NCBI GenBank assembly: GCA_043800535.1
Contig: JAZDMV010000002.1
Coordinates: 11,378 to 75,377, forward strand
DNA from: a bacterium
GTDB lineage: Bacteria > Patescibacteriota > Minisyncoccia > Portnoybacterales > GWB1-42-6
Reading direction: 5' to 3'
Length of the DNA: 64,000 nucleotides
Part shown: piece after piece, positions 1 through 64,000 of the stretch
How the letters are laid out: the number at the start of each line of letters is the position of its first letter
How positions within the stretch are numbered: the stretch's first letter is position 1
Notes under the pieces: generated by a model
What the model saw: the letters and a program-made list of their open reading frames with translations, nothing else
Database searches by the model: none
Told to the model about the DNA's origin: nothing
Made by a program: the position numbers and the translations under genes

Positions 1-409
1 CAGTGCATCCCATATAACCGGCAGGGTAAAGATAATAGCGATAAGCGTAGCTGCCGCCGCAAGTCGAGCCGCCGACCGGGTCCTGCGGGACTTTTGACAA
101 AAAGCTTCCATCCTGCAATGGCTCAATAAAAAACTTTCCGTCCCCGTCATTATCAACGGTTGAAGTATCCCAGCCGCCGCAACCCGCTTCCGCCTCGCCA
201 TAAGAAGAGGTCGAACCGGGGTAATGATTTTGGTTTACGTCATAATACATTTCCAGCGCAGTAACAATTGCTTTCACGTCGCTTAAGCGCTTGGTATCCC
301 GTGCTTTTTTGCGCGCGCTGTTCAGCGAAACCGTTACAACCGTAGCTAAAATACCAATAATGGCTATGACGACCAAAAGCTCTATGAGCGTAAATCCTTT
401 CTGCTTCAT
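1..409 (-). CDS. type IV pilin-like protein (prepilin N-terminal methylation motif), 3' end truncated by window edge
   Basis: Reverse-strand ATG at 409. Translation [35 protein letters not shown] is a class III signal/N-methylation motif. Not in the ORF track because it runs off the window. Confidence 0.6.
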   Translation of the reverse strand, partial: MKQKGFTLIELLVVIAIIGILATVVTVSLNSARKKARDTKRLSDVKAIVTALEMYYDVNQNHYPGSTSSYGEAEAGCGGWDTSTVDNDGDGKFFIEPLQDGSFLSKVPQDPVGGSTCGGSYAYRYYLYPAGYMGCT

Positions 410-446
410 ATTTTATCTGAGGAAACCAAATAGTTTATTTTTAATA

Positions 447-935
447 TTATTGATGATTCTTAACTTGCCCAAAATATATCCCGATATCATCATAACTTGA
501 ACTCGGGCTTGAACAGTTTGCGGTCTGGCTTATTACGTGTTCACAATTAACACTCTCGGCCCCGTTGCACATCGCTTTATTCGGTCCAGCGCTTAAAACC
601 ATGGTGCATTCATCAATACAACAACCCGGATTGTGCCATTGGTAATCAACTCCCCATGGATCTTGCGCGGGAAATTTCCCATAAGGAGTCAAAGCTGCGT
701 TCAAACATGCGCTCACTGCACCCTCGTTAAAACAAGGAAAAGTATTATTGGCATTATAATACATCTCTAAAGCCGTGTAGTATTGTCTTAGTTCTGATTT
801 TGATTTGGCGACCCGCGCCTTATCTCTAGCGCTATTTAAACTCACCAAAATAATGGAAGCTAAAATACCGATAATCGCAATCACTACCAAAAGTTCCATT
901 AGAGTGAACCCGCTGCGCTTGAAAATTCCTTTCAT
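447..935 (-). CDS. type IV pilin / pseudopilin (prepilin-type N-terminal cleavage/methylation domain)
   Basis: N-terminus [28 protein letters not shown]. Cys-rich C-terminal half. Confidence 0.8.
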
Positions 936-941
936 TATTTT

Positions 942-1823
942 TTATTGAGCTCTATTTTCCGAGCCGAACATCTTTATCTTCTCCGCCACCACTTTTTTCA
1001 TTATCTCAAACGGCGGAGTCAGGATTTTATATGGCGTTGTTTCCTGCGGCTTCTCTTTCAATTGTTTGTCCAAGGCCTCTTTGAAAGCGACCCGCAGCTC
1101 CGTGTTGATATTAACCTTGACGATGCCAAGCTCGATCGCCTCTTTTATGTCTTTATCGGGAATGCCTGAGCCGCCGTGCAAAACTAAAAACACTTTACCG
1201 CCTAACTCATTTTTAATATCGGCTAGCCGTTCAAGATTCAGCTTTTCCTCGCCCTTTAAAAAAATGCCGTGTGCGTTTCCAATAACAACGGCCAGCGAAT
1301 CCACTCCCGTTTTTTCAACAAATTCTTTTGCCTGCTCCGCGCCGGTCAAGTCCGTTTCTTTTATTTCAAGCGCCTCCTCGTGCAGGGATGAGGAGCCGCG
1401 TAAATAGCCCAATTCGCCCTCCACAATGATCTGGCTATCAAAAGTTTTTTCAACATTCCGGATGTAATCAACCAAAGATTTTGTCTGCCGGATATTTTCT
1501 ATATATTCGAGGCCCGAGCCGTCAAAATGTATGGCATTATATCCGGCGGCCACGGCTTTTTTTATTAAAGGCAGGTGCTTGCCGTGGTCAAGATTTAAAA
1601 TTATCGCCAATTTTGTGGCCGCCCGCCAGGCACCAACCAAAGCCGCGGCTTCGCGCATTCCGATAAAATCCGCTTCGCCTTCGGAAGTTGAAACAATTAT
1701 GGGCGAATTTAATTCTTTGGCCGCCAAAACAATCGCCTTCAAAATCTCGGCAGTTGAAAAATTAAACGACCCTATCGCGTATTTCCCTTCCTGGGCAGAT
1801 TTTAAAATCTCATTTGAACTCAT
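942..1823 (-). CDS. fba: class II fructose-bisphosphate (ketose-bisphosphate) aldolase
   Basis: 293 aa with family-typical segments LNLDHGK, HFDGS and VLHGGSG. Confidence 0.8.
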   Translation of the reverse strand: MSSNEILKSAQEGKYAIGSFNFSTAEILKAIVLAAKELNSPIIVSTSEGEADFIGMREAAALVGAWRAATKLAIILNLDHGKHLPLIKKAVAAGYNAIHFDGSGLEYIENIRQTKSLVDYIRNVEKTFDSQIIVEGELGYLRGSSSLHEEALEIKETDLTGAEQAKEFVEKTGVDSLAVVIGNAHGIFLKGEEKLNLERLADIKNELGGKVFLVLHGGSGIPDKDIKEAIELGIVKVNINTELRVAFKEALDKQLKEKPQETTPYKILTPPFEIMKKVVAEKIKMFGSENRAQ

Positions 1824-1881
1824 CTAATAAATCGCAATAGCGGAAAAATAGACAGAAAATCGAGATGAGCGAGGCGTTAAG

Positions 1882-2010
1882 AAATTGCCGAGCGACGAGA
1901 GAAACGAGGAGTTTACGAGGCAATTTTAGCTGAGCGAATCCGATTTTCTCTATTTTGAAGCGTGCGAGAGCTTTTTGGTTACTTTTTCTCGGCAGAAAAA
2001 GTAACTTTTG
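1882..2010 (+). repeat. intergenic repeat family D copy 1, ending in a perfect hairpin gttactttttctcggcagaaaaagtaac
   Basis: Shares ttgccgagcgacgag..gaaacgag.agtttacgaggcaatttt..agc.gagcgaatc.gatttt with 3352-3482. Shares the terminal hairpin ctacttttt-N-aaaaagtag with 3352-3482 and 15343-15425. Confidence 0.6.
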
Positions 2011-2032
2011 CGCCGCTTTAATAAAGCGGCAT

Positions 2033-3286
2033 TTATTTCAACTCAATATATCCTTTCTCTAAATTTTCCACCACCATTTCCTCCAATTTTTCTTCTCCCA
2101 TATATTCAATAAAGATCTTATTCCAAAGAGCTTCCTGCTGATGATAAAGATATTTGCCGAGCCCCCCGCGAGTCAAAGAGATAACATTGTCCAAGAGGTC
2201 AAAGCTGACAATATCTTCACCTTTTTTCCCCGCAGGCAATATCGTCCCGACAAAATCATCGACCCCCCGCCAGAAATCCATTTTTGCCCGCGGATTTTTC
2301 TCGGCCATCGCATCCATCTCTTTTTCTGCTTTGAGCCAGTGGATGGTTTCAGGATTAACGTGCGGCTCAAACAGGCGCGGATCGTTTTCGTCAATCTTTG
2401 CCAGATACCGCACGACTATCCGCCACAAAATTTTTCCGTCCTCTTCGGGCATGGAATCAGTTATCGCGCCAGACAGAAGCTTTACGAGATTCTGCCCAAA
2501 ATTCGGCGCGGCCGAATATTTCTTAAAAAGCTTTGAATAAAAATCAATCTCATGAAGATAATGGAGCACCAAGCTGAATGTTTCCAGAGATTGGCCGGCA
2601 AACTGTTCTTTTTTCAAAGGCAGAATAAAAATAAAGCCAAGTTCCTTTAGGTGGCTGATATTGTGAAGTTTTTTGCCGACAAATTTTTCGCCGATTTGGG
2701 TCCATTTTGGCGAAAGCACAGCAATTCTCAATTCTCTTTCCTCGAAATTGTCACCGCGCAAATCGTTGTAGGGATGGAAAAAAACGTGATTGAGCCATTT
2801 TTCGTCTTCAACAAAACGCAAGGCGGCAAAAATCTCATAAAGGTCCTCTTTTTCCACCATCTCCTTTATGTTGTTATACCCCAGTGCCTTTAAAATATTC
2901 TTTGGCGGGTTCAAAAATAAAAAGTCCCGCAGCTTTTCTTTTTTGACAAAAAATCCCTTTGTGATATTGGCCGCATTCTTTAAAACATCGATCATCAGAT
3001 TGCAGCATTCTTGTTTGGCAAAATCCGGCCTGCCCAGAAATTCAAAAAAAGCCTCGTCCGCCTCTTTGGTTTTTTTCAAAAGCTCGCGCTCAACATATTG
3101 CGCGTCGGCTTTTTCTTCCGCAATGCCAAGTTCCGCGAGCTTACGTTTAATTACCGCCCGGTTCTCCTCAAAAATTTTATCCGCAACGCCTTTTTTGCCA
3201 GTCAATTTATCCATGCGGCTAAACAAATCGGCCAGAACATTTTCCGGCGTCCGTAAAAGTTTTGCGATATACTGAATTGAGTTCAT
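2033..3286 (-). CDS. hypothetical protein (417 aa, no family recognised)
   Basis: Long intact ORF in an operon-like context. No motif I can assign. Confidence 0.5.
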   Translation of the reverse strand: MNSIQYIAKLLRTPENVLADLFSRMDKLTGKKGVADKIFEENRAVIKRKLAELGIAEEKADAQYVERELLKKTKEADEAFFEFLGRPDFAKQECCNLMIDVLKNAANITKGFFVKKEKLRDFLFLNPPKNILKALGYNNIKEMVEKEDLYEIFAALRFVEDEKWLNHVFFHPYNDLRGDNFEERELRIAVLSPKWTQIGEKFVGKKLHNISHLKELGFIFILPLKKEQFAGQSLETFSLVLHYLHEIDFYSKLFKKYSAAPNFGQNLVKLLSGAITDSMPEEDGKILWRIVVRYLAKIDENDPRLFEPHVNPETIHWLKAEKEMDAMAEKNPRAKMDFWRGVDDFVGTILPAGKKGEDIVSFDLLDNVISLTRGGLGKYLYHQQEALWNKIFIEYMGEEKLEEMVVENLEKGYIELK

Positions 3287-3351
3287 AAATGATGGATCCT
3301 CTGTCGCGCATCGAAAAATTTTGTCATAAAATCGCGATGGGCTAGACGTAT

Positions 3352-3482
3352 GAAAAATTGCCGAGCGACGAGTGAAACGAGAAGTTTACGAGGCAATTTT
3401 TAGTCGAGCGAATCTGATTTTATCAAAATTTTATCGCTGCGCGTGGTCTTTTGCTACTTTTCTGCCACCAGAAAAGTAGATA
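3352..3482 (+). repeat. intergenic repeat family D copy 2 with terminal hairpin gctacttttctgccaccagaaaagtag
   Basis: Near-identical core to 1882-2010. Confidence 0.6.
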
Positions 3483-3487
3483 AAAAT

Positions 3488-4495
3488 TTATATTTTATAA
3501 CTCTTCACCTCCACCCTCTCCCACGGTCCCCATTCCCCTTTTTTTAAAAGGCCGGTTTTGGCGCCAAGATTCTGGACGGTTCCGGTCGCGTTGGCTGTAC
3601 CTAGCTGCACAGCGTATTCAATTGCTGAAGAATCTTTTTTCCAGTCGCCTCTCTGCAAAAGTCCGCTCAAAAATCCCGAGCCAAAAGCGTCGCCAGAACC
3701 AGTTCTGTCAACCAGGCCCGATCTTGGTATGCCGGCAGTATAAATATTACGGCCATCAGACACCATTACCCCTTCATGTCCCTTGCTCATAACCGCCACA
3801 CCCTTTATCCAAACGTCCAGGCGCTTAAAAATTTCTTTTTCCGAGTTGTATGGCAAACAGGTTAATTTCGCCGCTTCTTCTTTGTTTAGAATAAAAACGT
3901 CTATTTTATTTAATAGCGGCTCAAGCCGGTCAATGCCAAGATTCAACTGCGCCTCTCCAGGATTAACCGCGATTTTTATTCCATTTTCATAAGCAAAATT
4001 AATTAACGGTTCAAAAAGCTCTGCTGATTTTCCAGAAAGGCCTGAGATATAGAACCATTTAGTTTTTTTGAGTTCGGCCCACGAAATTTCTTCTTTTGTT
4101 AAATTATGGCAAGCTCCTTGATACACCAAGATCGTTCGTTCACCCCCCGGCACCGAAAGCACAATTGAATAAGCAGTTTTTGATCTTTTGTCTTTTGTTA
4201 CAAACCCGCTGTTCACGCCAAATTTTTTAAGCTCCTCCAGAATTGCGTTTCCGCCAGTGTCATCCCCGACTTTTCCGACATAAGCGGTCTTTAGGCCCTG
4301 CAAAACGAAAGTGACGGCGGCATTTGTTCCTCCGCCGCCCGTCTCAAAAACTACGTCTTCAACATAAATTTTTGAGCCGGAAGGCGCGCAGACCCCTTTG
4401 CCAGTCGCAAAATCATCAGACCTTATTGTCTTAAAATTTTTGCTTATGACGAACATGTCCCGCGTGGCGGAGCCGAATGTGATGATGTCGAACAT
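3488..4495 (-). CDS. PfkB-family carbohydrate kinase (ribokinase-like)
   Basis: 335 aa. GG dipeptide region (ETGGGGTNAAV) and C-terminal DRTGSGDAFGSGF anion-hole motif typical of ribokinase/PfkB. Confidence 0.75.
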   Translation of the reverse strand: MFDIITFGSATRDMFVISKNFKTIRSDDFATGKGVCAPSGSKIYVEDVVFETGGGGTNAAVTFVLQGLKTAYVGKVGDDTGGNAILEELKKFGVNSGFVTKDKRSKTAYSIVLSVPGGERTILVYQGACHNLTKEEISWAELKKTKWFYISGLSGKSAELFEPLINFAYENGIKIAVNPGEAQLNLGIDRLEPLLNKIDVFILNKEEAAKLTCLPYNSEKEIFKRLDVWIKGVAVMSKGHEGVMVSDGRNIYTAGIPRSGLVDRTGSGDAFGSGFLSGLLQRGDWKKDSSAIEYAVQLGTANATGTVQNLGAKTGLLKKGEWGPWERVEVKSYKI

Positions 4496-4498
4496 AAT

Positions 4499-4942
4499 TT
4501 ACCTAATTATTTTTAAAATATATTTATCAACAATTTCTCCGCTGCAAGCATAAAAGAAAACAATGTCTACAACCCCTTCCTTTTTCGGTGTAATAATAGT
4601 GTAATTATTTTTATGGCATATACTCGATCTTTTATCTACAAAACTAATATCATAATAATCGCTTGTTTTGGCACCAACAGGACACCCCCCGGGTGCACCA
4701 TCTTCTGGAACACAAATATCTTCTTCGTCAGTTCTTACAATAATACTCTCGCCAATTTTAACTGTCATATTATTTTCAATCCTCTGAAGCTTTATATCGG
4801 TTAATCTAAAATAAATTTTCAAACCAAAAAAACCAATAATTAAAGCTATAATTATTACAAATAATGCTTTAAGTTTTTTACTTCTCCAAAAGCTTGTTTT
4901 TTGTGGATTATTTGGTTGGGGCGTTTCCATGGTTTTTGTCAT
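4499..4942 (-). CDS. hypothetical membrane-anchored protein
   Basis: Single N-terminal TM helix (LKALFVIIIALIIGFFGLKIYF). The ORF-track start at 4990 reads through a repeat element, so I place the start at MTKTMETPQ (4942). Confidence 0.45.
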   Translation of the reverse strand: MTKTMETPQPNNPQKTSFWRSKKLKALFVIIIALIIGFFGLKIYFRLTDIKLQRIENNMTVKIGESIIVRTDEEDICVPEDGAPGGCPVGAKTSDYYDISFVDKRSSICHKNNYTIITPKKEGVVDIVFFYACSGEIVDKYILKIIR

Positions 4943-5037
4943 TCCTGCCCGCGCTACGCCGAAAGGCTTCGGCGAGGCGAACAAAAGCAAAAATTCAGAT
5001 TGTTTTTCTTCTGGATTCCGGCTTTCGCCGGAATGAT
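4938..5037. repeat. palindromic repeat family B copy (gtcattcc...ccggaatga termini)
   Basis: Termini gtcattcctgcc ... ggattccggctttcgccggaatga resemble copies at 19321, 22861, 26531 and 13294. Confidence 0.5.
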
Positions 5038-5046
5038 ACCAAAAAG

Positions 5047-7350
5047 CTACAAAGCGCCTAGTATTTTCTTCTTCAATCCTTCCACATCAAATTCAGCGAA
5101 TTTATATACTTCATCCACCGCGCCGGATTTAAGGAAGCGGTCGATCCCGATAACCCGTTTCTGATAATCGCCGGGCAGAATGAAAGGGTTCAAAAACGCC
5201 GGCCAGCCATTGTGCAGAGTTATGACATACTGACGCTCTTCGTCTGGCAAAATTGAATCGGCTTTGGCCGGATCGTTCTTTTTCAGCTCTTCAAAAAGCT
5301 CGGGTGAAGTGACCGCGATAATTTTTATATCCGCATTCTGCTCCAATTCAGGCAAACTTGCCAAAACATTAGCCATCACTTGCCCGCCGCAGATGGCAAA
5401 AATAACTTTTTTCTTGCCGTTTTCCGCGAATGGCTTGTAAACATAAGCGCCATTTATTGCCTCTTTAGCAGGAGGCACTCCGTTTTCGCGTTTTAAAACC
5501 GGCGTTCCCGGCCGCATGATAGATAACGCGATCGGCTCCTGTTTTTCCATCGCATAAAACAGCATCTCAATTGTTTCATTGGCATCCATGGGTTTATAAA
5601 CTTTTATTCCCGGATAAGCGTTAAACAGCGACATCCAGAATAGCCCATGATGCGTTTCGCCGTCCTCGCCCGTTTCCGGGCCGTCGTGAGCCGCCAGCAT
5701 AATAAAAAATCCTTTACGCTTTGGGTTGACGTAATTATTGATCAACGCCATGCGCACCGAATTGGCCATAATTGAGGTAAACACGCCATATGACGCAAAG
5801 ACGCTCATTGCCTGATATCCGCCCGGCAGAATATCCTGGGTCAAACTGCTTCCCATCATAGCCATATTCTGCTCGGCAATGCCGTAGCGGAAACCGCGGC
5901 CCAAAGGATTGCTCGGACTGATAATCCCATAAACATTCTCCGCATTTTTGGTCAAAATAGAACCAGCCAGATCGCCGGAACCAACGTAGAAAAACGCTGA
6001 CTGCTTCATCATCCATTCAAAAAATGCTTCAGTCGCTTTTCTTGTGGCGATTGCTTCGCCTTCCTTGAAAACCAGTTCCGGCGGCAAAACATCCGGCCGC
6101 TTAATAGATTTATAATCAGCCATCGGCCGGTCTTTTAACACTTCCGCCATTTTTCCAGATAGCTCTTTTTCCGGCCTAATCCTTTCTTTATCAACGTTCA
6201 GGCGGTCAAATATATATTCAACATCCTCTTGAGTCAATTGAGAGATCACAACATCAATGTCTTTTTGCGTATCGCCCTCAATTCCGGGAATATCAAAGCC
6301 GATCGCTTTCATTATTTCAACGTAATCCGGATGTGCGACAGGCGCGCCGTGCGAGCCGGCCGTGCCGGCCAGCTTGCCGTAAAACTTCCCTTTGATAGTA
6401 TGGCAAATAATAACTGTGGCTTTTTTATTTCCAAACCCCTGATAGGCCTTATGATAAGCATAAGCGATCTCAAGAGGGTTATGGCCGTCAATTTCAATAA
6501 TGTTCCAGCCCGGGCCAAACCAATAATTATCAATGGGCAAGCTTATGACTTCGCCAATCGGCCCGTCTATGCCAAAATTATTATTATCAAGAGTAACGAT
6601 AATATTATCGGCGCCCATTGAAATAATGGAATTGCGCGCCTCATAACTTATTCCCTCTTCGGTTTCCGCGTCGCCCGCGATAACGTGCACTTTTGCGTCC
6701 AGCCCGTTTGATTTTTGCAAAATTGCCAAGCCAAGCCCGACAGAAAAACCATGCCCCGAAGAACCGGTTGAAGCGTCAGCCAAAGCATAACTTGATTCAA
6801 CATGGCCACTCGGGCCGTCGCAATGCCTGAAACGAGTCAGGCAAGAAGGCGTTGAATAGCCAAGCGCGTCTTTATCCAGCTTCACGCCTTTGCGCGACAT
6901 TACCTCCCAAATGAGCGCAAGCAAAGAATGTTGCAATGGCGTGCAATGCCCGGCGGACCAGACAATGCGGTCCCGGCCGGGATTTTTTGGGTCCTGCGGG
7001 TCAAAGGCAAAAATGCCGGAAAACAGCAAGCTTAATAAGATCTCAGTCTTTGAAGAAGATCCTCCCGGATGGCCAGATTTAATTCCATCCATCGCGGCAA
7101 AACTTAAACCGCGCACAACTCGCGCGATGTTTTCTATTCTAACGATATCAACTCCATCAATAGGTGCCAATTCAAGTCCTTTTAGATTTAAATAAACCCC
7201 CACACCTTCTTCTGCTTGATTATTTTTTTGGCTAGTTTCGGAACTCGCTAAGGTGTGGGGGTAAAAACCGCCTTCGGCCTGATACTGAAAGCGCTGCGGC
7301 TCCTTCTCCTTAAGCATGCCTAATTCCTTCTCATCGAGAATATTGTACAT
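5047..7350 (-). CDS. tkt: transketolase (full length, with about 80-aa N-terminal extension)
   Basis: Contains GHPGGSSS and EGISYEA segments, which I recall as transketolase TPP-binding signatures. The N-terminal extension includes an in-frame palindrome (7197-7261). Confidence 0.8.
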   Translation of the reverse strand: MYNILDEKELGMLKEKEPQRFQYQAEGGFYPHTLASSETSQKNNQAEEGVGVYLNLKGLELAPIDGVDIVRIENIARVVRGLSFAAMDGIKSGHPGGSSSKTEILLSLLFSGIFAFDPQDPKNPGRDRIVWSAGHCTPLQHSLLALIWEVMSRKGVKLDKDALGYSTPSCLTRFRHCDGPSGHVESSYALADASTGSSGHGFSVGLGLAILQKSNGLDAKVHVIAGDAETEEGISYEARNSIISMGADNIIVTLDNNNFGIDGPIGEVISLPIDNYWFGPGWNIIEIDGHNPLEIAYAYHKAYQGFGNKKATVIICHTIKGKFYGKLAGTAGSHGAPVAHPDYVEIMKAIGFDIPGIEGDTQKDIDVVISQLTQEDVEYIFDRLNVDKERIRPEKELSGKMAEVLKDRPMADYKSIKRPDVLPPELVFKEGEAIATRKATEAFFEWMMKQSAFFYVGSGDLAGSILTKNAENVYGIISPSNPLGRGFRYGIAEQNMAMMGSSLTQDILPGGYQAMSVFASYGVFTSIMANSVRMALINNYVNPKRKGFFIMLAAHDGPETGEDGETHHGLFWMSLFNAYPGIKVYKPMDANETIEMLFYAMEKQEPIALSIMRPGTPVLKRENGVPPAKEAINGAYVYKPFAENGKKKVIFAICGGQVMANVLASLPELEQNADIKIIAVTSPELFEELKKNDPAKADSILPDEERQYVITLHNGWPAFLNPFILPGDYQKRVIGIDRFLKSGAVDEVYKFAEFDVEGLKKKILGAL
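7197..7261. repeat. palindrome cccccacacctt...aaggtgtggggg lying in-frame in the tkt N-terminal extension
   Basis: 12-nt perfect inverted termini. The same cccccacac motif recurs at 50693-50760. Confidence 0.5.
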
Positions 7351-7378
7351 AAATTTAATTAATTAAAATCTTATTTTT

Positions 7379-7897
7379 TTACCAAGTGCTTCTGGCCGCT
7401 GCTGTTGAAACTTGCCAAGCCCCAGTTGGTCTAACGGGGTCATAAAAAGGATCTGTGGCTAAATACCCTGTCTCTGGCGTGCAATGAGCCAAAACTTTGT
7501 AGTCGACACCATTTGAATAATAAAGATAGCAGCAACCAGCGCCGTTGGCATTATGACCTTTTGGGTCAAGCGGCAGTTGCGCCATATACGCGGGCGCCAA
7601 ATTCGGAACATAGCCGTCGCTACCCGAAAGAGCGTGGCTTCCAAAACTATCGCATTCGCCCCACCACCCCGGCACAACCGGGTAGACGCCGCTAAAATCA
7701 TAATACATTTCCAAAGCCAGCTGAATTTGACTTAAATCCGTTTTACGCTTAGCGTCCCTCGCTTTTGCTCTGGCACTGCTAAGAGAAACCAACACAACGC
7801 CGGAAAGTAATCCTATAATCGCAATCACAACCAAAAGTTCCATCAAAGTGAACCCTTTTGTGCGGTTTTTAATTTTGATTCCAAGCCATCTTGACAT
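7379..7897 (-). CDS. type IV pilin-like protein
   Basis: [20 protein letters not shown] prepilin motif after a 15-aa leader. Confidence 0.75.
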   Translation of the reverse strand: MSRWLGIKIKNRTKGFTLMELLVVIAIIGLLSGVVLVSLSSARAKARDAKRKTDLSQIQLALEMYYDFSGVYPVVPGWWGECDSFGSHALSGSDGYVPNLAPAYMAQLPLDPKGHNANGAGCCYLYYSNGVDYKVLAHCTPETGYLATDPFYDPVRPTGAWQVSTAAARSTW

Positions 7898-7918
7898 CTT
7901 TAAATTACCGCTCAGCTC

Positions 7919-8320
7919 TTACTTTACAATAAGTTTCTGAACCTGCACTGTGCCGTTGCTCAGGCGACCGTCCACTGTCACGCGATTCCCCACGCCTAAT
8001 TTTGAAACGTTGCACACAGATTCTTTGCCCGCAATTGTGCATAAACTGCCGCCCGAAAAAACTAGTTTTGCGGTCAACGCCGCCTGGCCAGGATTTTCAT
8101 ACAATAAATACCACATTCCCCTCTCCATGCCTGGATTGTTTTTGACAAGATTTCCGGTGTGCGAAAACCCAATACTCTCTAAATTATTTGCGTTTATCGT
8201 TTCCACAAGCGGCTCTTCTGTCTGTAACCACCAGACAGCCAAAGCTGCCGCCACTGACAATATCACTATTATCACAATAGCCAGACTTATCCTTTCTTTA
8301 GCCAGGTTTCTTTTTGTCAT
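7919..8320 (-). CDS. hypothetical membrane-anchored protein
   Basis: N-terminal TM helix, then soluble domain. Lies next to pilin genes. Confidence 0.45.
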   Translation of the reverse strand: MTKRNLAKERISLAIVIIVILSVAAALAVWWLQTEEPLVETINANNLESIGFSHTGNLVKNNPGMERGMWYLLYENPGQAALTAKLVFSGGSLCTIAGKESVCNVSKLGVGNRVTVDGRLSNGTVQVQKLIVK

Positions 8321-8436
8321 TATTATTGTTATTCCTGCGGAAGCAGGAATCCAGGTTCTCCTATCTGCCTCCTGATGCTAATCTGGATTCTCGCTCCAAG
8401 CATGTCCTGCGTTTGATACAGGACTGAAATAACAAA

Positions 8437-9087
8437 TTATATTATTATATTTTTTAATTTTTCAATTGAACCTTTTATATCAGCACTTCCAAATATGGCA
8501 GAGCCGGCAACTAAAATATCGGCCCCGGAAGCAGCCGCCTTTTTTCCCGTTTCTGCATTTATCCCGCCATCCACCGCAATTTTTATATCGCTGTATTTTG
8601 AGCGCAGATCAAAGATCTTTGGCAGAACGCGTTCCGAAAAAGGATGGCCGTAATAGCCGATTTCCTGAATGCCCATCAGCTGAATAACCTGAAAATTGGG
8701 GAATTGAGAAATTGGGAAATTTTCCAAAACATTAATGGGGGTCTGAAGATTTAAAACAAGCCCCATTTCCATTCCGGCCGCTTTTAATTTTTCCGAAATT
8801 TCAGTCAGCTTTTCCGTTGACTCGTAATGAATTAAAATTCTTTTAACGCCAGAAACAATCCATCTGTCAATCTCTTTTTCGGGCTCAGAAATCATTAAAT
8901 GAACTTCAAAATTAAGCTTGGTCTCTATCTTTTTCAAATCTTCCGGATTGTCCCAGGTTTTTGTCGCTGTAAATTTGCCGTCACCAATGTCTAATTGCAC
9001 CCAATCTACATATGGTTCAACCAGCTTTATCTTTTTTTTCAGGTCATCAAAGTCCTTGGCAAGAATGGCGGGAATTATTTCAGGCAT
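8437..9087 (-). CDS. rpe: ribulose-phosphate 3-epimerase
   Basis: IPAILAKDF, HLMI and VDGGIN segments. Start placed at MPEIIPAIL. Confidence 0.75.
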   Translation of the reverse strand: MPEIIPAILAKDFDDLKKKIKLVEPYVDWVQLDIGDGKFTATKTWDNPEDLKKIETKLNFEVHLMISEPEKEIDRWIVSGVKRILIHYESTEKLTEISEKLKAAGMEMGLVLNLQTPINVLENFPISQFPNFQVIQLMGIQEIGYYGHPFSERVLPKIFDLRSKYSDIKIAVDGGINAETGKKAAASGADILVAGSAIFGSADIKGSIEKLKNIII

Positions 9088-9227
9088 AAAAATAAAAGAT
9101 TCAAATTTCAAAATCCAAATTTCAACTTCTCGACAAGCTCGAAGAATAAATTATTATTCGAGCGAAGGAGTCCCTTTAACGGGACGACTGAGTCGAGAAT
9201 TTGACATTTGAGCTTTGGATTTTTGAC

Positions 9228-9671
9228 TTAGTTTCTTTCTATGTTCTCTATCTTCTCAATCCTCCTTAAATGCCTTCCTTCCGCGACGAACTCCGTGTCC
9301 AGCCACATTTTCACCAATTTTTTGGCAATATCATCGTCCAGCACTCTGCCGCCAAGACAAATGATATTTGCATTCAAATGTTCAGCCGCGCTTCTGGCTG
9401 TAAATTCGTCATAAACCAAAGCGGCGCGGATGCCGTCAACCTTATTTGCCGTGATGCAAACGCCTTGTCCCGTGCCGCAGATCAAAATGCCTTTTGAATC
9501 TTCATTTTCAACCACATTTTGCGCCAAGCGATATGCAAAATCAGGATAATCGTCAGACGGATCAAGCTGTTCATTCCCCAGGTCCTGGACGTCAAAACCA
9601 AGCTCAACCAAATATGGCCTCAACGCTTCTTTTAACGGATATCCCGCGTGGTCCGCGGCGATGAATAGCAT
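9228..9671 (-). CDS. rpiB: ribose-5-phosphate isomerase B
   Basis: ICGTGQG motif, 150-aa LacAB/RpiB size. Start placed at MLFIAADHAGY. Confidence 0.75.
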   Translation of the reverse strand: MLFIAADHAGYPLKEALRPYLVELGFDVQDLGNEQLDPSDDYPDFAYRLAQNVVENEDSKGILICGTGQGVCITANKVDGIRAALVYDEFTARSAAEHLNANIICLGGRVLDDDIAKKLVKMWLDTEFVAEGRHLRRIEKIENIERN

Positions 9672-9716
9672 GCTAGCGATTAGCAAATAGCGACTGGCGA
9701 CTAGTCATACTAGTGG

Positions 9717-10463
9717 CTAGTTGCTAGTGGCTGACTTTTTAACTCTCCACTCTTTAATCTTCTTATGGTCTCCCGACAAAAGAACCTCCGGCACTTTCCA
9801 TCCCTTAAATTTTTCCGGCCTTGTGTACTGCGGGTATTCTAAATAGGTGACAACCGTCGACCGCTTACCGTCGACCGCCCTTGAATTTTTTTCTGACGGT
9901 TGTCGTTCGTCGGTAGTCGGTAGTCGGTTCGAGAAGCTTTCTTCATCTAACGACTCCTTTTTCCCCAAAACGCCCGGAATCAATCGGGACACCGCATCTA
10001 CCATTATCATAGCAGGGATTTCGCCGCCGGTTAAGACAAAGTTACCCACAGACACCTCTTCGTCGGCTATATACTCGGCCACCCGCTCATCCACCCCCTC
10101 ATACCGGCCGCATATCAATATCAGCTGGTCATATTTGGCCAGTCTCCGCGCGTCCGCCTGCGTGAATTGTTTGCCTTTGGCACTGAATAAAATTATCCGC
10201 CTCTTAATTTTTAATTTTTCATCTTTAACTTTTAACTTTTTTAAAGTCGCAACCGCTCTCCAAAGCGGTTCGACTTTAAAAATCATCCCCGGCCCACCCC
10301 CATACGGGCTGTCGTCAACGGTTTTGTGTTTATCGTCCGTCCATTGCCTGAGATCGTGCACGCTAATCTCCAGATGACGGGCTTCCTGCGCCCGCATCAA
10401 AATACTCTCCTTAAAATATGAGTCAAAAATTCTTGGGAAGATTGTAATAATGTCGAATTTCAT
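9717..10463 (-). CDS. trmD: tRNA (guanine37-N1)-methyltransferase, carrying an in-frame insertion of about 26 aa
   Basis: MKFDIITIFP N-terminus, GGGPGM region, and C-terminal YPQYTRP..LLSGDHKKI. The insertion RLPTTDERQPSEKNSRAVDGKRSTVV is encoded by a palindromic/direct-repeat DNA segment (9843-9925). Confidence 0.8.
   Translation of the reverse strand: MKFDIITIFPRIFDSYFKESILMRAQEARHLEISVHDLRQWTDDKHKTVDDSPYGGGPGMIFKVEPLWRAVATLKKLKVKDEKLKIKRRIILFSAKGKQFTQADARRLAKYDQLILICGRYEGVDERVAEYIADEEVSVGNFVLTGGEIPAMIMVDAVSRLIPGVLGKKESLDEESFSNRLPTTDERQPSEKNSRAVDGKRSTVVTYLEYPQYTRPEKFKGWKVPEVLLSGDHKKIKEWRVKKSATSN
9843..9925. repeat. palindromic plus direct-repeat insert inside trmD (tgacaaccgtcg...cgacggttgtc; tcggtagtcggtagtcggt)
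   Basis: Inverted 10-bp arms and tandem tcggtag units. The insert is in-frame. Confidence 0.5.
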
Positions 10464-10525
10464 TGAAATAAACAAAAACTGCGCCATCTTTATGATAGCA
10501 CAGCTTTTGTGTAATTGCGAAAATT

Positions 10526-10855
10526 TTACAGTTGAAGTTCGTCAACCACCTGGTCAACGTTTCTGGGACCCTCGCTGGGAGTTTCCTGTCGCGGAACGCG
10601 CCCGCCTTCCGGCTCTTCAATCTTGAAGTTCACGCGGGCATTGTGTTTTGCACCAATCACCCGGAGTAAAGTTCTGATTGCGCGGGCCGTCGAACCCTGT
10701 CGGCCAATCACCTGACCCATATCCTCGGGGTTGACTTTGAGCGTCAAAAGAACGCCCATTTCATCAATCTTTCGGTCGGTTTTCGCTTCGTCAGGATGGT
10801 CAACAATGCTCTTGATGATATATTCCACGAACTCTTGGTCTATATTTTTAGCCAT
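10526..10855 (-). CDS. KH-domain RNA-binding protein (YlqC/KhpA-like)
   Basis: 109 aa with a GRQG motif (VIGRQGSTARAIRTLL). Conserved position between rpsP and trmD. Confidence 0.7.
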   Translation of the reverse strand: MAKNIDQEFVEYIIKSIVDHPDEAKTDRKIDEMGVLLTLKVNPEDMGQVIGRQGSTARAIRTLLRVIGAKHNARVNFKIEEPEGGRVPRQETPSEGPRNVDQVVDELQL

Positions 10856-11172
10856 ATCTTTCTTAAAATCAATGAGGCATTACTGATATTCGTAGTTCGA
10901 CCTTCAAAGCATACCTGCTTGAGTGCTACTACGTTATTCACTATTATCCGCCGTTGGAATAGATAAGTCAACCCCGTTAGAGATTTTCAACGTTTTGCCA
11001 TTTTTCACCGAACTAAGCCGAAGGCGAGTTCGCTTGATGAGAATTGAACTACCAGGCAACTTTATTGAATCTCTAACGGGGTCAAGATTTTTTGTAAACT
11101 AAAAGCCCCGACCGTTTTCGCGACAGGGCTCGTTTCTTATCAAGCTTTATAAAATTATTTCTGGGTCGGCTC

Positions 11173-11637
11173 TTACTCTTTTTGTTCCGGTTCAACCGAC
11201 TCTTCATTCTCCTCAATCGATTCTTCCTTTTTCTCTTCCTGCGCTGGCTCGACTGCAGGCTCGTTATTTTCCGCGACTGCGGCTGGCTCTGCTTCTGGCG
11301 CTTTTTCCGCCTTCGCTAAAGCTTCGGCGGACACGTCCGCTTTTGGTGTTCCGGCGGCGACACCTTCTCTCTTTTTTGGCCGCCAGGCCTTAACCTTCTC
11401 GCCCTTGATCACATCCGAACTAATCAACAAATTATTCACTGTCGGCGAGCATTTTGCGCCTTTGCTCATCCAATATAAAATCCGCTCTTGTTTAAAAGAT
11501 TTGCTTTTGAGCTTTGGATTATAAAACCCCAATTCCTCAAGGAATTTACCCTTAACGGGATTTGAGCTTTCTGTAACCACCAGCCGAAAGCTGGGATCAT
11601 TCCTCCTGCCGCGTCTTGTTAATCTTATTACTAACAT
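11173..11637 (-). CDS. rpsP: 30S ribosomal protein S16 with acidic C-terminal extension
   Basis: MLVIRLTRRGRRNDPSFRLVVT N-terminus. Confidence 0.85.
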   Translation of the reverse strand: MLVIRLTRRGRRNDPSFRLVVTESSNPVKGKFLEELGFYNPKLKSKSFKQERILYWMSKGAKCSPTVNNLLISSDVIKGEKVKAWRPKKREGVAAGTPKADVSAEALAKAEKAPEAEPAAVAENNEPAVEPAQEEKKEESIEENEESVEPEQKE

Positions 11638-11664
11638 TGTTTTTTATTGTTATCTGTTATCTAC

Positions 11665-12378
11665 CTATTGTCCATTCCATCCCTTCTTCTTCAGCCCATT
11701 TTCCGCCGCTTTTTGCTGGGCCTCCTGCTTGGAAGGCCCTTCGCCTTCGGCCACCAATTCTTCGTCCAGAAACACACCGACTTTAAAATGCTTGGAGTGG
11801 TCCGGTCCCCATTCGGCCATAACTTCATAACTTGGCGTCACGCCTACCCTTTCCTGCGACTCTTCCTGAAACTTGCTTTTGGCGTCTCGGTAGCTTCCCT
11901 GCTCCAATATCGTAGGCAGAAGGACTAAAACATTTTTATTCACAAACTCTGTTGCCTTATCCATCCCCTGGTCGTAATAAATCGCGCCGATCAACGCTTC
12001 AAGTGCGTTGGCCAAAATATAATTTCTGGCGCGTCCGTTATCTTTGGCCTCTCCGCGGCTAAGCATCACATGGCTGTTTAAGTCAAGCTCAAGAGCAATT
12101 TCGGCCAAGGTTTTTGCGTTAACCAGCGCCGCCCGCCAATTGGTCAGCTCGCCTTCAGGGTTTGGGTAATTGCGGTAAAGATATTCCGTCACCGCCAACT
12201 CCAGCACCGCGTCACCCAAAAATTCCAGCCGTTCATTTTGGCCGACGGCAAAATCTGGATTCTCGTTCAAGTATGAACGGTGCACTAAGGCCTGCTGAAG
12301 CAACTTCTCGTCGTTAAACTTGATACCGATCTTTTTCTCAAAACTTGCTAAGTCACTCATCTCTAAGTCAAAAATCAA
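11665..12378 (-). CDS. rnc: ribonuclease III
   Basis: ERLEFLGDAVLEL catalytic signature, C-terminal dsRBD. Confidence 0.85.
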   Translation of the reverse strand: MIFDLEMSDLASFEKKIGIKFNDEKLLQQALVHRSYLNENPDFAVGQNERLEFLGDAVLELAVTEYLYRNYPNPEGELTNWRAALVNAKTLAEIALELDLNSHVMLSRGEAKDNGRARNYILANALEALIGAIYYDQGMDKATEFVNKNVLVLLPTILEQGSYRDAKSKFQEESQERVGVTPSYEVMAEWGPDHSKHFKVGVFLDEELVAEGEGPSKQEAQQKAAENGLKKKGWNGQ

Positions 12379-12476
12379 AAGTCAAAAGTCAAAATTGCAG
12401 GTCAAAATTAAAAAGTATTTGAACTTTAAAACTTTTAGCTTGAACTTTTGGCTTTTGAGTTTTGAATTTTTAAAGA
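12379..12476. promoter_or_regulatory. about 100-bp AT-rich imperfect hairpin immediately upstream of rnc
   Basis: tcaaaagtcaaaagtcaaaa... mirrored by ...ttttgacttttgagttttga. Candidate RNase III autoregulatory or processing stem. Confidence 0.4.
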
Positions 12477-12914
12477 TTACTCGTCTTTCTGCGGCTCGCC
12501 GATCTCCCGATAAATCGTCCCTAAGACTCCGTTGATAAATTTGCCGCTTGACTCTCCGCCAAAACTTTTAGCCAGCTCAATGGATTCATTAATGGCGACT
12601 TTAGGCGGCACTTCTTTTCTGTCGCCAAAAAGCAGTTCATATAGCCCAAGCCGCAGGATATTTCTATCAACTATGGTTATTTGTTCAATCGGCCATTCGG
12701 GAGCAGATTTTGAAATTATTTTGTCCAATTTTACCAGATTTTCTACTACGCCTTTAACAAGCCGCTCAATAAATTCAACCGAATCCAAACCAGGGCCGAA
12801 CTCCTTGATGTTGCGGCTGATTATTTCCTTTAACTGCGAATTGTCTTTGCCGGCAAAATCCCATTCATAAAGGGACTGCATGGCAATGGAACGGGAAAGA
12901 TGTCTGTTAGCCAA
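12477..12914 (-). CDS. nusB: transcription antitermination factor NusB
   Basis: [13 protein letters not shown] NusB signature. Confidence 0.8.
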
Positions 12915-12972
12915 TTTATCAATTTCCTGATTTCCAGATTGCCTAATGTCGGAAGCCAGGACATTATGATAT

Positions 12973-13251
12973 TTATTTTACGCTAAGACTTTCCATGCTC
13001 GTTTCTTTTTTCGTTTCTTTCTCCTGCTCTGCCATCTCCTTTTCCTTGTCGCGCCGCTCTTTTTTGGTCAGTTTCTTCAACACATCAATAACTTCTTTTC
13101 CTTTAAAAGTTCCACAATTTAGGCAAGTCCGGTGCGGCAGAACGCTCTTCCCACACTTCGGGCACACGCCCAAGATCTGCGCTTTTAGAGCGTGGTGCGA
13201 ACGCCTTCTGTTCCTCCGCGATTTTGTATGTCTCTGTTTCGGTACCGGCAT
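12973..13251 (-). CDS. rpmF: 50S ribosomal protein L32 with Lys/Glu-rich C-terminal tail
   Basis: [23 protein letters not shown] plus CPKCG..C zinc ribbon. Confidence 0.8.
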
Positions 13252-13293
13252 ATTCTGAATTTTTGCGGTCAAATTAAAAATGACACCACAATT

Positions 13294-13376
13294 GTGTCAT
13301 CCCGAGCCCCGTAACTGGACGAGGCAACCTTATTTCAGAATCTCGCTTCGGGACTCTAAAATAAGACTAGAATGAC
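13294..13376. repeat. palindromic repeat family B copy (gtcatcccgagc...ctagaatgac)
   Basis: Terminal inverted motifs resemble the family. Intergenic position. Confidence 0.4.
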
Positions 13377-13477
13377 TTTACTTCGCAGTATAGCAGACAA
13401 TTTTACTCCTGACAAGAGATGACAAAGCCCGCATAACCAAAAAGGCCAACGGGCTATTTTTTCTTACTGTCTTTTTG

Positions 13478-13789
13478 CTATCTGTTAAACCAGATCCACT
13501 TCATTCCAATAAACTCTTCGTAGTCGGGTAAAAAATCGTCATAATTCAAGTCAAGCCCCAGGCGGATGTTTTCATCTGCCAACGTAAAAATCACATCATA
13601 GCATCCGGAGCTCTTGTCAAAACGATGCCGTAATCTGGTTATTTTACCTGATATCTGATAACCATATAACTCATTTATTAGGCAATTGGGCGTAGCCGTG
13701 CAAAAATATTCTTCTTCAACCATCTTCCAAAATTCGTCTTTGGTTATCATAGGCCCTCCTTTTTGAATTAAAGAACTTCGGTGCGTCAA
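13478..13789 (-). CDS. hypothetical protein
   Basis: Intact ORF. No recognised motif. Confidence 0.4.
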   Translation of the reverse strand: MTHRSSLIQKGGPMITKDEFWKMVEEEYFCTATPNCLINELYGYQISGKITRLRHRFDKSSGCYDVIFTLADENIRLGLDLNYDDFLPDYEEFIGMKWIWFNR

Positions 13790-13814
13790 GATATAACAAA
13801 TTTTATTCCTAAAA

Positions 13815-14435
13815 TCAACCCTTGCCTGTTTTTAAATTTTTAACAGGCCTGAAACTTCGGCGGTGAATTTTACACGGTCCGTGTTTTTTTATGGCTTCAA
13901 TATGCGATTTAGTTCCATAGCCCTTGTGCTTTTCAAATCCGTATTGCGGGTATTTTTTGGCGTAACGGCACATTATGCGGTCTCGCGTCACTTTGGCAAT
14001 AATTGAGGCGGCGGCGCAGGAAAAAATTTTTTCGTCGCCCCTGATAACTGCCTTCTGGCCGAAGGCCAGGCCGCGAATTGTAAAATTCCCGTCTAAAAGC
14101 AAATAGTCCGGTTCTGTTTTCAAACAAACTATCGCTTTTTTCATAGCCAGCTTCGTCGCCTCAAATATGTTGATCTGGTCAATTATTCTGTGCGAAACAA
14201 TGCCTACTCCCCATTTAATATCGGGATGCCTCGTCAAAATTTTATACCATTCTTCCCGCTGCCTCGCCGTCAATTTCTTTGAGTCGCGTATTGTATGAAA
14301 TAACTCCCCCTCGCCCCCTCTTAATTTAAGAGGGGGGTGGGGGGCGTTATAATTATTTACCGTGACAGACACCGCCCCTGCCACGACCGGCCCGGCCAAG
14401 GGCCCCCTCCCAGCCTCGTCCAAACCGACAACCAT
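13815..14435 (-). CDS. rnhB: ribonuclease HII with in-frame palindromic insert
   Basis: MVVGLDEAGRGPLAGPVV N-terminus. Insert NNYNAPHPPLKLRGGEGELF is encoded by palindrome cccctcttaatttaagagggg (about 14315-14336). Confidence 0.75.
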   Translation of the reverse strand: MVVGLDEAGRGPLAGPVVAGAVSVTVNNYNAPHPPLKLRGGEGELFHTIRDSKKLTARQREEWYKILTRHPDIKWGVGIVSHRIIDQINIFEATKLAMKKAIVCLKTEPDYLLLDGNFTIRGLAFGQKAVIRGDEKIFSCAAASIIAKVTRDRIMCRYAKKYPQYGFEKHKGYGTKSHIEAIKKHGPCKIHRRSFRPVKNLKTGKG

Positions 14436-14570
14436 CTTCGCTCCTTTTCGCCACAACTGCCTCTCTTCATTAAAATTCGGAAAATTTTTAATCCTTGATC
14501 TTCGTTTTTTATTTTTCATCTTTTTATCCTGAGTTTATCGAAGGACTATCTTTTATTTTACCACGCGGGC

Positions 14571-15218
14571 TTGTTTATCGCCACTAAATTTTCTATAATA
14601 GACTATATGCAAGAAACCACCCAGAGAATAAATCTAAACTGGTCCGCCGTTGAAAAGGCCCTTGCTGAAGGAACTTTTTCTGGCTATAAAATCGGCATTC
14701 TGGAAACCGAAAAGGTATTTGACGGGTTTCTGGCCGCCAAAAAAATTCCCGGCCTCACAATTGACGCAAAAATTAAATATGTGGCTGATTTTTTAAGCCG
14801 GGCCGAACAGCTAAGATACGCCCGCCAGATGTATAAAAAAATTCTGGAACAGCCGCATTTTGAAATTTCGCGCGAGGAAACCAAACAGGTTGTTTCGGCC
14901 TATTGGCAGGCAATGCTGGATCTGGAAGAAGCGCTTCAAACACTGTCCGCCTGGCAAAAAATGAATCTGCGGCTGCGCTATTTTTACGCCCAGGTCATCC
15001 GCAAAATAAAGATCATCGGAGCGGCTCTGGCCGGCTTTATACTCTTTATTTTATTCTTTAACGACACGATCCTAGGCAAAAAAATAATCATCAACATCGG
15101 CAAAAGCGTTCATTTTCTTGCTTTCACGGCCGGCCCATGGATTTTGGGAACGGTTGCCGCCGCCGTGCTTTTGTGGCTGGGCATGAAAGTGCTTGGGAAA
15201 AAAAGACCGGAATTTTGA
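14571..15218 (+). CDS. hypothetical membrane protein
   Basis: Two C-terminal TM helices. No family recognised. Confidence 0.45.
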   Translation: MFIATKFSIIDYMQETTQRINLNWSAVEKALAEGTFSGYKIGILETEKVFDGFLAAKKIPGLTIDAKIKYVADFLSRAEQLRYARQMYKKILEQPHFEISREETKQVVSAYWQAMLDLEEALQTLSAWQKMNLRLRYFYAQVIRKIKIIGAALAGFILFILFFNDTILGKKIIINIGKSVHFLAFTAGPWILGTVAAAVLLWLGMKVLGKKRPEF

Positions 15219-15342
15219 TTTAAAATTTAGTTTCGAGAAAATCGCCATCCAAAAATTTTGTTTTAAATTCAGGCCGAGGCGAGCGTAAAATTTGCGTGTT
15301 TATGCCTTTGGGCCCCGCAGCAGCGGGGTGCATAGCAAATTT

Positions 15343-15425
15343 AGTGAGACGAGGCCTAGAATTTATCAAAATTTTATGGCTGGCGAGAGCTTTTTGGCTA
15401 CTTTTTGTCGACACAAAAAGTAGCT
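15343..15425 (+). repeat. repeat family D copy 3 (partial) with hairpin gctactttttgtcgacacaaaaagtagc
   Basis: Matches the tail of copies 1 and 2. Confidence 0.55.
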
Positions 15426-15448
15426 TAATAAATAATGAAATTTACTCA

Positions 15449-15541
15449 CTTACACCCCGTAAATCCCGCTACGCGGGACACGGCGTAAAGCCGCGAGGCG
15501 GCCACGCCGCTTTTCGCGGGGCAGGCGTCCACTATATAATA
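15449..15541 (+). mobile_element. about 95-bp GC-rich element inserted at the dnaE start codon; the 18-nt start segment is directly repeated on both sides
   Basis: atgaaatttactcacttacac at 15427 and atgcctaaatttactcacttacac at 15542 flank the insert. The first copy encodes MKFTHLH then hits a stop. The element shares cccgtaaatcc and gcgtaa.gc.cga blocks with 40196-40300. Confidence 0.5.
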
Positions 15542-18500
15542 ATGCCTAAATTTACTCACTTACACGTTCATAGTCATTACAGTCTTCTTGACGGTCTGCC
15601 AAAGATCGACGAGCTTATTGACCATGCGCTGGCGCAGGGAATGGATTCACTTGCCTTAACAGACCACGGCTCGCTTTACGGCGCAGTTGAATTTTACAAA
15701 AAAGCCAAAGCCAAAGGGCTAAAACCGATTATCGGCTCAGAAATGTATATTGCGCCGGGCGGCATGCTTAACAAGCGATCTAGAATTGACGACAAACGCC
15801 ATCATCTTGTCGTTCTGGTTAAAGACAAAACCGGTTATGAAAATCTCGTTAAACTTACAACCAAGGCATGGCTTGAGGGATTTTATTATAAACCGCGCAT
15901 AGACAAAGAGCTCCTGCGCCGGCATTCAGGGGGTCTGGCCGCCCTTTCTGCCTGCATAGTCGGCGAAATACCTTCGGCTATCAGAAATGGTGACCCCAAA
16001 AAAGCGGAGGCGCTGGCCGAAGAATACCAGGATATTTTTGGCAAAGGAAATTTTTTCCTGGAAATAGAACATCATCCTGGAATTAAAGAACAGGAACAGG
16101 TCAATCAGGAAATCATAAAAATCGGCAAAAAATTAAAAATTCCTATTGTCGCTACCAACGACGTACATTATTTAAAGCCCGAAGACGCCGAAGCCCAGGA
16201 TATCTTGATGGCGGTCAACACCAACGCCGCGCTTGATGCGGGCGAACGCCTCTCCATGCGTTCGGACGACTTTTCACTTAAATCGCCCCAGGAAATGGCT
16301 GATTGGTTTCCGGCCACACCCGAAGCGATTGAAAACACCCAAAAAGTAACTGGTCTGTGCAATTTTGATTTTACGCTCGGCAAAATCCAGCTGCCTGAAT
16401 TTAAAGTGCCATCCGGCAAGTCCGATTTTGAATTTTTAAAAGAACTTGCCTATTCCGGCATCAGCCGGCGCTACAAACAAACTTCCAAAGAAATCCTTGA
16501 TCGTCTGGAATATGAACTTGGCGTCATCAAGCAGACCGGTTTTGCTTCTTATTTTTTGATCGTCCAGGATTTCGTCAACTGGGCAAAGGAGAATGGTATT
16601 GTTGTCGGGCCAGGCCGCGGCTCAGCTGCGGGGTCACTGGTCGCCTATCTTTTAAACGTCACCGACATTGATCCCTTAAAATACGACCTCCTGTTTGAGC
16701 GGTTTTTGAATCCCGAAAGAATTTCTATGCCTGATATTGATATGGATTTTTCCGATATCAGGCGAGGCGAAGTGATAGATTACGTACGAAAGAAATATGG
16801 AGACGACCATGTGGCGCAGATCATTACTTTTGGGACAATGGCTGCCCGCGCCGCTATCCGGGATTCGGGCCGCGCCATGGGTTATTCCTACAACTTGTGT
16901 GACCAGGTGGCAAAAACCGTGCCCTTTGTTGTCGGCCAAACGCTCGAGCGCGCGCTGCATGAATCAATTGAGCTACACCAATTATATGATTCCGACGAAC
17001 AGGTTAAAAAATTAGTTGATACGGCCATGAAGCTTGAGGGCGTGGCGCGCCATGCTTCAACCCACGCCGCCGGCGTCGTCATCACAAAGGAGCCGCTTGA
17101 AAAAACCGTGGCACTCCAGCATCCAACGCAGGACGACGCCACAATTGTTTCTCAATTTGAAATGCACGCAATTGAGGATTTGGGCCTTTTGAAAATGGAC
17201 TTTTTGGGGTTGAAAACCCTGACGCAGATCGAAAACGCCATTAATATCGTCAAAAAAACCAAAGGAGAAACAATTGATTTGCCCAACCTGCCGCTAGATG
17301 ACAAAGAAACATTTAAGCTCCTGCAGGAAGGCAAGGCCACGGGAGTTTTCCAGCTGGAATCAGGCGGAATGAAAAGAGTTCTGCGCGAACTTAAGCCGAC
17401 CGAATTTGAAGACATAATTGCTATAGTTGCGCTCTATCGCCCTGGTCCAATGGACCTTATCCCGGAATTTATTGCCCGCAAACACGGCCTTAAAAAAATT
17501 GAATACCTGCATCCTTTACTTGAAAAAATCCTCAAAAAAACCTACGGTATCTGTGTATATCAGGAACAATTGATGGAAATTGCAAAAGAACTGGCCGGTT
17601 TTTCACTCGGCGAGGCGGATGTTTTAAGAAAAGCTGTCGGCAAAAAAATCAAAAAACTGCTGGATGAACAGCGCGAAAAAATGATCCAGGGAATGACGCG
17701 CGGCGGCATTGACACAAAAACCGCCGAAAAGATCTGGGAATGGATTGAACCATTCGCCCGCTACGGCTTTAATAAATCGCATGCCACCTGCTATGCATTA
17801 ATCGGCTATCAAACCGCCTATTTGAAGGCTCGTTATCCGACAGAATTCATGGTTGCCATCATGAATTCTGACGAAGACGACATTGAACGCATCGCCTTTT
17901 TGGTCAATGAATGCAATGCAATGAAAATAGAGGTCCTGCCACCCGATATTAATGAAAGTTTGGAAAGTTTTACTGTTGTCAAAGACGGAATAATCCGTTT
18001 CGGGCTGGCTGCGATAAAAAACGTCGGGCAAAATGTCGTTGAGGCGATCGTGCGAGAACGCAAGGCCAATGACCCCTATGCTTCAATCTCGGACTTTGTC
18101 GAAAGAGTGCGAGACAAAGATCTGAATAAAAAATCCCTGGAAAGCTTGGTTAAATGCGGGGCCATGGATAAACTCGGCGAACGCGGCCAGCTGCTTTTCA
18201 ATATGGAACATATCCTCGATTTTTCACGCGAAATTTCCAAATCAAAAATCAACGGACAAAGCGGTTTATTTGACGCACTGGCGGCCGATTCAAAAATCAA
18301 CGGCCTGCCACCGCTAAAACTGCAACCCGCGCCTGAGGCCGGCAAAAAAGAAAAGTTATCATGGGAGAAAGAACTACTTGGTCTTTATGTTTCAGAACAT
18401 CCCGTCAAAGAGTATCAGGCCTATATAGATAAAACAGCGCTCACCTGCTCGAAAGTTTCTTCGCAATTTGTCGGCAAGAAATTGGCCGTTGGCGGAATTA

Positions 18501-18745
18501 TTTCTAAAATACATAAAATAATCACTAAAACTGGCAAGCCGATGCTTTTTGTCACGCTTGAAGACACAAAAGCAAAAATTGAAGTTTTGGTTTTTCCGCG
18601 AACTCTTGAACAAACCGCCACTGTCTGGCAGGAAGACAAACCAATCATCGTGACCGGCCGGATTGACGATAAGGAAGGAAATATAAAGCTGCTGTGCGAG
18701 GAAGTGCGGGAATTAAACCAAAATCATCTAAAAAACCAATACTGA
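15542..18745 (+). CDS. dnaE: DNA polymerase III alpha subunit
   Basis: MPKFTHLHVHSHYSLLDG PHP domain, then polymerase core and OB fold. The ORF-track start at 15296 is a read-through of the inserted element. Confidence 0.9.
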   Translation: MPKFTHLHVHSHYSLLDGLPKIDELIDHALAQGMDSLALTDHGSLYGAVEFYKKAKAKGLKPIIGSEMYIAPGGMLNKRSRIDDKRHHLVVLVKDKTGYENLVKLTTKAWLEGFYYKPRIDKELLRRHSGGLAALSACIVGEIPSAIRNGDPKKAEALAEEYQDIFGKGNFFLEIEHHPGIKEQEQVNQEIIKIGKKLKIPIVATNDVHYLKPEDAEAQDILMAVNTNAALDAGERLSMRSDDFSLKSPQEMADWFPATPEAIENTQKVTGLCNFDFTLGKIQLPEFKVPSGKSDFEFLKELAYSGISRRYKQTSKEILDRLEYELGVIKQTGFASYFLIVQDFVNWAKENGIVVGPGRGSAAGSLVAYLLNVTDIDPLKYDLLFERFLNPERISMPDIDMDFSDIRRGEVIDYVRKKYGDDHVAQIITFGTMAARAAIRDSGRAMGYSYNLCDQVAKTVPFVVGQTLERALHESIELHQLYDSDEQVKKLVDTAMKLEGVARHASTHAAGVVITKEPLEKTVALQHPTQDDATIVSQFEMHAIEDLGLLKMDFLGLKTLTQIENAINIVKKTKGETIDLPNLPLDDKETFKLLQEGKATGVFQLESGGMKRVLRELKPTEFEDIIAIVALYRPGPMDLIPEFIARKHGLKKIEYLHPLLEKILKKTYGICVYQEQLMEIAKELAGFSLGEADVLRKAVGKKIKKLLDEQREKMIQGMTRGGIDTKTAEKIWEWIEPFARYGFNKSHATCYALIGYQTAYLKARYPTEFMVAIMNSDEDDIERIAFLVNECNAMKIEVLPPDINESLESFTVVKDGIIRFGLAAIKNVGQNVVEAIVRERKANDPYASISDFVERVRDKDLNKKSLESLVKCGAMDKLGERGQLLFNMEHILDFSREISKSKINGQSGLFDALAADSKINGLPPLKLQPAPEAGKKEKLSWEKELLGLYVSEHPVKEYQAYIDKTALTCSKVSSQFVGKKLAVGGIISKIHKIITKTGKPMLFVTLEDTKAKIEVLVFPRTLEQTATVWQEDKPIIVTGRIDDKEGNIKLLCEEVRELNQNHLKNQY

Positions 18746-18940
18746 AACTCATTATTGACAACTGCCCGGGAAACCGATATTCTTATATTACAAGAGCAAT
18801 GACACGGCCTCACCAACCCTTCGACAGGCTCAGGGCAAGCCGCCCAAAAGCATGTCAGACATTGTTCTCGCAGGATACCGGCGAAATAGGCGCCAAAAGT
18901 GGTCCCGCGTAGCGGGGCAACTTGGGTGGAACCACGGGTA

Positions 18941-19000
18941 AAAAAATAACCCCGTCCCAAGAACTTGCTGTTTTAGCGAATTCTTGAGACGGGGTTTTTG
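18941..19000. terminator. bidirectional intrinsic terminator
   Basis: ccccgtcccaagaa...ttcttgagacgggg stem flanked by A-run and T-run. Serves dnaE (+) and the convergent Zn-ribbon gene (-). Confidence 0.6.
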
Positions 19001-19005
19001 TTGGT

Positions 19006-19230
19006 TTATGCCGAGAAAATAAAGTCGGCGCAAAAGTTACCATCGAGTGTTATCGCGCTCTGAAAGAGAATCCTGCTGCCGCATTTTTCACAACCAGAAA
19101 CCTTGCTCGGCTTAACAAGAAACGTGAACATTCTCGACCTTTCGCCAAATGGCACTTCTTCCATTTGACCCTCAATCTTGATATCCCCTCCGCAATTTAT
19201 ACAAGGAACTTTAATATAGTTTTCCATCAT
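19006..19230 (-). CDS. small zinc-ribbon protein
   Basis: CINCGG ... CEKCGS pairs. Confidence 0.5.
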   Translation of the reverse strand: MMENYIKVPCINCGGDIKIEGQMEEVPFGERSRMFTFLVKPSKVSGCEKCGSRILFQSAITLDGNFCADFIFSA

Positions 19231-19320
19231 CGCTCTCCCTTCAAACTGAATTTTATTAAAAACTTAACATTAAAATAACAATAAGTCAATTAATTTTTGG
19301 GTATTTTTTTACACCCGTTT

Positions 19321-19388
19321 TGTCATTCCGGCCTTGAGCCGGAATCCAGATCCTAATTTTCTGGATTCCCGCTTTCGCGTGAATGACA
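19321..19388. repeat. palindromic repeat family B copy in thrS 5' region
   Basis: tgtcattccggccttgagccggaatcc ... ctggattcccgctttcgcgtgaatgaca. Confidence 0.55.
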
Positions 19389-19399
19389 GAAAAAATAAA

Positions 19400-21139
19400 A
19401 TGGATAAACAATCTAAACTTGATATATTAAGGCACTCAACTGCGCACATACTCGCCGCCGCGGTTTTAGATATGTTCCCCGAAGCAAAATTTGCCATCGG
19501 TCCGACAATTGAGGATGGCTTTTATTATGATTTTGATCTGCCGCGAACTTTAATTCCCGAAGACCTTCCGCTACTTGAAGAAAAAATGCGTGAGATTATC
19601 AAGCAAAACTCTCCATTTGAGCGCTCGGAAATTTCCGTCAAAAAAGCCCAGGAACTTTTTAAAAAAGCCAAACAGCCATATAAAGTTGAACTGATAAAAG
19701 ACCTAGTCAAAAATGAAAAAGCGAAAAATGTTTCGGTTTATAGAACCGGAAGTTTTGTGGATTTATGCCGCGGCCCTCACATTGATTCAGCCGGCGAAAT
19801 AAAATTTGATGCTTTTAAATTATTAAAAATCGCCGGCGCTTATTGGCGCGGCTCGGAAAAAAATAAAATGCTTCAGCGCATCTACGGCACGGCTTGGGAG
19901 AGTAACGCTGATCTTGAAACATACCTCCGAAAACTTGAAGAAGCCGAAAAGCGCGACCACAGAAAACTCGGCCAGCGCCTCGGATTATTTTTCTTTGATG
20001 AAACCGCGCCTGGCATGCCCTATTGGCTGCCAAAAGGCCTGCATATAATAAATTCCTTGATTGATTTTTGGCAGAAAGAACATCAAAAACGCGGCTATGT
20101 TGAAATTTCTACACCGCTTTTGAACAAAAAACAGCTCTATGAAACTTCGGGCCACTGGGAGCATTACCGAAAAGAAATGTTCCTTTTCCAAACCGAAGAG
20201 AAAGAAACCTACGCCCTAAAACCCATGAACTGCCCGAATGCCATGATCGTTTACAAACACGAGCCGCGCAGCTACAAAGAATTGCCCTTGCGACTTGGCG
20301 ACACAGATATTTTACACAGAAACGAATTAAGCGGAACTTTAAGCGGGCTTTTTCGTGTCCGCGCCCTCCGCCAGGACGACGCCCATATTTTTATCACCGA
20401 GGAGCAAATCAAGAGCGAACATGAAAACATTTTTGAAATTGCCGATCTCTTTTACTCGCTTTTTGACATTGACTACTATTTTCGCTTAAGCACGCGGCCG
20501 GATGAATTTATGGGTGATAAAAAGTTGTGGGAAAAAGCAGAAAAAGCGCTAGAAGACATTTTGAAAGCCAGCGGGAAAAAATATATTATCGGCGAAAAAG
20601 AAGGCGCGTTCTACGGCCCGAAAATTGATATCTTGATGAAAGATTCGCTCGGCCGCGAATGGCAGACAGGCACTATCCAGCTTGATTTTCAGCTGCCGCT
20701 TCGCTTCAACTTGACTTACACCGACCAGAACGGCAAAGATAAAACTCCGGTGGTAATACATCGTGTGATCTACGGGTCGCTGGAAAGATTTATCGGGATT
20801 TTGATTGAACATACTGCCGGCGCTTTCCCGGTTTGGCTGGCTCCGGAACAGGTCTGGATTCTGCCCATCGGCTCGCGCCACGAAGAATACGCTGTTAAAG
20901 TCGCTGAGGCATTAAAGACGCAAAATATCCGCATCACCGTCAAAAACGAGAATGAAACCATCGGCAAAAAAATCCGCGAAGGCGAAATGCAAAAAATCCC
21001 CTATTTATTAATCGTCGGCGACAAAGAAGTTGCCGCCGACTCCGTGGCTGTCCGCGAACGAGGCAAAGGTGACTTAGGACCGATGAAATTGGATGAATTT
21101 GAAAAAAAGGTCATAGACGAGATAAAAAATAAAAAATAA
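19400..21139 (+). CDS. thrS: threonyl-tRNA synthetase lacking the N-terminal TGS domain
   Basis: Starts near the HSTAHIL editing/SAD motif, then class II core and anticodon-binding domain. The upstream extension in the ORF track is a repeat read-through. Confidence 0.8.
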   Translation: MDKQSKLDILRHSTAHILAAAVLDMFPEAKFAIGPTIEDGFYYDFDLPRTLIPEDLPLLEEKMREIIKQNSPFERSEISVKKAQELFKKAKQPYKVELIKDLVKNEKAKNVSVYRTGSFVDLCRGPHIDSAGEIKFDAFKLLKIAGAYWRGSEKNKMLQRIYGTAWESNADLETYLRKLEEAEKRDHRKLGQRLGLFFFDETAPGMPYWLPKGLHIINSLIDFWQKEHQKRGYVEISTPLLNKKQLYETSGHWEHYRKEMFLFQTEEKETYALKPMNCPNAMIVYKHEPRSYKELPLRLGDTDILHRNELSGTLSGLFRVRALRQDDAHIFITEEQIKSEHENIFEIADLFYSLFDIDYYFRLSTRPDEFMGDKKLWEKAEKALEDILKASGKKYIIGEKEGAFYGPKIDILMKDSLGREWQTGTIQLDFQLPLRFNLTYTDQNGKDKTPVVIHRVIYGSLERFIGILIEHTAGAFPVWLAPEQVWILPIGSRHEEYAVKVAEALKTQNIRITVKNENETIGKKIREGEMQKIPYLLIVGDKEVAADSVAVRERGKGDLGPMKLDEFEKKVIDEIKNKK

Positions 21140-21162
21140 TTTTAAATTTTAGAAATTTTAGA

Positions 21163-21198
21163 TATGAAAAAGGAGAGCTCTTTTGGCTCTCCTTTTTT
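21163..21198. terminator. bidirectional intrinsic terminator
   Basis: aaaaaggagagctcttttggctctcctttttt. Confidence 0.7.
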
Positions 21199-21223
21199 AC
21201 TTAACAGACTAAATAGCAAATGT

Positions 21224-21595
21224 TTAAGGAACATGCGAAAGCAATAAGCGACGGAATGGACACCTTTCCCTGTGCTGACAAGGTTCTTTGCATTCGTTTA
21301 CGTCGCTGACCAAGCAAAACTTCAAAGAAAAATCTGGTTTTTGAGCTGTACACCGAAACTCCTCCAAAATTATACGTTTAACTACACCCTCATAATTCTC
21401 TTCGTAGTTCTCGATAATGGACGCAACAACAAATATTTTGCCCGGTTTTGGCCCGCAAATATCGTAATCTCCGACCACATCAAGCACCAGATCCCCTTCC
21501 CTCAAAAGATCCTCGCCCTTTTCTTTCTCGGAAAATTGAAAAGCCCTGTGCTGTCCATCTAAATAATGCGCTTCCATTACAAAGTACTTAGCCAT
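21224..21595 (-). CDS. hypothetical protein
   Basis: 123-aa intact ORF. Cys-rich C-terminus. Confidence 0.4.
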   Translation of the reverse strand: MAKYFVMEAHYLDGQHRAFQFSEKEKGEDLLREGDLVLDVVGDYDICGPKPGKIFVVASIIENYEENYEGVVKRIILEEFRCTAQKPDFSLKFCLVSDVNECKEPCQHRERCPFRRLLLSHVP

Positions 21596-21671
21596 AACGC
21601 ACCTCCTCTGTCTTGATAGAATGTTGAATTTCTAATATTCTAAGAAATATTGTGTATTAAGAGCTAATTGA

Positions 21672-22850
21672 ATGAAATATTACATAATTACATATGGCTG
21701 TCAAATGAATGAAAGCGATTCTGAAAAGATCGTTGTTTTATTGCAGCGCCAGGGCCACAGACCCGCAAAATCAGAAGCTGACGCCAATTTGATCGTTCTT
21801 AACGCCTGTTCTGTGCGTCAGGCCGCCATGCATCGCGTCTACAGTAAAATAAATCAATATTCGGGTAAAAAGAAGGTAATTCTAGCCGGCTGCGTTTTGC
21901 AAAAAGACAAAAACGCGTTAAAGGAAAAAGTCAGCGAAATTTGGCATCCGGACAGCTATTTTGAATGCCCCTCAGTGTCATTGCGAAGCGCGCCGCCAGC
22001 TGGCGGCGCGCTGAAGCAATCCCGCACTAATACCTCCGTCCACGGGATTGCCACGCTCCCTCCGGTCGCTCGCAATGACGCGACGCCCGCCTATGTGCCC
22101 ATAATGACCGGCTGCAACAATTTTTGTTCTTATTGCGCCGTGCCTTACACGAGAGGACGGGAAAGATCACGGCCGGCGGACGAAATTATTGCCGAAGTAA
22201 AGGCGCTGGTAAAAAAAGGCCATAAAGAAATAATGCTGTTGGGACAAAACGTGAATTCGTATAAATCAAACAGCGTGTCATTGCGAGGAGCCACGTCTCC
22301 TGCGGGGCGACGCGGCGATCCCGACCGTTTACCGCCGTCCACGGGATTGCTTCGCTCCGCTCGCAATGACGTTAATTTTGCAGTTTTACTCAAAATCATC
22401 AACTCCCTCCCCGGCAATTTCCGTCTATCCTTTATGACCTCCCACCCCAAAGACATGTCGGACAAGCTTATTGCAACGATGGCCAAATGTGAAAAATTGG
22501 CAAAAAATCTGCACCTGCCAATTCAATCCGGCGACAATACAATTTTGCGCAAGATGAACCGACATTACACCACAAATCATTATCTGATACTGCTCAAAAA
22601 AATCCGCAAAGCGATTCCTGATATAAAAATTTCAACCGACATAATCGTCGGCTTCCCGGGCGAAACAAAAAAACAATTCCAAAGCACTGTCGCGCTGGCC
22701 AAAAAAGCCAAGTTTTCGGGCGCGTTTGTTGCCAAATATTCCCCGCGCCCCGGCACCGCCGCCGCCAAACTGAAAGACAATGTACCAGTTGAAGAAAAAA
22801 AACGACGTTGGCGGATTTTAGACACGTTGATTAATAAATTCGAGCATTAA
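21672..22850 (+). CDS. miaB: MiaB/RimO-family radical-SAM methylthiotransferase with two in-frame repeat-derived insertions
   Basis: MKYYIITYGCQMNESDSEKI MTTase N-domain, CNNFCSYCAVPYTRG radical-SAM cluster, TRAM end. Inserts SVSLRSAPPAGG... and SVSLRGATSPAGRRGD... are encoded by elements at 21975-22080 and 22275-22370. Confidence 0.8.
   Translation: MKYYIITYGCQMNESDSEKIVVLLQRQGHRPAKSEADANLIVLNACSVRQAAMHRVYSKINQYSGKKKVILAGCVLQKDKNALKEKVSEIWHPDSYFECPSVSLRSAPPAGGALKQSRTNTSVHGIATLPPVARNDATPAYVPIMTGCNNFCSYCAVPYTRGRERSRPADEIIAEVKALVKKGHKEIMLLGQNVNSYKSNSVSLRGATSPAGRRGDPDRLPPSTGLLRSARNDVNFAVLLKIINSLPGNFRLSFMTSHPKDMSDKLIATMAKCEKLAKNLHLPIQSGDNTILRKMNRHYTTNHYLILLKKIRKAIPDIKISTDIIVGFPGETKKQFQSTVALAKKAKFSGAFVAKYSPRPGTAAAKLKDNVPVEEKKRRWRILDTLINKFEH
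21975..22080. repeat. palindromic element family A copy 1, in-frame inside miaB (gtgtcattgcga...ctcgcaatgacg)
   Basis: Terminal inverted repeats. Shares ccgtccacgggattgc with copy 2. Confidence 0.7.
22275..22370. repeat. palindromic element family A copy 2, in-frame inside miaB
   Basis: gtgtcattgcgaggag ... gctcgcaatgacg. Confidence 0.7.
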
Positions 22851-22860
22851 CTAAAGTTTC

Positions 22861-22956
22861 TGTCATTCCGAGCGTGCGAGGAATCTCCCGCGTATGCGGG
22901 ACCCCGTTGCCGACATTCATCGGAAATCCTTCGGCGTAACGCGCCTCAGGATGACG
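22861..22956. repeat. palindromic repeat family B copy downstream of miaB
   Basis: tgtcattccgagcgtgcgaggaatctcccgcgtatgcggg ... caggatgacg. Confidence 0.55.
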
Positions 22957-22975
22957 CTTTATGGAAAATAAAAAA

Positions 22976-22993
22976 GGACCGATTTCTCGGTCC
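22976..22993 (-). terminator. hairpin ggaccgatttctcggtcc after the 23025-23309 gene
   Basis: Perfect 6-bp stem with U-run on the minus strand. Confidence 0.4.
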
Positions 22994-23024
22994 CGAAAAG
23001 GTGAAAGAAAAGAGTACAATGATT

Positions 23025-23309
23025 TTACCCTTTGTCGGCGCGGGTATGAAACGTCAATACCATGGCGGTTTCAATGTCGTACCCAAGTGGTTTAATGACT
23101 TTAACCACGTTCATTATTTCCGGCACAAAATTGCTGATAACCCGCAGAAAAGGCATCTCTTCGCCCTTGAGGTTTTTTGCCTCGTCGTGATAAACGGTGA
23201 CGACGATGTCTTCAAGGCACTTTAACCCCGATGATAAAAGGCAATCTGCGACGATCTTTTTGACAACCTCCGAACCCTCCCCATATCCATGAAGCTCAAT
23301 ATTAGGCAT
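23025..23309 (-). CDS. hypothetical protein
   Basis: 94-aa ORF. Confidence 0.4.
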   Translation of the reverse strand: MPNIELHGYGEGSEVVKKIVADCLLSSGLKCLEDIVVTVYHDEAKNLKGEEMPFLRVISNFVPEIMNVVKVIKPLGYDIETAMVLTFHTRADKG

Positions 23310-23353
23310 TTTGCTCCTCCTTTTGTTAAAGAATTTTGATATAAAATCATATC

Positions 23354-24337
23354 ATGCTAGATAATAATTGTCAAGATAAAGATGCTCCAAAGCTAATCGT
23401 CGTTCTCGGCCCGACTGCTTCCGGCAAGTCGGATTTAGCTGTGGAAATCGCCCACAAATTCAATGGCGAGATTATTTCCGCTGATTCGCGGCAGGTTTAT
23501 CGCGGAATGGATATTGGGACCGGCAAAATTACAAAAAAAGAGATGCAAGGTGTTCCTCATTATCTGCTGGATGTCGCTGACCCAAAACGCCGCTTTACTG
23601 TCGCCCAATACAAAAAATTAGCGCTGGCCGCAATAAAAAAGATACAACGCAAAAATAAAATCCCGATTATCTGCGGCGGGACGGGGTTTTATATTCAGGC
23701 GCTAGTTGATAATATTTCTATCCCAGAAGTCAAGCCGGATTTGAAACTTCGCACGCGCCTGGAAAAAAAATCTGTCGGAGAACTATTCTCCGAGCTGAAG
23801 TGGCTTGACCCAAAACGCGCCAAAACAATAGACCCCAAAAATCCCCGCCGACTCATCCGCGCGCTTGAAATTATTTATAAAACCGGCAAACCTGTGCCGC
23901 CGTTAAATCCTCCCCGCCCCTCCCTAAAGGGAGGGAGTCCCCCTCCTTTAGGAGGGGCTAGGGGAGATTTTTCTACCCTCTTCATCGGCGTCAAAAAATC
24001 GCCGCATCAACTACGGCGATTGATTTATAAACGCCTGCTCAAACGATTGCGGCAAGGCATGATAGAAGAAGTCAAAAACTTGCGTAAATCTGGCATCTCC
24101 TGGAAACGGCTGGAAGACTTTGGCCTGGAATATCGATACACCGCTAAATATTTACAGAAAAAAACCCTTCGACAAGCTCAGGGTAAATTATACTATCAAG
24201 AAATGGTTTCGCGTCTCCAAAAAGAAATTGAGCATTACGCCAAAAGGCAGATGACGTGGTTCAAAAAAAATCCAAGAATAAAATGGATAGAAAGCGAAAC
24301 TCAAGCGCAAAAATTAGTAAAAAAATTCATAGAATAA
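23354..24337 (+). CDS. miaA: tRNA dimethylallyltransferase with in-frame palindromic insert
   Basis: IVVLGPTASGKSDLAVEIA P-loop; SADSRQVYRGMDIGTGK. Insert PPRPSLKGGSPPPLGGARGD is encoded by cccctccctaaagggaggg/ccccctcctttaggagggg (about 23910-23975). Confidence 0.8.
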   Translation: MLDNNCQDKDAPKLIVVLGPTASGKSDLAVEIAHKFNGEIISADSRQVYRGMDIGTGKITKKEMQGVPHYLLDVADPKRRFTVAQYKKLALAAIKKIQRKNKIPIICGGTGFYIQALVDNISIPEVKPDLKLRTRLEKKSVGELFSELKWLDPKRAKTIDPKNPRRLIRALEIIYKTGKPVPPLNPPRPSLKGGSPPPLGGARGDFSTLFIGVKKSPHQLRRLIYKRLLKRLRQGMIEEVKNLRKSGISWKRLEDFGLEYRYTAKYLQKKTLRQAQGKLYYQEMVSRLQKEIEHYAKRQMTWFKKNPRIKWIESETQAQKLVKKFIE

Positions 24338-24345
24338 AAAAGAAT

Positions 24346-24378
24346 GAGGGCTGACTGTGATTTCACAGTCAGCCCTCG
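24346..24378. terminator. bidirectional terminator gagggctgactgtgatttcacagtcagccctc
   Basis: Perfect 13-bp stem between convergent genes. Confidence 0.65.
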
Positions 24379-24384
24379 CGTTGT

Positions 24385-25071
24385 TTAACGTTTGAGCGAG
24401 ATCTTCCCGCTCATGAACTCCATTGGCTCGCCCCAGGGATTCTCTGGCGTGCTCTGCCAGGTATCACTGTTGCAAAGCCCCTTCATCTTATTGCCGCCGT
24501 AGAACATGCGGCAATAAATGCTGCCCTGTCCCGGGTCTGCGCCGTCCACATTGATCGTAATCCCGACGGCCTTATTCCCGGTCCAGTTCAATTCAATCCT
24601 TCCCGACCCAAATCTTTTGGACAGTTTTTTGTCCAAAAAAATCTGCATGTCAGCCCAAGTTTCCGTGTACGGCTGACAATCGGGGTACTCTGGTGGACAA
24701 GGATACGTCACTTTCTGCGTATCGCCCGCCAAGAAAAAAACGTTGAACGAGTCAGACGTTTCGTTCAGCTGGACGTCAACCGAGTTCAGCTCCATTCGTC
24801 CATTCCAGAAGCCCTCAACATAGGGCTCGGTACCACCACAATAGCCGATGCACTCGAACCCCGGGACCTCTCCACCCGCCTTGGCCGTAGGTAAAAAGAA
24901 CAGGCCAACCATCACCATCCCGAAGAACAACCACCCCATAAGCCACATTCCTCTTGCTCTTCCTTCCATAACCGCACCTCCTGTTTTTTGGGATTTTGAA
25001 GCTATTTTTGAATATCTATTATTATAGCACCTTATAACTTTCTTGTCAATACTTGACAGTAAATAGTGCAT
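24385..25071 (-). CDS. hypothetical secreted/anchored Cys-rich protein
   Basis: Probable start at MEGRARGMWLMGWLFFGMVMVGLFF (24969), a signal-anchor. Confidence 0.45.
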   Translation of the reverse strand: MHYLLSSIDKKVIRCYNNRYSKIASKSQKTGGAVMEGRARGMWLMGWLFFGMVMVGLFFLPTAKAGGEVPGFECIGYCGGTEPYVEGFWNGRMELNSVDVQLNETSDSFNVFFLAGDTQKVTYPCPPEYPDCQPYTETWADMQIFLDKKLSKRFGSGRIELNWTGNKAVGITINVDGADPGQGSIYCRMFYGGNKMKGLCNSDTWQSTPENPWGEPMEFMSGKISLKR

Positions 25072-25127
25072 ATGCTATATTAGAATATTCGTACCTAACA
25101 CAAAAAATATCCTAAGGAGGTGGGTAT

Positions 25128-25601
25128 ATGAAGCCAGTGGGGCATGTTGTAGCAGGCGGCATTTTAGGAGGAATCGGCCTAGTTTTTGTGGGCTGGACCG
25201 TGGCGATTGGCGCCTTCCTGGGTTCTCTTCTGCCAGATTTTGACCATATTCCCTCTCACTGGCGGATAGACCCAAAAAGCGTCTTCAGTTTTTCTAAATC
25301 TCTGCGCATTGCCGAAATGCTTTATCGACAACACGCGCAGAAACCTTGGTTAGAGTTGGCCTTCCTACACACTATTGAGTTCTTCTTTTTTATTTTTTTA
25401 CTGGCACTTATCTTTCATTCTGCGTTCTTTTGGGCGATACTGGGGGCAATGCTTCTACACGCTTTCCTTGATTATCTAAGTATTGCTACACGCCTGGAAC
25501 CTCTTAGCCTCCGATGCTGGTCAGTTATCCAGTACTTCGTCCGAAAGCACCGGGGTGAAAAAACGTATTTTAATCTTTGGCCACGCGGTGGCGGTCCGTA
25601 G
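25128..25601 (+). CDS. hypothetical integral membrane protein
   Basis: Strong RBS aaggaggtgggtatATG. 4-5 TM helices. Confidence 0.55.
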   Translation: MKPVGHVVAGGILGGIGLVFVGWTVAIGAFLGSLLPDFDHIPSHWRIDPKSVFSFSKSLRIAEMLYRQHAQKPWLELAFLHTIEFFFFIFLLALIFHSAFFWAILGAMLLHAFLDYLSIATRLEPLSLRCWSVIQYFVRKHRGEKTYFNLWPRGGGP

Positions 25602-25616
25602 CGTCAAAAAGTAATC

Positions 25617-25649
25617 AAAAAAAGACCGTTTGCGAGAATTCTCGCAAAC
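25617..25649. terminator. bidirectional terminator aagaccgtttgcgagaattctcgcaaacggtctt
   Basis: Perfect palindrome between convergent genes. Confidence 0.65.
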
Positions 25650-25676
25650 GGTCTTTAAAATTTTACATAATATTTT

Positions 25677-27224
25677 CTATTTCAACCGCTTCTTCAAGAT
25701 TTCCTCAACCATCTGCGGATTGGCGCGGCCTTTGGTCGCCGCCATCACTTTGCCGATCAAAAACATCAGCGCTTTTTCTTTGCCGCCTTTAAACTCGGCC
25801 GCGGGCCCCGGGTTTTGAGAAATAGTTTCAGCCACCGCTTTTTCAAGTTCTTCCTCATCACTCACCTGCGCTATCCCCTTTTCTTCTATGACGTGCGACG
25901 GGTCAACACCTGTTTTAAACATTTCGGCTAAGACCGTCTGCGCGCCGCTTGAAGAAACAACGCCCTGCGCGGTCAGCTTTATAAATTCCGCAAAATTCTC
26001 GGCCGTAATTTTTAAATTTTCAAACGGCTGGCCTGATTGGGCAAGCAATTTCTGCAATTCCGTTATCAGATAATTTGCCGCCAGTTTCAGCGCTTTGACG
26101 CAGTCAATTTTTGGCTCGGCCGAGCATGCCCATTCTTTCAGTTCACTCGCCACCCGCTCAAAATAATCGCCCAGCGCTTTATTAACAACGAAAATTTCAA
26201 CGTCGCCATCTGGCAAATTATATTCTTCAACAAATCTTTTTTTACGACTAGCCGGCATTTCGGGCAAAGATGATAGTTCGGCAACAATCTCCGCAGTTTT
26301 TAATGGCGGCAAATCCGGCTCAGGAAAATAGCGATAATCATGCGCTTCTTCTTTGACTCGCTGGGAAACTGTCATCTGTTTTTCGTCAACCCATCCGCGC
26401 GTCTCCTGAATAATTTTTTCACCGGCTTCCAGGGCTTCGGCCTGCCGTTTTATTTCATAATCAATGCCCCGCTCAACCGCCCGGAAAGAATTCAAATTTT
26501 TTATTTCCACTTTAGTCCCTAAAGGCGCTCCGTCATTCTGAGGCAAAACCGAAGAATCTCCCAGCTTGTTTGGGATGAATCCCGCATTCGCGGGTGATTC
26601 CTCGCTACGCTCGGAATGACTTGTGGACGGTCGTAGACTAATATTCACCTCACACCTCATCTGGCCCTTTTCCATATCAGCGTCAGAAACCCCAAGATAC
26701 CTTAAAATAAGCTGAAGTTCCTGGCAGAATTTTTTGGCCTCTATGCCCGAACGTATATCCGGCTCTGTCACCAATTCCATCAGCGGCACGCCTGCGCGGT
26801 TCAAGTCAACCAAAGAATAATCAGTCCCTGCCGGATGCAACAATTTGCCCGTATCTTCTTCCAGATGTATTCTGCGAATTTTTATTTTACAGCCGTCAAT
26901 TTCCAGCCACCCGTTCTGCGAAAGCGGCTTGTCATACTGGCTTATCTGATAGCCCTTGGGCAAGTCTGGATAAAAATAGTTTTTGCGGTCAAATTTGGAA
27001 AATTCCGGAATTTCGCAGTTGAGCGCCCGCGCGGTCTGCAAGACCATTTTCACCGCTTCTTTGTTTGTCACGGGCAAACTGCCCGGCTGGCCTGTGCAGA
27101 CGGGGCAAATGTGGATATTGGGTTCGCCTTCCAAACCAAAACCATTCTCACATCCACAAAACATTTTTGTTTTGGTCTTAAGCTCAACATGAACCTCCAT
27201 TCCGATAACCGCTTCATATTTCAT
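25677..27224 (-). CDS. gatB: Asp/Glu-tRNA amidotransferase subunit B with in-frame repeat insert
   Basis: MKYEAVIGMEVHVELKT N-terminus. Insert RPSTSHSERSEESPANAGFIPNKLGDSSVLPQNDGAPL is encoded by the family B element at 26531-26630. Confidence 0.85.
   Translation of the reverse strand: MKYEAVIGMEVHVELKTKTKMFCGCENGFGLEGEPNIHICPVCTGQPGSLPVTNKEAVKMVLQTARALNCEIPEFSKFDRKNYFYPDLPKGYQISQYDKPLSQNGWLEIDGCKIKIRRIHLEEDTGKLLHPAGTDYSLVDLNRAGVPLMELVTEPDIRSGIEAKKFCQELQLILRYLGVSDADMEKGQMRCEVNISLRPSTSHSERSEESPANAGFIPNKLGDSSVLPQNDGAPLGTKVEIKNLNSFRAVERGIDYEIKRQAEALEAGEKIIQETRGWVDEKQMTVSQRVKEEAHDYRYFPEPDLPPLKTAEIVAELSSLPEMPASRKKRFVEEYNLPDGDVEIFVVNKALGDYFERVASELKEWACSAEPKIDCVKALKLAANYLITELQKLLAQSGQPFENLKITAENFAEFIKLTAQGVVSSSGAQTVLAEMFKTGVDPSHVIEEKGIAQVSDEEELEKAVAETISQNPGPAAEFKGGKEKALMFLIGKVMAATKGRANPQMVEEILKKRLK
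26531..26630. repeat. palindromic repeat family B copy, in-frame inside gatB (gtcattctgagg...ctcggaatgac)
   Basis: Terminal inverted repeats. Internal gaatcccgcattcgcgggtgattc hairpin. Confidence 0.65.
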
Positions 27225-27286
27225 AAAATCATAATAACACAATAATTCAACAGAAAAAAGAACCATCCATTGGATGGCTCTTTATA

Positions 27287-27892
27287 TTAGAAATTTAATG
27301 ACCCAACTATTTCCCGGTGGATTTCCTGTAAATTTCTTTCCCCATTCACCACCAAAACATCCGGAAACATTCTGCATATTTTTCGATAATTCTCCAAAAC
27401 CTTCTCTAGTTTATCTCTTTTTTCAAAAAACTTGATTCCTTCTCCTCTTTTTTTAATCCGCCGCAAGCATTCTTGGGCACTTACGTCCAAAAAAATTATC
27501 TTGTCTGGATAAAGAAAATCATCATTTAGGGCAACCAGTTTTCCAATCGGCACCGCCAAACCGCCAAAAGCCAATGTTGAAAAAAAATAACGGTCAGAAA
27601 TTACAGTTTTTCCTTCTTTTAGGGCTGGCACAATTTCTTTTTCCAGATGTTCGGCCCGATCCTCGACATACATTTTTTGAAACTTTAAAGGATCACCTGT
27701 CTCCGTCTTTCCATCAAGCGCATCATTAATCTTCTTGCCCGCCTCTGTCCATTTTGTCGGCTCCTTCGTAAAAAAAACAGCCTTGCCTTGTGTCATTAAA
27801 TAACGAGATAGCAAATTTGCTTGTGTGCTCTGCCCCGAACCATCCAATCCTTCAAAAACAATAAATTTGCCGCCGTAAATATTCTTTTGCAT
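27287..27892 (-). CDS. tmk: thymidylate kinase
   Basis: GKFIVFEGLDGSGQSTQ P-loop. Start placed at MQKNIYGG. Confidence 0.8.
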   Translation of the reverse strand: MQKNIYGGKFIVFEGLDGSGQSTQANLLSRYLMTQGKAVFFTKEPTKWTEAGKKINDALDGKTETGDPLKFQKMYVEDRAEHLEKEIVPALKEGKTVISDRYFFSTLAFGGLAVPIGKLVALNDDFLYPDKIIFLDVSAQECLRRIKKRGEGIKFFEKRDKLEKVLENYRKICRMFPDVLVVNGERNLQEIHREIVGSLNF

Positions 27893-27973
27893 AATTGCCT
27901 CCCTGTTCAAAAATAAAGGGGGCTCGCTGGTTATTTTAACCCAACAACCCCCATAAAGTCCACAATTCAATAT

Positions 27974-28741
27974 CTATTCCATCTCCTTGTTCTGCAGATA
28001 AACTCTTAATTGGGCGATTGCCCAGGCATATTTATAAATATGCAATCCTTTGCTGTAAGCAATCGTCTCGCCCGGCTCAACGCCAATCTCTTTTGCCATA
28101 TATTCTTTCAGAAGCTGTAAAGCGCCAAGATTTACGGGGAAACCGTTCCAGAGGTCCCAAGACCTGAAATAGACAAAAAAATGGAGCTTCCCGTAGCGAA
28201 GGCGCGTATCCACCATTCTTAAGCAAGGCGGATCGCCCAAAAGCACGTCTTCTGGTCTGCCGACTTCCATTGTCGTTTGATTGGTGTGAGGCCCGAATTT
28301 TTTGTAAATTTCTATCACTTTTTCGATCTGGTTCGGCCCGACAATTACAGGATCTTCATAGTCATCCTCTCCGGTCTTTTTGTTCCGGTGCCGCTTAATA
28401 AGTATCCCGCTGAGGCGTTCGCCATAAACATAATACTCATTGTCATCCTTAACCCCCGTAAAAATCTTCTGCTCATAGTAGGTCTGCAAATATCCCGGTT
28501 CAACTGGGCATGGAATGTTCAGGCCAGGCGGAATATCTGGCTCCATCGGCCTAACATGCGGATGGGTTATAGTTATCTTAAAATCGTCAAATTCTGACCT
28601 TGATTCCTCACCCGCATAGCTTCCGTGCGCAACAAAATACCGATAGCTATCTTTGACATTATTCCGCACACACTGGAACCAAGCGTCAGGAATATCCCTG
28701 GCCACAAGCACAGTTGCTTTTAACCAATTTTTTCCATTCAT
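27974..28741 (-). CDS. divergent thymidylate synthase (ThyA-family) / dUMP-modifying enzyme
   Basis: DPPCLRM..GKLHFFVYFRSWDLWNGFPVNLGAL lines up with ThyA LPPCH..[27 protein letters not shown]. Flanked by dCMP deaminase and tmk. Confidence 0.6.
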   Translation of the reverse strand: MNGKNWLKATVLVARDIPDAWFQCVRNNVKDSYRYFVAHGSYAGEESRSEFDDFKITITHPHVRPMEPDIPPGLNIPCPVEPGYLQTYYEQKIFTGVKDDNEYYVYGERLSGILIKRHRNKKTGEDDYEDPVIVGPNQIEKVIEIYKKFGPHTNQTTMEVGRPEDVLLGDPPCLRMVDTRLRYGKLHFFVYFRSWDLWNGFPVNLGALQLLKEYMAKEIGVEPGETIAYSKGLHIYKYAWAIAQLRVYLQNKEME

Positions 28742-28759
28742 GCATCCTGCCTCCTCTCG

Positions 28760-29260
28760 TTATTTTTTTGCGGCTATTTCAATACTACCATCAGCTAACC
28801 AATCTTCTACATAATACCGTTTGATATCGCTCGCTTTATTTCCTGTGATCACTATTTTAATCCCTGCGTTTACAATCATCCGCTTGCATAGTCGACACGC
28901 CTCAAATTGAAAATACTCCTCTTCTTTTTCTAAATTCTCGCCGTACACATAAAGAGTTCCGCCGATTGCGTCGCGTCTTGGAACAGAAATAATAACATTT
29001 TGTTCTGCGTGGACACCGTTACATTCATCATATCTTTCCCCAGCAGGAATACCCGCTTTTTGCCGCGGACAAAATCCTTCGTCAACACAATTCTTAGATC
29101 CGCGAGGAGATCCCACATAACCAGTTCCTCTGATTTCGTCTTCATTTACCAAAACCGCGCCATATCGTCTTCTTATACAGGTGCCTCTTTTTGAAACGGC
29201 TTTCGCGATTCCCAAATAATAATTGTCTTTTGACGGCCTTTCCATAGTCGTTACCTCCAT
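28760..29260 (-). CDS. dCMP deaminase (CMP/dCMP deaminase zinc-binding family)
   Basis: HAEQNVI and CRLCKRMI zinc-ligand motifs. Confidence 0.75.
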   Translation of the reverse strand: MEVTTMERPSKDNYYLGIAKAVSKRGTCIRRRYGAVLVNEDEIRGTGYVGSPRGSKNCVDEGFCPRQKAGIPAGERYDECNGVHAEQNVIISVPRRDAIGGTLYVYGENLEKEEEYFQFEACRLCKRMIVNAGIKIVITGNKASDIKRYYVEDWLADGSIEIAAKK

Positions 29261-29320
29261 ATTAGATTTAAAAAGGACTAATCCTCCTTTTTTGTTATCT
29301 TAACCTATCACGCACAAAAA

Positions 29321-29352
29321 CAAAAAGCAAGGCGGCTCACCTTGCTTTTTTA
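29321..29352. terminator. terminator gcaaggcggctcaccttgc with flanking A/T runs
   Basis: Downstream of rplK on the minus strand. Confidence 0.5.
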
Positions 29353-29498
29353 ACAATACGATAATAGATTCTATTACTCCACTTTTATACCCATGCTCCT
29401 GGCTGTTCCCTTCCCGATTTTGTTCAAATCTATGATTTGATAACAAAATCGAGGATCCGCGTCCGCGATCCTTTGGATCGGGACGGGACAATAATTTT

Positions 29499-29921
29499 CT
29501 ATTCAACCTTAATCCCCATAGAACGTGCAGTGCCTTCTATGATCCGCTCCGCCGCGTCAATGTCTTCGGCATTCAGATCTTCCATCTTTTTGGTCGCAAT
29601 CTCGCGAATTTGCGCTTTGGTAACTTTACCGACTTTATCTTTTAACGGATTAGCCGCGCCTTTTTCCACGCCTGCCGCTTTGCGAAGCAGATCGGAAGTC
29701 GGCGGAGTTTTTAATTTAAACTCAAAAGTCCTGTCCTGATAAATAGTTAATTCCACCGGAATGATATCGCCTACTTTATCCTTTGTCGCGTCATTAAAAC
29801 GCGCGCAGAATTCGGCGATATTTATGCCGTGCTGGCCGAGCGCCGGCCCGATCGGCGGGGCGGGATTGGCGGCCCCGGCGGGCACTTGCAGTTTAACTAA
29901 TGCTTTTATAGGTTTTGCCAT
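29499..29921 (-). CDS. rplK: 50S ribosomal protein L11
   Basis: [32 protein letters not shown]. Confidence 0.9.
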
Positions 29922-29925
29922 TGTT

Positions 29926-30468
29926 TTATATTTTCTTTATCTGTAAAAAATCTAATTCAACGGGCGTCTCGCGGCCAAACATAGAAACCAGCACCTTGAC
30001 CCTGCCGCGTTCTTCGTCAATTTCAGAAATCTTGCCGTCCGTGTCCTTGAACGGCCCATCCGTTATTTTTACCGGGTCGCCAACCGCCACGTCTATCTTG
30101 AACTTCGGCTCCTCAACACCCATGCGTTTCTGCAGATCGGCGATCTCTTCGGCAGATAGAGGAGTCGGGATGGTGCCTGAACCGATAAAGCCGGTCACGC
30201 GAGGCGTGTTGCGCACAACATACCAGGAGTCGTCCGTCACTATCATTTCAACCAGAACATAGCCGGGGTAAATTTTTTCTTCCACGACTTTGCGCTTGCC
30301 CGCTTTTATTTTAATTTTTTTCTCAACCGGCACAAGAACATTGAAGATCTTATCTTCCATGCCCATTGATTCTATACGCTGTTTCAGGTTTCTGGCGACT
30401 GCCTCTTCATATCCTGAATATGTATGCAGCGCATACCAATTTCTGCCGCGAGATATCTGCTTTGGCAT
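29926..30468 (-). CDS. nusG: transcription termination/antitermination factor NusG
   Basis: [14 protein letters not shown] domain and C-terminal KOW. Confidence 0.85.
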
Positions 30469-30565
30469 GCCAATGTGATTAAAATTTACGAGCACTCAAT
30501 GCGAAGTGTAAGCTTATGCTTGCATCCAGCCCATAAATTTATGGGCTGGATGGTTGCGCAAGGCA

Positions 30566-30724
30566 ACCATTTTACTATCACATTGAGCACCCCGCCCTCT
30601 ATGCCATTTGATAGATTACGGATATTTTTTTGATAATTACCTTATTTGAGATTTTTAAAACTATCCAACAGCTTAGAGGGCGGGGTAAAGGTTTTGTTAT
30701 CCCGCTTAGCGGGAACAAAGCCCT
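30566..30724. repeat. repeat family C copy 1 (attgagcaccccgccctcta ... tagagggcggggtaaaggttt ... cccgcttagcgggaa)
   Basis: Terminal inverted repeats. Second copy at 36139-36300. Confidence 0.55.
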
Positions 30725-30910
30725 TTACAATACAAATCTACTCAATAACAACTGAAATATATAATCTAATCCGCCCAAAAAAATCGCCACACCCGCCGAG
30801 ACACCAATAACCAATAAAGTGTATTTTATTGTTTCTTGCCGTGTGGGCCAGGTGACCTTTTTTAATTCAACTTTAACTTCTTTTAAGAAGTTAGCGATTT
30901 TTGCAAACAT
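30725..30910 (-). CDS. secE: preprotein translocase subunit SecE
   Basis: 61 aa with single TM. Conserved position before nusG. Confidence 0.75.
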   Translation of the reverse strand: MFAKIANFLKEVKVELKKVTWPTRQETIKYTLLVIGVSAGVAIFLGGLDYIFQLLLSRFVL

Positions 30911-31004
30911 ATCTAATCAGTTTCCCAGTTTCGGTTGCTTCGCAACCTTTCAGTTTTTCAGTTAAACTGACAAACTGTTAAACTGACAAACTGACCCATC
31001 TATC

Positions 31005-31025
31005 TAAAAAGCCCCGCAGGGCTTA
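31005..31025 (-). terminator. intrinsic terminator agccctgcggggct+UUUUU on the minus strand after the RT gene
   Basis: Hairpin and T-run read on the minus strand. Confidence 0.55.
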
Positions 31026-31068
31026 ATTAAACCCATTATAGCACTTCCTGTTTTGCCGTCAAGGGACG

Positions 31069-32172
31069 TTAAGATTCAGTCAAAATTTTATCAATTCTCG
31101 CCTTAATTTTATGCCCCTGACAATGTTTCAATATCCCAAAATATGACTGCAAGGTTTGACCAAAAGACGCTTCAGAGATCAGACCCGTCCGCAAACCTTG
31201 CCGCCTATTTATCATCTTCTTCAGTATTCTCTTTTTAGTTTTTGTCCGCAAAACCCGATAATACGGCAAAACTACATAGCCAAGAAAGTCAATCCCCTGA
31301 CGATACTTTCTGATTATTATTTTATCAGGATGTAAAGTTAATTTCAATCTTTCTTCAAGAAAATCGCTGATCAGCGGAATCAATCCGTTTAAATATTCTT
31401 CGTTTTCGCCCAAAATCACAAAATCATCGCAATAACGCAAATAGTATTTTTCTCTTAATCCGTGCTTAACAAATTGGTCAAGCTCGTTCAAATAGATATT
31501 GGCAAATAGCTGGCTGGTGACATTGCCAAGAGGCAAACCCTTGTTAGGCGATTTTTCAAAGCTTTTGATTATTGCTTCAATCAGCCATAAAATATTTTTC
31601 TCTTTGACTTTCTGCCTGACTAATTCCAACAAAATTTCATGATCAACTGAATCAAAAAACTTTCTAATATCGCATTTTAAAGCAAAAAGATCTTTTGTGT
31701 TATTTTGGCTTAATTTTCCGGCGAATTTTTCCAGTCGGCTGACTGCCCGATGTGTGCCCTTGCCCAAACGGCAAGAATATGAATCAAAGATAAAACTTTT
31801 ATCAAAAATTGGATACAAAACTCTAAATACGGCGTGGTGCAAAACTCTGTCGCGTACGCAAGCTTTGTGAATCCGCCTTGGCTTTGGGTCACATATTGAA
31901 AACGCGGTATAATGGGAGTGACAATAAGCTTTCGCTTTTAATTCATGATGGAGCTTGAATAAATTATCCTCTAAATTAAATTCAAATTCCTGAACGTCCG
32001 GTTTATTGCCTTTGCCTCGCTTAAATTCCCGCCAGGCCAAAAACAAATTTTCCAGCGAAATTATTTGCTCAAAAACTTTCCATCCTTCGGATGGTCGCCC
32101 GAAGGGCAATAACTTTTCACTTTTAACTTTAAACTCATGACTTATAACGCCCCCCCCCAGCGGGTTCAACAA
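31069..32172 (-). CDS. diversity-generating retroelement reverse transcriptase
   Basis: RT motifs: SICDPKPRRIHKACVRDRVLHHAV (motifs 1-2), LPLGNVTSQLFANIYLNELD (an SQ-type motif 4 that I recall as typical of DGR RTs), RYCDDFVILG (YxDD). Cognate TR/VR lie adjacent. The start may instead be a TTG about 60 nt downstream; a G9 tract lies at codons 6-8. Confidence 0.85.
   Translation of the reverse strand: MLNPLGGGVISHEFKVKSEKLLPFGRPSEGWKVFEQIISLENLFLAWREFKRGKGNKPDVQEFEFNLEDNLFKLHHELKAKAYCHSHYTAFSICDPKPRRIHKACVRDRVLHHAVFRVLYPIFDKSFIFDSYSCRLGKGTHRAVSRLEKFAGKLSQNNTKDLFALKCDIRKFFDSVDHEILLELVRQKVKEKNILWLIEAIIKSFEKSPNKGLPLGNVTSQLFANIYLNELDQFVKHGLREKYYLRYCDDFVILGENEEYLNGLIPLISDFLEERLKLTLHPDKIIIRKYRQGIDFLGYVVLPYYRVLRTKTKKRILKKMINRRQGLRTGLISEASFGQTLQSYFGILKHCQGHKIKARIDKILTES
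32150..32158. repeat. C9/G9 homopolymer at the RT 5' end / avd-RT divergent promoter
   Basis: acgc ccccccccc agcgg. The only run of this length I noticed in the window. Confidence 0.8.
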
Positions 32173-32188
32173 GTTTGAAGTCCCTGTT

Positions 32189-32506
32189 TTGCATAGAATT
32201 TTTGAGCTGTATAAATTATTTCACAAATGCCTGATATTATTCCCAAAACAAGAAAAATATACGCTGGGACAAAAAATAGAAAATACGATTTTGGAAACAC
32301 TTGAGCTAACCCTATCGGCAAGCTATTCTAATATCTACAAAAAGGAAATTCTAACAAAAGCAAATAATAAAGTTGACCTTTTGAAATATCTAATCCGGCT
32401 TTCCCACGAGACAGATTCTGTCAAAATCAAAAGTTGTCTGACGCTGGAAGAAATAATCATTGAAATCGGAAAAATGATTGGCGGCTGGCGGCGTTCTCTC
32501 AAATAA
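32189..32506 (+). CDS. avd: Avd-like accessory protein (four-helix-bundle family)
   Basis: 105 aa. LYKLFHKCLILFPKQEKYTLGQKIE and C-terminal EIGKMIGGWRRSLK resemble the FPK.EKY ... EIGKML.GLIKSLK pattern of PF05635/Avd proteins. Divergent from the RT, which is unusual. Confidence 0.65.
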   Translation: MHRIFELYKLFHKCLILFPKQEKYTLGQKIENTILETLELTLSASYSNIYKKEILTKANNKVDLLKYLIRLSHETDSVKIKSCLTLEEIIIEIGKMIGGWRRSLK

Positions 32507-32523
32507 AATTGGCTTTAACTTTG

Positions 32524-32554
32524 AAAAGAAGCCCCGTGTCTTACGGGGCTTCTT
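32524..32554. terminator. perfect hairpin gaagccccgtgtcttacggggcttc between avd and TR
   Basis: 9-bp stem. Terminator for avd. Confidence 0.5.
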
Positions 32555-32571
32555 TGACTATACTTAGCACT

Positions 32572-32691
32572 ACCGACAAACAAAAGACCGGAAGAATAGT
32601 TGTCGTTCGCGTTGCCCAGATTGCCCCTGTTGTCAAAGTTGAGCCTGTCATCATTGGCCTTGAAGTTAAGCGAATAGTCCGACGACTGTCA
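32572..32691 (-). repeat. DGR template repeat (TR), sense strand = minus
   Basis: 120 bp nearly identical to 32943-33062. Sense strand is Asn-codon rich: QSSDYSLNFKANDDRLNFDNRGNLGNANDNYSSGLLFVGS. Every mismatch to VR is at a TR adenine. Confidence 0.85.
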
Positions 32692-32886
32692 ATAATTTGT
32701 TCTTTCCCGCCCCAAGCCACCAGAAGAGCATAAACTGCGCTTCTTGTATTTTATTCGGTCCCGGCTGGACCATAGAAAAGGACAAGGAGTGCTATAAATA
32801 TATTCGGCGACCTTGATTTGTTAAAAACCAAGATACATTAGCCTACGAATTTATTATACCAAAAAAATAAAAAGGGCGTAACGTGA

Positions 32887-32916
32887 TACTCATCGTTACG
32901 CCCTTGCAAAGATTCA
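32887..32916. other. 10-bp-stem hairpin gggcgtaacg-N10-cgttacgccc about 25 bp downstream of VR
   Basis: Position matches the DGR hairpin/cruciform reported to promote mutagenic homing. Also serves as the target-gene terminator. Confidence 0.5.
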
Positions 32917-32935
32917 AAGATCAAGGGACAAAGAA

Positions 32936-33898
32936 TCAACTCCCGACAAACAAAAGACCGGAAGAATAGCTGCCGCTCGCGCCGCCCAGATTGCCCCTGC
33001 TGCCAAAGTAGAGCCCGCCATCATCGGCCACGAAGCAAAGCGAATAGTCCGACGACTGCCAACTTAAAGCCGATAAATCCAATCCTGGCGTGTACCAATC
33101 TCTGGCAAGGACATCTGGATACATCGCCAGTGCGATGGCCGTGTCAAAGCCGCCAGCCATCAGTAAAGATTCCGGAAGATGGAATAATTGTTCCCGGCTT
33201 GCCAGAACAGAAAACCCTTGCAAGGGGTTAGGGAAATAAATCGCGACTACATAGCTCTTTATCATATTAAAAACGAGTTTCTCATGCCGCGTTCCTTCCA
33301 CGATACCCACCTTGCCCTCCAGCTCGTTTTCCCGGTAACTATAAAACTTCCTGCCGGGAAATTGTTTCTCGAAAGAAAATTTAACGGCCGGCAGAAAAAT
33401 CCGTTCCAGGGCCCGACCATAGTCCTCAATGCTTTCCAGCTTCGGCAGGATAATCGGCAGATAAACGCCATTGAGTAAATTGACAATCTTTTTGTTGTCT
33501 TTAATTTGGCCAATCAGCTCGTTGGCTCTGCCTTCGAATTCAGCAACTGACATAAATAGGCCGGGCTTGAAAGCTTCCTGAAAATAGACAAGCCGATTTG
33601 CATAACCATCAATGGTATTCAAGCTCGGCTGGACAAGATAAAATTTCTTGTCCGGATCGCAAACCGCGTTTTTCAAGCCCTTTGCCGGAATTACGCGGCC
33701 GTTTTTGTCCGCGAGCTTCGAAACTCTTTCAATGAGTTTAACTTCAAGCTCGTCCCTCAAAAGTGCATCAAGCTTCTCTTCGTCGCCACCGCAAACCTTG
33801 CTTAAAATAGCGACAATCTGGCCCCCGGTTCGTCCTCTCAAAATTTCTAAAGAGCTTCCCATATCACACCTCCTGGTTTTGAGCTTTTTATTGCCCAA
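32936..33898 (-). CDS. DGR target protein (320 aa) with C-terminal variable region
   Basis: C-terminus ...WQSSDYSLCFVADDGGLYFGSRGNLGGASGSYSSGLLFVGS overlaps VR. No signal peptide seen. Fold unassigned. Confidence 0.7.
   Translation of the reverse strand: MGNKKLKTRRCDMGSSLEILRGRTGGQIVAILSKVCGGDEEKLDALLRDELEVKLIERVSKLADKNGRVIPAKGLKNAVCDPDKKFYLVQPSLNTIDGYANRLVYFQEAFKPGLFMSVAEFEGRANELIGQIKDNKKIVNLLNGVYLPIILPKLESIEDYGRALERIFLPAVKFSFEKQFPGRKFYSYRENELEGKVGIVEGTRHEKLVFNMIKSYVVAIYFPNPLQGFSVLASREQLFHLPESLLMAGGFDTAIALAMYPDVLARDWYTPGLDLSALSWQSSDYSLCFVADDGGLYFGSRGNLGGASGSYSSGLLFVGS
32943..33062 (-). repeat. DGR variable repeat (VR) encoding the last 40 codons of the target gene
   Basis: 16 mismatches to TR counted by eye, all at TR sense-strand A positions (A->G about 13, A->T about 3). 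The 3'-terminal about 27 nt are identical (IMH-like). Confidence 0.85.
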
Positions 33899-33963
33899 AA
33901 CATTGGCCTCTTCCCTTGGCCGTTGGGGCTTTTTAAAGCAAAATTAGCATATCACATAAAATA

Positions 33964-36108
<2,145 letters not shown>

Positions 36109-36138
36109 TTAAAATTTATGAGCGGAGCTCAAGCGTAG

Positions 36139-36300
36139 CGAATAAATTTTTAGCTACAACATTGAGCACCCCGCCATCTAAGCTGTCGGATAATTTATTA
36201 AGAATTTGAGTTTCTAATTCTTCTATAGACCCCCGTCGGTTTATTAGACAGCATAGAAGACGGGGTAAAGGTTTTCTTGCTAAATTTTCGGCTCCCGCTT
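36139..36300. repeat. repeat family C copy 2
   Basis: attgagcaccccgccatctaag ... gaagacggggtaaaggttttcttgc ... ggctcccgcttcgcgggatt. Parallels 30566-30724. Confidence 0.55.
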
Positions 36301-36329
36301 CGCGGGATTGAAAATTCAGAGAAAGCCCT

Positions 36330-38459
36330 TTATCTTCTAATTCCCCACCCTTTCTCTTCCACTGCCTTAATAATACCCGTCATTAATTCGTTAACTTCTT
36401 TATCTGTTAAGTTCCGCTCGTCGGACTGAAATGTCAGACGGAAAGCAAAACTTTTTTTATTGTCAGCCACGCCTTCGTAAATATCAAAAAGGTCGGTATC
36501 TTGCAGAAGCTGCCCGCCGGCTGTTTCTATGACGTTCAGCACGCTTTCGGTCTTTGTGTCGTTATCTACCAGAACGGCCAGATCGCGCATGATGGCGGGA
36601 TATTTTGAAGGCGGCATATACATTCTTTCCTCCGAGGCGAGCCGCATTACTTTTGCAAAATCAAGCTCAAACGCAGCCACTTTTTCTTTTATTTCGCAGG
36701 ATGACAAAATATCTTGTTTAATTTCTCCGATCCAGCCGACTAATTCATCACCCGATTTAATTTCCGCCACGCGCGACTGATGCAAAAATTCCAGCCACCA
36801 CTGTTTTTGCGCGATGGCGTCATCAAACCATATATCGCCGATTCCCAATTTTGAAAATAAAATTTCGAGCCCGCCTTTGAGCTCCAGCAAGTTTTCTGTT
36901 GGCTTTGCGTTTTTATGACAGACAACCGCCCCGATCTTATTTTCCTCAAAACGCTCCCCTGCTTCTCTCCTGAAAACGTGGCCAATTTCAAAAAGCCGTA
37001 TATTATCAAAAAATTTAATATTTTCTCTTACGTTCTTCAAAAGATTCACAATTAAAGTCGGCCTCAAATATTTCTGGTCCTGTGAAAAAGGGTTTTTTAT
37101 TTCAATGTGGTTTGAAAAGTCAAATATTTTGCGGTCGCTTTCGGAAATAAACGAATAATTATAAACTTCATTCCAGCCGGCGCCAACCAAAATATCTTTT
37201 ATTTTATCTTCATAAATAAGTGACTCTTCGCGCAGGGCCGGGATTAAAATACCTCTTGGGGTATCAATCGGAATTTTGTCATAGCCGACGAGCCGTACCA
37301 CCTCTTCGGCTAGATCTTCCTGAGCCTGCAAGTCAAGCCGGCTTGTCGGGATTGAGGCTTCAATAAAGAGCTTACCGTCTTTTTTAATGATTTTGGATAA
37401 AATACCGAGTTCTTTTAATACTTCTGTCATCTTTTCGTCTTTAATATCTACACCCAGCAGCCCCTGCGCCCAGGCCACATCCATTAATACTTTTCGCAGT
37501 TTAGTTTTTTTCTCACACACATCAATCACTCCACTTGCGACTTTTCCCCCGGCAAATTCAACCATAAGAGACAAAGCACGCTCCAGCGCCTCAATTGTCA
37601 ATTCCGGATCAAGCCCGTTTTCAAAGCGCGTGGAAGCGTCTGTTTTTAAATTAAATGCTTTTCTTGTGCGGCGGATATTTGTCGGCTCAAAATTAGCGGA
37701 TTCAATTGCCACAATCTTTGTCTTTTCATCAATTTCCGGGCCTTCTCCTCCTTTTATGCCGGCGATGCCGATGGCGACTTTTTCATCCGCGATCACTAAA
37801 TTTTGCGGACTCAAATTGTATGATTTGCCTTCAAGCGTCGTAATTTTTTCGCCTTCATTTGCTCTGCGCACAATTATCTTTCCAACCGTGTCATTGCGAG
37901 GAGTCTGCGACGAAGTCTCCCTTTGGGAGATCTCCCGAAGGGAGACAATCCCGAGAACGGCTATGGCGCGAGGCGCCACCTTATCAACGTCAAAGGCATG
38001 CAGCGGCTGGCCGGTTTCCAGCATCACATAATTTGTGATATCAACAATATTTGAGATCGGCCGCAGACCGCATGCTTGCAGCCGCTCCTGGAACCACTTT
38101 GGCGACGGAGCAACCTTTATATCCGTTAAAACACGCATGCTGTAGCGCGGGCACAGGTCCGGCACCTGAACTTCAACCGAAATAAAATCTTTGGCTTTGA
38201 ATTTTTTGTCCTCGGACAGCTTCACTTTTGGGCCTATAAATCCGACACCTGAAATCGCGGCTAACTCCCTGGCAATTCCGATATGCGACATGCAATCATG
38301 CGCGCGGTTTGATAAAATCTTTATGTCCAGCACTGAATCCTGCCCGAATTTTTCGCAGCTTTCCACCTCAAACGCATGCATGGTCAAAAGCTCGACCATT
38401 TTTTCAGGCGCCAGAGATTTTTTTAGATATTCATTTAGCCAGTTGGCGGAAAATTTCAT
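36330..38459 (-). CDS. pheT: phenylalanine--tRNA ligase beta subunit with in-frame repeat insert
   Basis: 709 aa with B3/4, B5 and anticodon-binding regions. Insert VSLREISQRETSSQTPRNDT is encoded by the element at 37888-37975. Confidence 0.8.
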   Translation of the reverse strand: MKFSANWLNEYLKKSLAPEKMVELLTMHAFEVESCEKFGQDSVLDIKILSNRAHDCMSHIGIARELAAISGVGFIGPKVKLSEDKKFKAKDFISVEVQVPDLCPRYSMRVLTDIKVAPSPKWFQERLQACGLRPISNIVDITNYVMLETGQPLHAFDVDKVAPRAIAVLGIVSLREISQRETSSQTPRNDTVGKIIVRRANEGEKITTLEGKSYNLSPQNLVIADEKVAIGIAGIKGGEGPEIDEKTKIVAIESANFEPTNIRRTRKAFNLKTDASTRFENGLDPELTIEALERALSLMVEFAGGKVASGVIDVCEKKTKLRKVLMDVAWAQGLLGVDIKDEKMTEVLKELGILSKIIKKDGKLFIEASIPTSRLDLQAQEDLAEEVVRLVGYDKIPIDTPRGILIPALREESLIYEDKIKDILVGAGWNEVYNYSFISESDRKIFDFSNHIEIKNPFSQDQKYLRPTLIVNLLKNVRENIKFFDNIRLFEIGHVFRREAGERFEENKIGAVVCHKNAKPTENLLELKGGLEILFSKLGIGDIWFDDAIAQKQWWLEFLHQSRVAEIKSGDELVGWIGEIKQDILSSCEIKEKVAAFELDFAKVMRLASEERMYMPPSKYPAIMRDLAVLVDNDTKTESVLNVIETAGGQLLQDTDLFDIYEGVADNKKSFAFRLTFQSDERNLTDKEVNELMTGIIKAVEEKGWGIRR
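37888..37975. repeat. palindromic element family A copy 3 (partial), in-frame inside pheT
   Basis: gtgtcattgcgaggagtctgcgacgaagtctccctttgggagatctcccgaagggagacaatcc. Confidence 0.6.
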
Positions 38460-38460
38460 A

Positions 38461-39465
38461 TTAAAACTGTTTTAAGAAGCGCATGTCGCCAAAATTCAAC
38501 AGCCGGATATCGTTGATCTTATATTTCATCATGACGAGCCGGTCCAGGCCCAAACCAAAAGCAAATCCCTGCCATTCATAAGGGCTGTAGCCGGCGGATC
38601 TAAAAACGAAAGGATGCACCATGCCCGCCCCCGCCATTTCAAGCCAGCCAGTCTGGCCGCAGACACGGCACCCTTTGCCTCCGCAAACAGCGCACGACAT
38701 ATCAACCTCAAAGCTTGGCTCCGTGAATGGGAAATAGCTTGGCCGCAAACGAATTTTGACTTCCTGTCCGTAAAGACGTTTGAAAAATTCAAGCATCACT
38801 GCCTTAAAATTTGCCACGGATATATGTTTGTCAACCATCAGGCCTTCCACCTGATAAAACTGCCAATCGTGAGAAGCGTCGGTTGCGTCGCGCCGGAACA
38901 CGCGACCCGGCACTATTATGCGCAAAGGCGGGTTGTGTTTTTCCATGTAACGCACCTGCATAGGAGAAGTGTGTGCGCGCAGAAGCATTTCATCGCCTAT
39001 CTCAAAAGTGTCCTGCATGTCGCGCGCCGGATGATCTTTGGGAAAATTGAGCGCCTGAAAATTGTAATAATCAGTCTCCATCTCCCGACTATCAATAACC
39101 GAAAATCCCAGCGACTGGAAAATTTCTTCAACCTGCCGCATAACTTGAGTCCTTGGATGTAAGTGCCCCGCCGGCAATTTTTTGCCCGGCGCCGTTATAT
39201 CTATCCACTCCTTAGCCGCCTCAAGCGACTTGCCGAGCTCCTTTCTTTTTTTCTCAATCATTCCGTCAAGCTCGTGTTTCAGCTGATTGGCAAACTTGCC
39301 GACTTTTTGCCGTTCTGCCTCGGCCATATCTTTTAAGCCACGCAAAATTTCCGTAAGTTCGCCCTTACGGCCAAGATACTTTATTTCCAGCTTCTCCAAT
39401 TCCTCTAGGTTTTTGACGCCAAGCACTTCTTTAAGCGCCGCGTCTCTTAGCTCTTTTAAATTCAT
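38461..39465 (-). CDS. pheS: phenylalanine--tRNA ligase alpha subunit
   Basis: Class II core (motif 2/3). Start placed at MNLKELRDAAL. The ORF-track N-terminal 47 aa is a read-through of repeat element A4. Confidence 0.85.
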   Translation of the reverse strand: MNLKELRDAALKEVLGVKNLEELEKLEIKYLGRKGELTEILRGLKDMAEAERQKVGKFANQLKHELDGMIEKKRKELGKSLEAAKEWIDITAPGKKLPAGHLHPRTQVMRQVEEIFQSLGFSVIDSREMETDYYNFQALNFPKDHPARDMQDTFEIGDEMLLRAHTSPMQVRYMEKHNPPLRIIVPGRVFRRDATDASHDWQFYQVEGLMVDKHISVANFKAVMLEFFKRLYGQEVKIRLRPSYFPFTEPSFEVDMSCAVCGGKGCRVCGQTGWLEMAGAGMVHPFVFRSAGYSPYEWQGFAFGLGLDRLVMMKYKINDIRLLNFGDMRFLKQF

Positions 39466-39477
39466 GCCAGATACTTT

Positions 39478-39603
39478 ATCATTGCGAGCAAAGCGAAACA
39501 ATCCCGTAGTTTTTGCTACATGCCACGGAATTGTCTCCCTTCGGGGGATCTCTCGAAGGGAGACCGCGTCGCCCCGATTAAGTCGGGACTCCTCGCAATG
39601 ACG
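39478..39603. repeat. palindromic element family A copy 4 (tcattgcgagcaaagcg...ctcctcgcaatgacg) upstream of pheS
   Basis: Complete terminal inverted repeats. Internal ggagaccgcg/gtctccc hairpin shared with copy 3. Confidence 0.65.
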
Positions 39604-39728
39604 CAAAAAGCTTTAAATTCTTACCTTCATTTTAACCTGTTTTAACGCAAATTGCAACCCCAAAAAGTGGATAAAAACAAATAAAAATACGGCTAGAAAA
39701 CCGTAATCCGTACCCTCCTTAAAAACGG

Positions 39729-40103
39729 CTATTCTGACTTCCGCAGAGCGAAAAATTCAGCCGCTAAAACCAGCACCAGCAAAACCAAGCTGCTTTCCCA
39801 CCAAAAAATACGGTATGTGCGCAAAAAAAGCGAACCGGCCAGAAGCAACGAAAGAAGCGTCCCTTGCCTGAAAGAAATACCCAAAAATCCCGAATGGCTA
39901 TGACTTCTGTACTTTTTTACGCGGGCCAAAAATCCAAATAAGCTAAAAAAACCGGCCAGGCCGATAAACAAACTGAAAAACAAAAGGCCAAGCACAAAAG
40001 CATCGGCGGCTTCGGGCGAAAAAAATCCTACTATTAGAAAAAAAGACGCCAGTGCCAGAACCGTAGTGAAAATGATGCCGGCAAGATAAAGTTTAAGGGT
40101 CAT
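39729..40103 (-). CDS. hypothetical integral membrane protein (4 TM)
   Basis: Highly hydrophobic 124-aa ORF. Confidence 0.5.
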   Translation of the reverse strand: MTLKLYLAGIIFTTVLALASFFLIVGFFSPEAADAFVLGLLFFSLFIGLAGFFSLFGFLARVKKYRSHSHSGFLGISFRQGTLLSLLLAGSLFLRTYRIFWWESSLVLLVLVLAAEFFALRKSE

Positions 40104-40169
40104 ATGTATATTTTACAAAATAACTGACATATTTACAACCAGACTACGCAAACAAGAGCTTGCTTAATC

Positions 40170-40199
40170 ACGACTTTTAATGTAGAATACAGGAGTATT
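40170..40199 (+). promoter_or_regulatory. sigma70-like promoter TTGCTT-17-TAGAAT for the tRNA cluster
   Basis: ttgcttaatcacgacttttaatgtagaat. Predicted transcript start is near the start of the 40196-40300 element. Confidence 0.45.
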
Positions 40200-40300
40200 T
40201 ATCGCGGGGTAGATCCCGTAAATCCGCCAGGCGAATCATGGGATTTATTACCAAAGCGTAATGCGCGACTTATGTCGCGTGATGAGCGTAGCGAATTATA
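40196..40300 (+). ncRNA. GC-rich leader element related to the dnaE-start insert; possible small RNA or precursor leader
   Basis: cgcggggtagatcccgtaaatccgcc...gcgtaatgcgcgacttatgtcgcg hairpins. Its 5' end mimics the tRNA acceptor 5' strand gcggggtag. Confidence 0.3.
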
Positions 40301-40306
40301 CGCGAC

Positions 40307-40378
40307 GCGGGGTAGAGAAGAAGTATCTCGGGGGTCTCATAAGCCCCAGACCCCGGTGCAATTCCGGGCCCCGCAACA
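40307..40378 (+). tRNA. tRNA-like sequence, anticodon CAT, atypical (3-bp D stem, no GG, T-loop tgcaatt); possible pseudo-tRNA or unusual tRNA-Met
   Basis: Acceptor gcgggg/ccccgc. Anticodon stem ggggt/gcccc with loop ctCATaa. T stem cccgg/ccggg. Confidence 0.4.
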
Positions 40379-40451
40379 CTTTTGATCTGAAAAAACGCCG
40401 ATGGTTAAATGGTGACAGTGTTTAATTTTGGCGTTATATTTATTTTAGCGA

Positions 40452-40524
40452 GGCGGGGTAGCTCAACTGGTAGAGCGTGGGACTCATAAGCCCAAGGTCG
40501 TGGGTTCAACCCCCACCCCCGCTA
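40452..40524 (+). tRNA. tRNA-Met (CAT; could be Ile2/lysidine type)
   Basis: Clover-leaf: ggcgggg/ccccgct acceptor; gctc-aactggta-gagc D arm; loop ctCATaa; T arm gtggg-ttcaacc-cccac. CCA not encoded. Confidence 0.75.
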
Positions 40525-40539
40525 CAATAAGTCATTTAT

Positions 40540-40615
40540 GGACCGTTAGTGTATCCTTGTCTAACACGTCTCCGTGTCACGTAGAAGAGCGCGGGTTCAA
40601 TTCCCGCACGGTCCG
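40540..40615 (+). tRNA. tRNA-Asp (GTC), one anticodon-stem mismatch
   Basis: ggaccgt/acggtcc acceptor; T arm gcggg-ttcaatt-cccgc; anticodon loop gtGTCac. Confidence 0.6.
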
Positions 40616-40626
40616 CAATAGTTTGG

Positions 40627-41370
40627 ATGCAAAAAAATTCCAATAAAGTAATCTTTTTTGATTTATACCAAACTCTTCTTGACGTTGAACTAAGTATCAA
40701 TAATCCAAACCACGAAATCGAGGGGTGGAATATTTTTGCAAAAACTTTACTCAAATATGGTAAGGAAATTAACGGCTTGGACTTTCAAAAACTATACATC
40801 AAGACACGAGATGATTTTTATTCCAAAAAAAGTAAGAAAATTTATCACCACAATTTATTTGAGATAACGTCTAAAGTTTTGGAAGAAGATTTGGGACTAG
40901 AGCTTTCGAAAGAAGAAATAACGGAGCTGATTTATATTCATCGCAAAGCGAGCCGCGGCCATCTTCGTTTGTACCCTGGTGTTTTTGATACGCTCTCTCG
41001 TCTTTCGGAAGGATACATATTATCAACAGCCAGCCATACGCAAGGTTCATTTACGCAGCTTGAGCTACGCGAATTAAATATTGAACAATTCTTCTCTTAC
41101 TTTGTGTACAGTTCAGATATTGGATTTCGCAAAGAATCTACAGAGTTTTATAAGCGCGCCCTGGAGATTGTTGGGAAGAAAGCGGTTGATTGTGTGATGG
41201 TAGGAGACAACTACGACGTGGATGTGCTTGTGCCGCAACAATTGGGTATTCGCACAATCTGGATAAAAAATCCCAATACCGCTGATAGATATCTAATAAA
41301 AAAAGAACCTCCGAACACTCTCAGTCTTGATAGTTTCGAAGATCTATCGAAGTTGATTGAAAGAATTTAG
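40627..41370 (+). CDS. HAD-superfamily hydrolase
   Basis: VIFFDLYQTLLDV motif I and MVGDNYDVDV motif IV. Noticeably AT-richer than its neighbours. Confidence 0.65.
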   Translation: MQKNSNKVIFFDLYQTLLDVELSINNPNHEIEGWNIFAKTLLKYGKEINGLDFQKLYIKTRDDFYSKKSKKIYHHNLFEITSKVLEEDLGLELSKEEITELIYIHRKASRGHLRLYPGVFDTLSRLSEGYILSTASHTQGSFTQLELRELNIEQFFSYFVYSSDIGFRKESTEFYKRALEIVGKKAVDCVMVGDNYDVDVLVPQQLGIRTIWIKNPNTADRYLIKKEPPNTLSLDSFEDLSKLIERI

Positions 41371-41606
41371 ATGTGACCGTAGCCGCCCTTTCTATTTTTT
41401 GCAAGGCTGGCTATTCATTAAAAAATAATCTAATCTTTGAATATCAGCTCCGAAACCATTAATAACGGCTTGCCAATCCATAGTTCTAAAGTCATTGCGC
41501 AAGCCCCGCCAAATTTGAAACACCCCGCATAGGGTGTTTTTAGTCAATTGTGCAAAAGTTAGCTTCACGCTTTCTCGCCTATCTGTTAGAATAGAGCCAG
41601 GAGAAT

Positions 41607-44063
41607 ATGTTTATCATTGACTATTTTTTGTGGCACTATCTGCAGGCGCCCAAGAGAATCTTACAGATCTGGGGCAATTTTTTGCGTTTTTTTATTTTCT
41701 ATTTTATTCCCGTTCCCCAGCTTCTGCGCACCCTCCTCTCTCCCTGGAAACGCGATGTCACCGGCTACGGTAAGGGATTTGATTTCAAAAAATTCTTTGA
41801 GACCTTCGCCTTTAACCTAGTCAGTCGATTTCTTGGCGCTGTTGTCAGAACAATAGTGATAGCGCTGGCGCTGGTTTTGGAAATTTTCGCCGTTGCCGGC
41901 GGTTTTTTATTTCTGCTCTTCTGGCTTTTCTGGCCGTTTTTCCTTGTGGGGTCGCTTGTCTATACTATATATCTTCTTTTCCAGCCCGGCATGGCAAAAA
42001 TTGCCAGCATCGGGCTGGTTGGCTTTGACATCGCGACTATTTTTGTCTTTTTGCTTTTTTACCGCATCGCCAAACAAAGAGCGCCAAGCGAGCTTTCTTT
42101 AAAAGAAATTTTTGAACAACCCTGGGCAGATATCGTCTGCGAGCGGCTCGGCCTGCAAAAGCAGCAGATACCCCAGAATGTTCTGCAGGAGCCGGAAAAG
42201 TTTTTGGACGAATTTTTGAAACAAATTTCTCTTCCAAAAAAAGATTTTTCAACGTTTCTTGAATGGCAGATAATGACCCAAGACGAAATTCAGCGCAAAA
42301 AAAGATTCTGGGAAAAAGAAAATCTTTTTAATTCAGGCGGCATCGGCCGCTCCTGGATATACGGCTGGACAAATACGCTTGACCAATTCTCACATCCACT
42401 GCAGGAATTTCGCGGCTCTCTGCATCTCGTCGGCCGGCAAAATGAATTAAAAGCAATGGAAAGGATTTTATGCAAGCAGCAGCAGAGCAACGTTTTAATT
42501 GTCGGCGAGCCTGGTGTCGGCAAAATGACGTTCGTGCGCCAATTCGCAAAACTTATCAGCGAAGGCAAAATTGCTTCTCCTCTGGCTTTTCGACGCGTTA
42601 TTGAAGTTGACCTGAACAGCGCCCTGTCCGGCCTGACTAGCGCCGGACAAATTGAAGAGCGGTTAATCCGCCTTTTTAACGAGGCAGCCGCGGCCGGCAA
42701 TGTAATTTTAATCGTTAATGATTTTCATAATTTCGTCTCTGAAGAACGCAATATCTCCCCCATTCTGACTCCGTTCATTGAGGGCTCGTATTTTCAGCTC
42801 ATTGCCCTGACCACCTATCAAAATCTGCATGAGGAAATAGAAAAAAATCCCGGCCTGCTCAAATTTTTTGAAAAAATAGAAATAAAGGAACCCGGCTTAG
42901 ACGAAACATTTTTAATAATGCTGGATAATATGATTGACCTTGAAAAAAGAGCCGGCCGGAGAATAACCCTGCAGGCGTTAAAGGAAGTTATAAAAACCTC
43001 AGACCAATATATTTCCGACGTGCCGATGCCAGAAAAAGCCATGGACCTGCTTGAGGAAACAACGCTTTATGTGGCCGGCAGCACCAAAGAATATTTTGTT
43101 TCACCCGCTCATGTTGATCTGGTTATTTCGCAAAAAACAGAGATCCCTGTCGGCCAGTTGCAGGCCGCAGAAAAGGAAAAACTGCTTAATCTGGAAGAAT
43201 TTATCCACGCGCGAGTGGTCGGGCAGGATATCGCTGTCAAAGAAATTGCCTCGGCCATGCGGCGCGCCCGGCTTGAAGTTGCTTCCAAAAACAGGCCAAT
43301 GGGCAGTTTCTTATTTCTTGGTCCCACGGGAGTCGGCAAAACCGAAACCGCCAAAGCACTGGCCGAAGCGTATTTTGGTTCAGACACCCGCATGCTGCGC
43401 TTTGATATGTCAGAATACCAGGGCGCTGCGGCCACTGAGCGGATACTCGGCTCGGCCTTAACAGAGGCGCCGGGCATTTTGACAACCGCCGTGCGCGAAA
43501 ATCCTTTTTCGCTCCTTCTGCTGGACGAAATAGAAAAAGCAGACACAAATGTGCTCAATTTATTTTTGCAGGTTCTTGATGAGGGCTGGCTGACCGATGC
43601 TTTCGGCCGCAAGGTTAATTTCCGCAATTTAATTATTATCGCCACCTCCAACGCCGCCACCGAGCTTATCCGCGAAACCGTCCAGCAGGGCAGCGACCCG
43701 AATTCCAGCAAACAAAAAATCCTTGACTACATACAGCAGCAAGGAATTTTCAAACCGGAGTTTTTGAATCGTTTTGACGGAGTCGTGCTGTTCCATCCGC
43801 TTTCACAGGAAGATATTTTAAAAATCGCCCGGCTGCAGCTGGATGCCTTAGCCAAGCGTCTGGCAACCCAGGAAATTATTTTTAATTCCGGCGAAGCGCT
43901 TGCTGAAAAAATTGCCCGGCTGGGATACGACCCGAATTTTGGCGCCCGCGCCATGAAAAGAGTTATCCAGGATAAAATCGAAGACCTTATCGCCAAAAAA
44001 ATGCTTAAAGGGGAAATACAGAAACAAGTGCCGTTTGAGATAAAATCTGAAGAAATAGATTAG
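41607..44063 (+). CDS. Clp/Hsp100-family AAA+ protein with N-terminal transmembrane domain and degenerate first ATPase module
   Basis: N-terminal about 170 aa has 4 TM helices. NBD1 Walker A is GEPGVGKMT and Walker B is LIVNDFH (DE lost). NBD2 is canonical (GPTGVGKTETAKALA, LLLLDEIEKA, sensor GARAMKR). Confidence 0.75.
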   Translation: MFIIDYFLWHYLQAPKRILQIWGNFLRFFIFYFIPVPQLLRTLLSPWKRDVTGYGKGFDFKKFFETFAFNLVSRFLGAVVRTIVIALALVLEIFAVAGGFLFLLFWLFWPFFLVGSLVYTIYLLFQPGMAKIASIGLVGFDIATIFVFLLFYRIAKQRAPSELSLKEIFEQPWADIVCERLGLQKQQIPQNVLQEPEKFLDEFLKQISLPKKDFSTFLEWQIMTQDEIQRKKRFWEKENLFNSGGIGRSWIYGWTNTLDQFSHPLQEFRGSLHLVGRQNELKAMERILCKQQQSNVLIVGEPGVGKMTFVRQFAKLISEGKIASPLAFRRVIEVDLNSALSGLTSAGQIEERLIRLFNEAAAAGNVILIVNDFHNFVSEERNISPILTPFIEGSYFQLIALTTYQNLHEEIEKNPGLLKFFEKIEIKEPGLDETFLIMLDNMIDLEKRAGRRITLQALKEVIKTSDQYISDVPMPEKAMDLLEETTLYVAGSTKEYFVSPAHVDLVISQKTEIPVGQLQAAEKEKLLNLEEFIHARVVGQDIAVKEIASAMRRARLEVASKNRPMGSFLFLGPTGVGKTETAKALAEAYFGSDTRMLRFDMSEYQGAAATERILGSALTEAPGILTTAVRENPFSLLLLDEIEKADTNVLNLFLQVLDEGWLTDAFGRKVNFRNLIIIATSNAATELIRETVQQGSDPNSSKQKILDYIQQQGIFKPEFLNRFDGVVLFHPLSQEDILKIARLQLDALAKRLATQEIIFNSGEALAEKIARLGYDPNFGARAMKRVIQDKIEDLIAKKMLKGEIQKQVPFEIKSEEID

Positions 44064-44138
44064 AATAACCAATAACCAAGACACAATAATCAAACAGATT
44101 CCATTGGTTATTGTTTTTTGATTATTGGAGCTTTAAAA

Positions 44139-44161
44139 AAATCCGCTTTCGCGGATTTTTT
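44139..44161. terminator. bidirectional terminator atccgctttcgcggat with A/T runs
   Basis: Lies between convergent genes. Confidence 0.6.
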
Positions 44162-44682
44162 TAAATCATTTCCAGTTCCTTCAACGCCGCTTCGTAGGCC
44201 CTAACCGCGCTTTCAACCTGATATTTAATCACAATCGCATTTGATTGGTGGACTATCAAATCCCGCAGGCGGTGCGCGTCCTGCACGTCATCAAGTGCGT
44301 GCAGCTGTTGGGTGGTTAGCTTTTCCAGACGCTCGCCCAAATCTCTACCCTCAATGCCCATTCTTTTTAAAACATCTTCCAGCAAATTATCCGCCTCAAT
44401 CACGGCCAGCTTTAAATTCGCCTCGTCTTCCTTTTCCATGCGGTCCTTTATCCTCTGCCAGTCATGTTCCATGCGCTGGGGCAAATTTGGCTTGCGAAAC
44501 GAGTCAATTCCTTCCGATAGCCACCAGGTCGCCCGCGAGCGGGAAAGCAAAACAACTATAGACACCAAAAGGACGGTGCAGACAATTGATGAAGCCACTT
44601 TTATCCAAAGAATCGTATTCGCAAATCCTGTGGACTGAAAATAAGAGACCAAATTGTCATAAATATCCAAAAGATAATTCAT
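44161..44682 (-). CDS. hypothetical membrane-anchored protein
   Basis: One TM helix, then a coiled-coil-like charged region. Confidence 0.45.
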   Translation of the reverse strand: MNYLLDIYDNLVSYFQSTGFANTILWIKVASSIVCTVLLVSIVVLLSRSRATWWLSEGIDSFRKPNLPQRMEHDWQRIKDRMEKEDEANLKLAVIEADNLLEDVLKRMGIEGRDLGERLEKLTTQQLHALDDVQDAHRLRDLIVHQSNAIVIKYQVESAVRAYEAALKELEMI

Positions 44683-44706
44683 TATAGGGATATCTGACTT
44701 TAATTA

Positions 44707-46161
44707 CTAATTATGAGAACGCTCGTAGGCCAGCGCCGCCTCAAAAATTATTGGTTCGCCCGCATGCGGGCCGATAATCTGCAGGCCAACCGGCAAATTC
44801 CCGATCTTGCCGCAATTCATTGAAAGGGCCGGAACGCCTGCCAGATTTATTGATACCGTATAAATATCGGACAGATACATTTTTACCGGGTCGGCAATTT
44901 TTTCTCCAAATTTAAACGCGGGAGTGGGAGAAACCGGCGTCATAATAACATCCACATCTTTAAACGCGCTTTTAAAATCATTTTTTATCAATGTCCGCAC
45001 TTTCTGCGCTGCCAGATAATAAGCGTCATAATACCCGGCTGATAAGCTGTAAGTCCCGAGCATTATCCGACGCCTGACTTCATCGCCAAAACCGCGCTGC
45101 CGGCTTTTCAAATAAACACCCATCAGGTCGCTGGCAACTCCATCAACTTCGTTCATTGTTGAATATCCGTATTTTATGCCGTCAAACCGCGCCAGGTTCG
45201 CCGAAACCTCCGAAGCCATAATTATATAATAACATGCGAGAGCCAAATCCGAATGCGGCAAGCTTACTTCTTTTACTTTTGCGCCCATTTCCTGGAACCT
45301 GAAAATTGCCTGTTTGACCAGCCCTTCAACTTCTTCGTCAATACCTTGGGCAAAATATTCTTTGGGCATGCCGATCCTTAAGTCCTGAATCTTGAAACCT
45401 GCCCCTCGACTTCGCTCGGGGTAAAAATTAAAATCAACGCTTGTTGAGTCCAAGCTGTCTTTTCCTTTTATCGCGTCAAAAACCATCCTACAGTCTTCAA
45501 CCGTCTTGCCCAACGGCCCTATCTGGTCAAGCGACGAAGCCATCGCCATCAGGCCAAAACGAGAAACTGCGCCATAGGTCGGCTTGAGCCCAGCCACCCC
45601 GCAGAACGAAGCCGGATGACGGATCGAGCCGCCAGTGTCAGACCCAAGAGCATAAATTGTTTCTTCGGCCGCCACCGCCGCGGCCGAGCCGCCCGAAGAC
45701 CCCCCCGGGACGCGCGTCAAGTCGCAGGGATTTTTTGTCGGCCCGAAAGCGGAATTTTCGGTTGAAGAACCCATGGCAAACTCATCCATGTTTGTTTTTC
45801 CGACAAAAACCGCCCCTACTTCTTTCAGTTTTTTTATTACCGTCGCGTCATACGGCGCCACAAAATTCTCCAGAATCTTTGAAGCTGAAGTGCATTTAAG
45901 GCCTTTTGCCAACATGTTGTCTTTCACAGCCACGGGGATACCGGCCAGGTCATTCAAATCCTTGCCTTTACTTCTTGCTTCATCAATTTCTTTGGCCCGC
46001 GCCAGCGCCCCCTCTTCATCCAATGAGAGAAAAGCGTGGATATCCGCGTCTTTTTTCCTTATCTGCGCAAAAACCGCCTCGGTCAGCTCAGCGGAGGAAA
46101 ATTCTTTTTTCTTGAGACCTTCTGCGGCCTGCTTAATTGTCAGCTCGTTCAAGCTCAACAC
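44707..46161 (-). CDS. gatA: Glu-tRNA(Gln)/Asp-tRNA(Asn) amidotransferase subunit A
   Basis: Amidase signature GGSSGGSAAAVAA and catalytic region. Confidence 0.9.
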   Translation of the reverse strand: MLSLNELTIKQAAEGLKKKEFSSAELTEAVFAQIRKKDADIHAFLSLDEEGALARAKEIDEARSKGKDLNDLAGIPVAVKDNMLAKGLKCTSASKILENFVAPYDATVIKKLKEVGAVFVGKTNMDEFAMGSSTENSAFGPTKNPCDLTRVPGGSSGGSAAAVAAEETIYALGSDTGGSIRHPASFCGVAGLKPTYGAVSRFGLMAMASSLDQIGPLGKTVEDCRMVFDAIKGKDSLDSTSVDFNFYPERSRGAGFKIQDLRIGMPKEYFAQGIDEEVEGLVKQAIFRFQEMGAKVKEVSLPHSDLALACYYIIMASEVSANLARFDGIKYGYSTMNEVDGVASDLMGVYLKSRQRGFGDEVRRRIMLGTYSLSAGYYDAYYLAAQKVRTLIKNDFKSAFKDVDVIMTPVSPTPAFKFGEKIADPVKMYLSDIYTVSINLAGVPALSMNCGKIGNLPVGLQIIGPHAGEPIIFEAALAYERSHN

Positions 46162-46235
46162 TAAAGATTTAAGAATATAGATTTAAGATTTAAGAATAAA
46201 TTCATAATTCCTAAATCGTAAATCTTAAATCTAAA
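46162..46235. promoter_or_regulatory. AT-rich about 75-bp palindrome between gatC and gatA
   Basis: agatttaagatttaagaa ... ttcttaaatcttaaatct. Confidence 0.4.
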
Positions 46236-46523
46236 TTATTCCAGCACCCTCTTCACCTTTATATATCCTTTCTCCTTTGCCGGTGCGTTTTCCAAAATTT
46301 GTTTTCTTGCCTGTTCACCCTGACCTTCCATATTTATTTCGTCTTGCCGAAAAATATTAAAAACACCGGTCACCTGGGCCGTCGGCTCAACATTTTTTGT
46401 ATCTGCCTCTTTGAGCTTGGTCACAAAATCCAGAATGGAAGAAAGATCTTTGGCAAATTTTTTTTCCTCCTCTCCTGTTAAGCCCAGGCGCGCAAGCTTT
46501 GCGATATGTTTGACGTCGATCAT
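46236..46523 (-). CDS. gatC: amidotransferase subunit C
   Basis: MIDVKHIAKLARLGLTGEE. Confidence 0.8.
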   Translation of the reverse strand: MIDVKHIAKLARLGLTGEEEKKFAKDLSSILDFVTKLKEADTKNVEPTAQVTGVFNIFRQDEINMEGQGEQARKQILENAPAKEKGYIKVKRVLE

Positions 46524-46529
46524 TTTAGC

Positions 46530-46593
46530 GACGAGCGAATAGCGAATAGCGACTAGTAAAATTTTAAAATTACTAGTGGCTAGCCGTTAGTTG

Positions 46594-46595
<2 letters not shown>
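46530..46595. repeat. palindromic repeat family F (tagcgaatagcgactagt ... actagtggctag)
   Basis: Second copy at 9688-9730. Confidence 0.45.
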
Positions 46596-48720
<2,125 letters not shown>

Positions 48721-48926
48721 TTAGAGGACGGAACCCCGCACCGAATGCTTTGCACGAACTTTTCATCAACGGCTCGTGCCAGCAAAATTCTGATGCCTGG
48801 GTTAAAATTTACTCCGGTTTTACGAATTTTAATCTCAAATTCAAAAAGGCAGTGTGCGGACAACTGCCTTCATTATATGAGGTTCTTTGCACAAAATCAA
48901 TTTCTCCTGATGATATCGCCCCTGTT

Positions 48927-50114
48927 CTAATAATTAATAATTATCTGGCCATTGCCGGTTTGATAGCCGGAAGTATAAGTCGGATTTGAGCCAGAAATAG
49001 CCCAGCCTGAACCGCCGCCTCCGCCTCCTCCTCCTCCGCGGCCGCCGCCGCCTCCTCCGCCATAGTAACCCGCGCCTCCTCCTCCGCCGCCGCTGACATT
49101 ACTGACTGATACCATGCCCGGTCCGCCTGTGCCAAGAGAACCACCCGGTGACATACACACACCATAGTAATAGTTGCATCCCCCGGCTCCGCCGCTTGAT
49201 GCTGTGCCAGAACCGCCACCTGTAGCCAGCCAAGAATATGTTGGGTAAGTATTGCCATATTGATCATAAGCGCCAGCTCCGACGGTTCCGGAAGTTCCGC
49301 CACCGGCTCCGCCGTTGCCGCCGTTGTAATAATATAACTCGCCGGGACTATAAAGGCTACCGCCGCCTCCTCCTCCGCCAGCCGCCACTGCTACCCGATT
49401 TGTCAGCGCCGTTCCTCCTCGTCTAATATCGCTTGCACCTCCGCCGCCGCCGCCATAGGCACCATAAACATCGTTGCCTCCGCTTCCTCCATTATTGTAA
49501 CCGCCTGTATATCCGCTAGCGACCCCGCCGACATAAATATACAGAGTTTCCCCTGGTGTCGTGGAAATTGTTGCTTGAGTACGGCCGCCTCTTGCGCCTG
49601 TGCCGGGGGTAGCGCCAGCATAAGGAGAGTTAGCGTCATGGCCATTTGCGCCCTGCGCGCCTTTTACATCAACTGTAATAGAATTGACGTCAGCCGGCAC
49701 GATCCAGGTCTGCTGGCTGCCATTATAGTTAAAAGTAACAGTGCCAGTAGGAGGTGGAGATGGAAAATTTACTTCTATTTTCCGCCTGCTATTGGAGTAT
49801 GCACCCAAAGAATTAATGAAATTGCTTCCCCAGCTCACCTGATAGCTCGCTTTACTGTATGGCAAAAAAAACGAACCGCTTCCGCTGATAACCCCAACTT
49901 TATATTTCTGATAAAGCGAGTATTCAGCGCCCGCGTCAGCCGCGTAAAAAGCCGGGCCTGACTGCCTGACCGAATCAGAAATTTTAAGCTCGTTAAAAAA
50001 CACGCCCGAAAGGCCGACACCGATCAAAAGCGTAATGCTTAAAATCAGGAGCGTCAGTAAAATAGCAACCGCACCTTTCTGTCTCCCTGACTTTTTAAAA
50101 TCAGAAATGTTCAT
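48927..50114 (-). CDS. Gly-rich membrane-anchored protein of the pilus locus
   Basis: Start placed at MNISDF..., then one TM. C-terminal half is runs of GGxGG, with GGGGGGRGGGGGGGGGSG. Stop/start juxtaposed with the upstream pilin gene. Confidence 0.6.
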   Translation of the reverse strand: MNISDFKKSGRQKGAVAILLTLLILSITLLIGVGLSGVFFNELKISDSVRQSGPAFYAADAGAEYSLYQKYKVGVISGSGSFFLPYSKASYQVSWGSNFINSLGAYSNSRRKIEVNFPSPPPTGTVTFNYNGSQQTWIVPADVNSITVDVKGAQGANGHDANSPYAGATPGTGARGGRTQATISTTPGETLYIYVGGVASGYTGGYNNGGSGGNDVYGAYGGGGGGASDIRRGGTALTNRVAVAAGGGGGGGSLYSPGELYYYNGGNGGAGGGTSGTVGAGAYDQYGNTYPTYSWLATGGGSGTASSGGAGGCNYYYGVCMSPGGSLGTGGPGMVSVSNVSGGGGGGAGYYGGGGGGGRGGGGGGGGGSGWAISGSNPTYTSGYQTGNGQIIINY

Positions 50115-50115
50115 A

Positions 50116-50637
50116 TTATTGGTATATCCGATTAGTAATCGTGTCTTCAATCCACATTTCCGGCTGGGCCGTTGTTGAGGGATAAATATGCAGAACAACA
50201 GTCACCCGCGGCTGCTCACCCGCGCTGTTTCGAACATAAAACCTGCCATCAACTCTTATCTGGCTTGAGTTCAGCCGCGCGCTTGCCTGAACACTGCAGC
50301 TTGTTCCGATCTGACGGGTAATGGCTAGCCGTCCGTCCACCGTTGTAAAACAATAAACCACATCAACGTTATTTTGATTTTTTATTGATAAAACCGAGCT
50401 ATTGGCGCTGGTCGCGGTATAAATCTTGCTCATTCTTACTTCTTTGGCAATAACCTCCATGATGTAACGGGCGTCGTCTTGGAGATTCTGCGATAAAAAT
50501 CCCTGCCTCTGGTTTTTAAGCGCGGTTAGAAAAATAGACACTGCCATGGTCATCACGGTCAAAAATATAGCCAGCGCCACCAGCAGCTCAAGGAGGGTAA
50601 ACCCCCACACCATTGACTTGTGCCCGTGTCTTTGCAT
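50116..50637 (-). CDS. minor pilin / pseudopilin (prepilin-type)
   Basis: MQRHGHKSMVWGFTLLELLVALAIF. The ORF-track N-terminal 80 aa is a read-through of intergenic repeats. Confidence 0.7.
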   Translation of the reverse strand: MQRHGHKSMVWGFTLLELLVALAIFLTVMTMAVSIFLTALKNQRQGFLSQNLQDDARYIMEVIAKEVRMSKIYTATSANSSVLSIKNQNNVDVVYCFTTVDGRLAITRQIGTSCSVQASARLNSSQIRVDGRFYVRNSAGEQPRVTVVLHIYPSTTAQPEMWIEDTITNRIYQ

Positions 50638-50861
50638 AATACCCTTTGGGTTCCTACACCATTCATTTATTCGCTGACGCCTGTATGATTCTGGTGTGGG
50701 GGTAAATCCTTTTTTGTTTATAAAACCCAGTTTCATTTTTGAATTTACCCCCACACTTATTCCAGTGATATAGCTTGATGTTCTATCAGAGGGCGGCCAA
50801 GCCCTCTTCGCTCTCCGACAATGAAATTTAGATTGTGTCTCGTCGGAATAAGTGTGGAGGT
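50638..50861. promoter_or_regulatory. structured intergenic region with inverted repeat ggtgtgggggtaaat...atttacccccacac and palindrome agagggcggccaagccctct
   Basis: 16-nt arms separated by about 35 nt, upstream of the pseudopilin gene. Shares cccccacac with the tkt palindrome. Confidence 0.4.
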
Positions 50862-51332
50862 TTACGGCATCCAATTGTATAAATTATCTTCAACCACCGC
50901 CGAAAACTGGCCCAAAGTATCGGTCCATTTTACCTCCGAAACGACATCTATGCTGTCGCTTCCCGCATAAATATAAATAGTCCGGTAAAATTTTGTATCC
51001 GTGCCGGTGTTGTAATTATAAAACCCGTTGCTGTCTATTTTAAGCGGCAGGTTTGCGTATGCAAAGAGTGATGCGCTGTTGTATTGCGTAAGGTAAGTCC
51101 CGCCGGCCAATCCATAGTTCCAGGTCCGGCCCGCAACCCAGTTTGAATCCCTCATGCCGCGCACCATCTCTATCCCTTCTTGAGCCAGATGATTGGCCAT
51201 AAATTTTTCGTTGCTTAAACGGCCGGCCACAACAACATAACGCAGCAGCGACAGCATCGCGACCAGACCAACCATCGTTATGCCCACGGCAAAAATAACA
51301 TCAAGCAAGCTGAAGCCGGTTTTTTTATTCAT
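50862..51332 (-). CDS. minor pilin-like protein (prepilin N-terminus KTGFSLLDVIFAVGI)
   Basis: Start at MNKKTGFSLL abuts the upstream gene stop. Confidence 0.65.
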   Translation of the reverse strand: MNKKTGFSLLDVIFAVGITMVGLVAMLSLLRYVVVAGRLSNEKFMANHLAQEGIEMVRGMRDSNWVAGRTWNYGLAGGTYLTQYNSASLFAYANLPLKIDSNGFYNYNTGTDTKFYRTIYIYAGSDSIDVVSEVKWTDTLGQFSAVVEDNLYNWMP

Positions 51333-51333
51333 T

Positions 51334-51834
51334 TTACTGAATTTCAATGCTGCCATTTTTTATTACTTTTACTGTTTTTGTATTGCCGCCCTGCGTCAGA
51401 GTAAAATAAATTTCCTGCAACGCGGACGTATTGTTAAAACACGAACGCGGCTCGGGCGGCGCGAAAAAAGCAGACGTGCCCGCTGTAGCCATTGTCACGC
51501 CGGCCGGCAGAGCGATTGTCTTTACTGACAAGCGTTCTGATGTCGCCGGGCAGCCATTAACATCAGCCGCAGTGGTATTTAAAAAAAGGAGATAATTCGC
51601 GCTGTCCTGGATATAGATGCCATAACCGCCCAATGGCTGGCCCGAAGTAGTGGTCCCGGTCACTGCCATGCCCTGCGCCTGGCGCAGATCAACGGCCAGC
51701 TTCTGCGCCGCCTGCAGCAGCGAATAATTTTTTTGTCCCTGCCGGTAATTAGCCAGCGCTAAAGAAGTGATGACTATTATTATTGCCAGCACCACCAGCA
51801 TTTCAAAAATTGTAAACCCTCTGTTTCTTTTCAT
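51334..51834 (-). CDS. minor pilin-like protein (GspH/FimT-like; RGFTIFEMLVVLAIIIVIT)
   Basis: Prepilin motif. Start placed at MKRNRGFTIFE. Confidence 0.7.
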   Translation of the reverse strand: MKRNRGFTIFEMLVVLAIIIVITSLALANYRQGQKNYSLLQAAQKLAVDLRQAQGMAVTGTTTSGQPLGGYGIYIQDSANYLLFLNTTAADVNGCPATSERLSVKTIALPAGVTMATAGTSAFFAPPEPRSCFNNTSALQEIYFTLTQGGNTKTVKVIKNGSIEIQ

Positions 51835-51870
51835 TTTATGACTGCTAATACCCAAATTATCGTTTTGCCT

Positions 51871-54800
51871 TTACGGCGCTACTTCCTTCCAATTAACGGG
51901 CGCGGTAAATCTGGCAGTGACGGTTTTGGACGCATCCATTGTTACGATGCAGGAACCTGTGCCCGAACAGCCAGCGCCAGACCAGCCGGCAAAGGTAGAA
52001 CCTGAAGCAGGCGCGGCATTTAAGGTTGTCGTATTGCCGAAATTATAAACCTCGCTGCAGTCGCCACCGCAGTTAATCTTTGTGTCGACGCTGGTCACTG
52101 TGCCTGTGCCGGTGCCGGTTTTTAAAACGGTTAGCGTGGAGGTAAGAGGATTAAAAACCGAGACCCATGCCATGGCCTGAACAGGAGAGGCGCTGCCTCG
52201 CTCAACCACTACTTTGGGAGTATAGCCACCGCCTGCCGCATAAGAAATGTTTGAGGAATATGAAGTTTCTGGCCGACCGTCATATTTTGCGTCGTAGCTT
52301 CCGCAGGCCGTGGTGCAGGATTGAACGGTACTGCACGCTGAACTGCAGTTCTTCCAGAATGTATAGTTAATAGTGCCAAAAGCCGTGCCTCCCACTGTTG
52401 CGGTTAAAGTGGAACTTAAAGGAGCAGTGCCAAAAGTAGGAATAGCTGTCAAAGAAACCGAGAGCGTGCAGGCCTGGGTGTTGCAGGCTTGCGAATAAAT
52501 GCTACAGTCAGCGGCCGTACAGCTTTGCGTCCCGCCGCCGCAGGCAACCGAGCAGCTGCCGCAACCAACAGTGCAAGCCACGCAATTTTGCAGCATGATA
52601 GGATTGGTTCCCGCCACTTTATAGGCCGTCCCGGAAACAGACACTGCCGAAGGGCCGGCCGAGCCAAAATTCGCGTTAGCAATCCCAGTGCCCTGCCAAC
52701 TAGACCAAGACCAAGGACTCTGGTAGGCGCTTTTATAGATATATCCGTCAAGCCCCTGAACGTAAGCCCAGACAACTCCTCCAATATTAACTAACTTGGG
52801 CCTGGCTCCTGTGTTGCCATTTATATAATACCATCCTGTCGGAGAACCCCCCTGCCATTCGTTTGCGTATATGGCATTAGCAGCGCCAGGAACCACCATA
52901 ATCAATCTGCCCGCGCTAGTCACTCCTATTACCGCCTCAAAAAGTCCGACTCCGCCGAGTGACTGATAATTTGTGAATACCTGGCCTACGGGGCAAGAAG
53001 CATCAGCCGGAGGAGCAGGAATGGCTCCCGCACTTACCGTGACCGGCGTTGTTGCTTCGCATGTGCTGTTTCCAGTGCAGTAAACACGCGGCTCATAATT
53101 TCCAGCGTTGGCGTAGGTTGAGTTACATACGCCGGCCGGCGGACTGAAATTAACACACGTGCCGTAACCAATAGGACAGGTTTTATAACTGGATGTATAA
53201 ACAATGTTGCTTAAATTTTTGTCGCAGTACAGATAGCATACCGGCAAACCCCCGGTTGAAGCAATATTCGTTACGCTAAAAGTTACGCCTGATAAAGGCG
53301 CTGTGCCGCTTGAGGGAGTAGCAGAAAAACCGACAATCGTGCAACTGGGCGTTACGCACGCTCCGCAATCGCCCGGACAGCTTGAGCAACTTTCAGTGCC
53401 GTTGCAAGTGCCATCGCCGCAGTAGGGAGAAGGGCCACCGCTAACACTAAACGAGCAAGTAGAACAATTATTGCTTTCATTTGATTCGTTTGTAACATGA
53501 TTCCAGGCGTCAGCGCAAACAGTGGCGGTGTGACTGCCAGTAATTGCAGTCCAGGAACCGGAAACACCCTCTGAAACACCAGGACCAATGGCATTAGTCC
53601 ATCCGTCACCAAGAGAGCCGCTCGTGCTGCCAGCCATGCAATTTGTATTATCTATGCAGATGCGAGGGTTGGAAGCAGAATTCGCCGCGGCGTTTCCGCT
53701 GTTTGTTATCGTTCCTGAAAAACCCACCGAACTGCCGGCTGCCGGATTGCTCGGACAGCTCATGCTGGCTGTCATATCGGATTTAGGAACCAAACACCCA
53801 GTGCCGCAAGCGTTAGTGGGAAATGAGCCAGAACCGTCTCCATTATCACTTATACAAGAAGTCCCGCTGCATTTATATTTAATAACTTTATTAAACGTCG
53901 CGGTCACGTTTACAGGAGTGACGTAGGTCAAAGCCAAATTACACACACCGGTGCCAGAACAGCCAGCGCCAGACCAGCCGGCAAACACGCAGCCGGCGCT
54001 TGGCGTCGCAGTCAATGTAACATTGATATCGGCTGTAAAATCCTCCTTGCAGTCACTGCCGCAACTGATGCCTGTGCCGCTTACTGTTCCTGTGCAGTTC
54101 CCTGCCTTTAAAACATTCAGGGTAGAACAATTAATATACACTAAATCGCCTCCCACGTGTTCATTCGTTGTTCCGTCACTAAATATTCTTTTGCCTGTTA
54201 TTTGAATACTGACTACATTCGTAGTCACCCCATAAGTGCAGAGAGGAGAACCGATTATACTCCCTGACCCCCCCACATGCGCGGTATCAGAACTGTACGC
54301 GGCGACACCGATTTCGTCCCAAAGCAGAATATGGCCCCCTCCTGCGCCTGAATTATGCTGGGCATTGATTCTAAGCCAAAGAGGGCCGCTCCAGGATGTG
54401 GAATTACTTGTATAAGAATCAGTGGTCCACATTATCATCTCGTTTAAATCAAAGGATGTTTTGGTAAGATTCGCCGTAAAATAAGTCATCATTGAACCTC
54501 CTACATAGCCGGTGTAGGCTTCTGCCGCTCCGGCAGAAAAGAAAAACATGCCGCCTGCCACAATTAAAAACAGAATTACTGGCGCCGCCGCATTAACCGA
54601 TTTTTTCCTGAAAAAGAAAAATGCGGCCAGGCCAAGAACGCACAATGCAACAAGAATTAAAACCGCTGACGAGGAATCCAATTTTAATGAACCCGGCTTT
54701 GCTTGCGGCGGGTTTTTGCTCGTTATCGCAAAATTCCACGCGTCCAGAATTTTGCCGCTGGCGTCTTTAAGCGAAACAGCTAATTGCGGATTTAAACATT

Positions 54801-55896
54801 CGCTGGTTATCGATAAATTAAATTTCGCGGAGGTCTTGTCTGTTTTGCTTTCGGCGCTTATCGGATCAACGCAATTTCTCCCATTTTCGTTTTTAATTGA
54901 TACGTCAAATAAAACATTTCCGGGGGGAGCAGCCCCGTTTTCTGCGTTTGAATTTACCTGTATTGAAAATGAATTCCAGAAAACAGATATTTCGGCATTC
55001 TCGCCTGGTGAATAGTAATCCTTATCCGCCAACACGTTCATAATAGTTCCCGCTGTTCCTTCCAGGCCGTGAAAAAAGGAAACCGCGTTGGAAATTTGCG
55101 TTTCGTTTTTAACCAGTGTAATTTTTGACTGATAAATTTGAGAAGCGTTGCCCTGCGGTACATAAAAACTGATAATTTTCTGTTCCTGCGGCTTTATGGA
55201 AATTCCGCTGCCTGAGGTTTTTCCGTTCTCAATCAGTTCTTTTGAATTTCCGGCGTAAGTTTCAACCTGCGGCACAAAATTTATTTCTTCTTTAAAATAA
55301 CTGACCGCTTTGCAGTTGCCGATAATCTTCTGCCCGTTCTGGACAATCAAGCCGCCTTCGCTAAATAAGTGATGCTCTGCTTCCTGGCCTTCAATTGCCA
55401 GATAGCAGGAATCAGCTAGAATTTCAACAAACTGGCTGTCTCCTGACAAAGAAACACTGCCTGCCGTGTTTATACCCAGAGGCAGGCCGCGCGAGTTTGC
55501 TGAAACAACCCATATTTCAAAACTTCCCTTAAGATAAGCCGGCGCGCTGTATTCCACTTCTTTTTTGACAAGCTCCTCTTTTCCCAGGGTCAAGGCTTCG
55601 GCATAATTTTTTTCATCAATTATCTTATTATCTTTCGTCAGACGAATGCCATATCTTATATCCGGCTGGATTTTTTCGCGGTTATATATTTCAAATCCGA
55701 TTCTAAAATTATTTCCCGTTTGACTAATAATCCTTGCGTTATATATGTTGACCGTGGCGATAAGCGTGATTTGGCCACCGCTGGTATCCTGCACAGATAA
55801 TGCGTCATTTTGGGCGAAAACCGTTTTAGTGCAAAAAAAAGCCGCCGCAAAGGCCGCAAACATAAAAAGCACCAAAAATATCGTTCTATTTTTCAT
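51871..55896 (-). CDS. giant secreted surface protein (1341 aa): signal peptide, N-domain, internal TM hairpin, Cys-rich region with TSP1-like repeat, C-terminal beta-sandwich module
   Basis: N-terminal signal MKNRTIFLVLFMFAAFAAAFFCTKTVFAQ. Internal LILVALCVLGLAAFFFFRKKSVNAAAPVILFLIVAGGMFFFSAGAAEA. CSVACGGGTQSCTAADCS..CNTQAC. C-terminal FAGWSGAGCSGTGSCIVTMDASKTVTARF. Confidence 0.8.
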   Translation of the reverse strand: MKNRTIFLVLFMFAAFAAAFFCTKTVFAQNDALSVQDTSGGQITLIATVNIYNARIISQTGNNFRIGFEIYNREKIQPDIRYGIRLTKDNKIIDEKNYAEALTLGKEELVKKEVEYSAPAYLKGSFEIWVVSANSRGLPLGINTAGSVSLSGDSQFVEILADSCYLAIEGQEAEHHLFSEGGLIVQNGQKIIGNCKAVSYFKEEINFVPQVETYAGNSKELIENGKTSGSGISIKPQEQKIISFYVPQGNASQIYQSKITLVKNETQISNAVSFFHGLEGTAGTIMNVLADKDYYSPGENAEISVFWNSFSIQVNSNAENGAAPPGNVLFDVSIKNENGRNCVDPISAESKTDKTSAKFNLSITSECLNPQLAVSLKDASGKILDAWNFAITSKNPPQAKPGSLKLDSSSAVLILVALCVLGLAAFFFFRKKSVNAAAPVILFLIVAGGMFFFSAGAAEAYTGYVGGSMMTYFTANLTKTSFDLNEMIMWTTDSYTSNSTSWSGPLWLRINAQHNSGAGGGHILLWDEIGVAAYSSDTAHVGGSGSIIGSPLCTYGVTTNVVSIQITGKRIFSDGTTNEHVGGDLVYINCSTLNVLKAGNCTGTVSGTGISCGSDCKEDFTADINVTLTATPSAGCVFAGWSGAGCSGTGVCNLALTYVTPVNVTATFNKVIKYKCSGTSCISDNGDGSGSFPTNACGTGCLVPKSDMTASMSCPSNPAAGSSVGFSGTITNSGNAAANSASNPRICIDNTNCMAGSTSGSLGDGWTNAIGPGVSEGVSGSWTAITGSHTATVCADAWNHVTNESNESNNCSTCSFSVSGGPSPYCGDGTCNGTESCSSCPGDCGACVTPSCTIVGFSATPSSGTAPLSGVTFSVTNIASTGGLPVCYLYCDKNLSNIVYTSSYKTCPIGYGTCVNFSPPAGVCNSTYANAGNYEPRVYCTGNSTCEATTPVTVSAGAIPAPPADASCPVGQVFTNYQSLGGVGLFEAVIGVTSAGRLIMVVPGAANAIYANEWQGGSPTGWYYINGNTGARPKLVNIGGVVWAYVQGLDGYIYKSAYQSPWSWSSWQGTGIANANFGSAGPSAVSVSGTAYKVAGTNPIMLQNCVACTVGCGSCSVACGGGTQSCTAADCSIYSQACNTQACTLSVSLTAIPTFGTAPLSSTLTATVGGTAFGTINYTFWKNCSSACSTVQSCTTACGSYDAKYDGRPETSYSSNISYAAGGGYTPKVVVERGSASPVQAMAWVSVFNPLTSTLTVLKTGTGTGTVTSVDTKINCGGDCSEVYNFGNTTTLNAAPASGSTFAGWSGAGCSGTGSCIVTMDASKTVTARFTAPVNWKEVAP

Positions 55897-56029
55897 AGAA
55901 TTTAGACAGATTTAAAAATATCCTCCACTTAAATTATACCTTATTAGCGCCACAAACCTAAAAAAGTTTTCCACAGCCGGCAGCGGATAATTTTTTATAC
56001 TGCTACCCGCATATTATTATTTTCCCTAT

Positions 56030-59000
56030 TTATGGCGTGATCTCCTTCCAATCAACAGGCGCGCTAAATCTGGCAGTGACGGTTTTGGATGAGTCCGTTG
56101 TCACGATGCAAGAACCTGTGCCAGAGCAGCCAGCGCCAGACCAGCCGACAAAGGTGGAGCCCAAAGCGGCAGCTGCATTTAAGGTCGTCGTGTTGCCGGA
56201 ATTGTAAACTTCGCTGCAGTCCCCACCACAGTTGATCTTTGTGTCAAGGCTAGTCACTGTGCCTGTGCCTGTGCCTGTTTTTAAGACGGTTAAGGTGTAT
56301 GTAACTGGGTTGGTGACCGTGACGGCTGTCCGTGCCTGGGCAGGCGCGGCGCTGCCTCGCTCAACCACCACTTTTGGAGTATAGCTGCCGCCTGAAGCAT
56401 AAGAAACGGTTGAGGAATATGAAGTTTCCGGCCGGCCGTCATATTTTGCGTCGTAGTTTCCGCAGGCAGTGGTGCAGGATTGCACGGTACTACACGTTGA
56501 ATTGCAGTTCTTCCAGAACGTATAGTTAGTCGTGCCAAAAGCTGTGCCAGAGACCGTCGCAGTTAAGTTAGAGCTTAAAGGAGCAAGGCCAGAAGCCGGA
56601 TTGGCTGTTAAAGAAGCCGAGAGGGTGCAGGCCTGGGTGTTGCAGACTTGCGTCTCCGGATAGGTTGAGCAATCAGTGCGCGTGCAGGTTCTTGATTGCG
56701 TTCCGCCGCCGCAGGCCGCGGAACAAGAACCCCAGCTGCCGCAACTGGCGGTGCAGCCGACTGGGGTGACGACCACCGGGAAATTGGCCACGCCTTCTGC
56801 ATAGCCGCCCCAATAGCCCGCAGTGACCAAACGAACCTGGGCCAGATAATTGCCAGGAACGCTGTATTTGGCATCGCAAACGCCAATAGGCAAGGCAACC
56901 GCCCTTCTGACAAACGACGTCTCATAGTCATACGCATATGAAGCGCTCCAGTCCGACGGCTGATACGGATTGCTTATATTGCGATTGCACCAGAAATAGT
57001 AAGTCCAGCCAGAGCCCCAGTCCAAATTGGATACGCCCAAGGCCATAAAATCAATCTGCAAAGGAACGGTGCCGGAGTTAATGTCCTGCCAGCCGCCCCA
57101 GTAGCAACCATAATAATTACAGGGCCAGGACTGATTTCTTGTTTTTGTTCTAAGATATGCCTGGGCAAAATATTCCGGAGGAGGCGGAGGAGCATTGCAG
57201 GCGGCCTGACATTCGACTAAAGTTTTTTTGTAGCCAAGAAAGGAGCAGGCGACGTCACCGCCTGTACAATTGACCGCCTCGCACGTATAAGAACTGTTAC
57301 AGCGATACCAGCTGCTTACCAAAGGAACACAGGTATTGTTGCAGTTGGAGTCGGTGAAGGTGCCGTTGACATCATCCCTGGCGCAGGAAGAACCGCTACA
57401 TTTGTATTTGGGAACAACAACGCAAGCGTTGGCACAGGTGGGATCGTCTGTATAATATGTCGCTCCGCCAACGCTTTTTGCGTCATCCTGCACGCAAGTA
57501 GCGTTGCTGCATCTATAATAGCTATGAATTGGACTTTCAACATAGATATTTATGTTGGCTGAAGCTGGCCCGCAACGGCTATTGCAGGTGACTGTATAAG
57601 TATAAGTGCCGCTGCTTAAAGCACCTGTTGACTGGCTGCCTGAAGTGCCGGTCCAGCCGGCCGGCGCGACAGAACAACTTGTCGCGCCTGTTGAATTCCA
57701 GGCGATAGTCGCCGCAGTGCCGGCTGCAACTAAAATTGAACCTGCCTGGCCATTGGCAGTGATGGATGCTGTAGGCGGAGACAAAACTGTATAGCGCAAA
57801 TATTGACTGCCAAGCAAGCTCCACGTCTTATTATTTAAAGAAACCTGGCCCTTAAAATCAGCGTTGTATGTCCCGGGCGTTGATTCGGCAGTGAAAGAGG
57901 TATTTCCGTAAGCACATTTGTCTAACGACACATCCTGCCCGTTTAAAATTTCCTGATATTGAGTGGCTGTCCCGGCTCTTACCTGCAAATACGCATTGGC
58001 AACCGTATTCTCGCACGCATAATTTCCGCAAGCCGAAGCAGTCATATTGATTGCCTCGCTCGGACAATAAGACAAGTTGTCCAGGCCTATAGTAAAAGTC
58101 GCCTCTTCTATCTCAAAAGCGGCAGATTGCGAAAAGGCCTGGGCAGTTTTAACAGAAGCCAAAAAAACAACGCCGGATATCAGTAAAAATAATAAAATTA
58201 TCGCTGCCGGCGCGCTGGCTGCCTTGCCTTTTTTTCTCAAAATCATAAGCGCTATAAAACCGATTAAAACAGCCAGCCCAGGAATTATATATTTATATAT
58301 CTCCTTCAAAAAAAATTTTGTTTTTTCCGGCCCGGGAACGTTCTGGCTTTTGGCCGTGAAAGTTTTTTTGTCAAGCACGTTGCCGCTGGTCGCCTGCTTA
58401 AGCGTTACGGTCACTGCCGGGTCTTTGCAGTTTTGAATAACCGGCATAGTAAATGTCAAAGAGTCCTGGCCGGTCATTTGTCTTTCTGCCGCCTCAACGC
58501 AGGGCTCTCCAGAACTGTTCTGAATTGATATATCCAGAATAACCGGCCCGATATCGCTGCCTTCTCCTGCCCGGGAGCCAAAAAACGAATCAGCCGAAGG
58601 AGTCCAGAAAAAAGATATCTGGGCATTCTGGCCTTTTAAATAATAATCTTTATCAAGATGCAAATTCTGGATAGTGGCGCTGGCGCCTCTTAGAACATAA
58701 TGAAAAGCAATAGAATTGGAAACCGGCCTGTTTTGAAAAACAAAGCTCAATCTTGCGTCATAGGCCTGGGGCGCCAAGGCTTTTGGCAAAATTAAACTGA
58801 TTGTTTTTGTTTCCCCTTTTTTAATAGATACCTCTTGCTGGAGTTCTTTGTTATCCTCAACCGCATTGCCAAACGAAGTCCTATAATACGTCTTAAACTC
58901 GGGCGTCACGACAATATCCTTGTCAAAATGATTAATAATTTCGCAGGTGCCGATCAGCTTTTCTTCATTTGATATATCAACGCCCTGGAAGCGAGTGTAT

Positions 59001-59530
59001 TTTTTCTGCGGAGTTTCATTTTGAACGGTTAAATAGCAGGAACGATTATCTATTTCAACATATTGGCCCGTGCCCTCAAGCCCCACATCTGACAACTTTG
59101 CCACTGACAGCGTCAGGCCAGCGGAATTTCGCGCCAGAAGCCAAAGCTGATATACTCCCTTTAAAAATGGCGGCGGCGTGTATTCGATCTGCTTGGTCAC
59201 GGTCTCGTTTTCGTTCAGGTCAACTGATCCGTCATAAACCTGCTCGTCGATCAGAATGCGGGTCGTTGAGCTGACGCGGGAAAATAGCTGAACCGCATAT
59301 TTAATTCCTGACTGCGTTCCCTGGCCGTTCCCCAGCACAAACGAGATCTTAAAAGCAGGCGCGCCCGGATTTGAAATGATCTTGGCCTGATAAATGCCGA
59401 CCGTGGCCAGAAGAGTGGCGCTGCTGGTGGCGTTGGGCGGTTCCTGGGCAGAAACCGGCTTCAGGAAAATGGCAAATATCAGAAAAAACGATAAGCAAGC
59501 CAAGGAAGATAATACTGTTCTGTTTTTCAT
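56030..59530 (-). CDS. giant secreted surface protein paralog (1166 aa) with the same architecture
   Basis: N-domain about 35% identical to the 51871 gene. SWGSCSAACGGGTQSRTCTRTDC TSP1-like. C-terminal about 250 aa nearly identical to its neighbour, and the DNA is also near-identical. Confidence 0.8.
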   Translation of the reverse strand: MKNRTVLSSLACLSFFLIFAIFLKPVSAQEPPNATSSATLLATVGIYQAKIISNPGAPAFKISFVLGNGQGTQSGIKYAVQLFSRVSSTTRILIDEQVYDGSVDLNENETVTKQIEYTPPPFLKGVYQLWLLARNSAGLTLSVAKLSDVGLEGTGQYVEIDNRSCYLTVQNETPQKKYTRFQGVDISNEEKLIGTCEIINHFDKDIVVTPEFKTYYRTSFGNAVEDNKELQQEVSIKKGETKTISLILPKALAPQAYDARLSFVFQNRPVSNSIAFHYVLRGASATIQNLHLDKDYYLKGQNAQISFFWTPSADSFFGSRAGEGSDIGPVILDISIQNSSGEPCVEAAERQMTGQDSLTFTMPVIQNCKDPAVTVTLKQATSGNVLDKKTFTAKSQNVPGPEKTKFFLKEIYKYIIPGLAVLIGFIALMILRKKGKAASAPAAIILLFLLISGVVFLASVKTAQAFSQSAAFEIEEATFTIGLDNLSYCPSEAINMTASACGNYACENTVANAYLQVRAGTATQYQEILNGQDVSLDKCAYGNTSFTAESTPGTYNADFKGQVSLNNKTWSLLGSQYLRYTVLSPPTASITANGQAGSILVAAGTAATIAWNSTGATSCSVAPAGWTGTSGSQSTGALSSGTYTYTVTCNSRCGPASANINIYVESPIHSYYRCSNATCVQDDAKSVGGATYYTDDPTCANACVVVPKYKCSGSSCARDDVNGTFTDSNCNNTCVPLVSSWYRCNSSYTCEAVNCTGGDVACSFLGYKKTLVECQAACNAPPPPPEYFAQAYLRTKTRNQSWPCNYYGCYWGGWQDINSGTVPLQIDFMALGVSNLDWGSGWTYYFWCNRNISNPYQPSDWSASYAYDYETSFVRRAVALPIGVCDAKYSVPGNYLAQVRLVTAGYWGGYAEGVANFPVVVTPVGCTASCGSWGSCSAACGGGTQSRTCTRTDCSTYPETQVCNTQACTLSASLTANPASGLAPLSSNLTATVSGTAFGTTNYTFWKNCNSTCSTVQSCTTACGNYDAKYDGRPETSYSSTVSYASGGSYTPKVVVERGSAAPAQARTAVTVTNPVTYTLTVLKTGTGTGTVTSLDTKINCGGDCSEVYNSGNTTTLNAAAALGSTFVGWSGAGCSGTGSCIVTTDSSKTVTARFSAPVDWKEITP

Positions 59531-59747
59531 AAATTTAGGAATTTAAAACAGCTAAAAGAACTTTTTTTATCAAGAAAGTTCTCCCGCTTATTTTGTCATT
59601 ATCCATTGCCTTAATTATACCAGGAGACGCCACTTAAAAGAATGGACTTATCCACAAGAAAGAAGCCACCCCCAGCTGACGGAGCGGGGCGGTTTATCAG
59701 GTAAGAAAAAACGGCAGATGAATTTTCATCTGCCGCCACAAAGCAAA

Positions 59748-62024
59748 TCATTCCTTCGGTTTGCCTGTTATTTCGAACACCTGCTGCCAAGTTAAATAAG
59801 TTTCTTTGGCCACTGTCACAATTAATTTGCCCGTGCCGCCAAATGGCTTAAAATTGGCCGATCCTTTTTTGTTAGTGCCCAGCTTCTGGTTTGTTATTCC
59901 GCTTAACGCCACCTGCGCTCCTGGCAGAAATCCGCTGGTTTCAGCGTCCCTGACAACAACTTTAACGGTTTTTTTCTGTTTTCCAGTAATTGAAACCGTT
60001 ACGTCAAGCCTGTACGCTTCGATCGCTACCGCCAAAACAGCTGACCAATCAGACATAACTTGGTTATGAACAAAGCACCGCGCCCGGACTTTAATATCAT
60101 AGATACTCTCCATGCTCCATTTTTTTGAAGCCTTCAGTGCGCCAGCCGGCAGCCAACCCGAATCTGTACCGTCACCCCAATCAAAAAGATACTGCACGCC
60201 ATGGCCTAATGAACAGATGGAACCGGGGCTGTTGACAGAAAAAACATAATTCTTTCCGACATAACCGCTGGCCGGGCCAGCAATTGAAGCCGGAGAAGAA
60301 ACCGACTCGTTCCAGATATGCCAAACACGGCTTCTTGTCAGATGGCCGCCTTCCATTGAAGGATGGACGAACGGCGTTCTGTCTTTAACCTGCAATTCAA
60401 CTTTTCTGTCTGTGCCGCTGGCCACCGTAACAAAAAAAGAATCAGAGCTGACACCCGCTATTGGCACGCCGTCCACAATCCAGACAATTTCAAGCGGCAG
60501 ATTGCTGATCGGTTCCAATAAATGAACTTTAAAATCTATTGTCTGCGTTTGCGTTCCGGGAATAAAAATGTCTCCTGGCAACGGCTCTTCGCTTCCCGGT
60601 TCTATCAAGTCAATCCCGTTTTCCGGAATGCCGCCCCAGCCAGAAAAAAGCGTCAAAATAAGTTCCTGCCGGCATACGGGACAAAATCCTTGACCATCCC
60701 GCATCATGCAGTGGTTGTACGGCCTGAACATCTTTTCCTTAACATGCCCTGCCCCCTCAAATAGCCCGACTTTGTCATTAAACTTTTCTTCGGGCGGAGT
60801 CGGAATTGGCGTATCGGGCAAGATCCAATAATTCCATTTTATTTTTGCCCTATCTGTTTCTGACGTAATATTTGGCCCGCAATTTCCCAGCTCTTCGCTG
60901 CACATAAAGCAGTTTTCAGTACAGTCATAGTCATATTCGTCCCGTAGCGCGGACTCCCCGGGCCTGGAAAATGAATGACCAAACACATGGGTAGTATTGG
61001 TAATCATTGGTGGAGCAGTTGACGTAACAACCATCATGCCGCCACTAACGCCAATAATGTCGTCGTTAACAATAACGACAATGGCGTCCCAGTCGGGCAC
61101 AGCCGCAGCCGCCGCGAAAACCTTATCAAAGTCAACCACTAATTCGCGGTGTGCACTGCCGCCACTGCAATAACGTGCGTTAAAAGCGGTGTCAACAAAT
61201 GTCCCGGCTTTTTTGTCATATTGAGCCTGGGGGTCGCTACAACAGAAAAGATCATCCGCCTGACAGTCAGGCCGAAAAACTGGATGATCCGCTCCTGACT
61301 GGTTTGACGGGATAAAGAGGCCGCCTGCGTTCATTGCCTGCTTATATTCTTTAAACGGACTTATGGCCAAAAAGCCATAGATGAGCTTTCCGGCATCGGC
61401 AAAAAATTTATCTTTTTCGGTCGCCTGATAGCCTTCCGAAATTACCAAAAGATCAAGTCTGTTGTTAGGATTGCCGTTTGCCAGAATCGGCCTGACAGCT
61501 GTTTCCTGGGATTCAGCCAAAATCAGCTGATTTTGCGCCAATTCCTGCAGATCAAAAACATATTCCCGGCTGCTCTCTGCATTTTCTCCGCCTGCCACAA
61601 GACACAGCTTTGTTCCTTCTATCACCGGCAATCGCACTACAAAATGAATCAGCTCCTGTTCAGCCAGGTACCCAGCGATCCCGCCATTTGCCGCCTGGGA
61701 TTCTGCGTGCAGCACTTTGGGAATCTCAACTATTTTACTGTGAACGATCTGGCCTCCTGCGTCCTTAAGCTGCGCAAAAAATTGCTGTCTAAAACCGTCT
61801 GATGGTTTTAATTCGTTCTTTTCCGGAGATCTGATTCCGGCGCCCGGTGGCACCGCCATTTGCACAAAATAATGCTTGAGCGGCCTGATTGTTCCGTCAG
61901 CCATCTCAAAAACGATATAATGACTCAATTGCTTTTCGGCCTCTTTGCCGAAACTCTGAACATTTAAACCGAGAATCGCCAATAAAACAATACCCGCCAA
62001 AATCATCAATTTTGCCGTTTTCAT
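59748..62024 (-). CDS. secreted M64 (IgA-peptidase)-like protein with variant active site plus PKD domain
   Basis: Signal peptide. THVFGHSFSRPGESALRDEYDYD resembles M64 HEFGH...DEY but with E->V. C-terminal YLFDWGDGTDSGW PKD-type motif. Confidence 0.55.
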   Translation of the reverse strand: MKTAKLMILAGIVLLAILGLNVQSFGKEAEKQLSHYIVFEMADGTIRPLKHYFVQMAVPPGAGIRSPEKNELKPSDGFRQQFFAQLKDAGGQIVHSKIVEIPKVLHAESQAANGGIAGYLAEQELIHFVVRLPVIEGTKLCLVAGGENAESSREYVFDLQELAQNQLILAESQETAVRPILANGNPNNRLDLLVISEGYQATEKDKFFADAGKLIYGFLAISPFKEYKQAMNAGGLFIPSNQSGADHPVFRPDCQADDLFCCSDPQAQYDKKAGTFVDTAFNARYCSGGSAHRELVVDFDKVFAAAAAVPDWDAIVVIVNDDIIGVSGGMMVVTSTAPPMITNTTHVFGHSFSRPGESALRDEYDYDCTENCFMCSEELGNCGPNITSETDRAKIKWNYWILPDTPIPTPPEEKFNDKVGLFEGAGHVKEKMFRPYNHCMMRDGQGFCPVCRQELILTLFSGWGGIPENGIDLIEPGSEEPLPGDIFIPGTQTQTIDFKVHLLEPISNLPLEIVWIVDGVPIAGVSSDSFFVTVASGTDRKVELQVKDRTPFVHPSMEGGHLTRSRVWHIWNESVSSPASIAGPASGYVGKNYVFSVNSPGSICSLGHGVQYLFDWGDGTDSGWLPAGALKASKKWSMESIYDIKVRARCFVHNQVMSDWSAVLAVAIEAYRLDVTVSITGKQKKTVKVVVRDAETSGFLPGAQVALSGITNQKLGTNKKGSANFKPFGGTGKLIVTVAKETYLTWQQVFEITGKPKE

Positions 62025-62384
62025 CTCTGTCTCTCCTTTCTGTCTTCTATATAAAAATGTTAAAGTGCCAGCTTTTTGCCCTAAAACGCCCTATCTGTGC
62101 CCTCCTCAAAATCTGATTAAGTTATATCACAAAAAGCCACTTTTAGCAATATCTTGTTATGGTTCAATAGTTTGATGCCGCCTCGAATAAAAAGTCCATT
62201 TTGGGCAGATATTTGGCTAACTTAAATTTTCTTTGCACGTCTGTATAGTCTCTCGAATGAATTAAAAAAGGCAAAGTCCATAATTTAAAACTGCTTCTTT
62301 AAGAAGTTTACTCTCGTTATATCACCACTTATTTTTTCCACCAAAAAACCCATCAACAGATGGGGTATAAGTAGTATTTTTCAG

Positions 62385-63250
62385 GGCATTCTTAACAAGT
62401 TGGAACAAGATACAGTGAATTCTTCAAGTATTCATGCGGATTTTCAAAGATTTCAGGGTGGTTAAAATATGCCTCAAATTCTGCCACCACATTTTCCAAC
62501 TTGGAACAGGTAACGTGATGGTATTTTCTTCTGATGAAGGTTCAAAGATTTCCGAAGATACCTTCTATCTCGGAAGTCAGCCCGAACTGCCACTTGGAAT
62601 GAATGTCTCTTTGGTGAGTGACCGGCCATGCGTTTTGGATGCCTGGGTAATAGCCGGCGCCGTCCGTGAACAGCCTTGAACCCGGCTCAACGTGCCTGAC
62701 GATGAACTGCGATACATTCTGTTTTTCAATATACTTTTTATGAACCACCCGCAGAGTTATTTTCTTAGTGATTGTGTCTTTGGCCGCGATGACTGCCTTG
62801 CTTCTAAAAAAGCCTCATCCATCTGAATTGTGTCCCTTAGCGGAGAAAGCCAGTCTGGATCAGGGATATTTAGCCTAAAATCTTCAAACCATTTTCTGAT
62901 TGTGACTTCGCTTAATTCTGTAATTTTAATTGATTGGGTAATCGGCAAGTGATTTAACCAACACCACAAAAGCGTGTAGAATTGCTGCCAGGGCAGCTTC
63001 ATGTTGGTCAGCCAGGTGTTGCTGGTTAAGGAAAAGGGCCGGCGGCAATTTTTACACAGGTACCGATTCTCTGATTTGTAGACTGCCCTTGATTTGCACC
63101 GCGGACAGTGCAGGTGAGTGCCGAATAATATCTTTCTGACTAGCTTTTTAATTTTTGCTTCTGATGAAATATCTTTTAATTTATACATAGGAACAGATTT
63201 TTTAAAGATTTTCATCTTTATTGTATCATTGAATCTGTTCCAACTTATTT
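62385..63250 (-). mobile_element. degraded IS1595-family insertion sequence
   Basis: Imperfect terminal inverted repeats aagttggaacaagatacagtgaat (62389-) and attgaatctgttccaactt (-63246). Internal frameshifted transposase. Confidence 0.5.
62542..63215 (-). pseudogene. IS1595/ISXO2-like transposase, frameshifted/truncated (two ORFs 62757-63215 and 62542-62748)
   Basis: N-terminal zinc ribbon CPRCKS..CKNCRRPF. C-terminal LFTDGAGYY ... TSEIEGIFGNL (DDE D2 and E motifs). The middle section is missing. Confidence 0.6.
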
Positions 63251-63369
63251 AGTATACCCTATTTTCAAAGATTGACAGAACAATATTGGCAATGTATGAT
63301 AAAAAATCAAAGAAAATAGAAATTTTCTTTGAGGAAGCACATTAAAAATTTGAAAGGAGGTACCAAGCT

Positions 63370-63657
63370 ATGGAGAGGTCGGTAGAAGAGGTCAAGGCAC
63401 GGTGCTCAGCGATCCTTAATGATGGAAGAGTCGTTTCTTTAGTAAAGGCGAGCAGTAGTCCAACAGCCGCGTATGAGATGGTTTTTGTAGAAACAAGAGA
63501 CGTAGTAAAGGCAAAGGCAGGCAGATGGCTTGCGGTGTTGCGTCGGGATTATCCCGTCGAGTATCGCAATCTCGTTTTAACCAAATCTAGCCACGTCAGT
63601 AATGACAAGGCACAGACAGAAAAGGAGGATAGTTATGAACAGCAATCGGGAAATTGA
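63370..63657 (+). CDS. hypothetical protein
   Basis: Strong RBS gaaaggaggtaccaagctATG. 95 aa. Confidence 0.5.
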   Translation: MERSVEEVKARCSAILNDGRVVSLVKASSSPTAAYEMVFVETRDVVKAKAGRWLAVLRRDYPVEYRNLVLTKSSHVSNDKAQTEKEDSYEQQSGN

Positions 63658-64000
63658 GAAACTGAATCTAATCTGTCACGAAGTTCGTCGACGTATGTTT
63701 TCCACCATTTTTCTAGCAGGAATAGGGCATATTGGTGGATGTTCTTCTTCGGTAGAGCTAATGGTTTGTCTCTACTTCGGGGGAATTTTGAGATTTGATC
63801 CAAAAGATCCTCGTCATCCAAACAGGGATAGGGTGCTGGTCAGAGGCCATCTTTCCCCTTTGCGCTACAGTATTTTTTCCCTTCTCGGATGGATAGACCA
63901 AGAAGAACTCACCACTTATCTATCACTAGGGTCCAGACTTCAGGGGCATGAATCAATGGAGCATTTGCCTGGAGTAGATATTACTCCAAGTGGCATGTTA
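63635..64000 (+). CDS. transketolase N-terminal subunit (split-type), 3' truncated by window edge
   Basis: RBS aaaggaggatagttATG. GHIGGCSSSVELMVCLYFGGILRFDPKDPRHPNRDRVLVRGHLSP matches the transketolase TPP-binding N-terminus. Confidence 0.7.
   Translation, partial: MNSNREIEKLNLICHEVRRRMFSTIFLAGIGHIGGCSSSVELMVCLYFGGILRFDPKDPRHPNRDRVLVRGHLSPLRYSIFSLLGWIDQEELTTYLSLGSRLQGHESMEHLPGVDITPSGML

Follow-up and report, generated by a model that had tools for sequence, protein, structure and literature searches.

The DNA analyzed here (64 kb; hereafter, the window) has a groundwater-type uncultured bacterium of the Candidate Phyla Radiation (CPR) as its source, and its host was assigned to Patescibacteria (Portnoybacteria-like) from the names of homologues. 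Four genes for essential enzymes in the window host short, in-frame, hairpin-forming DNA repeats: tkt (transketolase, 767 aa; 5047-7350, minus strand; Pfam Transketolase_N, Transket_pyr, and Transketolase_C_1), trmD (tRNA m1G37 methyltransferase; 9717-10487, minus strand; Pfam tRNA_m1G_MT, PDB TrmD matches at E = 2e-61), rnhB (RNase HII; 13815-14519, minus strand; Pfam RNase_HII, PDB RNase HII matches), and miaA (tRNA dimethylallyltransferase; 23354-24337, plus strand; Pfam IPPT, PDB MiaA matches). All four reading frames are intact despite the palindromes. A preliminary description of this DNA had reported palindromes in these genes together with the peptides that they encode; all four were located where it had placed them, and the translations agreed. 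Using 100 dinucleotide shuffles of the window as a chance baseline, we found 47 perfect inverted repeats with a stem of at least 10 bp and a loop of at most 100 nt versus 9.05 +/- 2.6 expected, and 12 with a stem of at least 13 bp versus 0.20 expected. RNA folding z-scores relative to shuffled sequence were -4.0 for the tkt element, -2.5 for trmD, -4.9 for rnhB, and -4.4 for miaA. The 10-bp stem of trmD is by itself within chance expectation; we regard its palindrome as real because it belongs to an extended hairpin and is conserved in six relatives. Rfam covariance models run over the whole window matched only three tRNAs at the gathering score, and none of the hairpins.

The element in tkt (7193-7265) has a 65-nt core (7197-7261) flanked on both sides by TAAA (7193-7196 and 7262-7265), and its palindrome (7196-7262) is made of perfect 13-bp arms, ACCCCCACACCTT and AAGGTGTGGGGGT, separated by a 41-nt loop. 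The 13-bp terminal inverted repeats begin with CCCCCACACCTT, and the encoded peptide is YPHTLASSETSQKNNQAEEGVGV. In two syntenic relatives (L146 and L148), tkt has a clean empty site, GGCGGTTTTTA/TTTGAAT, relative to which the window's element is flanked by a 4-bp TTTA duplication and constitutes a net insertion of 69 nt, or 23 extra residues. The N-terminal extension of the enzyme (MYNILDEKEL...EGGF/YLNLKG) is conserved in both relatives, and since the sequence upstream of the insert is conserved, the translation start lies upstream of the insert. Thus, the palindrome does lie in the N-terminal extension, as had been proposed, but it did not give rise to that extension, being a 69-nt insertion inside a conserved one. 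Three further copies with 4-bp duplications bring this class (class A) to four in the window. One, a class A-related copy, is intergenic, between the S16 gene and a KH-domain gene (10972-11081; terminal inverted repeat CCCCGTTAGAGATT, TCAA duplication), and L101 and L079 have repeats of the same type, flanked by TTTA or TTGA duplications. Another lies over the start of a pilin-like gene (50602-50702; TAAA duplication) and has the same terminal repeat, CCCCCACACC, as the intergenic copy, and the last (50748-50860; TTTA duplication) has the ends CCCCCACACTTATTCC and GGAATAAGTGTGGAGG. Among relatives, the rpe gene of L150 contains a minimal copy of 26+4 nt, in frame and with a TTTA duplication, for which the window's own rpe represents the empty site (ATAAAAAT), and the trmD gene of L101 contains an in-frame copy of 68+4 nt, also with a TTTA duplication. 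Sister copies have the ends CCCCCACAC or CCCCGTTAGA in common. Copies of the class are alike only in their 10-13-bp ends, their interiors being unrelated and 2 to about 90 nt long, and elements of this type encode xPHT...GVGV in unrelated proteins. The tkt element therefore bears the hallmarks of a MITE, i.e., terminal inverted repeats, a TTTA duplication, an empty site, and sister copies. A search of the window's open reading frames and of the related loci that were fetched revealed no transposase with matching ends, and the element would have been mobilized in trans by a transposase encoded outside the window. The sole transposase-domain match in the window is an IS1595-type zinc-ribbon fragment (62757-63215).

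The trmD insertion (9846-9923, minus strand) comprises 78 nt, or 26 codons, and lies in the interdomain linker of TrmD, where PDB orthologues are contiguous. Since the orthologues pass directly from query residue 188 to 215, 26 residues are extra, the length originally claimed. In NCBI, this TrmD (P0001) starts at M9. The insert forms a long hairpin with imperfect pairing; 7-nt tandem repeats (CGACTAC / GTCGACG...) make up its arms, and GAATTC occurs in its central loop. Its perfect 10-bp stem, GACAACCGTC / GACGGTTGTC, pairs 9849-9858 with 9895-9904 (span 9849-9904), and TRF detected a period-7 array, CGGTAGT x4.6, at 9897-9928. AlphaFold assigned the insert region (residues 175-224) a pLDDT below 50 and no secondary structure. 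Insert and hairpin recur with identical boundaries in six relatives, assorted heptamer-repeat peptides occupy the TrmD linker in other lineages, and no target-site duplication was found around the insert. Nucleotide identity within the insert is approximately equal at all codon positions (0.56-0.78); in the rest of trmD it is 0.79-0.88 at positions 1 and 2 versus 0.41-0.60 at position 3. A second TrmD site, encoded by a period-7 array detected by TRF (TTAATTT x5.3; 10204-10240, minus strand) that specifies KKLKVKDEKLKIK, is hypervariable among 40 relatives, where other repeat-derived peptides occur.

In rnhB, a nested C-rich/G-rich hairpin (14300-14350, minus strand; folding energy -32.9 kcal/mol) consists of an 11-bp inner stem (14314-14336) within an imperfect 25-nt inverted repeat that spans the element, with outer stems ATAAC.CCCCC / GGGGG.GTTAT. 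It encodes NAPHPPLKLRGGEGELF, placed between strand beta-2 and the DSK motif, and RNase HII is about 17 residues longer here than in T. maritima and 13 longer than in the shortest close relatives. The insert loop is modeled without secondary structure at pLDDT 56-63 (model mean, 85.5). The same site is occupied by an ...IPAFAGMT insert in P0242 (L155, 72% identical) and L146 and by a heptamer repeat of KFKIQ type in L001, and it is empty in other relatives. The miaA element (23905-23970, plus strand; folding energy -45 kcal/mol) folds into three helices, an outer stem, CCTCCCC / GGGGAG, enclosing two 8-bp hairpins (23918-23935 and 23940-23957). It encodes NPPRPSLKGGSPPPLGGARGD and makes MiaA about 16 residues longer than in insert-free relatives. 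The three-helix architecture is also present in L153, L154, and L206, with both-sided changes at 7 of the 21 pairs, most of which trace to a single sequence and to register shifts; the variation falls chiefly in the linkers and spacer. L152 has an empty site, and across relatives the MiaA site is either empty or filled by one of at least five types of insert. Third-codon-position identity is 0.86-0.91 in the insert versus 0.39-0.44 elsewhere in miaA. The synonymous sites of the miaA hosts are nearly saturated outside the insert. Neither element has a target-site duplication, and a search of related loci totaling about 1 Mb found no second exact copy of either hairpin sequence.

Taken together, the four palindromes represent at least three unrelated classes, i.e., the MITE-like element of tkt, the heptamer hairpin of trmD, and the nested C/G hairpins of rnhB and miaA. 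They are not conserved segments of their protein families, since they are absent from all orthologues of solved structure and from many relatives of 60-75% identity. The preliminary description had also considered their density in housekeeping genes unusual, and further inserts bear this out: besides the second site of trmD, a MiaB-like gene has two, both missing in relatives of 328-330 aa, and GTCTCCCTTCGGGAGA palindromes are present within pheS and pheT. The trmD and miaA inserts are common to a sub-clade of relatives and are therefore old or maintained rather than private to this genome; the tkt and rnhB inserts were found in this assembly only.

We consider it probable (roughly 70%) that short hairpin repeat elements of at least three classes entered these essential genes and persist at tolerant loops, the encoded peptides being passengers. 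To persist, an insert would have to pass three filters: its total length must be divisible by three, it must introduce no stop into the frame of the host gene, and it must lie in a surface loop or linker where added residues are tolerated. The ribosome would then read through it, producing extra peptides with a high content of Pro, Gly, Ser, or charged residues; that the inserts are translated is presumed solely from the integrity of the reading frames. Since nucleotide sequence and pairing, not codons, are conserved, and the loops are permissive and predicted with low confidence, the peptides appear to be passengers. Equivalent loops in relatives are vacant or filled by quite different repeat families, and such loops probably look like insertion "hot spots" mainly because insertions elsewhere are lethal and purged. 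For the heptamer hairpin of trmD and the hairpins of rnhB and miaA, transposition, gene conversion between copies, or self-correction within the palindrome are candidate routes of spread or maintenance.

The trmD, rnhB, and miaA palindromes might instead have been made locally, with replication slippage giving rise to the 7-nt arrays and the inverted copy being added by template switching or fold-back synthesis, all at sites tolerant of extra sequence, a reading that we find somewhat unlikely. Period-7 arrays are indeed abundant in CPR-type loci (153 per Mb versus 22 per Mb in non-CPR loci), are far more frequent than arrays of periods 6, 8, and 9, and lie within 150 nt of an inverted partner in 34% of cases versus 1.5% of random segments. 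Their units are diverse (about 25 canonical heptamers were seen more than once), and the unit sequence differs in every heptamer hairpin, which is a poor fit to copy-and-paste transposition of a master element and which a single master copy could not explain; the absence of flanking duplications from these three elements is likewise consistent with local synthesis. However, the identical boundaries of the trmD insert in six relatives imply a single origin or transfer, and widespread repeat families (...IPAFAGMT and VIPAKAGIQ) fill the same loops in relatives, so import does happen at these sites. Local synthesis would also leave the tkt element unexplained. It is unlikely, too, that the hairpins are nucleic-acid structures selected in the mRNA or DNA of essential genes, the peptide being the cost of the structure, and here our doubt is stronger. 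Proposed roles include processing by RNase III or other enzymes, mRNA stabilization, translation pauses at domain boundaries, and protein binding. The high third-position identity of the miaA insert could equally mean functional constraint, its architecture is kept across four relatives with changes on both sides of the stems, six relatives keep the trmD hairpin, which sits exactly at the interdomain linker, and REPs have been considered RNA elements (PMC3733652). On the other hand, many close relatives are insert-free or hold unrelated sequence at the same sites; no essential function is bound to a given site. The lack of Rfam matches at gathering thresholds and the origin of most both-sided changes in one sequence and register shifts also weigh against selected structure, palindromes are able to maintain themselves without selection, and the insertion in tkt is clearly recent and of the transposon type. 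A broader proposal, unlikely but worth stating, is that Patescibacteria keep hairpins in essential coding sequences genome-wide at the nucleotide level, as more than tolerated junk, either for a selected function or through some hairpin generator that does not copy. The selected form may involve sites acting at the DNA level, pauses in translation where domains meet, or signals for mRNA processing or stability, and the generator may build inverted arrays of arbitrary 7-nt units without copying a master element. This proposal is suggested by the near-identity of the miaA insert at synonymous sites, which are otherwise nearly saturated in its hosts, the architecture-conserving changes in both arms, and the sequence diversity of the heptamer hairpins.

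Selection at the amino acid level, with the inserts serving as adaptive surface loops, interaction motifs, or flexible linkers, is very improbable. Although the essential enzymes are intact and accommodate the inserts in exposed loops or linkers, and those of trmD and miaA persist through the sub-clade, their codon-position pattern is opposite to that of protein-level selection, and they are of low complexity and low pLDDT. Furthermore, the same sites in close relatives hold unrelated peptides or none, and the tkt-type element yields its characteristic peptide in unrelated proteins. We find it hardly credible that the inserts are artefacts, i.e., assembly chimeras, palindromes outside the true coding sequences, or segments that are bypassed or spliced out. 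Amplification chimeras can yield palindromes, and two of the inserts are confined to this assembly; nevertheless, independent JGI, ENA, and NCBI assemblies also contain the miaA and trmD inserts, other assemblies hold sisters of the tkt class with the same ends and duplication, and the N-terminus of transketolase is conserved upstream of its insert. Programmed translational bypass (byp-like, as in T4 gene 60) was rejected, all four inserts being stop-free, in frame, and of a length divisible by 3 nt, which neither bypass nor splicing would need.

Since CPR genomes are tiny and streamlined, translated repeat DNA in core enzymes was unexpected. If passenger repeats are general, they would account for a large part of the length variation that has been puzzling in CPR proteins, and of their "low-complexity" inserts, and would caution against treating such segments as anything but nucleotide-level passengers in annotation and structure prediction. 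The occurrence of different repeat families at the same sites also provides a natural map of insertion-tolerant loops in essential enzymes.

Among known systems, MITEs resemble the tkt element and its sisters, which are small and non-coding, with four copies in the window, and have terminal inverted repeats, target-site duplications, and empty sites. The 4-bp duplication and CC-starting ends of this class may resemble IS1380-type ends. Its parent insertion sequence or transposase was not found in the window or the fetched loci. The rnhB, miaA, and trmD elements differ from MITEs in lacking duplications, and the outer stems of the rnhB and miaA hairpins are at most candidate ends. Like the Patescibacteria arrays, the STRR sequences of heterocystous cyanobacteria are tandem repeats of 7-nt units (heptanucleotides) strongly over-represented genome-wide; the Patescibacteria arrays differ in often having an inverted copy, with which they form hairpins, and in being translated within genes in some cases. 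STRR sequences have been mentioned as fingerprinting targets (PMC5088731). GTAG- and CGTC-tagged REPs, including intragenic ones (Di Nocera et al., 2013; PMC3733652), are likewise short stem-loops inside genes of known proteins, adding about 20-30 residues and often occurring as dimers, and the VIPAKAGIQ and ...IPAFAGMT inserts of relatives at the rnhB, miaA, and trmD loops fit the pattern CGTC-ATTCCCGC-N4-GCGGGAAT-CCA. By inspection of the sequence, however, none of our four elements has the CGTC tag, GTAG occurs only in the trmD heptamer (CGGTAGT), inside the tandem unit rather than as an end tag, and the window has no RAYT transposase gene. The literature that we searched yielded no report of translated hairpin repeats within Patescibacteria genes. 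Another of the closest likenesses is with the palindromic elements of Rickettsia (RPEs), which are in-frame insertions (Ogata et al., 2000, 2002; as summarized in PMC10969869). In both cases, the bacterium has a small genome that contains several families of palindromic repeats; these are inserted in frame into unrelated housekeeping genes and add peptide segments where the fold allows them. RPEs differ in their Rickettsiales host and in length (about 100-150 bp versus 26-113 nt here), and the present elements include at least one class with a clear 4-bp target duplication and one class of 7-nt tandem repeats. We know of no sequence relationship between the two groups, and we liken them by description, claiming no RPE membership. 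By this analogy, the in-frame hairpin inserts of Patescibacteria would resemble the "selfish DNA in genes" of Rickettsia, in a host group for which the papers searched report nothing of the kind.

The window has a G+C content of 45% and is ~85% coding, and its nearest protein relatives carry the names Candidatus Portnoybacteria, Parcubacteria or Patescibacteria. Its genes include a conserved string (rnhB ... L32, nusB, rnc, S16, KH, trmD, rpiB, rpe, a pilin-like gene, tkt), with the order from rnhB to tkt being the same in four relatives (L146, L148, L151, and L001). Comparisons with Pfam and the PDB showed the products of tkt, trmD, rnhB, and miaA to be an ordinary transketolase, TrmD, RNase HII, and MiaA. 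The palindromes quoted from these genes in the preliminary description read exactly so in the window: perfect inverted repeats with arms of 13 bp in tkt (7196-7262), 10 bp in trmD (9849-9904), 11 bp in rnhB (14314-14336), and 8 bp in each of two repeats in miaA (23918-23935 and 23940-23957). The peptide segments predicted from the inserts are YPHTLASS..., RLPTTDERQ..., PPLKLRGGEGE, and SLKGGSPPPLGG. The window contains 47 perfect inverted repeats whose stems reach 10 bp or more (9.05 ± 2.6 in dinucleotide shuffles) and 12 whose stems reach 13 bp or more (0.2 in shuffles). RNA folding gave z-scores of -4.0 (tkt), -2.5 (trmD), -4.9 (rnhB), and -4.4 (miaA), and an Rfam search of the window matched tRNAs exclusively. 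Inteins, introns, and ribosomal bypass were ruled out by insert size, in-frame status, and the lack of stop codons.

Alignment with orthologs showed that the segments are extra relative to PDB orthologues (TrmD) or relatives, rather than conserved parts of the protein families. All solved TrmD structures align as two blocks that are adjacent in the PDB chain and 26 residues apart in the query (188 / 215). In the AlphaFold model of TrmD the core is confident, while residues 175-224, i.e., the interdomain linker plus the insert, have pLDDT <50 and no secondary structure. In TrmD this linker is preceded by the (D/E)SF motif's catalytic acidic residue and takes on an ordered structure when tRNA binds. 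That 26 extra residues would be tolerated three positions further on is therefore notable. The extra segment of RNase HII separates strand beta-2 from the DSK motif; in the model of this protein, which has a mean pLDDT of 85.5, the insert is a coil of low confidence located between residues 53 and 78. The extra segment of MiaA falls in the loop following KTGKPVP. The N-terminal 70 residues of Tkt are without a PDB counterpart, and this extension (MYNILDEKEL...EGGF-YLNLKG) is common to the syntenic L146 and L148, which are exactly 23 residues short. The palindrome therefore lies inside a conserved extension and did not create it; the preliminary description had listed it as the N-terminal extension itself. 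A 12-bp palindrome at 10238-10282 in trmD, which covers conserved codons (FKVEP...ATLKK), was not counted as an insertion.

In tkt, the DNA alignment of filled and empty sites is clean. Relatives read GGCGGTTTTTA/TTTGAAT, and the window reads GGCGGTTTTTA, the insert CCCCCACACC...GGTGTGGGGGTTTA, and TTTAAAT, amounting to 65 nt plus a 4-nt TTTA duplication. The same ends and duplication recur in the window at 50602-50702 and 50748-50860. A minimal 26-nt copy (26+4 nt; L150 4158-4191) lies in frame in the rpe gene of a relative, where it encodes NPHTSGGVGV and is flanked by a TTTA/TAAA duplication; the window's own rpe, ATAAAAAT, is its empty site. A related end type, CCCCGTTAGA..., occurs in an intergenic copy at 10972-11081 of the window with a TCAA duplication, in L079 with a TTGA duplication, and in L101 (2263-2338) in frame within the C-terminal domain of TrmD (68+4 nt, TTTA/TAAA duplication). 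Transposition is well supported as the route of this class, and the tkt element looks like a MITE in its defining features, transposase excepted, none being encoded in the window. The sole transposase-related signal in the window is a 152-residue ORF (62757-63215) having only an IS1595-type transposase zinc-ribbon domain. Scans of viral contigs did not recover the tkt-type pattern. Since the ends of the class consist of G+C only, no stop codon is possible there in any frame, which partly explains the survival of such elements within genes. Core plus duplication is divisible by three in 4/4 window copies (69 at 7197-7261, 114 at 10972-11081, 105 at 50602-50702, and 117 at 50748-50860), a set that includes copies not clearly coding and is too small (n=4) to judge. 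At 50560-50874, two elements of this class overlie the beginning of a pilin-like gene, and an ORF runs through both without a stop codon. The leader, MQRHGHKSMVWG/FTLLEL, is apparently encoded by the right arm of the element at 50602-50702.

The trmD element differs in kind: both arms consist of tandem 7-nt units (CGACTAC... opposite GTCGACG...), and its loop contains GAATTC. In six relatives (65-79% protein identity) an insert with identical boundaries forms the same long, imperfect hairpin, in which each heptamer typically has one mismatch. Hairpins of other heptamers occur between genes of the window at 9095-9238 (array, e.g., at 9100-9125), 12365-12470, 44064-44127, 46164-46236, and 46526-46595. 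The window-wide repeat spectrum is dominated by period-7 tandem repeats, many of them paired with an inverted copy and each locus having a different heptamer. Tandem arrays were counted by TRF, alongside a direct hairpin scan, the background set of Candidate Phyla Radiation (CPR) loci coming from a metagenome scan with a TrmD alignment, whose listed matches were all ≤64% identical and were not used for empty sites. Period-7 arrays numbered 153 per Mb in ~1 Mb of CPR-type loci vs. 22 per Mb in non-CPR loci (~7-fold), and in the former were five-fold commoner than arrays of period 6, 8 or 9. An inverted partner lay ≤150 nt away for 34% of the arrays vs. 1.5% of random segments, and 57% vs. 86% fell within long ORFs. 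In other lineages the TrmD linker bears other heptamer-derived peptides (e.g., KFKIQNSKF, KFEIRNS, KLEIGNW). Heptamer units so diverse argue against one master copy.

The rnhB (14300-14350) and miaA (23905-23970) elements are nested hairpins, a C-rich arm preceding a G-rich arm, that of miaA comprising three helices (an outer stem and two inner hairpins). The miaA element occupies the identical site in L153, L154, and L206, with the three helices kept and spacer length varying always in 3-nt steps; in L206, 7/21 pairs are altered on both arms with pairing preserved. This site is empty in L152 and several other relatives, and at least five insert types are found there among relatives. The rnhB insert occurs in the window only, among 32 relatives compared. 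Elsewhere the RNase HII site holds ...IPAFAGMT (in L146 and in the 72%-identical protein P0242 of L155), a KFKIQ-type repeat (L001), or QFPISNFQF; a scan of the genome collection for RNase HII added only relatives at ≤50% identity, one of which, L001, is syntenic. The 18-nt inner palindrome of miaA is shared by numerous unrelated phage contigs that differ widely in GC content and, as a generic hairpin, is uninformative on the CPR element. Further along miaA, at 24164-24190 (residues ~271-279), a weak palindrome (ACCCT...AGGGT) encodes another short stretch, TLRQAQGKL, that most relatives lack.

The unusual density asserted in the preliminary description also held, at ~10 candidate events in 64 kb. 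Besides the four genes, these include a second, period-7-encoded variable segment of trmD and two in-frame inserts of ~31 and ~38 residues (21972-22090 and 22270-22380) in a MiaB-like gene (21672-22850), both missing from relatives of 328-330 aa. The MiaB-like inserts are bounded by GTCATTGCGAG / CTCGCAATGAC arms and resemble CGTC-tagged repeats. Candidate insertions in both phenylalanyl-tRNA synthetase subunits are GTCTCCCTTCGGGAGA palindromes; related double palindromes, GTCTCCCTT(T/C)GGGAGATCTCCCGAAGGGAGAC, lie in pheT (37915-37946) and pheS (39533-39564), the latter in an N-terminal region without a PDB counterpart. Insert peptides recurring in relatives (rpe/rnhB of L146 and L151; many TrmD and MiaA proteins) are CHPxLDxGSR, ...IPAFAGMT, VIPAKAGIQ, CHPELVSGS...MPKQVRHD, and LRGNDK, all read from GC-rich palindromes.

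Most probably, several classes of repeat elements insert, or arise, throughout these genomes, and gene-disrupting copies are purged. Surviving intragenic copies would be a multiple of 3 nt in length, free of stop codons, and placed in loops or linkers, where they would be translated as flexible passenger peptides. For the heptamer and nested C/G hairpins, two alternatives to transposition are live, namely that they are made locally by slippage plus template switching, or that they are kept by functional constraint. Conservation was compared by codon position. Identity at position 3 of the miaA insert is 0.86-0.91, and 0.89-0.95 at positions 1 and 2, vs. 0.39-0.44 and about 0.77 in the rest of the gene. 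With the closest pair (L151 and L001) left out, the trmD insert gives 0.56-0.77 at position 3 and 0.63-0.78 at positions 1 and 2, about equal conservation, while the remainder of the gene has the usual contrast (0.41-0.60 vs. 0.79-0.88). In both inserts it is the nucleic acid that is conserved and not the peptide, the reverse of selection on amino-acid sequence. Such a pattern fits equally a structure under selection, a palindrome that maintains itself, or homogenisation by copies elsewhere.

The idea that the window's reverse transcriptase is connected with the palindromes was rejected: the enzyme is part of an ordinary diversity-generating retroelement, which has a template and variable repeats of its own. 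This element is complete (31069-33898), with the reverse transcriptase at 31069-32172 (minus strand), the template repeat at 32569-32692, and the variable repeat at 32939-33062, at the 3' end of the ORF 32936-33898; 16/17 template-to-variable differences fall at template adenines. A ~130-bp repeat with a CCCCGCC...GGCGGGG inverted repeat has two copies (30570-30713 and 36149-36293), each directly upstream of a minus-strand gene (nusG, gyrB). Its shared flanks reach past the inverted repeat, and it could serve as a promoter or 5'-UTR element or represent a further repeat family. Intergenic palindromes at 1978-2005, 3454-3479, and 15397-15424 are all built as G(Y)TACTTTTT..N4..AAAAAGTA(R)C and, since their ends contain GTAG/CTAC, may be REP-like (short stem-loop repeat) or terminator-like hairpins.

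The literature searched, a limited set, held no report of in-frame palindromes in CPR/Patescibacteria and nothing specific on the peptide signatures AFAGMT, PAKAGIQ, and RGNDK. The closest precedents are Rickettsia palindromic elements (PMC10969869), intragenic REPs known in Opitutus, Thauera, and R. conorii (PMC3733652), and the intragenic MITEs of Coxiella (PMC5896051). The VIPAKAGIQ and ...IPAFAGMT inserts of relatives match the published design of CGTC-tagged REPs (PMC3733652). The logic is that of Rickettsia palindromic elements, in a lineage and with element architectures that are new.

Follow-up and report, generated by a model that had tools for sequence, protein, structure and literature searches.

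Integration into tRNA genes classically takes place at their 3′ end. To our knowledge, the only bacterial transposition known to leave long target duplications of variable length is that of the IS1634/IS1549 type. The direct repeats flanking insertions of this type vary in length from 8 to 514 bp (PMC2266710). The bypass cassette of T4 gene 60 is part of a mobile element that repeatedly inserts in an essential gene (bioRxiv 10.1101/2022.08.31.505936). The locus described here, at the start of a dnaE gene, resembles each of these systems in part.

The window analyzed consists of 64,000 nt of DNA from an uncultured member of the Patescibacteria (CPR) (GCA_043800535.1, JAZDMV010000002.1, positions 11,378-75,377, forward strand). 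The 5′ region of dnaE contains the following features, in which the inserted element is designated E:

15242 to 15386, plus strand: U, an inverted repeat forming a long, imperfect hairpin whose base is A/T rich, kept in the E-less L089/L090, L082, and L086
15397 to 15424, plus strand: perfect 12-bp hairpin, 10 nt 5′ of the ancestral start, native context common to the orthologs without E
15435 to 15488, plus strand: decoy upstream open reading frame (uORF) MKFTHLHPVNPATRDTA, consisting of the ancestral dnaE ATG and codons 2 to 7 (15435-15455) and then running into E
15438 to 15455, plus strand: copy 1 of the direct repeat AAATTTACTCACTTACAC, from a repeat search
15455 to 15521, plus strand: hairpin module of E (P1, AAA bulge, P2), from folds
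15481 to 15516, plus strand: extra 36-nt nested hairpin, GGCGT-AAA-GCCGC-GAG-GCGGC-C-ACGCC, from alignment and fold
15522 to 15535 and 15536 to 15541, plus strand: conserved single-stranded tail CAGGCGTCCACTAT and A/T linker ATAATA, from cross-lineage alignment
15542 to 18745, plus strand: dnaE (DNA polymerase III alpha), 1067 aa, with Pfam PHP, DNA_pol3_alpha, finger, HHH_6, and OB domains

The exact 18-nt repeat AAATTTACTCACTTACAC has only two occurrences in the window (15438-15455 and 15548-15565), spaced 110 nt apart; none is expected by chance, with 0 matches in 100 dinucleotide shuffles. The original prediction, made from the letters of the window, had recognized this repeat, with coordinates that were off by 7 nt for the first copy (15431) and by 1 nt for the second (15549). 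It had also placed both copies directly behind the same ATG context. The sequence AATAATG does precede each of them, and in the second copy only, an extra CCT codon (15545-15547) stands between ATG and AAA. Because of this codon, the second dnaE start is not a plain duplicate. The first copy runs into the element and meets a TAA as had been proposed: ATG1 (15435) opens a 17-codon decoy ORF, which stops at 15486-15488. The second copy likewise continues as described, with ATG2 (15542), the extra codon, and repeat copy 2 (15548-15565) opening the intact 1067-aa DnaE with its PHP domain. The ancestral start encodes MKFTHLHV... and the regenerated start encodes MPKFTHLHV.... The repeats are separated by 92 nt (15456-15547), not the 95 bp given for the element, with a GC content of 0.63 compared to ~0.45 for the window; the insertion lies after codon 7 and not exactly at the start codon. 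dnaE is preserved by a second set of its first codons, headed by a new start codon, immediately 3′ of the element.

The rescue of the gene by a regenerated functional start agrees with the public annotation, as NCBI protein P0001, which is identical to the window DnaE, also starts at ATG2. Exact-protein look-ups with the window DnaE as 1067 aa or 1149 aa returned no record. The 1149-aa frame, open from GTG 15296, was rejected as spurious on two grounds: counted from ATG2, the PHP domain begins at residue 6, and the frame through E is not conserved between lineages. ATG2 has an A/U-rich context and no Shine-Dalgarno motif, as is typical of this genome, in which such motifs are scarce and starts lie in A/T-rich context. 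A promoter-like sequence, TCGACA-17-AATAAT, ending at 15436, was rejected as the dnaE promoter since it would exclude the start codon of E-less orthologs with the same layout.

Empty-site comparison of dnaE loci bore out the predicted insertion. The orthologous loci share the gene order rnhB, 201-aa ORF, dnaE, and thrS. In L089/L090, U and the 12-bp hairpin are followed directly by ATGAAATTTAC...GTCCAT, without the element, and the layout of 12-bp hairpin plus ATG is also present in L082 and L086. The E-less orthologs with the same upstream context do not have the extra 110 bp, and the absence of these 110 bp from orthologous dnaE loci therefore identifies them as an insertion into the ancestral start. 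Judged from these sequences, U is part of the native dnaE upstream region and lies outside the insertion. Most close relatives are without E, and the N terminus reads MKF or MRF in 107 of 120 DnaE homologs. The relatives recovered by a contig scan (≤58% identity) included none with a duplicated start. An M-X-KF N terminus was considered as a proxy for E and was dropped, as P0045, P0015, and P0042 carry no element.

The hairpin module of E consists of P1 (CCCCGT at 15455-15460 paired with GCGGGG at 15516-15521), an AAA bulge (15461-15463), and P2 (TCCCGC-TAC-GCGGGA, 15464-15478). A metagenome scan using the E tail detected the same dnaE-start architecture in L107, the L085 group (six contigs from different samples), and L095, and nowhere else credible. 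The 5′ part common to these loci is the old start with codons 2 to 7, followed by CCCCGU-AAA-variable hairpin-ACGGGG; the 3′ part is the conserved 14-nt tail, followed by a new ATG, one codon, and again codons 2 to 7. Over the four lineages, the length between the repeats is 56 to 92 nt, and ATG2 is in frame in all four despite three spacings and three second codons (CCT, CTT, and TCA). The four variants fold alike into P1, AAA bulge, P2 triloop hairpin, and free tail (z = −2.1 to −4.4), each with one dominant fold. Pair counts for E were made by hand; MAFFT left the L095 P2 and the nested hairpin of the window out of register. The nested hairpin, which holds the stop codon of the uORF, is absent from the closest relative, L107. 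Matches of the AAATTTAC type were also observed in AT-rich palindromes of L084 and L095 and hold too little information to be regarded as copies of a start fragment.

A recent or private insertion does not agree with the presence of the same arrangement, its core nearly invariant, in three other lineages at saturated synonymous divergence (inter-lineage pS of ~0.72). Among the four lineages, there are ≤4 differing positions in the 30-nt E core and ≤2 in the tail; P1 does not vary, whereas the pairing of P2 is always kept through changes in its sequence. On this comparison, the E arrangement at dnaE is old. The E-bearing lineages are not monophyletic, with P0002 grouping with the E-less P0006 and P0007 (92% bootstrap), and the N-terminal DnaE of L095 has only ~67% identity to any relative.

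An invariant P1, junction, and tail together with a variable but paired P2, all at saturated dS, is the pattern of a functional RNA. A serious rival explanation, which we regard as possible but doubtful, is that E is a dedicated cis-regulatory leader in which the hairpin and decoy uORF are now a selected RNA element setting the translation of DnaE. Ribosomes loaded at the old start might open P1/P2 and reach a stop at or beside ATG2, where they would reinitiate, or the hairpin might bind a factor; the doubt applies to the leader explanation as a whole. In favor of a leader are the position of the uORF stop, which forms an overlapping TAATG with ATG2 in L085 and L107 and is found 18 nt 5′ of ATG2 in L095, and the state of copy 1, which differs among the four E-bearing loci by synonymous changes only and is better conserved than copy 2 between L095 and L107. 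The uORF of the window, however, ends 54 nt short of ATG2, in a nested hairpin specific to this lineage, and the patchy, non-monophyletic distribution of E would be surprising if an essential gene needed E as its regulator. A permissive Rfam scan of 15150-15650, which covers E and U, gave only noise (E ≥ 3.5), no alternative terminator/antiterminator fold of E was found, and no terminator-like site was detected between 15435 and 15542.

A second locus bears on all readings of the first. A related element is present at the initiator tRNA gene, within a region (40196-40300) whose link to E the original prediction had correctly noted:

40203 to 40213, plus strand: 5′ copy of the first 11 nt of initiator tRNA-Met, CGCGGGGTAGA, from a direct-repeat search
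40214 to 40305, plus strand: related 92-nt element, from the shared 11-mer, alignment, and fold
40306 to 40377, plus strand: intact initiator tRNA-Met, CGCGGGG...CCCCGCAACA, anticodon CAT, from a tRNA search

The 11-nt duplicate of the tRNA 5′ end sits 103 nt upstream of the intact gene. Between them, an E-like module (40214-40243) consists of P1 (TCCCGT/ATGGGA), then AAAT, then a small hairpin, and two more hairpins lie 3′ of the module, including GCGTAA-TGCGCGAC-TTAT-GTCGCGT (fold z = −3.2 for the element). The tRNA element opens with CCCGTAAATCC as E does, at the same position relative to copy 1, and a second block is also common to both. The shared block cccgtaaatcc noted at the outset is real (40215-40225) and near chance level when taken alone; it is its position, rather than the match, that makes it significant. 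The dnaE and tRNA elements are only modestly similar (p of ~0.01 to 0.05 by shuffling), with a p of ~0.014 for local alignment of the two 92-mers, and the best match in the window to the L095-type module is at the tRNA element (2/40 shuffles). Local direct repeats of 11 to 12 nt are not rare in the window (~10); the others lie within coding sequence, have no structured insert, and were set aside. An Rfam scan of 40100-40650 identified the tRNAs alone and nothing for the tRNA leader. Since the target here is a noncoding tRNA, the duplication is a DNA-level feature and not a translational device, and the uORF logic of the leader explanation cannot apply at this locus.

One alternative involves no mobile element: the dnaE 5′ end would have been duplicated locally in tandem, leaving an upstream fragment that was dispensable and in which GC-rich hairpins then arose through slippage or template switching. 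The tail segment GTCCACTAT appears to resemble dnaE codons 8 to 13 minus 6 nt (GTCCAC[TCNCAC]TAT), and from this likeness the upstream fragment may extend past E, with E inside it. E also contains internal partial repeats (ACACCCCGTAAATCC/ACACGGCGTAAAGCC), and the window lineage has gained the nested hairpin. We nonetheless consider this origin unlikely. It leaves unexplained why an independent 5′-end duplication, that of tRNA-fMet, has an identical 11-mer at the corresponding junction, as well as the near-invariance of E at saturated dS. Moreover, the copies are not adjacent, and no relative examined has a duplicated dnaE start without E, the simple tandem arrangement that the original prediction had named as evidence against an insertion.

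Site-specific integration offers another route to the same structure. E could be the scar of a larger element which carried the gene 5′ end in its attP, entered dnaE (with another such element entering tRNA-fMet), and was reduced to ~90 nt, or a miniature nonautonomous derivative using an integrase elsewhere, with the repeats as attL/attR cores. The repeats do derive from the target gene, which is kept intact, one target is a tRNA gene, an element-side ATG with an extra codon is the expected look of an attP-borne replacement end, and the conserved ends of E could be recombinase-binding sites. However, neither an integrase nor cargo is present between the repeats in any of the four lineages, and viral contigs, scanned for both the E tail and the dnaE-start repeat, gave 0 matches. 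The target is the first 11 nt of the tRNA instead of the classical 3′ end, and circles of ~100 bp recombine poorly. Together, these points make an integration scar improbable.

The location of the hairpin would also suit programmed translational bypassing, with ATG1 as the start, His codon 7 (CAC) as the take-off site, and the CAC/CAT of copy 2 as the landing site, giving MKFTHLHV.... Matched take-off and landing CAC codons (15453-15455 and 15563-15565) lie within the 18-nt identity, P1 begins at 15455 (the last base of His codon 7) and thus places a hairpin at the take-off site, the coding sense of copy 1 is maintained, and the T4 gene 60 cassette provides a precedent (bioRxiv 10.1101/2022.08.31.505936). 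Matched codons and a take-off hairpin are therefore present as in gene 60, but the stop or hungry codon (the codon after take-off is CCC), the long nascent-peptide signal (the chain here is 7 residues), and the lack of an independent start are not. The gap would be 68 to 110 nt. An in-frame ATG2, which bypassing would not need, is retained in 4/4 lineages despite indels, and a duplication of this architecture is also found at a tRNA gene. We regard bypassing as very improbable.

The explanation that we favor, and hold with about even confidence, is that E belongs to a small family of site-specific insertion elements that regenerate the 5′ end of the gene they enter and that it now forms a structured leader with a decoy uORF. 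E is a GC-rich hairpin element of ~35 to 70 nt inside the extreme 5′ end of dnaE, and the 110-bp gain comprises E, the 14-nt tail, a new ATG with an extra codon, and a second set of codons 2 to 7. The native sequence upstream of the ancestral start is retained, but this start now opens a short decoy ORF that enters the hairpin and stops, and DnaE would be made from the regenerated start at 15542, either by direct initiation or by reinitiation of ribosomes leaving the uORF. Members of the family would lodge just behind the first 11 to 21 nt of a gene, with an intact gene copy following, and an unoccupied tRNA-fMet site would lack the 103 extra nt, its promoter leading straight into CGCGGGGTAGAG. 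The gene 5′ end might be restored by long target-site duplication or be carried on the element, and either way the insertion would be "self-healing." Long target duplication, which the original prediction took as the mechanism, is a candidate only; the second start consists of an element-side ATG and an extra codon. The sequence comparisons show that there was an insertion, that the start was regenerated, that the structure is conserved, and that the arrangement recurs in other lineages and has a second locus; we infer that E has been mobile, together with the manner of insertion and the translation route given above. On the other side, the dnaE boundaries are identical in the four lineages, and a single ancient event plus selection fits them as well as site-specific reinsertion does; P2 is wholly different between lineages, which argues against recent horizontal spread.

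The number of copies is small. Two were found in the 64 kb (dnaE and the initiator tRNA), and a search for further copies gave none in the rest of the window or in ~1 Mb of related loci; two copies provide no direct sign of transposition, and neither a transposase nor an integrase is linked to the element. Rfam at the gathering threshold identified only 3 tRNAs in the whole window. Candidate members of a REP-like family (S1-GTAAA-hairpin-S1′, CGTAA plus hairpin, and CCGTAAA contexts) were counted at or near shuffle level and rejected, with 5 CGTAA-plus-hairpin sites in the window versus a shuffle mean of 1.8 (maximum of 4) and 5 GTAAA-plus-hairpin sites versus 3.0. A 15-nt match to P2 on the minus strand (18902-18916), in stem III of a T-box leader, is probably due to chance, since palindromic stems are matched by their own reverse complements.

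Few genes are as essential as dnaE and the initiator tRNA gene, and an element which lies within the first nucleotides of these two and leaves them working may represent a route for selfish DNA into the tiny, gene-dense genomes of CPR bacteria. We tentatively hypothesize that CPR bacteria harbor an undescribed class of very small, site-specific, "self-healing" mobile elements that enter essential, highly expressed genes just past their first nucleotides, restore the 5′ end together with any start codon through target copies of 11 to 18 nt that are either produced or carried, and persist and spread as a conserved RNA/DNA hairpin. In a more exotic version, to which the same reserve extends, the hairpin would program ribosomes at the old start region to hop to the new one. 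One step would yield a structured leader and a decoy start ahead of the replicative polymerase, raw material for translational control where Shine-Dalgarno sites are largely lacking. For annotation, dnaE and similar genes here can have a false upstream start, such as the 1149-codon frame from GTG 15296 or the decoy ATG1, and M-X-KF N termini may be footprints of such insertions. Should the element prove mobile, the length and variability of its target copies would indicate a mode of insertion that is undescribed for small nonautonomous elements.

No Rfam family or REP definition fits E, nor do its flanking repeats fit the definition of a MITE. Like the REP/REPIN sequences, which are palindromes of 20 to 40 nt moved by RAYT transposases, E has a GC-rich palindrome behind a short conserved tag, with CGTAAA standing before P2, the nested hairpin, and one hairpin of the tRNA element. 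The REP tag, however, is GTAG/CGTC, REPs are extragenic, high in copy number, and arranged in inverted pairs, and they do not produce a long target duplication. E shares with MITEs and other small palindromic elements (Rickettsia palindromic elements, Correia, and ERIC) a short, noncoding, hairpin-forming sequence that is GC-richer than its surroundings, patchy, flanked by a target repeat, and tolerated within a gene region. Unlike these, E was seen in only two copies, and it has a start codon supplied by the element side and the same position in lineages with saturated synonymous divergence. The inverted ends of the dnaE copy are the 6-bp P1 only (CCCCGT/ACGGGG), followed by the 14-nt tail before the repeat, and by inspection, those of the tRNA copy are an imperfect 7/9 match (TCCCGTAAA versus the reverse complement TCGCGTATA); the repeats (18 nt and 11 nt) are far longer than the usual short, fixed-length target duplication of MITEs. 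Leader-peptide and uORF regions resemble the dnaE locus in having a short uORF and then a stable hairpin directly 5′ of the main start, with stop/start overlap (TAATG) in two of the lineages. In contrast to such regions, the dnaE uORF copies the first 7 codons of the main gene, its end point is not conserved, and the exclusive terminator and antiterminator hairpins of an attenuator are absent. IS1634/IS1549 elements are 1.5 to 2 kb long and have a DDE transposase and inverted repeats, whereas E has neither such a gene nor such ends; the 11-nt and 18-nt repeats are within the range of these elements, and the analogy concerns the duplication only. tRNA/tmRNA-targeting islands differ from E in targeting the 3′ instead of the 5′ end and in carrying a recombinase and cargo between their repeats, where E is ~100 bp and has no integrase; both have target-derived direct repeats, a gene restored by element-borne sequence, and a tRNA among the targets. 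The T4 gene 60 cassette (MobA/mobE) differs in its homing endonuclease gene and has no sequence similarity to E, for which the solution is most likely a regenerated start, not hopping; what E shares with it is insertion in an essential gene with a translational solution of its own, a patchy distribution, use of the same site, and a conserved RNA structure.

The window has a GC content of ~45% and comes from an uncultured Patescibacteria genome, a relative of Candidatus Portnoybacteria. Its dnaE gene carries two direct-repeat copies of codons 2 to 7 (copy 1 and copy 2), which flank a GC-rich hairpin element, E.

Features of the window (window coordinates)
15242-15386 (+): U, imperfect hairpin of about 130 nt upstream of dnaE
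15435: ATG1, old dnaE start, opening a decoy upstream ORF (uORF)
15438-15455: copy 1
15486-15488: stop codon of the uORF
15542: ATG2, regenerated dnaE start
15548-15565: copy 2
18790-18962 (+): T-box leader, with a hairpin to about 19000
40203-40213: additional copy of the tRNA 5' end
40306-40377: initiator tRNA-Met

The repeated 18-mer, AAATTTACTCACTTACAC, has only these two exact occurrences, spaced 110 nt apart, and no such repeat was matched in 100 shuffles. The original prediction of an 18-nt duplication was correct in that the repeat is exact and occurs twice, but its coordinates were wrong by 7 nt and 1 nt. AATAATG precedes both copies, and CCT is inserted between ATG and AAA in copy 2 only. 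Translation from ATG1 gives MKFTHLHPVNPATRDTA. ATG2 opens a 1,067-amino-acid DnaE with PHP (from residue 6), polymerase, finger, HhH, and OB domains, and the NCBI protein of the same contig has the identical start. The segment between the repeats is 92 nt long with 63% GC and has a stable predicted fold. Upstream of the true start, the dnaE frame is open for 82 codons through E and U (15296-15541, +); the resulting 1,149-amino-acid ORF from the GTG at 15296 is spurious and a pitfall for gene-calling software.

The dnaE loci of the closest homologs (80 to 84% protein identity) were compared, and the gene order rnhB, 201-amino-acid ORF, dnaE, and thrS was kept across them. Loci L089/L090 have U and a 12-bp hairpin as in the window, followed directly by ATG AAA TTT ACC CAC CTC CAC GTC CAT, and L082, L084, L086, and L087/L088 have an MKFTHLHV start without any element. 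The N-terminus is MKF or MRF in 107 of 120 DnaE homologs. Because loci that lack E and share the upstream context run straight into MKFTHLHV, copy 1, in its native context, is the ancestral dnaE start. The window locus has 110 bp more than these empty sites, which supports the earlier proposal of an insertion that regenerated the start. In about 10% of the homologs (P0012, P0015, P0016, P0023, P0038, P0042, P0045, P0064, P0086, and P0090), Met and KFTHLH are separated by one to three additional residues (MPKF, MSKF, MLKF, MTPKF, etc.). These residues may be footprints of past E insertions; E was absent from all three such loci checked (P0015, P0042, and P0045).

In this clade, nested hairpin elements are concentrated upstream of dnaE. 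U has no match in Rfam. Its base is A/T-rich (AAAATTTTG.../...CAAAATTTT) and its interior GC-rich, and it is conserved 5' of dnaE in several lineages (L089/L090, L082, and L086) with some compensatory pairs; candidate identities are a MITE-like palindrome and a leader structure of dnaE. A different element, an AT-rich palindrome with 40- to 48-nt arms (GCTACGAAATACGAA...TTCGTATTTCGTAGC), adjoins the dnaE ATG upstream in L084 (841-1073), L087 (2202-2332), L088, and L095 (453-540), and in L084 ~150 nt of GC-rich multihairpin sequence is inserted at its center (fold z = −7.8). Between dnaE and thrS, L088 contains an rve-family (IS3/IS481-like) transposase gene (5886-6899). L087 lacks this gene but is identical in other respects, which shows recent IS activity in the clade; no link between this gene and E was found. 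In the window, the same interval contains the T-box leader, which was missed by the default Rfam scan because its score (37.7 bits; E = 8e-7) is below the gathering cutoff of 93. About 330 nt, including a minus-strand ORF of 74 amino acids (19006-19230), separate its terminator-like hairpin from the thrS ORF (19334).

E recurs in other lineages. L085 (protein P0002) has the architecture of the window with a different hairpin, and when metagenomes were scanned with its conserved tail, CGGGGCARGYGTCCACTAT, 22 loci matched. Every credible match lies at a dnaE start. These matches are the L085 type, present in six contigs that come from different samples; L107, the nearest relative of the window (identity of 87% in the first 220 residues); and L095, a remote lineage in which the N-terminus of DnaE reaches only ~67% identity with any sequence retrieved. 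The other matches look like chance; they lie in unrelated DNA, mostly coding sequence of GC-rich organisms, with one AT-rich intergenic match in L094/L101. All four variants share one layout: ATG AAA TTY ACY CAY YTN CAC; CCCGTAAA, a variable hairpin, and N-A-CGGGG (N-G-CGGGG in the window); the tail CARGYGTCCACTAT and 0 to 6 nt; and ATG NNN AAA TTT ACT CAY YTA CAY GTY. They also share a predicted fold (z of −2.1 to −4.4), with a 6-bp outer stem (P1), a 3-nt AAA bulge, a triloop inner hairpin (P2), and a free tail. P1 is invariant; P2 differs in sequence in three variants and always keeps its pairing. Comparison of the window with L095 gives two compensatory pairs, thin evidence of covariation from four variants. 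Relative to L107, the window has an extra nested 36-nt hairpin (15481-15516), the source of the uORF stop. This hairpin opens with ACACGGCGTAAAGCC, a near-repeat of the 5' junction of E, ACACCCCGTAAATCC (15452-15466), and MAFFT placed CACGGCGTAAAG opposite CACGGGGCAAG from other lineages; E seems to expand by duplicating parts of itself. In L095, the dnaE frame is broken after 113 codons (~900-950) and resumes in another frame, probably through an assembly error in this low-coverage contig.

Over the first 100 to 110 dnaE codons, pS is ~0.72 (saturated) among the window, L085, and L095 and 0.44 between the window and L107; the 30 alignable positions of E show at most four differences, and one between L095 and L107. 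Copy 1 differs among lineages only synonymously. Between L095 and L107, copy 1 is identical at 20 of 21 positions and copy 2 at 15 of 18; in the window the two copies are identical to each other, probably through gene conversion. On a bootstrapped neighbor-joining tree of a single protein, DnaE, the E-bearing P0002 grouped with P0006 and P0007, which lack E (92% bootstrap), and with P0001, the protein of the window, in only 1.5% of replicates. The distribution of E is therefore patchy, reflecting either repeated gain at exactly one place or many losses. Precise loss via the 18-nt repeats would give back the MKF start, and L081 (MPKF start, no E) may represent such a loss in incomplete form. 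A patchy distribution combined with strong conservation of the ends is what marks a selfish, site-specific element; an RNA that is under selection and easily deleted would also fit.

ATG2 is in frame in all four lineages despite three configurations (CACTATG TCA; CACTATA ATG CCT; CACTATATAATA ATG CYT), which favors it as the working start, from which DnaE would be translated. Shine-Dalgarno sites are rare in this genome (11 of 58 long ORFs) and its starts lie in A/T-rich sequence like ATAATAATG, so ATG2 can act alone. Ribosomes leaving the decoy ORF may also supply ATG2; in L085 and L107 the uORF stop and ATG2 overlap (TAATG), but the stop precedes ATG2 by 18 nt in L095 and by 54 nt in the window.

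The original prediction also linked E to 40196-40300, and this proved informative. The first 11 nt of the initiator tRNA-Met, CGCGGGGTAGA, are present again upstream of the gene, and the intervening 92 nt contain, from the second base on, CCCGTAAATCC as in E, placed behind the upstream repeat just as it is at dnaE. An E-like module (P1 TCCCGT/ATGGGA, a bulge, and a small hairpin) can be formed by the first 30 nt of this segment (40214-40243). The best window match to the L095-type module is at this locus (score 29, reached in 2 of 40 shuffles), and local alignment of the two 92-mers, with a second shared block, GCGTAA[A/T]GC.GCGA, beats 493 of 500 shuffles. Taken singly, each piece is weak; the shared 11-mer alone is near chance level, and the window has about ten local repeats of 11 to 12 nt. 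The expected recurrence of one specific 11-mer is 0.03, and we estimate at ~10^-5 or less the joint chance of its recurring right after a segment whose second copy forms the exact start of the following gene. Because the tRNA target is untranslated, the duplication of its 5' end must have come about at the DNA level, through the way in which the putative element arrived, and not as a translational device. The element could have inserted by a staggered cut giving an 11- to 18-nt target duplication, with IS1634/IS1549 as the sole bacterial precedent found for long variable duplications (PMC2266710); by carriage of a copy of the gene 5' end on the element, as in integrative elements; or by duplication first and the hairpin second. 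The tail GTCCACTAT resembles dnaE codons 8 to 13 minus 6 nt, so the upstream dnaE fragment may extend beyond E.

E matched no Rfam family, and viral scans were empty. It has the wrong tag and, in the 64 kb covered, no copy number for REP/REPIN sequences, lacks the clear inverted repeats of classical MITEs and has long, variable flanking repeats, and contains neither the alternative terminator of leader-peptide attenuators nor the recombinase of integrative elements. Several formal features are shared with the bypass cassette of T4 gene 60, a mobile insertion that leaves an essential gene functional; however, ribosome hopping of that kind at dnaE is unlikely given the conserved in-frame ATG2, a nascent chain of only 7 residues, and the tRNA case. 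We file E among the small nonautonomous insertion elements as a new variant, set apart by two traits: it regenerates the target 5' end, and it is conserved.

Follow-up and report, generated by a model that had tools for sequence, protein, structure and literature searches.

Palindromic repeats lying in frame in a miaB-like gene of a Portnoybacterales bacterium

The stretch of DNA analysed here, referred to as the window, comprises 64,000 nt of a Portnoybacterales genome (GWB1-42-6; assembly GCA_043800535.1, contig JAZDMV010000002.1, positions 11,378 to 75,377 of the forward strand) and contains a miaB-like gene with two GC-rich palindromes inside it. The question raised by this locus is what these palindromes are and how the gene that carries them has stayed open. 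The answer that we favour, with a probability of about 0.8, is that they are selfish palindromic repeats which lie in frame in miaB because selection has spared the insertions that leave frames open. The phenomenon, that of RPE-type in-frame elements, is a known one; the bacterial host group is new.

The host gene and the two elements within it

Judged by its sequence, the host gene encodes a MiaB-like radical-SAM methylthiotransferase, a tRNA modification enzyme, of a candidate-phyla-radiation (CPR) bacterium. The gene and the features found within it are as follows.

21672..22850, plus strand: miaB-like host gene, a single ORF of 392 aa with UPF0004 and Radical_SAM domains and no TRAM domain
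21976..22080, plus strand: element copy 1 (subfamily alpha), 105 nt or 35 codons, read as (V)SLRSAPPAGGALKQSRTNTSVHGIATLPPVARND
21987..22012, no strand assigned: nested hairpin in the left arm of copy 1, perfect, 13+13 nt, AGCGCGCCGCCAG/CTGGCGGCGCGCT
22016..22051, no strand assigned: inner stem of copy 1, GCAATCCCG / CGGGATTGC, with an 18-nt spacer between
22276..22371, plus strand: element copy 2 (subfamily beta), 96 nt or 32 codons, read as (V)SLRGATSPAGRRGDPDRLPPSTGLLRSARND

The product consists of a core of ~325 aa and 67 aa from the elements, and is 100% identical to the NCBI MAG protein P0001. UPF0004 was assigned by Pfam to residues 2-88 and Radical_SAM to residues 142-342, the top solved relative is MiaB 7mjz (E 1.6e-72), and the Fe-S cluster cysteines are all invariant. 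The gene is adjoined by miaA, and the same neighbourhood is present in related contigs.

That two GC-rich palindromes with common termini lie inside this gene and keep its reading frame had been claimed in a preliminary description of the DNA, and both points were confirmed within the single ORF; the translations, ...PSVSLRSAPPAGGALKQSRTNTSVHGIATLPPVARNDATP... and ...NSVSLRGATSPAGRRGDPDRLPPSTGLLRSARNDVN..., agree with those given there. Both copies are composite palindromes bounded by (T)GTCATTGCGAG...CTCGCAATGAC(G); with their flank, copy 1 reads gtGTCATTGCGAa...CTCGCAATGACg (21975-22080) and copy 2 reads gtGTCATTGCGAG...CTCGCAATGACg (22275-22371). The outer arms, 100% complementary in both, measure 10 bp in copy 1 (21977-21986 and 22070-22079) and 11 bp in copy 2 (22277-22287 and 22360-22370), and in copy 1 the inner stem is formed by the facing inner ends of two REP-like units. 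The frame in use is stop-free in both copies, and in copy 1 it is the only one of the three that is. The Pfam domain positions also agree with the domain-linker placement proposed earlier, as insert 1 (~residues 102-136) lies in the linker between the N-terminal domain and the CxxxCxxC cluster of the radical-SAM core (here CNNFCSYC), and insert 2 (~residues 201-233) in the loop directly after LLGQNVNSY. The AlphaFold2 prediction, with pLDDT values mostly of 85-97 for the core and below 50 at residues 101-135 (insert 1) and 205-230 (insert 2), models both inserted segments as disordered loops on a confident core.

The termini were searched for in the window and the elements were folded, as the preliminary description had proposed, and both analyses supported it. 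The exact 11-mer GTCATTGCGAG occurs five times on the two strands (0.02 ± 0.14 in shuffled sequences) and the relaxed pattern GTCATTSYGAG eight times (0.10 expected). The elements have a G+C content of 66-67%, versus 45% for the window, and fold far better than their shuffles both as RNA (z = -6.7 for copy 1 and -4.8 for copy 2) and as DNA (z = -6.2 and -4.0, respectively). Half units folded alone form a 5-bp stem with a loop of at least 12 nt and scored z ~0 against shuffles in five of six tests, the exception being the left arm of copy 1 (z = -4.8), where the nested hairpin is the source. The sequence of this nested module differs among copies, yet, when five other full-length copies were compared, four had a hairpin there (different hairpins at this position in L121, L122, L123 and L052; module absent from L078); a clean nested hairpin is missing from copy 2 of the window and from its half-copy relative in L122. 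A census of GC islands was dropped as a list of elements for the window, its noise being too high at 45% G+C.

Insertion and turnover at the two loops

Both miaB segments are insertions, because orthologs of 315-321 aa lack them. The preliminary description had taken them for lineage-specific insertions, and the alignment with 120 homologs bears this out, with a baseline length of 12 aa for site 1 and of 6 aa for site 2. The 6-aa loop of the orthologs at site 2 matches residues 222-230 of B. uniformis MiaB, and canonical MiaB has a native linker of ~35 aa at site 1; a reading of the segments as native linkers was considered and rejected. We regard as negligible the probability that an assembly or binning artefact has mis-joined repeats into the gene, although the window comes from a metagenome-assembled genome and short repeats can confuse assemblers: the insertion is exactly in frame, twice, in a gene that is otherwise intact, equivalent in-frame elements are present in separately assembled contigs from other samples and assemblers (L121-L124), and one element-bearing homolog (P0005) is found on 14 contigs from independent assemblies.

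The copy at site 1 of the window is 90% identical to the copy at site 2 of L122, and 95% over its right part, whereas the cores of the two host genes are 75% identical; the sites held by subfamilies alpha and beta are swapped between these genomes. We read this excess of element identity over host-gene identity, together with the swapped sites, as pointing to mobility rather than inheritance; alternatively, sequence constraint or gene conversion, not recent transposition, could account for the high identity between copies. A search for a near-identical pair of empty and filled genomes found none, the closest ortholog being 72% identical.

In related Portnoybacteria both MiaB loops bear several unrelated repeat families encoding unrelated peptides, and the same few codons have been taken independently by at least four to five such families. 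The left-end frame, read as S-L-R, is common to all eight dimer inserts of the MiaB family, a uniformity not obviously explained by purely random insertion followed by filtering. A metagenome scan for MiaB relatives, meant to test frame conservation independently of the bias of gene calling, returned mostly distant sequences (at most 51% identity) with few inserts, among them a Bacteroidetes-type repeat at site 2 of L196. Tentatively, and with a probability that we put rather low, the two loops may be insertion targets and not only tolerated sites, with targeting of, or replacement through, resident hairpins by an undescribed machinery, host-encoded or shared; new palindromic elements could then insert into, or recombine with, the hairpins already present. 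If so, in-frame peptide cassettes would be in constant turnover in CPR housekeeping proteins, and the occurrence of the same termini across phyla with no known transposase would point to an undescribed mobilisation machinery, either host-encoded or horizontally shared.

The inserts might also be exapted loops that benefit the host, for instance by contacting tRNA in a MiaB without TRAM, their peptide being under positive or purifying selection. The TRAM RNA-binding domain is indeed missing in this MiaB lineage, the same two loops of the family very often carry inserts, all MiaB dimer inserts use one left-end frame, and the element copies are better conserved than the host gene. We nevertheless consider exaptation quite improbable, as many close orthologs that likewise have no TRAM are insert-free at one or both sites, the inserts found at any one site come from sequence families that share neither origin nor peptide, the same element is also present in intergenic DNA and in two unrelated genes, gatB and pheT (see below), and the segments are predicted to be disordered. 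Moreover, conservation tracks the DNA palindrome, with covariation of its arms, and no peptide motif. In our favoured reading, that of selfish repeats filtered for open frames, the miaB inserts are most likely translated as floppy surface loops and most likely have no function for the host.

Copies elsewhere in the window and in other phyla

Seven or eight related copies, intragenic and intergenic, are present in the 64 kb. Besides the two in miaB, they include the following.

22861..22957, plus strand: related intergenic copy, 97 nt, TGTCATTCCGAG...CTCAGGATGACG; z = -2.4
26532..26620, minus strand: copy in gatB with GTCATTCYGAG termini, in frame in the minus-strand ORF 25677-27266; z = -4.6
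37890..37965, minus strand: partial copy in pheT with one intact terminus and an internal hairpin, in frame in the minus-strand ORF 36330-38459
39478..39602, no strand assigned: intergenic copy 5' of pheS, 125-nt core, ATCATTGCGAG...CTCGCAATGAC; z = -4.9

The first of these begins 11 nt past the miaB stop codon. The gatB copy encodes ~30 residues (...SHSERSEESPANAGFIPNKLGDSSVLPQND...) and splits the GatB_N domain, residues 217-247 being an insertion relative to Aquifex GatB (3h0l_B); similarly, the partial copy in pheT encodes ...AIAVLGIVSLREISQRETSSQTPRND..., and residues 161-194 of PheT are an insertion relative to the T. thermophilus protein (1b70_B). The last copy, which spans 39477-39603 (127 nt) when one flanking base is counted on each side, sits just upstream of the pheS start codon, the pheS domains beginning after the downstream ATG. 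At least three translation-related genes of the window (miaB, gatB and pheT) thus bear in-frame copies, and the ORF is kept open by all four intragenic copies.

The reading frames and lengths of these copies bear on another explanation, in which the hairpins are intervening sequences missing from the mature protein, either because they are cut out of the mRNA (like a mini-intron, or by a nuclease with subsequent ligation) or because they are bypassed. The hairpins are very stable and precisely bounded, and intervening sequences occur in the rRNA genes of CPR bacteria. Removal would, however, free both the length and the stop codons of the elements, yet all the intragenic copies seen are open in the host frame, and the two miaB copies (105 and 96 nt) are multiples of three whereas the intergenic ones (97 and 125 or 127 nt) are not. 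An Rfam 15 scan of the window at the gathering score returned three tRNAs only and no match to the elements, and a permissive search (E <= 10) of positions 21900-23000 gave nothing meaningful, introns included. An intein is excluded by size, 32-35 aa being far too short. We therefore hold intervening sequences to be highly improbable, and retain the reading as selfish repeats that would be translated with their host genes.

The family was found in at least 120 genome stretches; these belong to Alpha- and Gammaproteobacteria, Bacteroidota, Chloroflexota, Planctomycetota, Desulfobacterota, Rickettsiales and Patescibacteria, and copies with the exact termini are also present in the Rickettsiales MAGs L026, L081 and L104. 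On this sequence evidence the element is not lineage-specific, as the same termini and the same inner GAAGCAATCC/GGATTGCTTC stem recur in many phyla. ORF-based calls of intragenic copies in high-GC genomes were rejected as unreliable, because long spurious ORFs are common in such genomes.

In both miaB copies, as in 132 copies located in other genomes, two inverted units flank a variable spacer. Of these 132 copies, 71% have C and 23% have T immediately before GTCATT, which defines a C/TGTC tag; in the window copies the tag is TGTC on the left and CGTC (as GACG) on the right. In half-unit folds ATTGC pairs with GCAAT; the unit reads (C/T)GTC-ATTGC...GCAAT-CC. The inner stem covaries across the family, with 4.13 of 5 pairs versus 3.03 ± 0.08 when the partners are shuffled. 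GCAAT is most often followed by CCA(G), the variants listed (CCAGA, CCAGC, CCAGT, CCAGG, CCATG, CCATC, CCATT and CCATA) totalling 58 of 109 copies; the tail of the window copies is CCC.

From these features a course of events can be proposed. We take each segment to be a composite, non-autonomous palindromic repeat in which two inverted REP-like units, made up of the tag (C/T)GTC, ATTGCGAG... and ...GAAGCAATCC, meet head-to-head over a short spacer; further small hairpins are nested in the arms. Such repeats would spread within and between genomes by a trans-acting mechanism, probably dependent on hairpins or single-stranded DNA; for the CGTC class, no dedicated transposase is known (PMC3733652). 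Selection would purge the insertions that break essential genes, and the survivors would be those in loops tolerant of length change, with a length divisible by three and a stop-free frame. In miaB, the survivors would be transcribed and translated as hydrophilic disordered surface loops of 35 and 32 residues, and the Fe-S and radical-SAM core would stay intact.

Such elements inflate and distort CPR protein sequences, where they may appear as spurious low-complexity or disordered regions, odd alignment gaps or false "lineage-specific domains", and phylogenomic analyses and structure predictions should mask them. That different repeat families have settled time and again in the same loops also provides a natural map of insertion-tolerant sites in conserved enzymes, and may in addition supply new peptide segments.

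Relation to named repeat classes

The architecture best fits that of head-to-head dimers of CGTC-tagged REP repeats, the superfamily in which Di Nocera, De Gregorio and Rocco (2013, BMC Genomics 14:522; PMC3733652) place RPE-4 and RPE-6 of R. conorii. The units of the REPs described there bear an unpaired tag, CGTC or its variants TGTC and CCTC, at their outer end; they mostly form head-to-head (HH) dimers with spacers of 20-100 nt and have a 3-nt CCA tail and a stem starting with A-T pairs. The present element likewise has a terminal C/TGTC tag, a stem opening with A-T pairs and a CC(A/C) tail, and its dimers, apparently head-to-head and with spacers of variable length, can each fold as a single long hairpin. 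Further points in common are the many copies per genome, mostly intergenic with some within genes for known proteins (RPE-4 and RPE-6 among the intragenic copies mentioned there), and the occurrence in Alphaproteobacteria (Bradyrhizobium, sphingomonads), Bacteroidetes and Rickettsia. The survey found no transposase linked to its repeats, and the termini scan described below gave no convincing sign of one for the present element. The five phyla listed there for CGTC repeats do not include Patescibacteria, Chloroflexota, Planctomycetota or Desulfobacterota.

The half unit differs from the CGTC-1 to CGTC-4 families, which are described with a stem of 8-9 bp and a loop of 4-5 nt (PMC3733652): its ATTGC/GCAAT stem has 5 bp and its loop at least 12 nt, often with a nested hairpin. 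Atypical loops are noted in the same source for Bradyrhizobium CGTC-1. A second difference from CGTC REPs is that the outer 11 nt of the two units pair together in the manner of terminal inverted repeats (TIRs). The reading as a REP dimer rests on tag, tail and dimer layout, not on a canonical REP hairpin, and a description as a TIR-bounded MITE would serve equally well. The supplementary files of the survey contain no string matching the present element.

Taken literally, the MITE description would make the element a deletion derivative of a TIR-bounded IS, mobilised by cut-and-paste through a transposase whose gene lies elsewhere in the genome, and not of the REP/REPIN type. The terminal inverted repeats are perfect over 10-11 bp and extendable to 13 bp, the copies are numerous and ~80-125 bp in size, and the half units alone form no convincing REP hairpins. 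No target-site duplication was apparent at the flanks of the 132 copies; the conserved flanking bases are instead complementary (Y-C...G-R) and lengthen the inverted repeat without a duplicated target. A scan for pairs of termini alone revealed no convincing pair around a transposase-sized segment in the window or in 120 loci of 8 kb, the sole distant pair being that of L018 (673 bp apart). In addition, near-identical termini over many phyla are unusual for IS-derived MITEs, and no transposase was linked to CGTC repeats in the published survey (PMC3733652). A classical MITE thus appears unlikely, and the reading as composite REP-like repeats is preferred. The bacterial MITEs that fuse in frame with host genes, such as intragenic ERIC and Coxiella QMITE1 (PMC10969869), resemble the present element in being short, non-autonomous, TIR-bounded, located in ORFs and peptide-adding; unlike them, it came with no target-site duplication or parental IS in the copies and loci searched, and its termini are conserved across phyla.

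With the RAYT-mobilised REPINs (Bertels and Rainey; RAYTs are IS200/IS605-like Y1 transposases), the element shares two inverted REP units, a long hairpin and the character of an intragenomic population of replicating sequences. The tag, in contrast, is CGTC or TGTC and not GTAG, the CGTC class has no known association with RAYT (PMC3733652), and REPINs are almost exclusively extragenic, unlike the present copies.

The literature on CPR bacteria and Patescibacteria yielded nothing specific on palindromic repeats that lie in frame or within genes, these bacteria are outside the scope of the RepRanger REP survey, and literature searches by sequence or peptide string (GTCATTGCGAG, LRFARND and similar) gave unrelated matches only. 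A precedent in coding sequences is that of the RPEs, palindromic repeats in frame in Rickettsia genes (Ogata et al. 2000, 2002, in the summaries given by PMC10969869 and PMC3733652). The likeness to them put forward in the preliminary description stood as regards the CGTC tag, the A-T stem start, the tail, the dimer layout and the superfamily shared with RPE-4 and RPE-6, but did not extend to strict membership of CGTC-1 to CGTC-4. Like RPEs, the present elements are palindromes in the range of ~100-150 bp, at times two per gene, which lie in frame in unrelated housekeeping genes and add peptide segments compatible with the fold; in miaB, gatB and pheT they appear, from sequence comparison and modelling, to lengthen the protein without disrupting it. 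RPE families, on the other hand, have their own sequences in an AT-rich, obligate intracellular alphaproteobacterium, whereas the copies described here stand as GC-rich islands within the genome of a CPR bacterium, and the likeness to RPE-4 and RPE-6 covers the tag and the frame usage only. Dimers of both kinds are read in frame as S-x-x-R...R-x-N-D, the R. conorii peptides listed in Additional file 3 of PMC3733652 (SF.RK...DSRFRGND) following the same reading frames as the SLRG...ARND of the present copies.

Two palindromic insertions in a MiaB-like gene

The preliminary description of two GC-rich palindromic copies within a MiaB gene was borne out in every particular, and the translations quoted there are correct.

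Host gene and element copies
21672-22850, + strand, MiaB-like ORF of 392 aa, the single ORF of the region
21975-22080, + strand, element copy 1, inverted termini gtGTCATTGCGAa...CTCGCAATGACg
22275-22371, + strand, element copy 2, inverted termini gtGTCATTGCGAG...CTCGCAATGACg

The outer arms are 100% complementary over 10 bp (copy 1) and 11 bp (copy 2), and the G+C content of the two blocks is 66-67%, versus 45% in the window. The termini recur, the exact 11-mer being present five times in the window versus 0.02 expected from dinucleotide shuffles, and a relaxed pattern eight times versus 0.10. Both blocks also fold much better than shuffled sequence, as RNA (z = -6.7 and -4.8) and as DNA (z = -6.2 and -4.0).

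Pfam assigned residues 2-88 of the protein to UPF0004 and 142-342 to Radical_SAM, and the closest solved structure is Bacteroides uniformis MiaB (7mjz, E 1.6e-72), with RimO far behind. The protein is identical to that of an NCBI metagenome-assembled genome, and its relatives are named Candidatus Portnoybacteria (Parcubacteria/CPR). The gene is followed downstream by miaA in the window and is flanked by thrS and miaA in related contigs. Loci L123 and L124 from other genomes carry a second radical-SAM gene (4155-5180) between the miaB-like gene and miaA; the window has at this position just a 94-aa ORF (23025-23309, minus strand) with no Pfam match.

Homologs were aligned, 29 at first and later 120. 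At site 1, which links the N-terminal domain to the radical-SAM core (W.PD.YF to VPIM), the common form has 12 aa, e.g. ECLPIHQSKFQA, versus 43 aa in the window protein; at site 2, the loop after LLGQNVNSY (QNVNSY to F..LL), it has 6 aa (KDKNVN) versus 38 aa. Homologs of 315-321 aa lack both segments, which are thus lineage-specific insertions, as first proposed. The catalytic core is intact, and the Fe-S cysteines C46, C74, C148, C152 and C155 are invariant family-wide in the alignment. In an AlphaFold2 model built from the 120-sequence alignment the core is confident (most 10-residue blocks 85-97), and pLDDT falls below 50 at residues 101-135 and 205-230, exactly the two inserts, which are predicted to be disordered. 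These low-pLDDT inserts on a confident core, together with the native linker of ~35 aa that canonical MiaB has at the place of site 1 and the short loop (222-230 in B. uniformis MiaB) at site 2, indicate that both sites tolerate length change.

Unlike canonical MiaB, RimO and MtaB, the MiaB-like lineage has no C-terminal TRAM RNA-binding domain, PF01938 being found in only two of the 120 listed homologs (P0024 and P0092). Its linker between the N-terminal and radical-SAM domains is also much shortened (12 aa versus ~35 in B. uniformis MiaB).

Further copies, reading frames and recurrent occupation of the MiaB loops

Further copies in the window
22861-22957, + strand, related copy of 97 nt, intergenic, beginning 11 nt past the miaB stop codon
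26532-26620, - strand, related copy inside gatB
37890 to ~37965, - strand, partial copy inside pheT
39478-39602, strand not given, related copy directly upstream of pheS, 127 nt with flanking bases
13296 to ~13375, strand not given, degenerate copy related to the element

The gatB and pheT segments are insertions too when compared with solved structures: 3h0l_B has no counterpart of GatB residues 217-247, and 1b70_B none of PheT residues 161-194. The host ORF stays open in all four intragenic copies of the window. The miaB copies measure 105 and 96 nt, and the only stop-free frame of copy 1 is the one in use; the two complete intergenic copies measure 97 and 127 nt, and one of the three frames of the right terminus gives TGA (CAA TGA C). 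The open frames and lengths of the intragenic copies are as purifying selection on translated sequence predicts. The same pattern speaks against the element being cut out of the mRNA, and RNA-level excision is disfavoured by this frame rule. The complete copies after the miaB stop and before the pheS start could influence how stable the mRNA is, where transcription ends or how translation starts.

DNA was recovered for three element-bearing homologs. The subfamily of the window site-1 copy, which we named alpha, is also found at site 2 in both L121 and L122 and at site 1 in L123, whereas the site-2 copy of the window belongs to another, beta, and is similar to a half copy that L122 carries at site 1. 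Because the site-1 copy of the window shares 90% identity overall (95% across the right 65 nt) with the site-2 copy of L122, whereas the host gene cores share only 75% nucleotide identity, the copies do not descend from one old vertically inherited insertion.

Across the 120 homologs, the two loops host several unrelated insert types: SLRG..KQSR..ARND or ..LAMT; SSSPQTRGGLRWG..PPPTPSSTEEG; FPISNFQFPNKSQIS and EIRNPKFETNSKFK; TDYRLPTT..TVDG; PSLKGGS..GGAGGDF; and others. A distant MiaB of ~40% identity (L196, metagenome contig Ga0123353_10215786) carries a Bacteroidetes-type in-frame repeat at site 2 (..GADLQSVP..GTSYKLAPAK..RHELQTRAS..), which suggests that this site is permissive far beyond CPR. 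Occupation by several families may reflect either selection alone, these being the sole sites at which inserts are tolerated, or, in addition, a process that targets or replaces resident hairpins. Exaptation of the inserts, for example to make up for the missing TRAM domain, is a weak alternative, because many TRAM-less orthologs have no insert and the insert types are not related to one another. The homolog P0005 is present on 14 contigs from independent assemblies, and an assembly artefact is excluded for practical purposes.

Distribution and affinities of the element

One genome per GTDB species was scanned with the pattern GTCATTGCGAG-N55-85-CTCGCAATGAC, and at least 120 stretches matched. 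Among the matches listed are many Bradyrhizobium, sphingomonads and other Alpha- and Gammaproteobacteria; Mucilaginibacter, Pedobacter and Flavobacterium; Planctomycetota, Anaerolineae, Dehalococcoidia, Desulfobacterota, Ignavibacteriota, Zixibacteria and Margulisbacteria; and Rickettsiales (Tisiphia included) and several Patescibacteria. Identical 11-nt termini and the inner GAAGCAATCC motif thus occur in at least 10 phyla (loci L001-L120), including cultured Bradyrhizobium, Mucilaginibacter and Pedobacter.

The 132 copies listed are all built alike: the outer arm GTCATTGCGAG is followed by either a nested hairpin or a short segment that varies, then by GAAGCAATCC(A/C), a spacer that also varies and the mirror image. 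The base preceding the outer arm is C in 71% and T in 23% of them, so that each unit begins CGTC or TGTC, and the following base is G or A. The two arms covary at the positions directly inward of GCAAT/ATTGC, 4.13 of 5 being paired versus 3.03 +/- 0.08 with shuffled partners (maximum at most 3.35 in 1000 shuffles). Copy lengths in this general population show no bias to multiples of three (50:48:34). The three reading frames presumably account for the common spurious-ORF peptides LLRFARND, DCFASLAMT and VIARSEATKQS, several of which are present in our translations. An Rfam search of the window and region gave no family matching the element.

According to Di Nocera et al. (2013; PMC3733652), CGTC-tagged REPs have a terminal CGTC (often TGTC) tag, a CCA tail and stems whose first pairs are A-T, and are mostly head-to-head dimers with 20-100-bp spacers, foldable as a single hairpin. 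They occur chiefly in Alphaproteobacteria, Bradyrhizobium included, with documented intragenic copies and, in that survey, no associated transposase; R. conorii CGTC-1 is RPE-6 and CGTC-4 is RPE-4. Our element fits this description, and the two reading frames of its SLRG...ARND peptides are also those of the paper's intragenic dimers, with peptides such as SFLRKQES...DSRFRGND. The likeness to Rickettsia palindromic elements (RPEs) noted in the preliminary description therefore holds and probably reflects common membership of one broad superfamily, since the CGTC features match, RPE-4 and RPE-6 belong to it and the frames are shared. Strict membership of CGTC-1 to CGTC-4, compared by the families' description, fails on one defining feature: in our element the stem of the half unit is only 5 bp (ATTGC/GCAAT) and its loop 12 nt or longer. 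Folded alone, the half unit does no better than shuffles, and the supplementary files of PMC3733652 contain no string matching the element.

In the mechanism that we propose, the segments would be transcribed and then translated as surface loops, neutral or almost so, and would spread via a trans-acting activity recognising hairpin and tag. A MITE of the classical type, its IS being unseen, is a less likely alternative; a scan of 120 loci for widely separated pairs of termini found no candidate parent element.

In-frame palindromic repeats are already known as RPEs, intragenic GTAG- and CGTC-type REPs, ERIC and Coxiella MITEs. No report of them for CPR/Patescibacteria turned up in the searchable literature, and these are therefore a new host group; the density in translation-related genes and the repeated occupation of the same two MiaB loops by several repeat families are also new.

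Other palindromes and GC-rich islands

Other features in the window
23905-23970, in the miaA ORF 23354-24337, + strand, unrelated GC-rich palindrome CCTCCCCGCCCCTCCCTAAAGGGAGGG / CCCCTCCTTTAGGAGGGGCTAGGGGAG, in frame
15449-15541, in the 5' part of ORF 15296-18745, + strand, GC-rich island (..CCCGCTACGCGGGAC..GCCGCGAGGCGGC..), within the first 85 codons as listed
18794-18940, intergenic, GC-rich island containing GAGCAATGACAC and a ..RLRASR-type repeat

Synteny with L124 makes ORF 15296-18745 a probable dnaE, and its island may lie upstream of the true start. The miaA palindrome codes for ...NPPRPSLKGGSPPPLGGARGDF... and for the most part has no counterpart in the solved MiaA 3d3q_A, being inserted there; this peptide type recurs at MiaB site 1 in other Portnoybacteria (P0011 and P0013). 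A further extra segment of ~10 aa (..TLRQAQGKLYY..) is found at about residues 270-285 of MiaA.

Follow-up and report, generated by a model that had tools for sequence, protein, structure and literature searches.

A palindromic repeat of probable CGTC-tagged REP type lies in frame within gatB of a Parcubacteria genome

The window, by which we mean the whole 64-kb stretch of DNA analysed here, comes from a genome of the Parcubacteria (candidate phyla radiation). Its minus strand encodes gatB (Table 1), whose product matches the NCBIfam GatB model (E = 5e-182) and is 100% identical to P0001 (515 aa); this exact GatB is present on one contig only. A longer gatB ORF extends to 27266, and a start there is probably not real. 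Inside the gatB ORF lies a palindromic element of ~90 nt (26531-26621), built from two inverted hairpin units and a 33-nt structured spacer. The first-pass annotation had described an element of 100 nt, reaching 26630, with inverted termini. The termini are present as an 11-nt inverted repeat with one mismatch (26532-26542, GTCATTCTGAG, versus 26610-26620, CTCGGAATGAC), and the element ends at 26621. Folding gave -40.9 kcal/mol for the RNA (z = -4.8) and z = -4.6 for the DNA, and the ATTCT/AGAAT stem of the left unit is a compensated stem type. Of all copies, the one at 22861-22956 is the most closely related to the gatB element; the two align from end to end, and a 26-nt stretch of the element is 92% complementary to 22876-22901. 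At the gathering threshold, Rfam had no match in the window beyond 3 tRNAs. A reading of the element as a hammerhead or other ribozyme was dropped because the core motifs are absent from its sequence.

Table 1. Positions of gatB, the parts of its palindromic element and the related copies in the window.
Feature	Position	Strand	Details
Intergenic CGTC-1-type dimer	4938..5037		right unit canonical, left unit disrupted
Intergenic CGTC-1-type dimer	8325..8430		left unit ATTCCTGC-GGAA-GCAGGAAT-CCA; right unit degenerate
Degenerate intergenic GAG-type copy	13295..13376		nhmmer E = 0.006
Canonical CGTC-1-type dimer, 13 nt upstream of thrS ATG	19321..19388		fold z = -7.8; unit reads TGTC-ATTCCGGC-CTTGA-GCCGGAAT-CCA ...
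GAG-type dimer, in frame, MiaB-like methylthiotransferase gene	21975..22081	+	peptide SVSLRSAPPAGGALKQSRTNTSVHGIATLPPVARND; absent from L121
Second GAG-type dimer, in frame, same MiaB-like gene	22275..22372	+	peptide SVSLRGATSPAGRRGDPDRLPPSTGLLRSARND; absent from L121
Intergenic dimer, 11 nt past MiaB-like stop codon	22861..22956		inverted repeat I9
gatB CDS (host gene)	25677..27224	-	515 aa, starts MKYEAVIG
Whole gatB element, inverted dimer (two REP-like units and spacer)	26531..26621	-	gatB-frame translation approximately SHSERSEESPANAGFIPNKLGDSSVLPQND; predicted tryptic peptide of the insert SEESPANAGFIPNK
gatB left unit	26531..26560	+	sequence reading and unit finder; tag CGTC 26531-34, stem arm ATTCT 26535-39, 13-nt purine-rich interior GAGGCAAAACCGA, stem arm AGAAT 26553-57, tail CTC
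Spacer	26561..26593		two small stem-loops (sequence and folding): CCCA...TGGG 26560-26574; CCCGC ATTC GCGGG 26581-26594
gatB right unit	26594..26621	-	unit finder; nhmmer match 26620-26596; on the minus strand tag AGTC, stem ATTCC, interior GAGCGTAGCGA, stem GGAAT, tail CAC
Degenerate in-frame pheT copy	about 37884..37976	-	peptide APRAIAVLGIVSLREISQRETSSQTPRNDTV
Dimer directly upstream of pheS start codon (5' untranslated region)	39478..39603		inverted repeats I1, I2, I4

The insert leaves the gatB reading frame unbroken, as had been claimed and as both the ORF and the NCBIfam match confirm. Its size had been put at about 37 aa; the 38-residue peptide quoted for it is the whole loop, and the net addition to GatB is ~30 residues. 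In an alignment with Aquifex GatB (3H0L_B), nothing pairs with query residues 203-234, and comparison with orthologues agrees that these residues are extra: the loop most commonly has 6-8 residues (74/115 orthologues) and has at least 12 in 35/115, versus 38 here. The insert is placed at a beta-hairpin turn, both strands of which carry invariant residues (R190, E192, N194, S196, K238, E240 and N243 lie beside it). In an AlphaFold model, residues 202-229, between strands 189-199 and 239-244, have pLDDT <50, and the prediction for the insert is a disordered loop on the protein surface. GatB orthologues do not share a conserved sequence in this loop, and elsewhere the same loop is occupied by other element subtypes and by unrelated low-complexity sequences. 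This loop is permissive to insertion, and the insert is probably near-neutral for GatB function.

About 10 related copies lie in the window. Allowing at most one mismatch, the motif GTCATTSYGAG occurs 12 times, as compared with a mean of 2.5 and a maximum of 6 in 100 shuffles. The copies other than that in gatB had been taken as intergenic, but two lie in frame in a MiaB-like gene and a degenerate one lies in pheT (one clear unit, 37889-37952, with a decayed partner unit), so that four of the approximately 10 copies are genic and in frame. Among the copies already listed by the first-pass annotation, those at 19321-19388, 22861-22956 and 4938-5037 stand, and those at 13294-13376 and 8325-8430 can still be recognised despite their degeneration; its merging of two palindrome families (A and B) into one superfamily of dispersed, mobile-type palindromic repeats is supported. 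The tags of the other window copies are CGTC or TGTC, and stems outside gatB are ATTGC, ATCCT and ATCCC. No Y1/HUH, RAYT or intact DDE transposase turned up when the ORFs of the window were scanned with Pfam. The window also encodes a DGR reverse transcriptase, RNase III (11665-12378) and a frameshifted IS1595-like transposase remnant (62542-63215) with no GTCATT ends around it.

The presence of these elements varies between relatives. The closest one (L121), whose GatB is 85% identical and whose contig is syntenic, lacks the gatB insert as well as both inserts of the MiaB-like gene, and two in-frame dimers in its miaA are missing from the present genome. L122 and L123 have independent in-frame dimers of other subtypes at most one codon from the same GatB loop position, the gatB of L124 has an in-frame dimer at a different site, and comparable GatB inserts are seen on independent contigs that come from other samples. 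A metagenome scan found no empty-site allele of the present gatB; where exactly the junctions lie, and whether the change was an insertion or a loss, is therefore inferred by comparison with orthologues of 74-85% identity. On that comparison, the repeat would have entered, or arisen in, gatB after the split from the closest sampled relative. The three independent insertions within one codon could also reflect an unrecognised target preference, or gene conversion that replaced an older insert.

We compared the element with the CGTC-tagged REPs (Di Nocera, De Gregorio and Rocco, 2013, BMC Genomics 14:522; PMC3733652), which comprise families CGTC-1 to -4. According to that paper, these repeats have an unpaired CGTC tag (TGTC and CCTC being allowed), a stem of 8-9 bp whose first two pairs are A-T, a loop of 4-5 nt (Table 1 of that paper) and a 3-nt tail with the consensus CCA, and they occur mostly as inverted dimers with the tags outward and with spacers of 20-100 bp in which small stem-loops are frequent (PMC3733652). 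The authors also place copies near ORF ends, describe intragenic in-frame copies that encode 20-30 aa, including some in tRNA synthetases, and report occurrence in five phyla with no dedicated transposase (PMC3733652).

Measured against that account, the gatB element has a CGTC tag on the left, stems that start with A-T (ATTCT/AGAAT and ATTCC/GGAAT), and the form of an inverted dimer whose 33-nt spacer holds two stem-loops; it likewise has neither a target duplication nor a linked transposase, and its intragenic copies are in frame. The copies upstream of thrS (8-bp stem, 5-nt loop), at 4938 and at 8325 conform fully to CGTC-1, which has an 8-bp stem, a loop of 4-5 nt and a CCA tail, and the CGTC-1 dimers of R. 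conorii, as judged from their peptides, have the same arrangement as the gatB dimer. The gatB units differ from the dimensions in the published Table 1 in having a 5-bp stem with 11-13 nt between the arms, and the right unit carries AGTC as its tag in place of C/TGTC. At the 3-nt tails, where the consensus is CCA, the gatB units read CTC and CAC and other copies CCC or CCA. The copies in gatB, the MiaB-like gene and pheT and at pheS also depart from the published form: their perfect stem measures only 5 bp, and a purine interruption, GAG...GA(A), comes after it. This interruption often surrounds a GCGAAGC-like mini-hairpin and sets the arms of such GAG-type units 10-31 nt apart. The host group, Patescibacteria, lies outside the paper's 2013 data set (PMC3733652), and the GAG-interrupted variant is found in many phyla beyond the five that the paper gives for CGTC repeats.

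Near-identical motifs of the GAG-interrupted variant were found in more than a dozen phyla, and the unit grammar of the gatB element occurs in hundreds of genomes. In the canonical copies (n = 126, from 120 genomes), position -1 is C or T in 118/126 (C 75, T 43). The local 5-bp stems covary (ATTGC/GCAAT in 228/272 units, ATTCC/GGAAT in 29/37, ATTCT/AGAAT in 4/6 and ATCCT/AGGAT in 3/7). Rfam searches of eight loci with canonical copies (E <= 1) returned nothing at the elements. A literature search for the literal sequence GTCATTGCGAG returned unrelated primers only, and no relevant literature was found that links Patescibacteria or Parcubacteria with MITE or palindromic elements.

The Rickettsia palindromic elements (RPE), reportedly described by Ogata and colleagues in 2000 and 2002, resemble the present repeats: they are palindromes that sit in frame in conserved housekeeping genes, their host genome is reduced, loops tolerate them, and related genomes differ in which copies they have (in the present case gatB and the MiaB-like gene here, miaA in the relative only). 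They differ in host phylum, and the gatB copy is of another unit subtype. The best-studied of them, RPE-1, is longer (~100-150 bp) and unrelated in sequence. RPE-domain models of NCBIfam matched none of the insert peptides, a test that is uninformative because a genuine RPE-6 control peptide was not matched either. In the CGTC paper, RPE-6 corresponds to CGTC-1 dimers and RPE-4 to CGTC-4 (PMC3733652). The thrS-upstream copy would encode FLDSRFRVND, which is nearly the R. conorii RPE-6 peptide FLDSRFRRND given in its supplement (PMC3733652), and by literature equivalence this copy is RPE-6-like. The gatB copy is, as far as established, equivalent to no named RPE.

REPINs, with their RAYT transposases and GTAG-tagged REPs, were reportedly described by Bertels and Rainey in 2011. 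They too are inverted doublets of REP hairpins that form one long hairpin, are non-autonomous and multi-copy, carry a short unpaired tag by the hairpin that is presumably read by a single-strand DNA enzyme, and make no target duplications. Their tag is GTAG, whereas here it is CGTC or TGTC, and the window has no RAYT gene; REPINs are also typically lineage-specific in sequence, whereas the GAG-interrupted variant is near-identical across phyla. The QMITEs of Coxiella burnetii (Wachter et al, 2018; PMC5896051) are species-restricted and described as IS-derived MITEs. Like other MITEs that make in-frame fusions, they resemble the present family as small palindromic repeats that sometimes lie in frame in ORFs and add residues, but the present family has neither target duplications nor a parent IS.

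The frame was kept, with no stops, in 9/9 intragenic copies examined. The proposal that intragenic copies are always a multiple of 3 bp did not hold for the element itself, as the GTC...GAC cores of six intragenic copies measure 89, 103, 94, 84, 78 and 92 nt, while the net insertion is in frame. Canonical copies are spread across the three mod-3 length classes (42/44/40), copies from a metagenome scan with the gatB-type unit are distributed as 16/23/21, and each strand of the element has a conserved TGA in one frame. Since nothing in the element itself fixes its length at a multiple of 3 and the net insertion is in frame, selection would have acted after insertion: purifying selection may keep the in-frame, stop-free state, because frame-breaking insertions in essential genes would be lost, rather than this state being a design feature of the element. 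The insert is presumably transcribed and translated with gatB, because it adds a net 30 codons and the frame in use is stop-free, and conservation of the frame points to its translation as part of GatB. Ribosomes would have to unwind an mRNA hairpin of approximately -41 kcal/mol. A crude test of whether ORFs span the elements, applied to the loci from the genome scan, did not discriminate, since long ORFs arise by chance in high-GC hosts. The metagenome scan for gatB-type units also returned mostly high-GC hosts; the 7 dimers that it found in low-GC loci included 0 intragenic ones, so that scan gives no frame statistics for Patescibacteria.

Taken together, we consider it probable (roughly 80%) that the gatB insert is a selfish, non-autonomous repeat of the CGTC-tagged REP superfamily that is translated, tolerated and kept in frame by selection. 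The earlier reading as a miniature inverted-repeat element holds for a dispersed palindrome and fails for a classical MITE, that is, a deletion derivative of a DDE-transposase IS that moves by cut-and-paste through recognition of its terminal inverted repeats. While such an origin would suit the 11-nt inverted termini, the small size, the many dispersed copies and the IS1595-like remnant in the window, it is quite unlikely: 117/126 canonical copies have no exact flanking direct repeat, close to the shuffled control, no gene recurs next to the elements among 120 genome loci (240 loci searched), and the remnant is frameshifted without GTCATT ends nearby. Furthermore, each half folds alone and the local stems covary, an architecture that is REP-like and not that of a plain terminal inverted repeat. 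An element that is removed before mature GatB is made, by intron-like RNA excision, translational bypass or intein-like excision, would agree with termini that pair and bring the flanks together in the hairpin, and RNase III is encoded nearby. Against this, the 9/9 intragenic copies are in frame and stop-free, a constraint that excision would make needless because core lengths fall in all mod-3 classes and one frame per strand has the conserved TGA. There was no match to an Rfam family, intron or ribozyme, 30 aa is far below intein size, and proteins with RPE-1 inserts are expressed in Rickettsia in vivo according to literature cited in PMC3733652; we judge excision very improbable.

Co-option of the insert, as a new GatB interaction surface or as an mRNA hairpin that tunes translation, folding or mRNA stability, appears unlikely. 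In its favour, the same GatB loop has received insertions in several lineages, many elements are found 12-13 nt ahead of a start codon (thrS, pheS), and the targets are enriched for tRNA-related genes (gatB, miaB-like, miaA, pheT), as are those of REPs (PMC3733652). This enrichment could, however, just mirror the content of a 64-kb housekeeping region, and the loop is predicted to be disordered, is not conserved in sequence among orthologues, lacks the insert in the closest relative and accepts different subtypes as well as unrelated low-complexity sequences. We give the least credence to an ancestral or locally evolved loop that is palindromic by chance, or to an assembly artefact. The exact GatB does come from a single contig, but the element has 26 nt at 92% in common with the 22876-22901 copy and a whole-length alignment, its unit grammar recurs in approximately 10 window copies and hundreds of genomes, and analogous inserts are found on independent contigs from other samples.

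We know of no mobilising enzyme for CGTC repeats. For the favoured CGTC-tagged REP reading, the C/TGTC tag by the hairpin together with the lack of target duplications suggests that the hairpin is cut and joined as single-stranded DNA. A trans-acting HUH/Y1-like enzyme might carry this out, as in the analogous pairing of GTAG REPs with RAYT transposases; alternatively, host replication and repair functions might move the repeat. A scan of viral contigs gave many matches, and their recurrent gene sets resemble alphaproteobacterial gene-transfer-agent or HK97-type head-tail clusters, so the scan says nothing on phage carriage. The idea that small contigs were Microviridae was dropped.

The gatB insertion is ordinary in kind, and what appears new is the host group and the unit variant. 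Selfish palindromes of the Rickettsia type inside essential genes are now extended to the candidate phyla radiation, and a single GatB loop that was hit independently in several lineages provides a testable case of loop growth by repeat insertion. Annotators and structural modellers should be aware that odd inserts of 20-35 residues in housekeeping proteins of Patescibacteria are often repeat-derived. Conservation of a motif across phyla without a known mobilising enzyme is not a new question. Tentatively, and with considerable doubt, the unit with the GAG interruption (C/TGTC-ATTSC-GAG...GAA-GSAAT-CC) may represent a separate, bacteria-wide class of hairpin repeat that is moved by a host function or an undiscovered enzyme and is a major source of loops in Patescibacteria. 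If so, its near-identity across phyla, which extends to tiny Patescibacteria genomes where no transposase is in view, could reflect a universal host function or an undiscovered single-stranded-DNA enzyme, and, with intergenic space scarce in Patescibacteria, such repeats may supply new surface loops in essential, translation-related proteins.

The insertion in gatB is a genuine in-frame palindromic repeat. GatB is encoded by a minus-strand ORF at 25677-27266 (NCBIfam NF004012, E = 5e-182), and an identical database protein (P0001) of 515 aa makes MKYEAVIG at 27224 the most probable start. As the first-pass annotation had described, inverted termini lie within the gene, here as inverted repeats of 11 nt that differ at a single position (26532-26542, GTCATTCTGAG; 26610-26620, CTCGGAATGAC), and the reading frame is unbroken across the element. 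Its dimensions were revised: instead of 100 bp at 26531-26630 adding ~37 aa, the repeat covers ~90 nt (26531-26621), and the net gain is 30 residues. In the alignment with Aquifex aeolicus GatB (PDB 3H0L chain B), residues 2-202 match 4-205 and residues 235-514 match 208-475, so that 32 residues of the protein studied here face 2. The segment from N-I/V-S-L to G-T-K has 6-8 residues in 74 and at least 12 in 35 of 115 close orthologues (all of them Parcubacteria or Portnoybacteria-like); here it has 38. In an AlphaFold model derived from 50 orthologues, with a mean pLDDT of 81, the insert lies between strands 189-199 and 239-244 and is predicted to be disordered; residues 202-229 have pLDDT <50 and no secondary structure. 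Extra residues are acceptable only in this hairpin turn, because the flanking strands hold invariant residues (R190, E192, N194, S196, K238, E240, N243).

The element consists of two inverted units around a spacer, each ordered as a tag (C/TGTC), a 5-nt arm starting AT, an interior segment, the second arm, complementary to the first, and a tail of 3 nt. The gatB units are CGTC-ATTCT-GAGGCAAAACCGA-AGAAT-CTC and, on the opposite strand, AGTC-ATTCC-GAGCGTAGCGA-GGAAT-CAC, with a 33-nt spacer containing two small stem-loops. The predicted RNA fold in mRNA sense has -40.9 kcal/mol (z = -4.8), and the DNA fold z = -4.6. Across the window and 124 loci, we counted arms in the context GTC-arm-GAG that had their own complement within 40 nt: ATTGC was paired with GCAAT in 228 of 272 units, ATTCC with GGAAT in 29/37, ATTCT with AGAAT in 4/6 and ATCCT with AGGAT in 3/7, while cross-combinations were rare. 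Every half also remained self-complementary in elements with unlike ends (the gatB copy and loci L007, L010, L018 and L088 of other genomes). Each half is therefore its own hairpin module.

CGTC-tagged REPs were defined by Di Nocera, De Gregorio and Rocco (BMC Genomics 2013, PMC3733652). They carry an unpaired CGTC, TGTC or CCTC tag, a stem of 8-9 bp that opens with A-T pairs and encloses a loop of 4-5 nt, and a 3-nt tail (CCA). They occur chiefly as head-to-head dimers with often structured spacers of 20-100 bp, frequently adjoin ORF ends and lack a dedicated transposase. The paper also describes intragenic in-frame copies that encode 20-30 aa in several species, some of them in tRNA synthetase genes, equates R. 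conorii CGTC-1 with RPE-6 and CGTC-4 with RPE-4, and gives, in a supplementary table, peptides such as SFLRKQES...FLDSRFRRND, VIPAKAGI and WIPAFVRMT. By this description, the copy upstream of thrS is a textbook dimer of the canonical CGTC-1 unit (8-bp stem, 5-nt loop, CCA tail) that would encode FLDSRFRVND. In the gatB, MiaB-like, pheT and pheS copies, the tag, AT-initial stem and dimer plan are as published and a 3-nt tail is present (CTC and CAC in gatB, against the consensus CCA), but these copies differ in having a 5-bp stem followed by a GAG...GA(A) interruption (GAG-type units). The paper states that bulged units may have been missed by its search, and no trace of ATTGCGAG-type units was found in its supplements.

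Within the window, GTCATTSYGAG occurs 12 times with at most one mismatch; the expected number is 2.5, and none of 100 shuffles gave more than 6. The related copies listed in the first-pass annotation were all found (13294-13376 as 13295-13376), but its view that the copies outside gatB are intergenic was not borne out throughout, as additional copies lie in a MiaB-like gene and pheT (see table). The closest kin of the gatB copy is the one after the MiaB-like gene, with which it aligns (26 nt at 92%). A profile built from 184 units recovered the known GAG-type units in the window and nothing further.

Coordinates of repeat copies and other features in the window
Feature	Position	Strand	Remarks
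Dimer, in-frame	21975-22081		MiaB-like gene
Dimer, in-frame	22275-22372		MiaB-like gene
Degenerate copy, in-frame	about 37884-37976		pheT
Copy	22861-22956		11 nt past MiaB-like stop
Copy	39478-39603		immediately 5' of pheS start
Copy	19321-19388		13 nt 5' of thrS start
Intergenic copies	4938-5037; 8325-8430; 13295-13376		
Palindromic insert, in-frame	23909-23965		inside miaA (23354-24337)
Conserved ~150-nt intergenic blocks	1860-2032; 3333-3487; 15225-15440		
Diversity-generating retroelement (DGR)	31069-33898		
DGR reverse transcriptase ORF	31069-32172	minus	RVT_1, E = 7e-24
DGR template repeat	32569-32692		
DGR variable repeat	32939-33062		3' end of target ORF 32936-33898
Pilin-like genes	50116-51855; more at 447-935, 7379-7897		N-terminal methylation motifs
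Very large adjacent ORFs	51871-55896; 56030-59530		1341 aa; 1166 aa
IS1595-like transposase remnant	62542-63215		frameshifted; Zn_ribbon_IS1595 in 152-aa ORF 62757-63215; DDE part in other frame, 62542-62748

Other features were seen in the same stretch. The conserved blocks each lie beside a gene start (one ahead of dnaE, the others 5' of two genes on the minus strand); two share a 46-nt segment at 96% identity. The block includes a hairpin, AAAAAGTAGC...GCTACTTTTT, and is not a CGTC unit. In the DGR, 26/34 mismatches between template and variable repeat involve an adenine of the template, with 17 A-to-G and 9 A-to-T changes. The two very large ORFs share a 300-nt segment (82% identity) and adjoin the main pilin-like cluster, with which they probably form a type IV pilus or surface apparatus.

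The orthologue comparison proposed in the first-pass annotation revealed a lineage-specific insert. The nearest other GatB (P0002, 85% identical), on the syntenic JGI contig L121, lacks it, and L121 also lacks both elements of the MiaB-like gene. Its miaA (374 aa, versus 327 aa in the window) instead carries two in-frame CGTC-type dimers (13036-13146 and 13360-13445), neither present in the window miaA: one is GAG-type and the other canonical CGTC-1/-4-type (VIPAKAGIQ...SRVKPGMT). The miaA insert of the window, at the same site as one CGTC-type dimer of L121, comprises two GC-rich hairpins (CCCTCCCTAAAGGGAGGG and CCCCTCCTTTAGGAGGGG; peptide PPRPSLKGGSPPPLGGARG), and the GatB loops of P0033 and P0030 hold similar peptides (PLLRKGG...PLVKGG). 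It looks like a member of another family of repeats that, too, settles in protein loops. Other gatB orthologues contain in-frame elements of differing subtypes: L122 (P0062, VIASEAKQS...LVPRND; 84-nt core) starts one codon off the position of our insert, L123 (P0063, VIPSVSEES...QND; 78-nt core) at the same position, and L124 (P0089; 92-nt core) lies elsewhere, in the helical domain. Short expansions after NISLRE with ...IPRNDAE... or ...RGNDTRN... in P0041, P0043, P0047, P0032, P0050 and P0061 look like relics of the right end (CGC/GGG AAT GAC) of a CGTC-type unit and so suggest old, partly decayed insertions.

The proposal that intragenic copies are always multiples of 3 did not hold, as the GTC...GAC cores of six such copies, at 89, 103, 94, 84, 78 and 92 nt, represent all three classes modulo 3. 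Canonical copies, among the matches listed, divide 42/44/40 by length modulo 3, and metagenome B-type dimers 16/23/21; frame compatibility is therefore not built into the element. For the left end of intragenic copies, each of the three frames is in use (SHSE, SLR, VIAS/VIPS); the right end is always ...AAT/GAT GAC or GAT (N-D or D-D), with a conserved TGA in one of the two remaining frames. Frame was kept in 9/9 intragenic copies examined, which argues for translation and against excision. We infer that, in essential genes, the only survivors are insertions that, in net terms, preserve the frame and bring in no stop codon.

Scanning one genome per GTDB species for GTCATTSCGAG-N(60-90)-CTCGSAATGAC yielded at least 120 loci. 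The matches listed include Alpha-, Beta- and Gammaproteobacteria (with Bradyrhizobium, Rickettsiales/Tisiphia, Coxiellaceae and Legionellales), Desulfobacterota, Bacteroidota, Ignavibacteriota, Acidobacteriota, Planctomycetota, Chloroflexota, Clostridia/Oscillospiraceae, Gemmatimonadota, Zixibacteria, Margulisbacteria, Melainabacteria-like Caenarcanales and Patescibacteria (Parcubacteria, Berkelbacteria). Among these matches, GAAGCAATCC and GGATTGCTTC are common internal motifs, a GCGAAGC-type mini-hairpin is often present, and flanks are C/T at -1 in 118/126 and G/A at +1 in 120/126; 117/126 had no target-site duplication, near the shuffled control, and no neighbour gene recurred. No Rfam family matched the elements. 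The pattern also occurs in at least 120 IMG/VR contigs (L125-L244), many with a common head-tail gene set. Since this set resembles alphaproteobacterial gene-transfer-agent or HK97-like clusters, the 'viral' contigs may be stretches of host chromosome.

The gatB element is a repeat-family member, inserted in frame, absent from the nearest relative and located at a hypervariable hairpin turn. The insert would be translated and tolerated, with selection filtering insertions by frame. In its tag-plus-hairpin grammar and the absence of target duplications, the family is similar to GTAG REPs, whose movement depends on RAYT (Y1/HUH) enzymes that act on single-stranded DNA. To our knowledge, no mobilising RAYT-like enzyme is known for the CGTC-tagged family, and the window ORFs (housekeeping genes, the DGR and a dead IS1595-like gene) include no RAYT-type gene. 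No GTCATT-type ends were found around the IS1595-like remnant. The gatB element belongs to a described superfamily (CGTC REPs, RPE-like), in which it represents a new host group and a structural variant; it is not a new kind of element. The conservation of the GAG-interrupted unit across phyla is striking.
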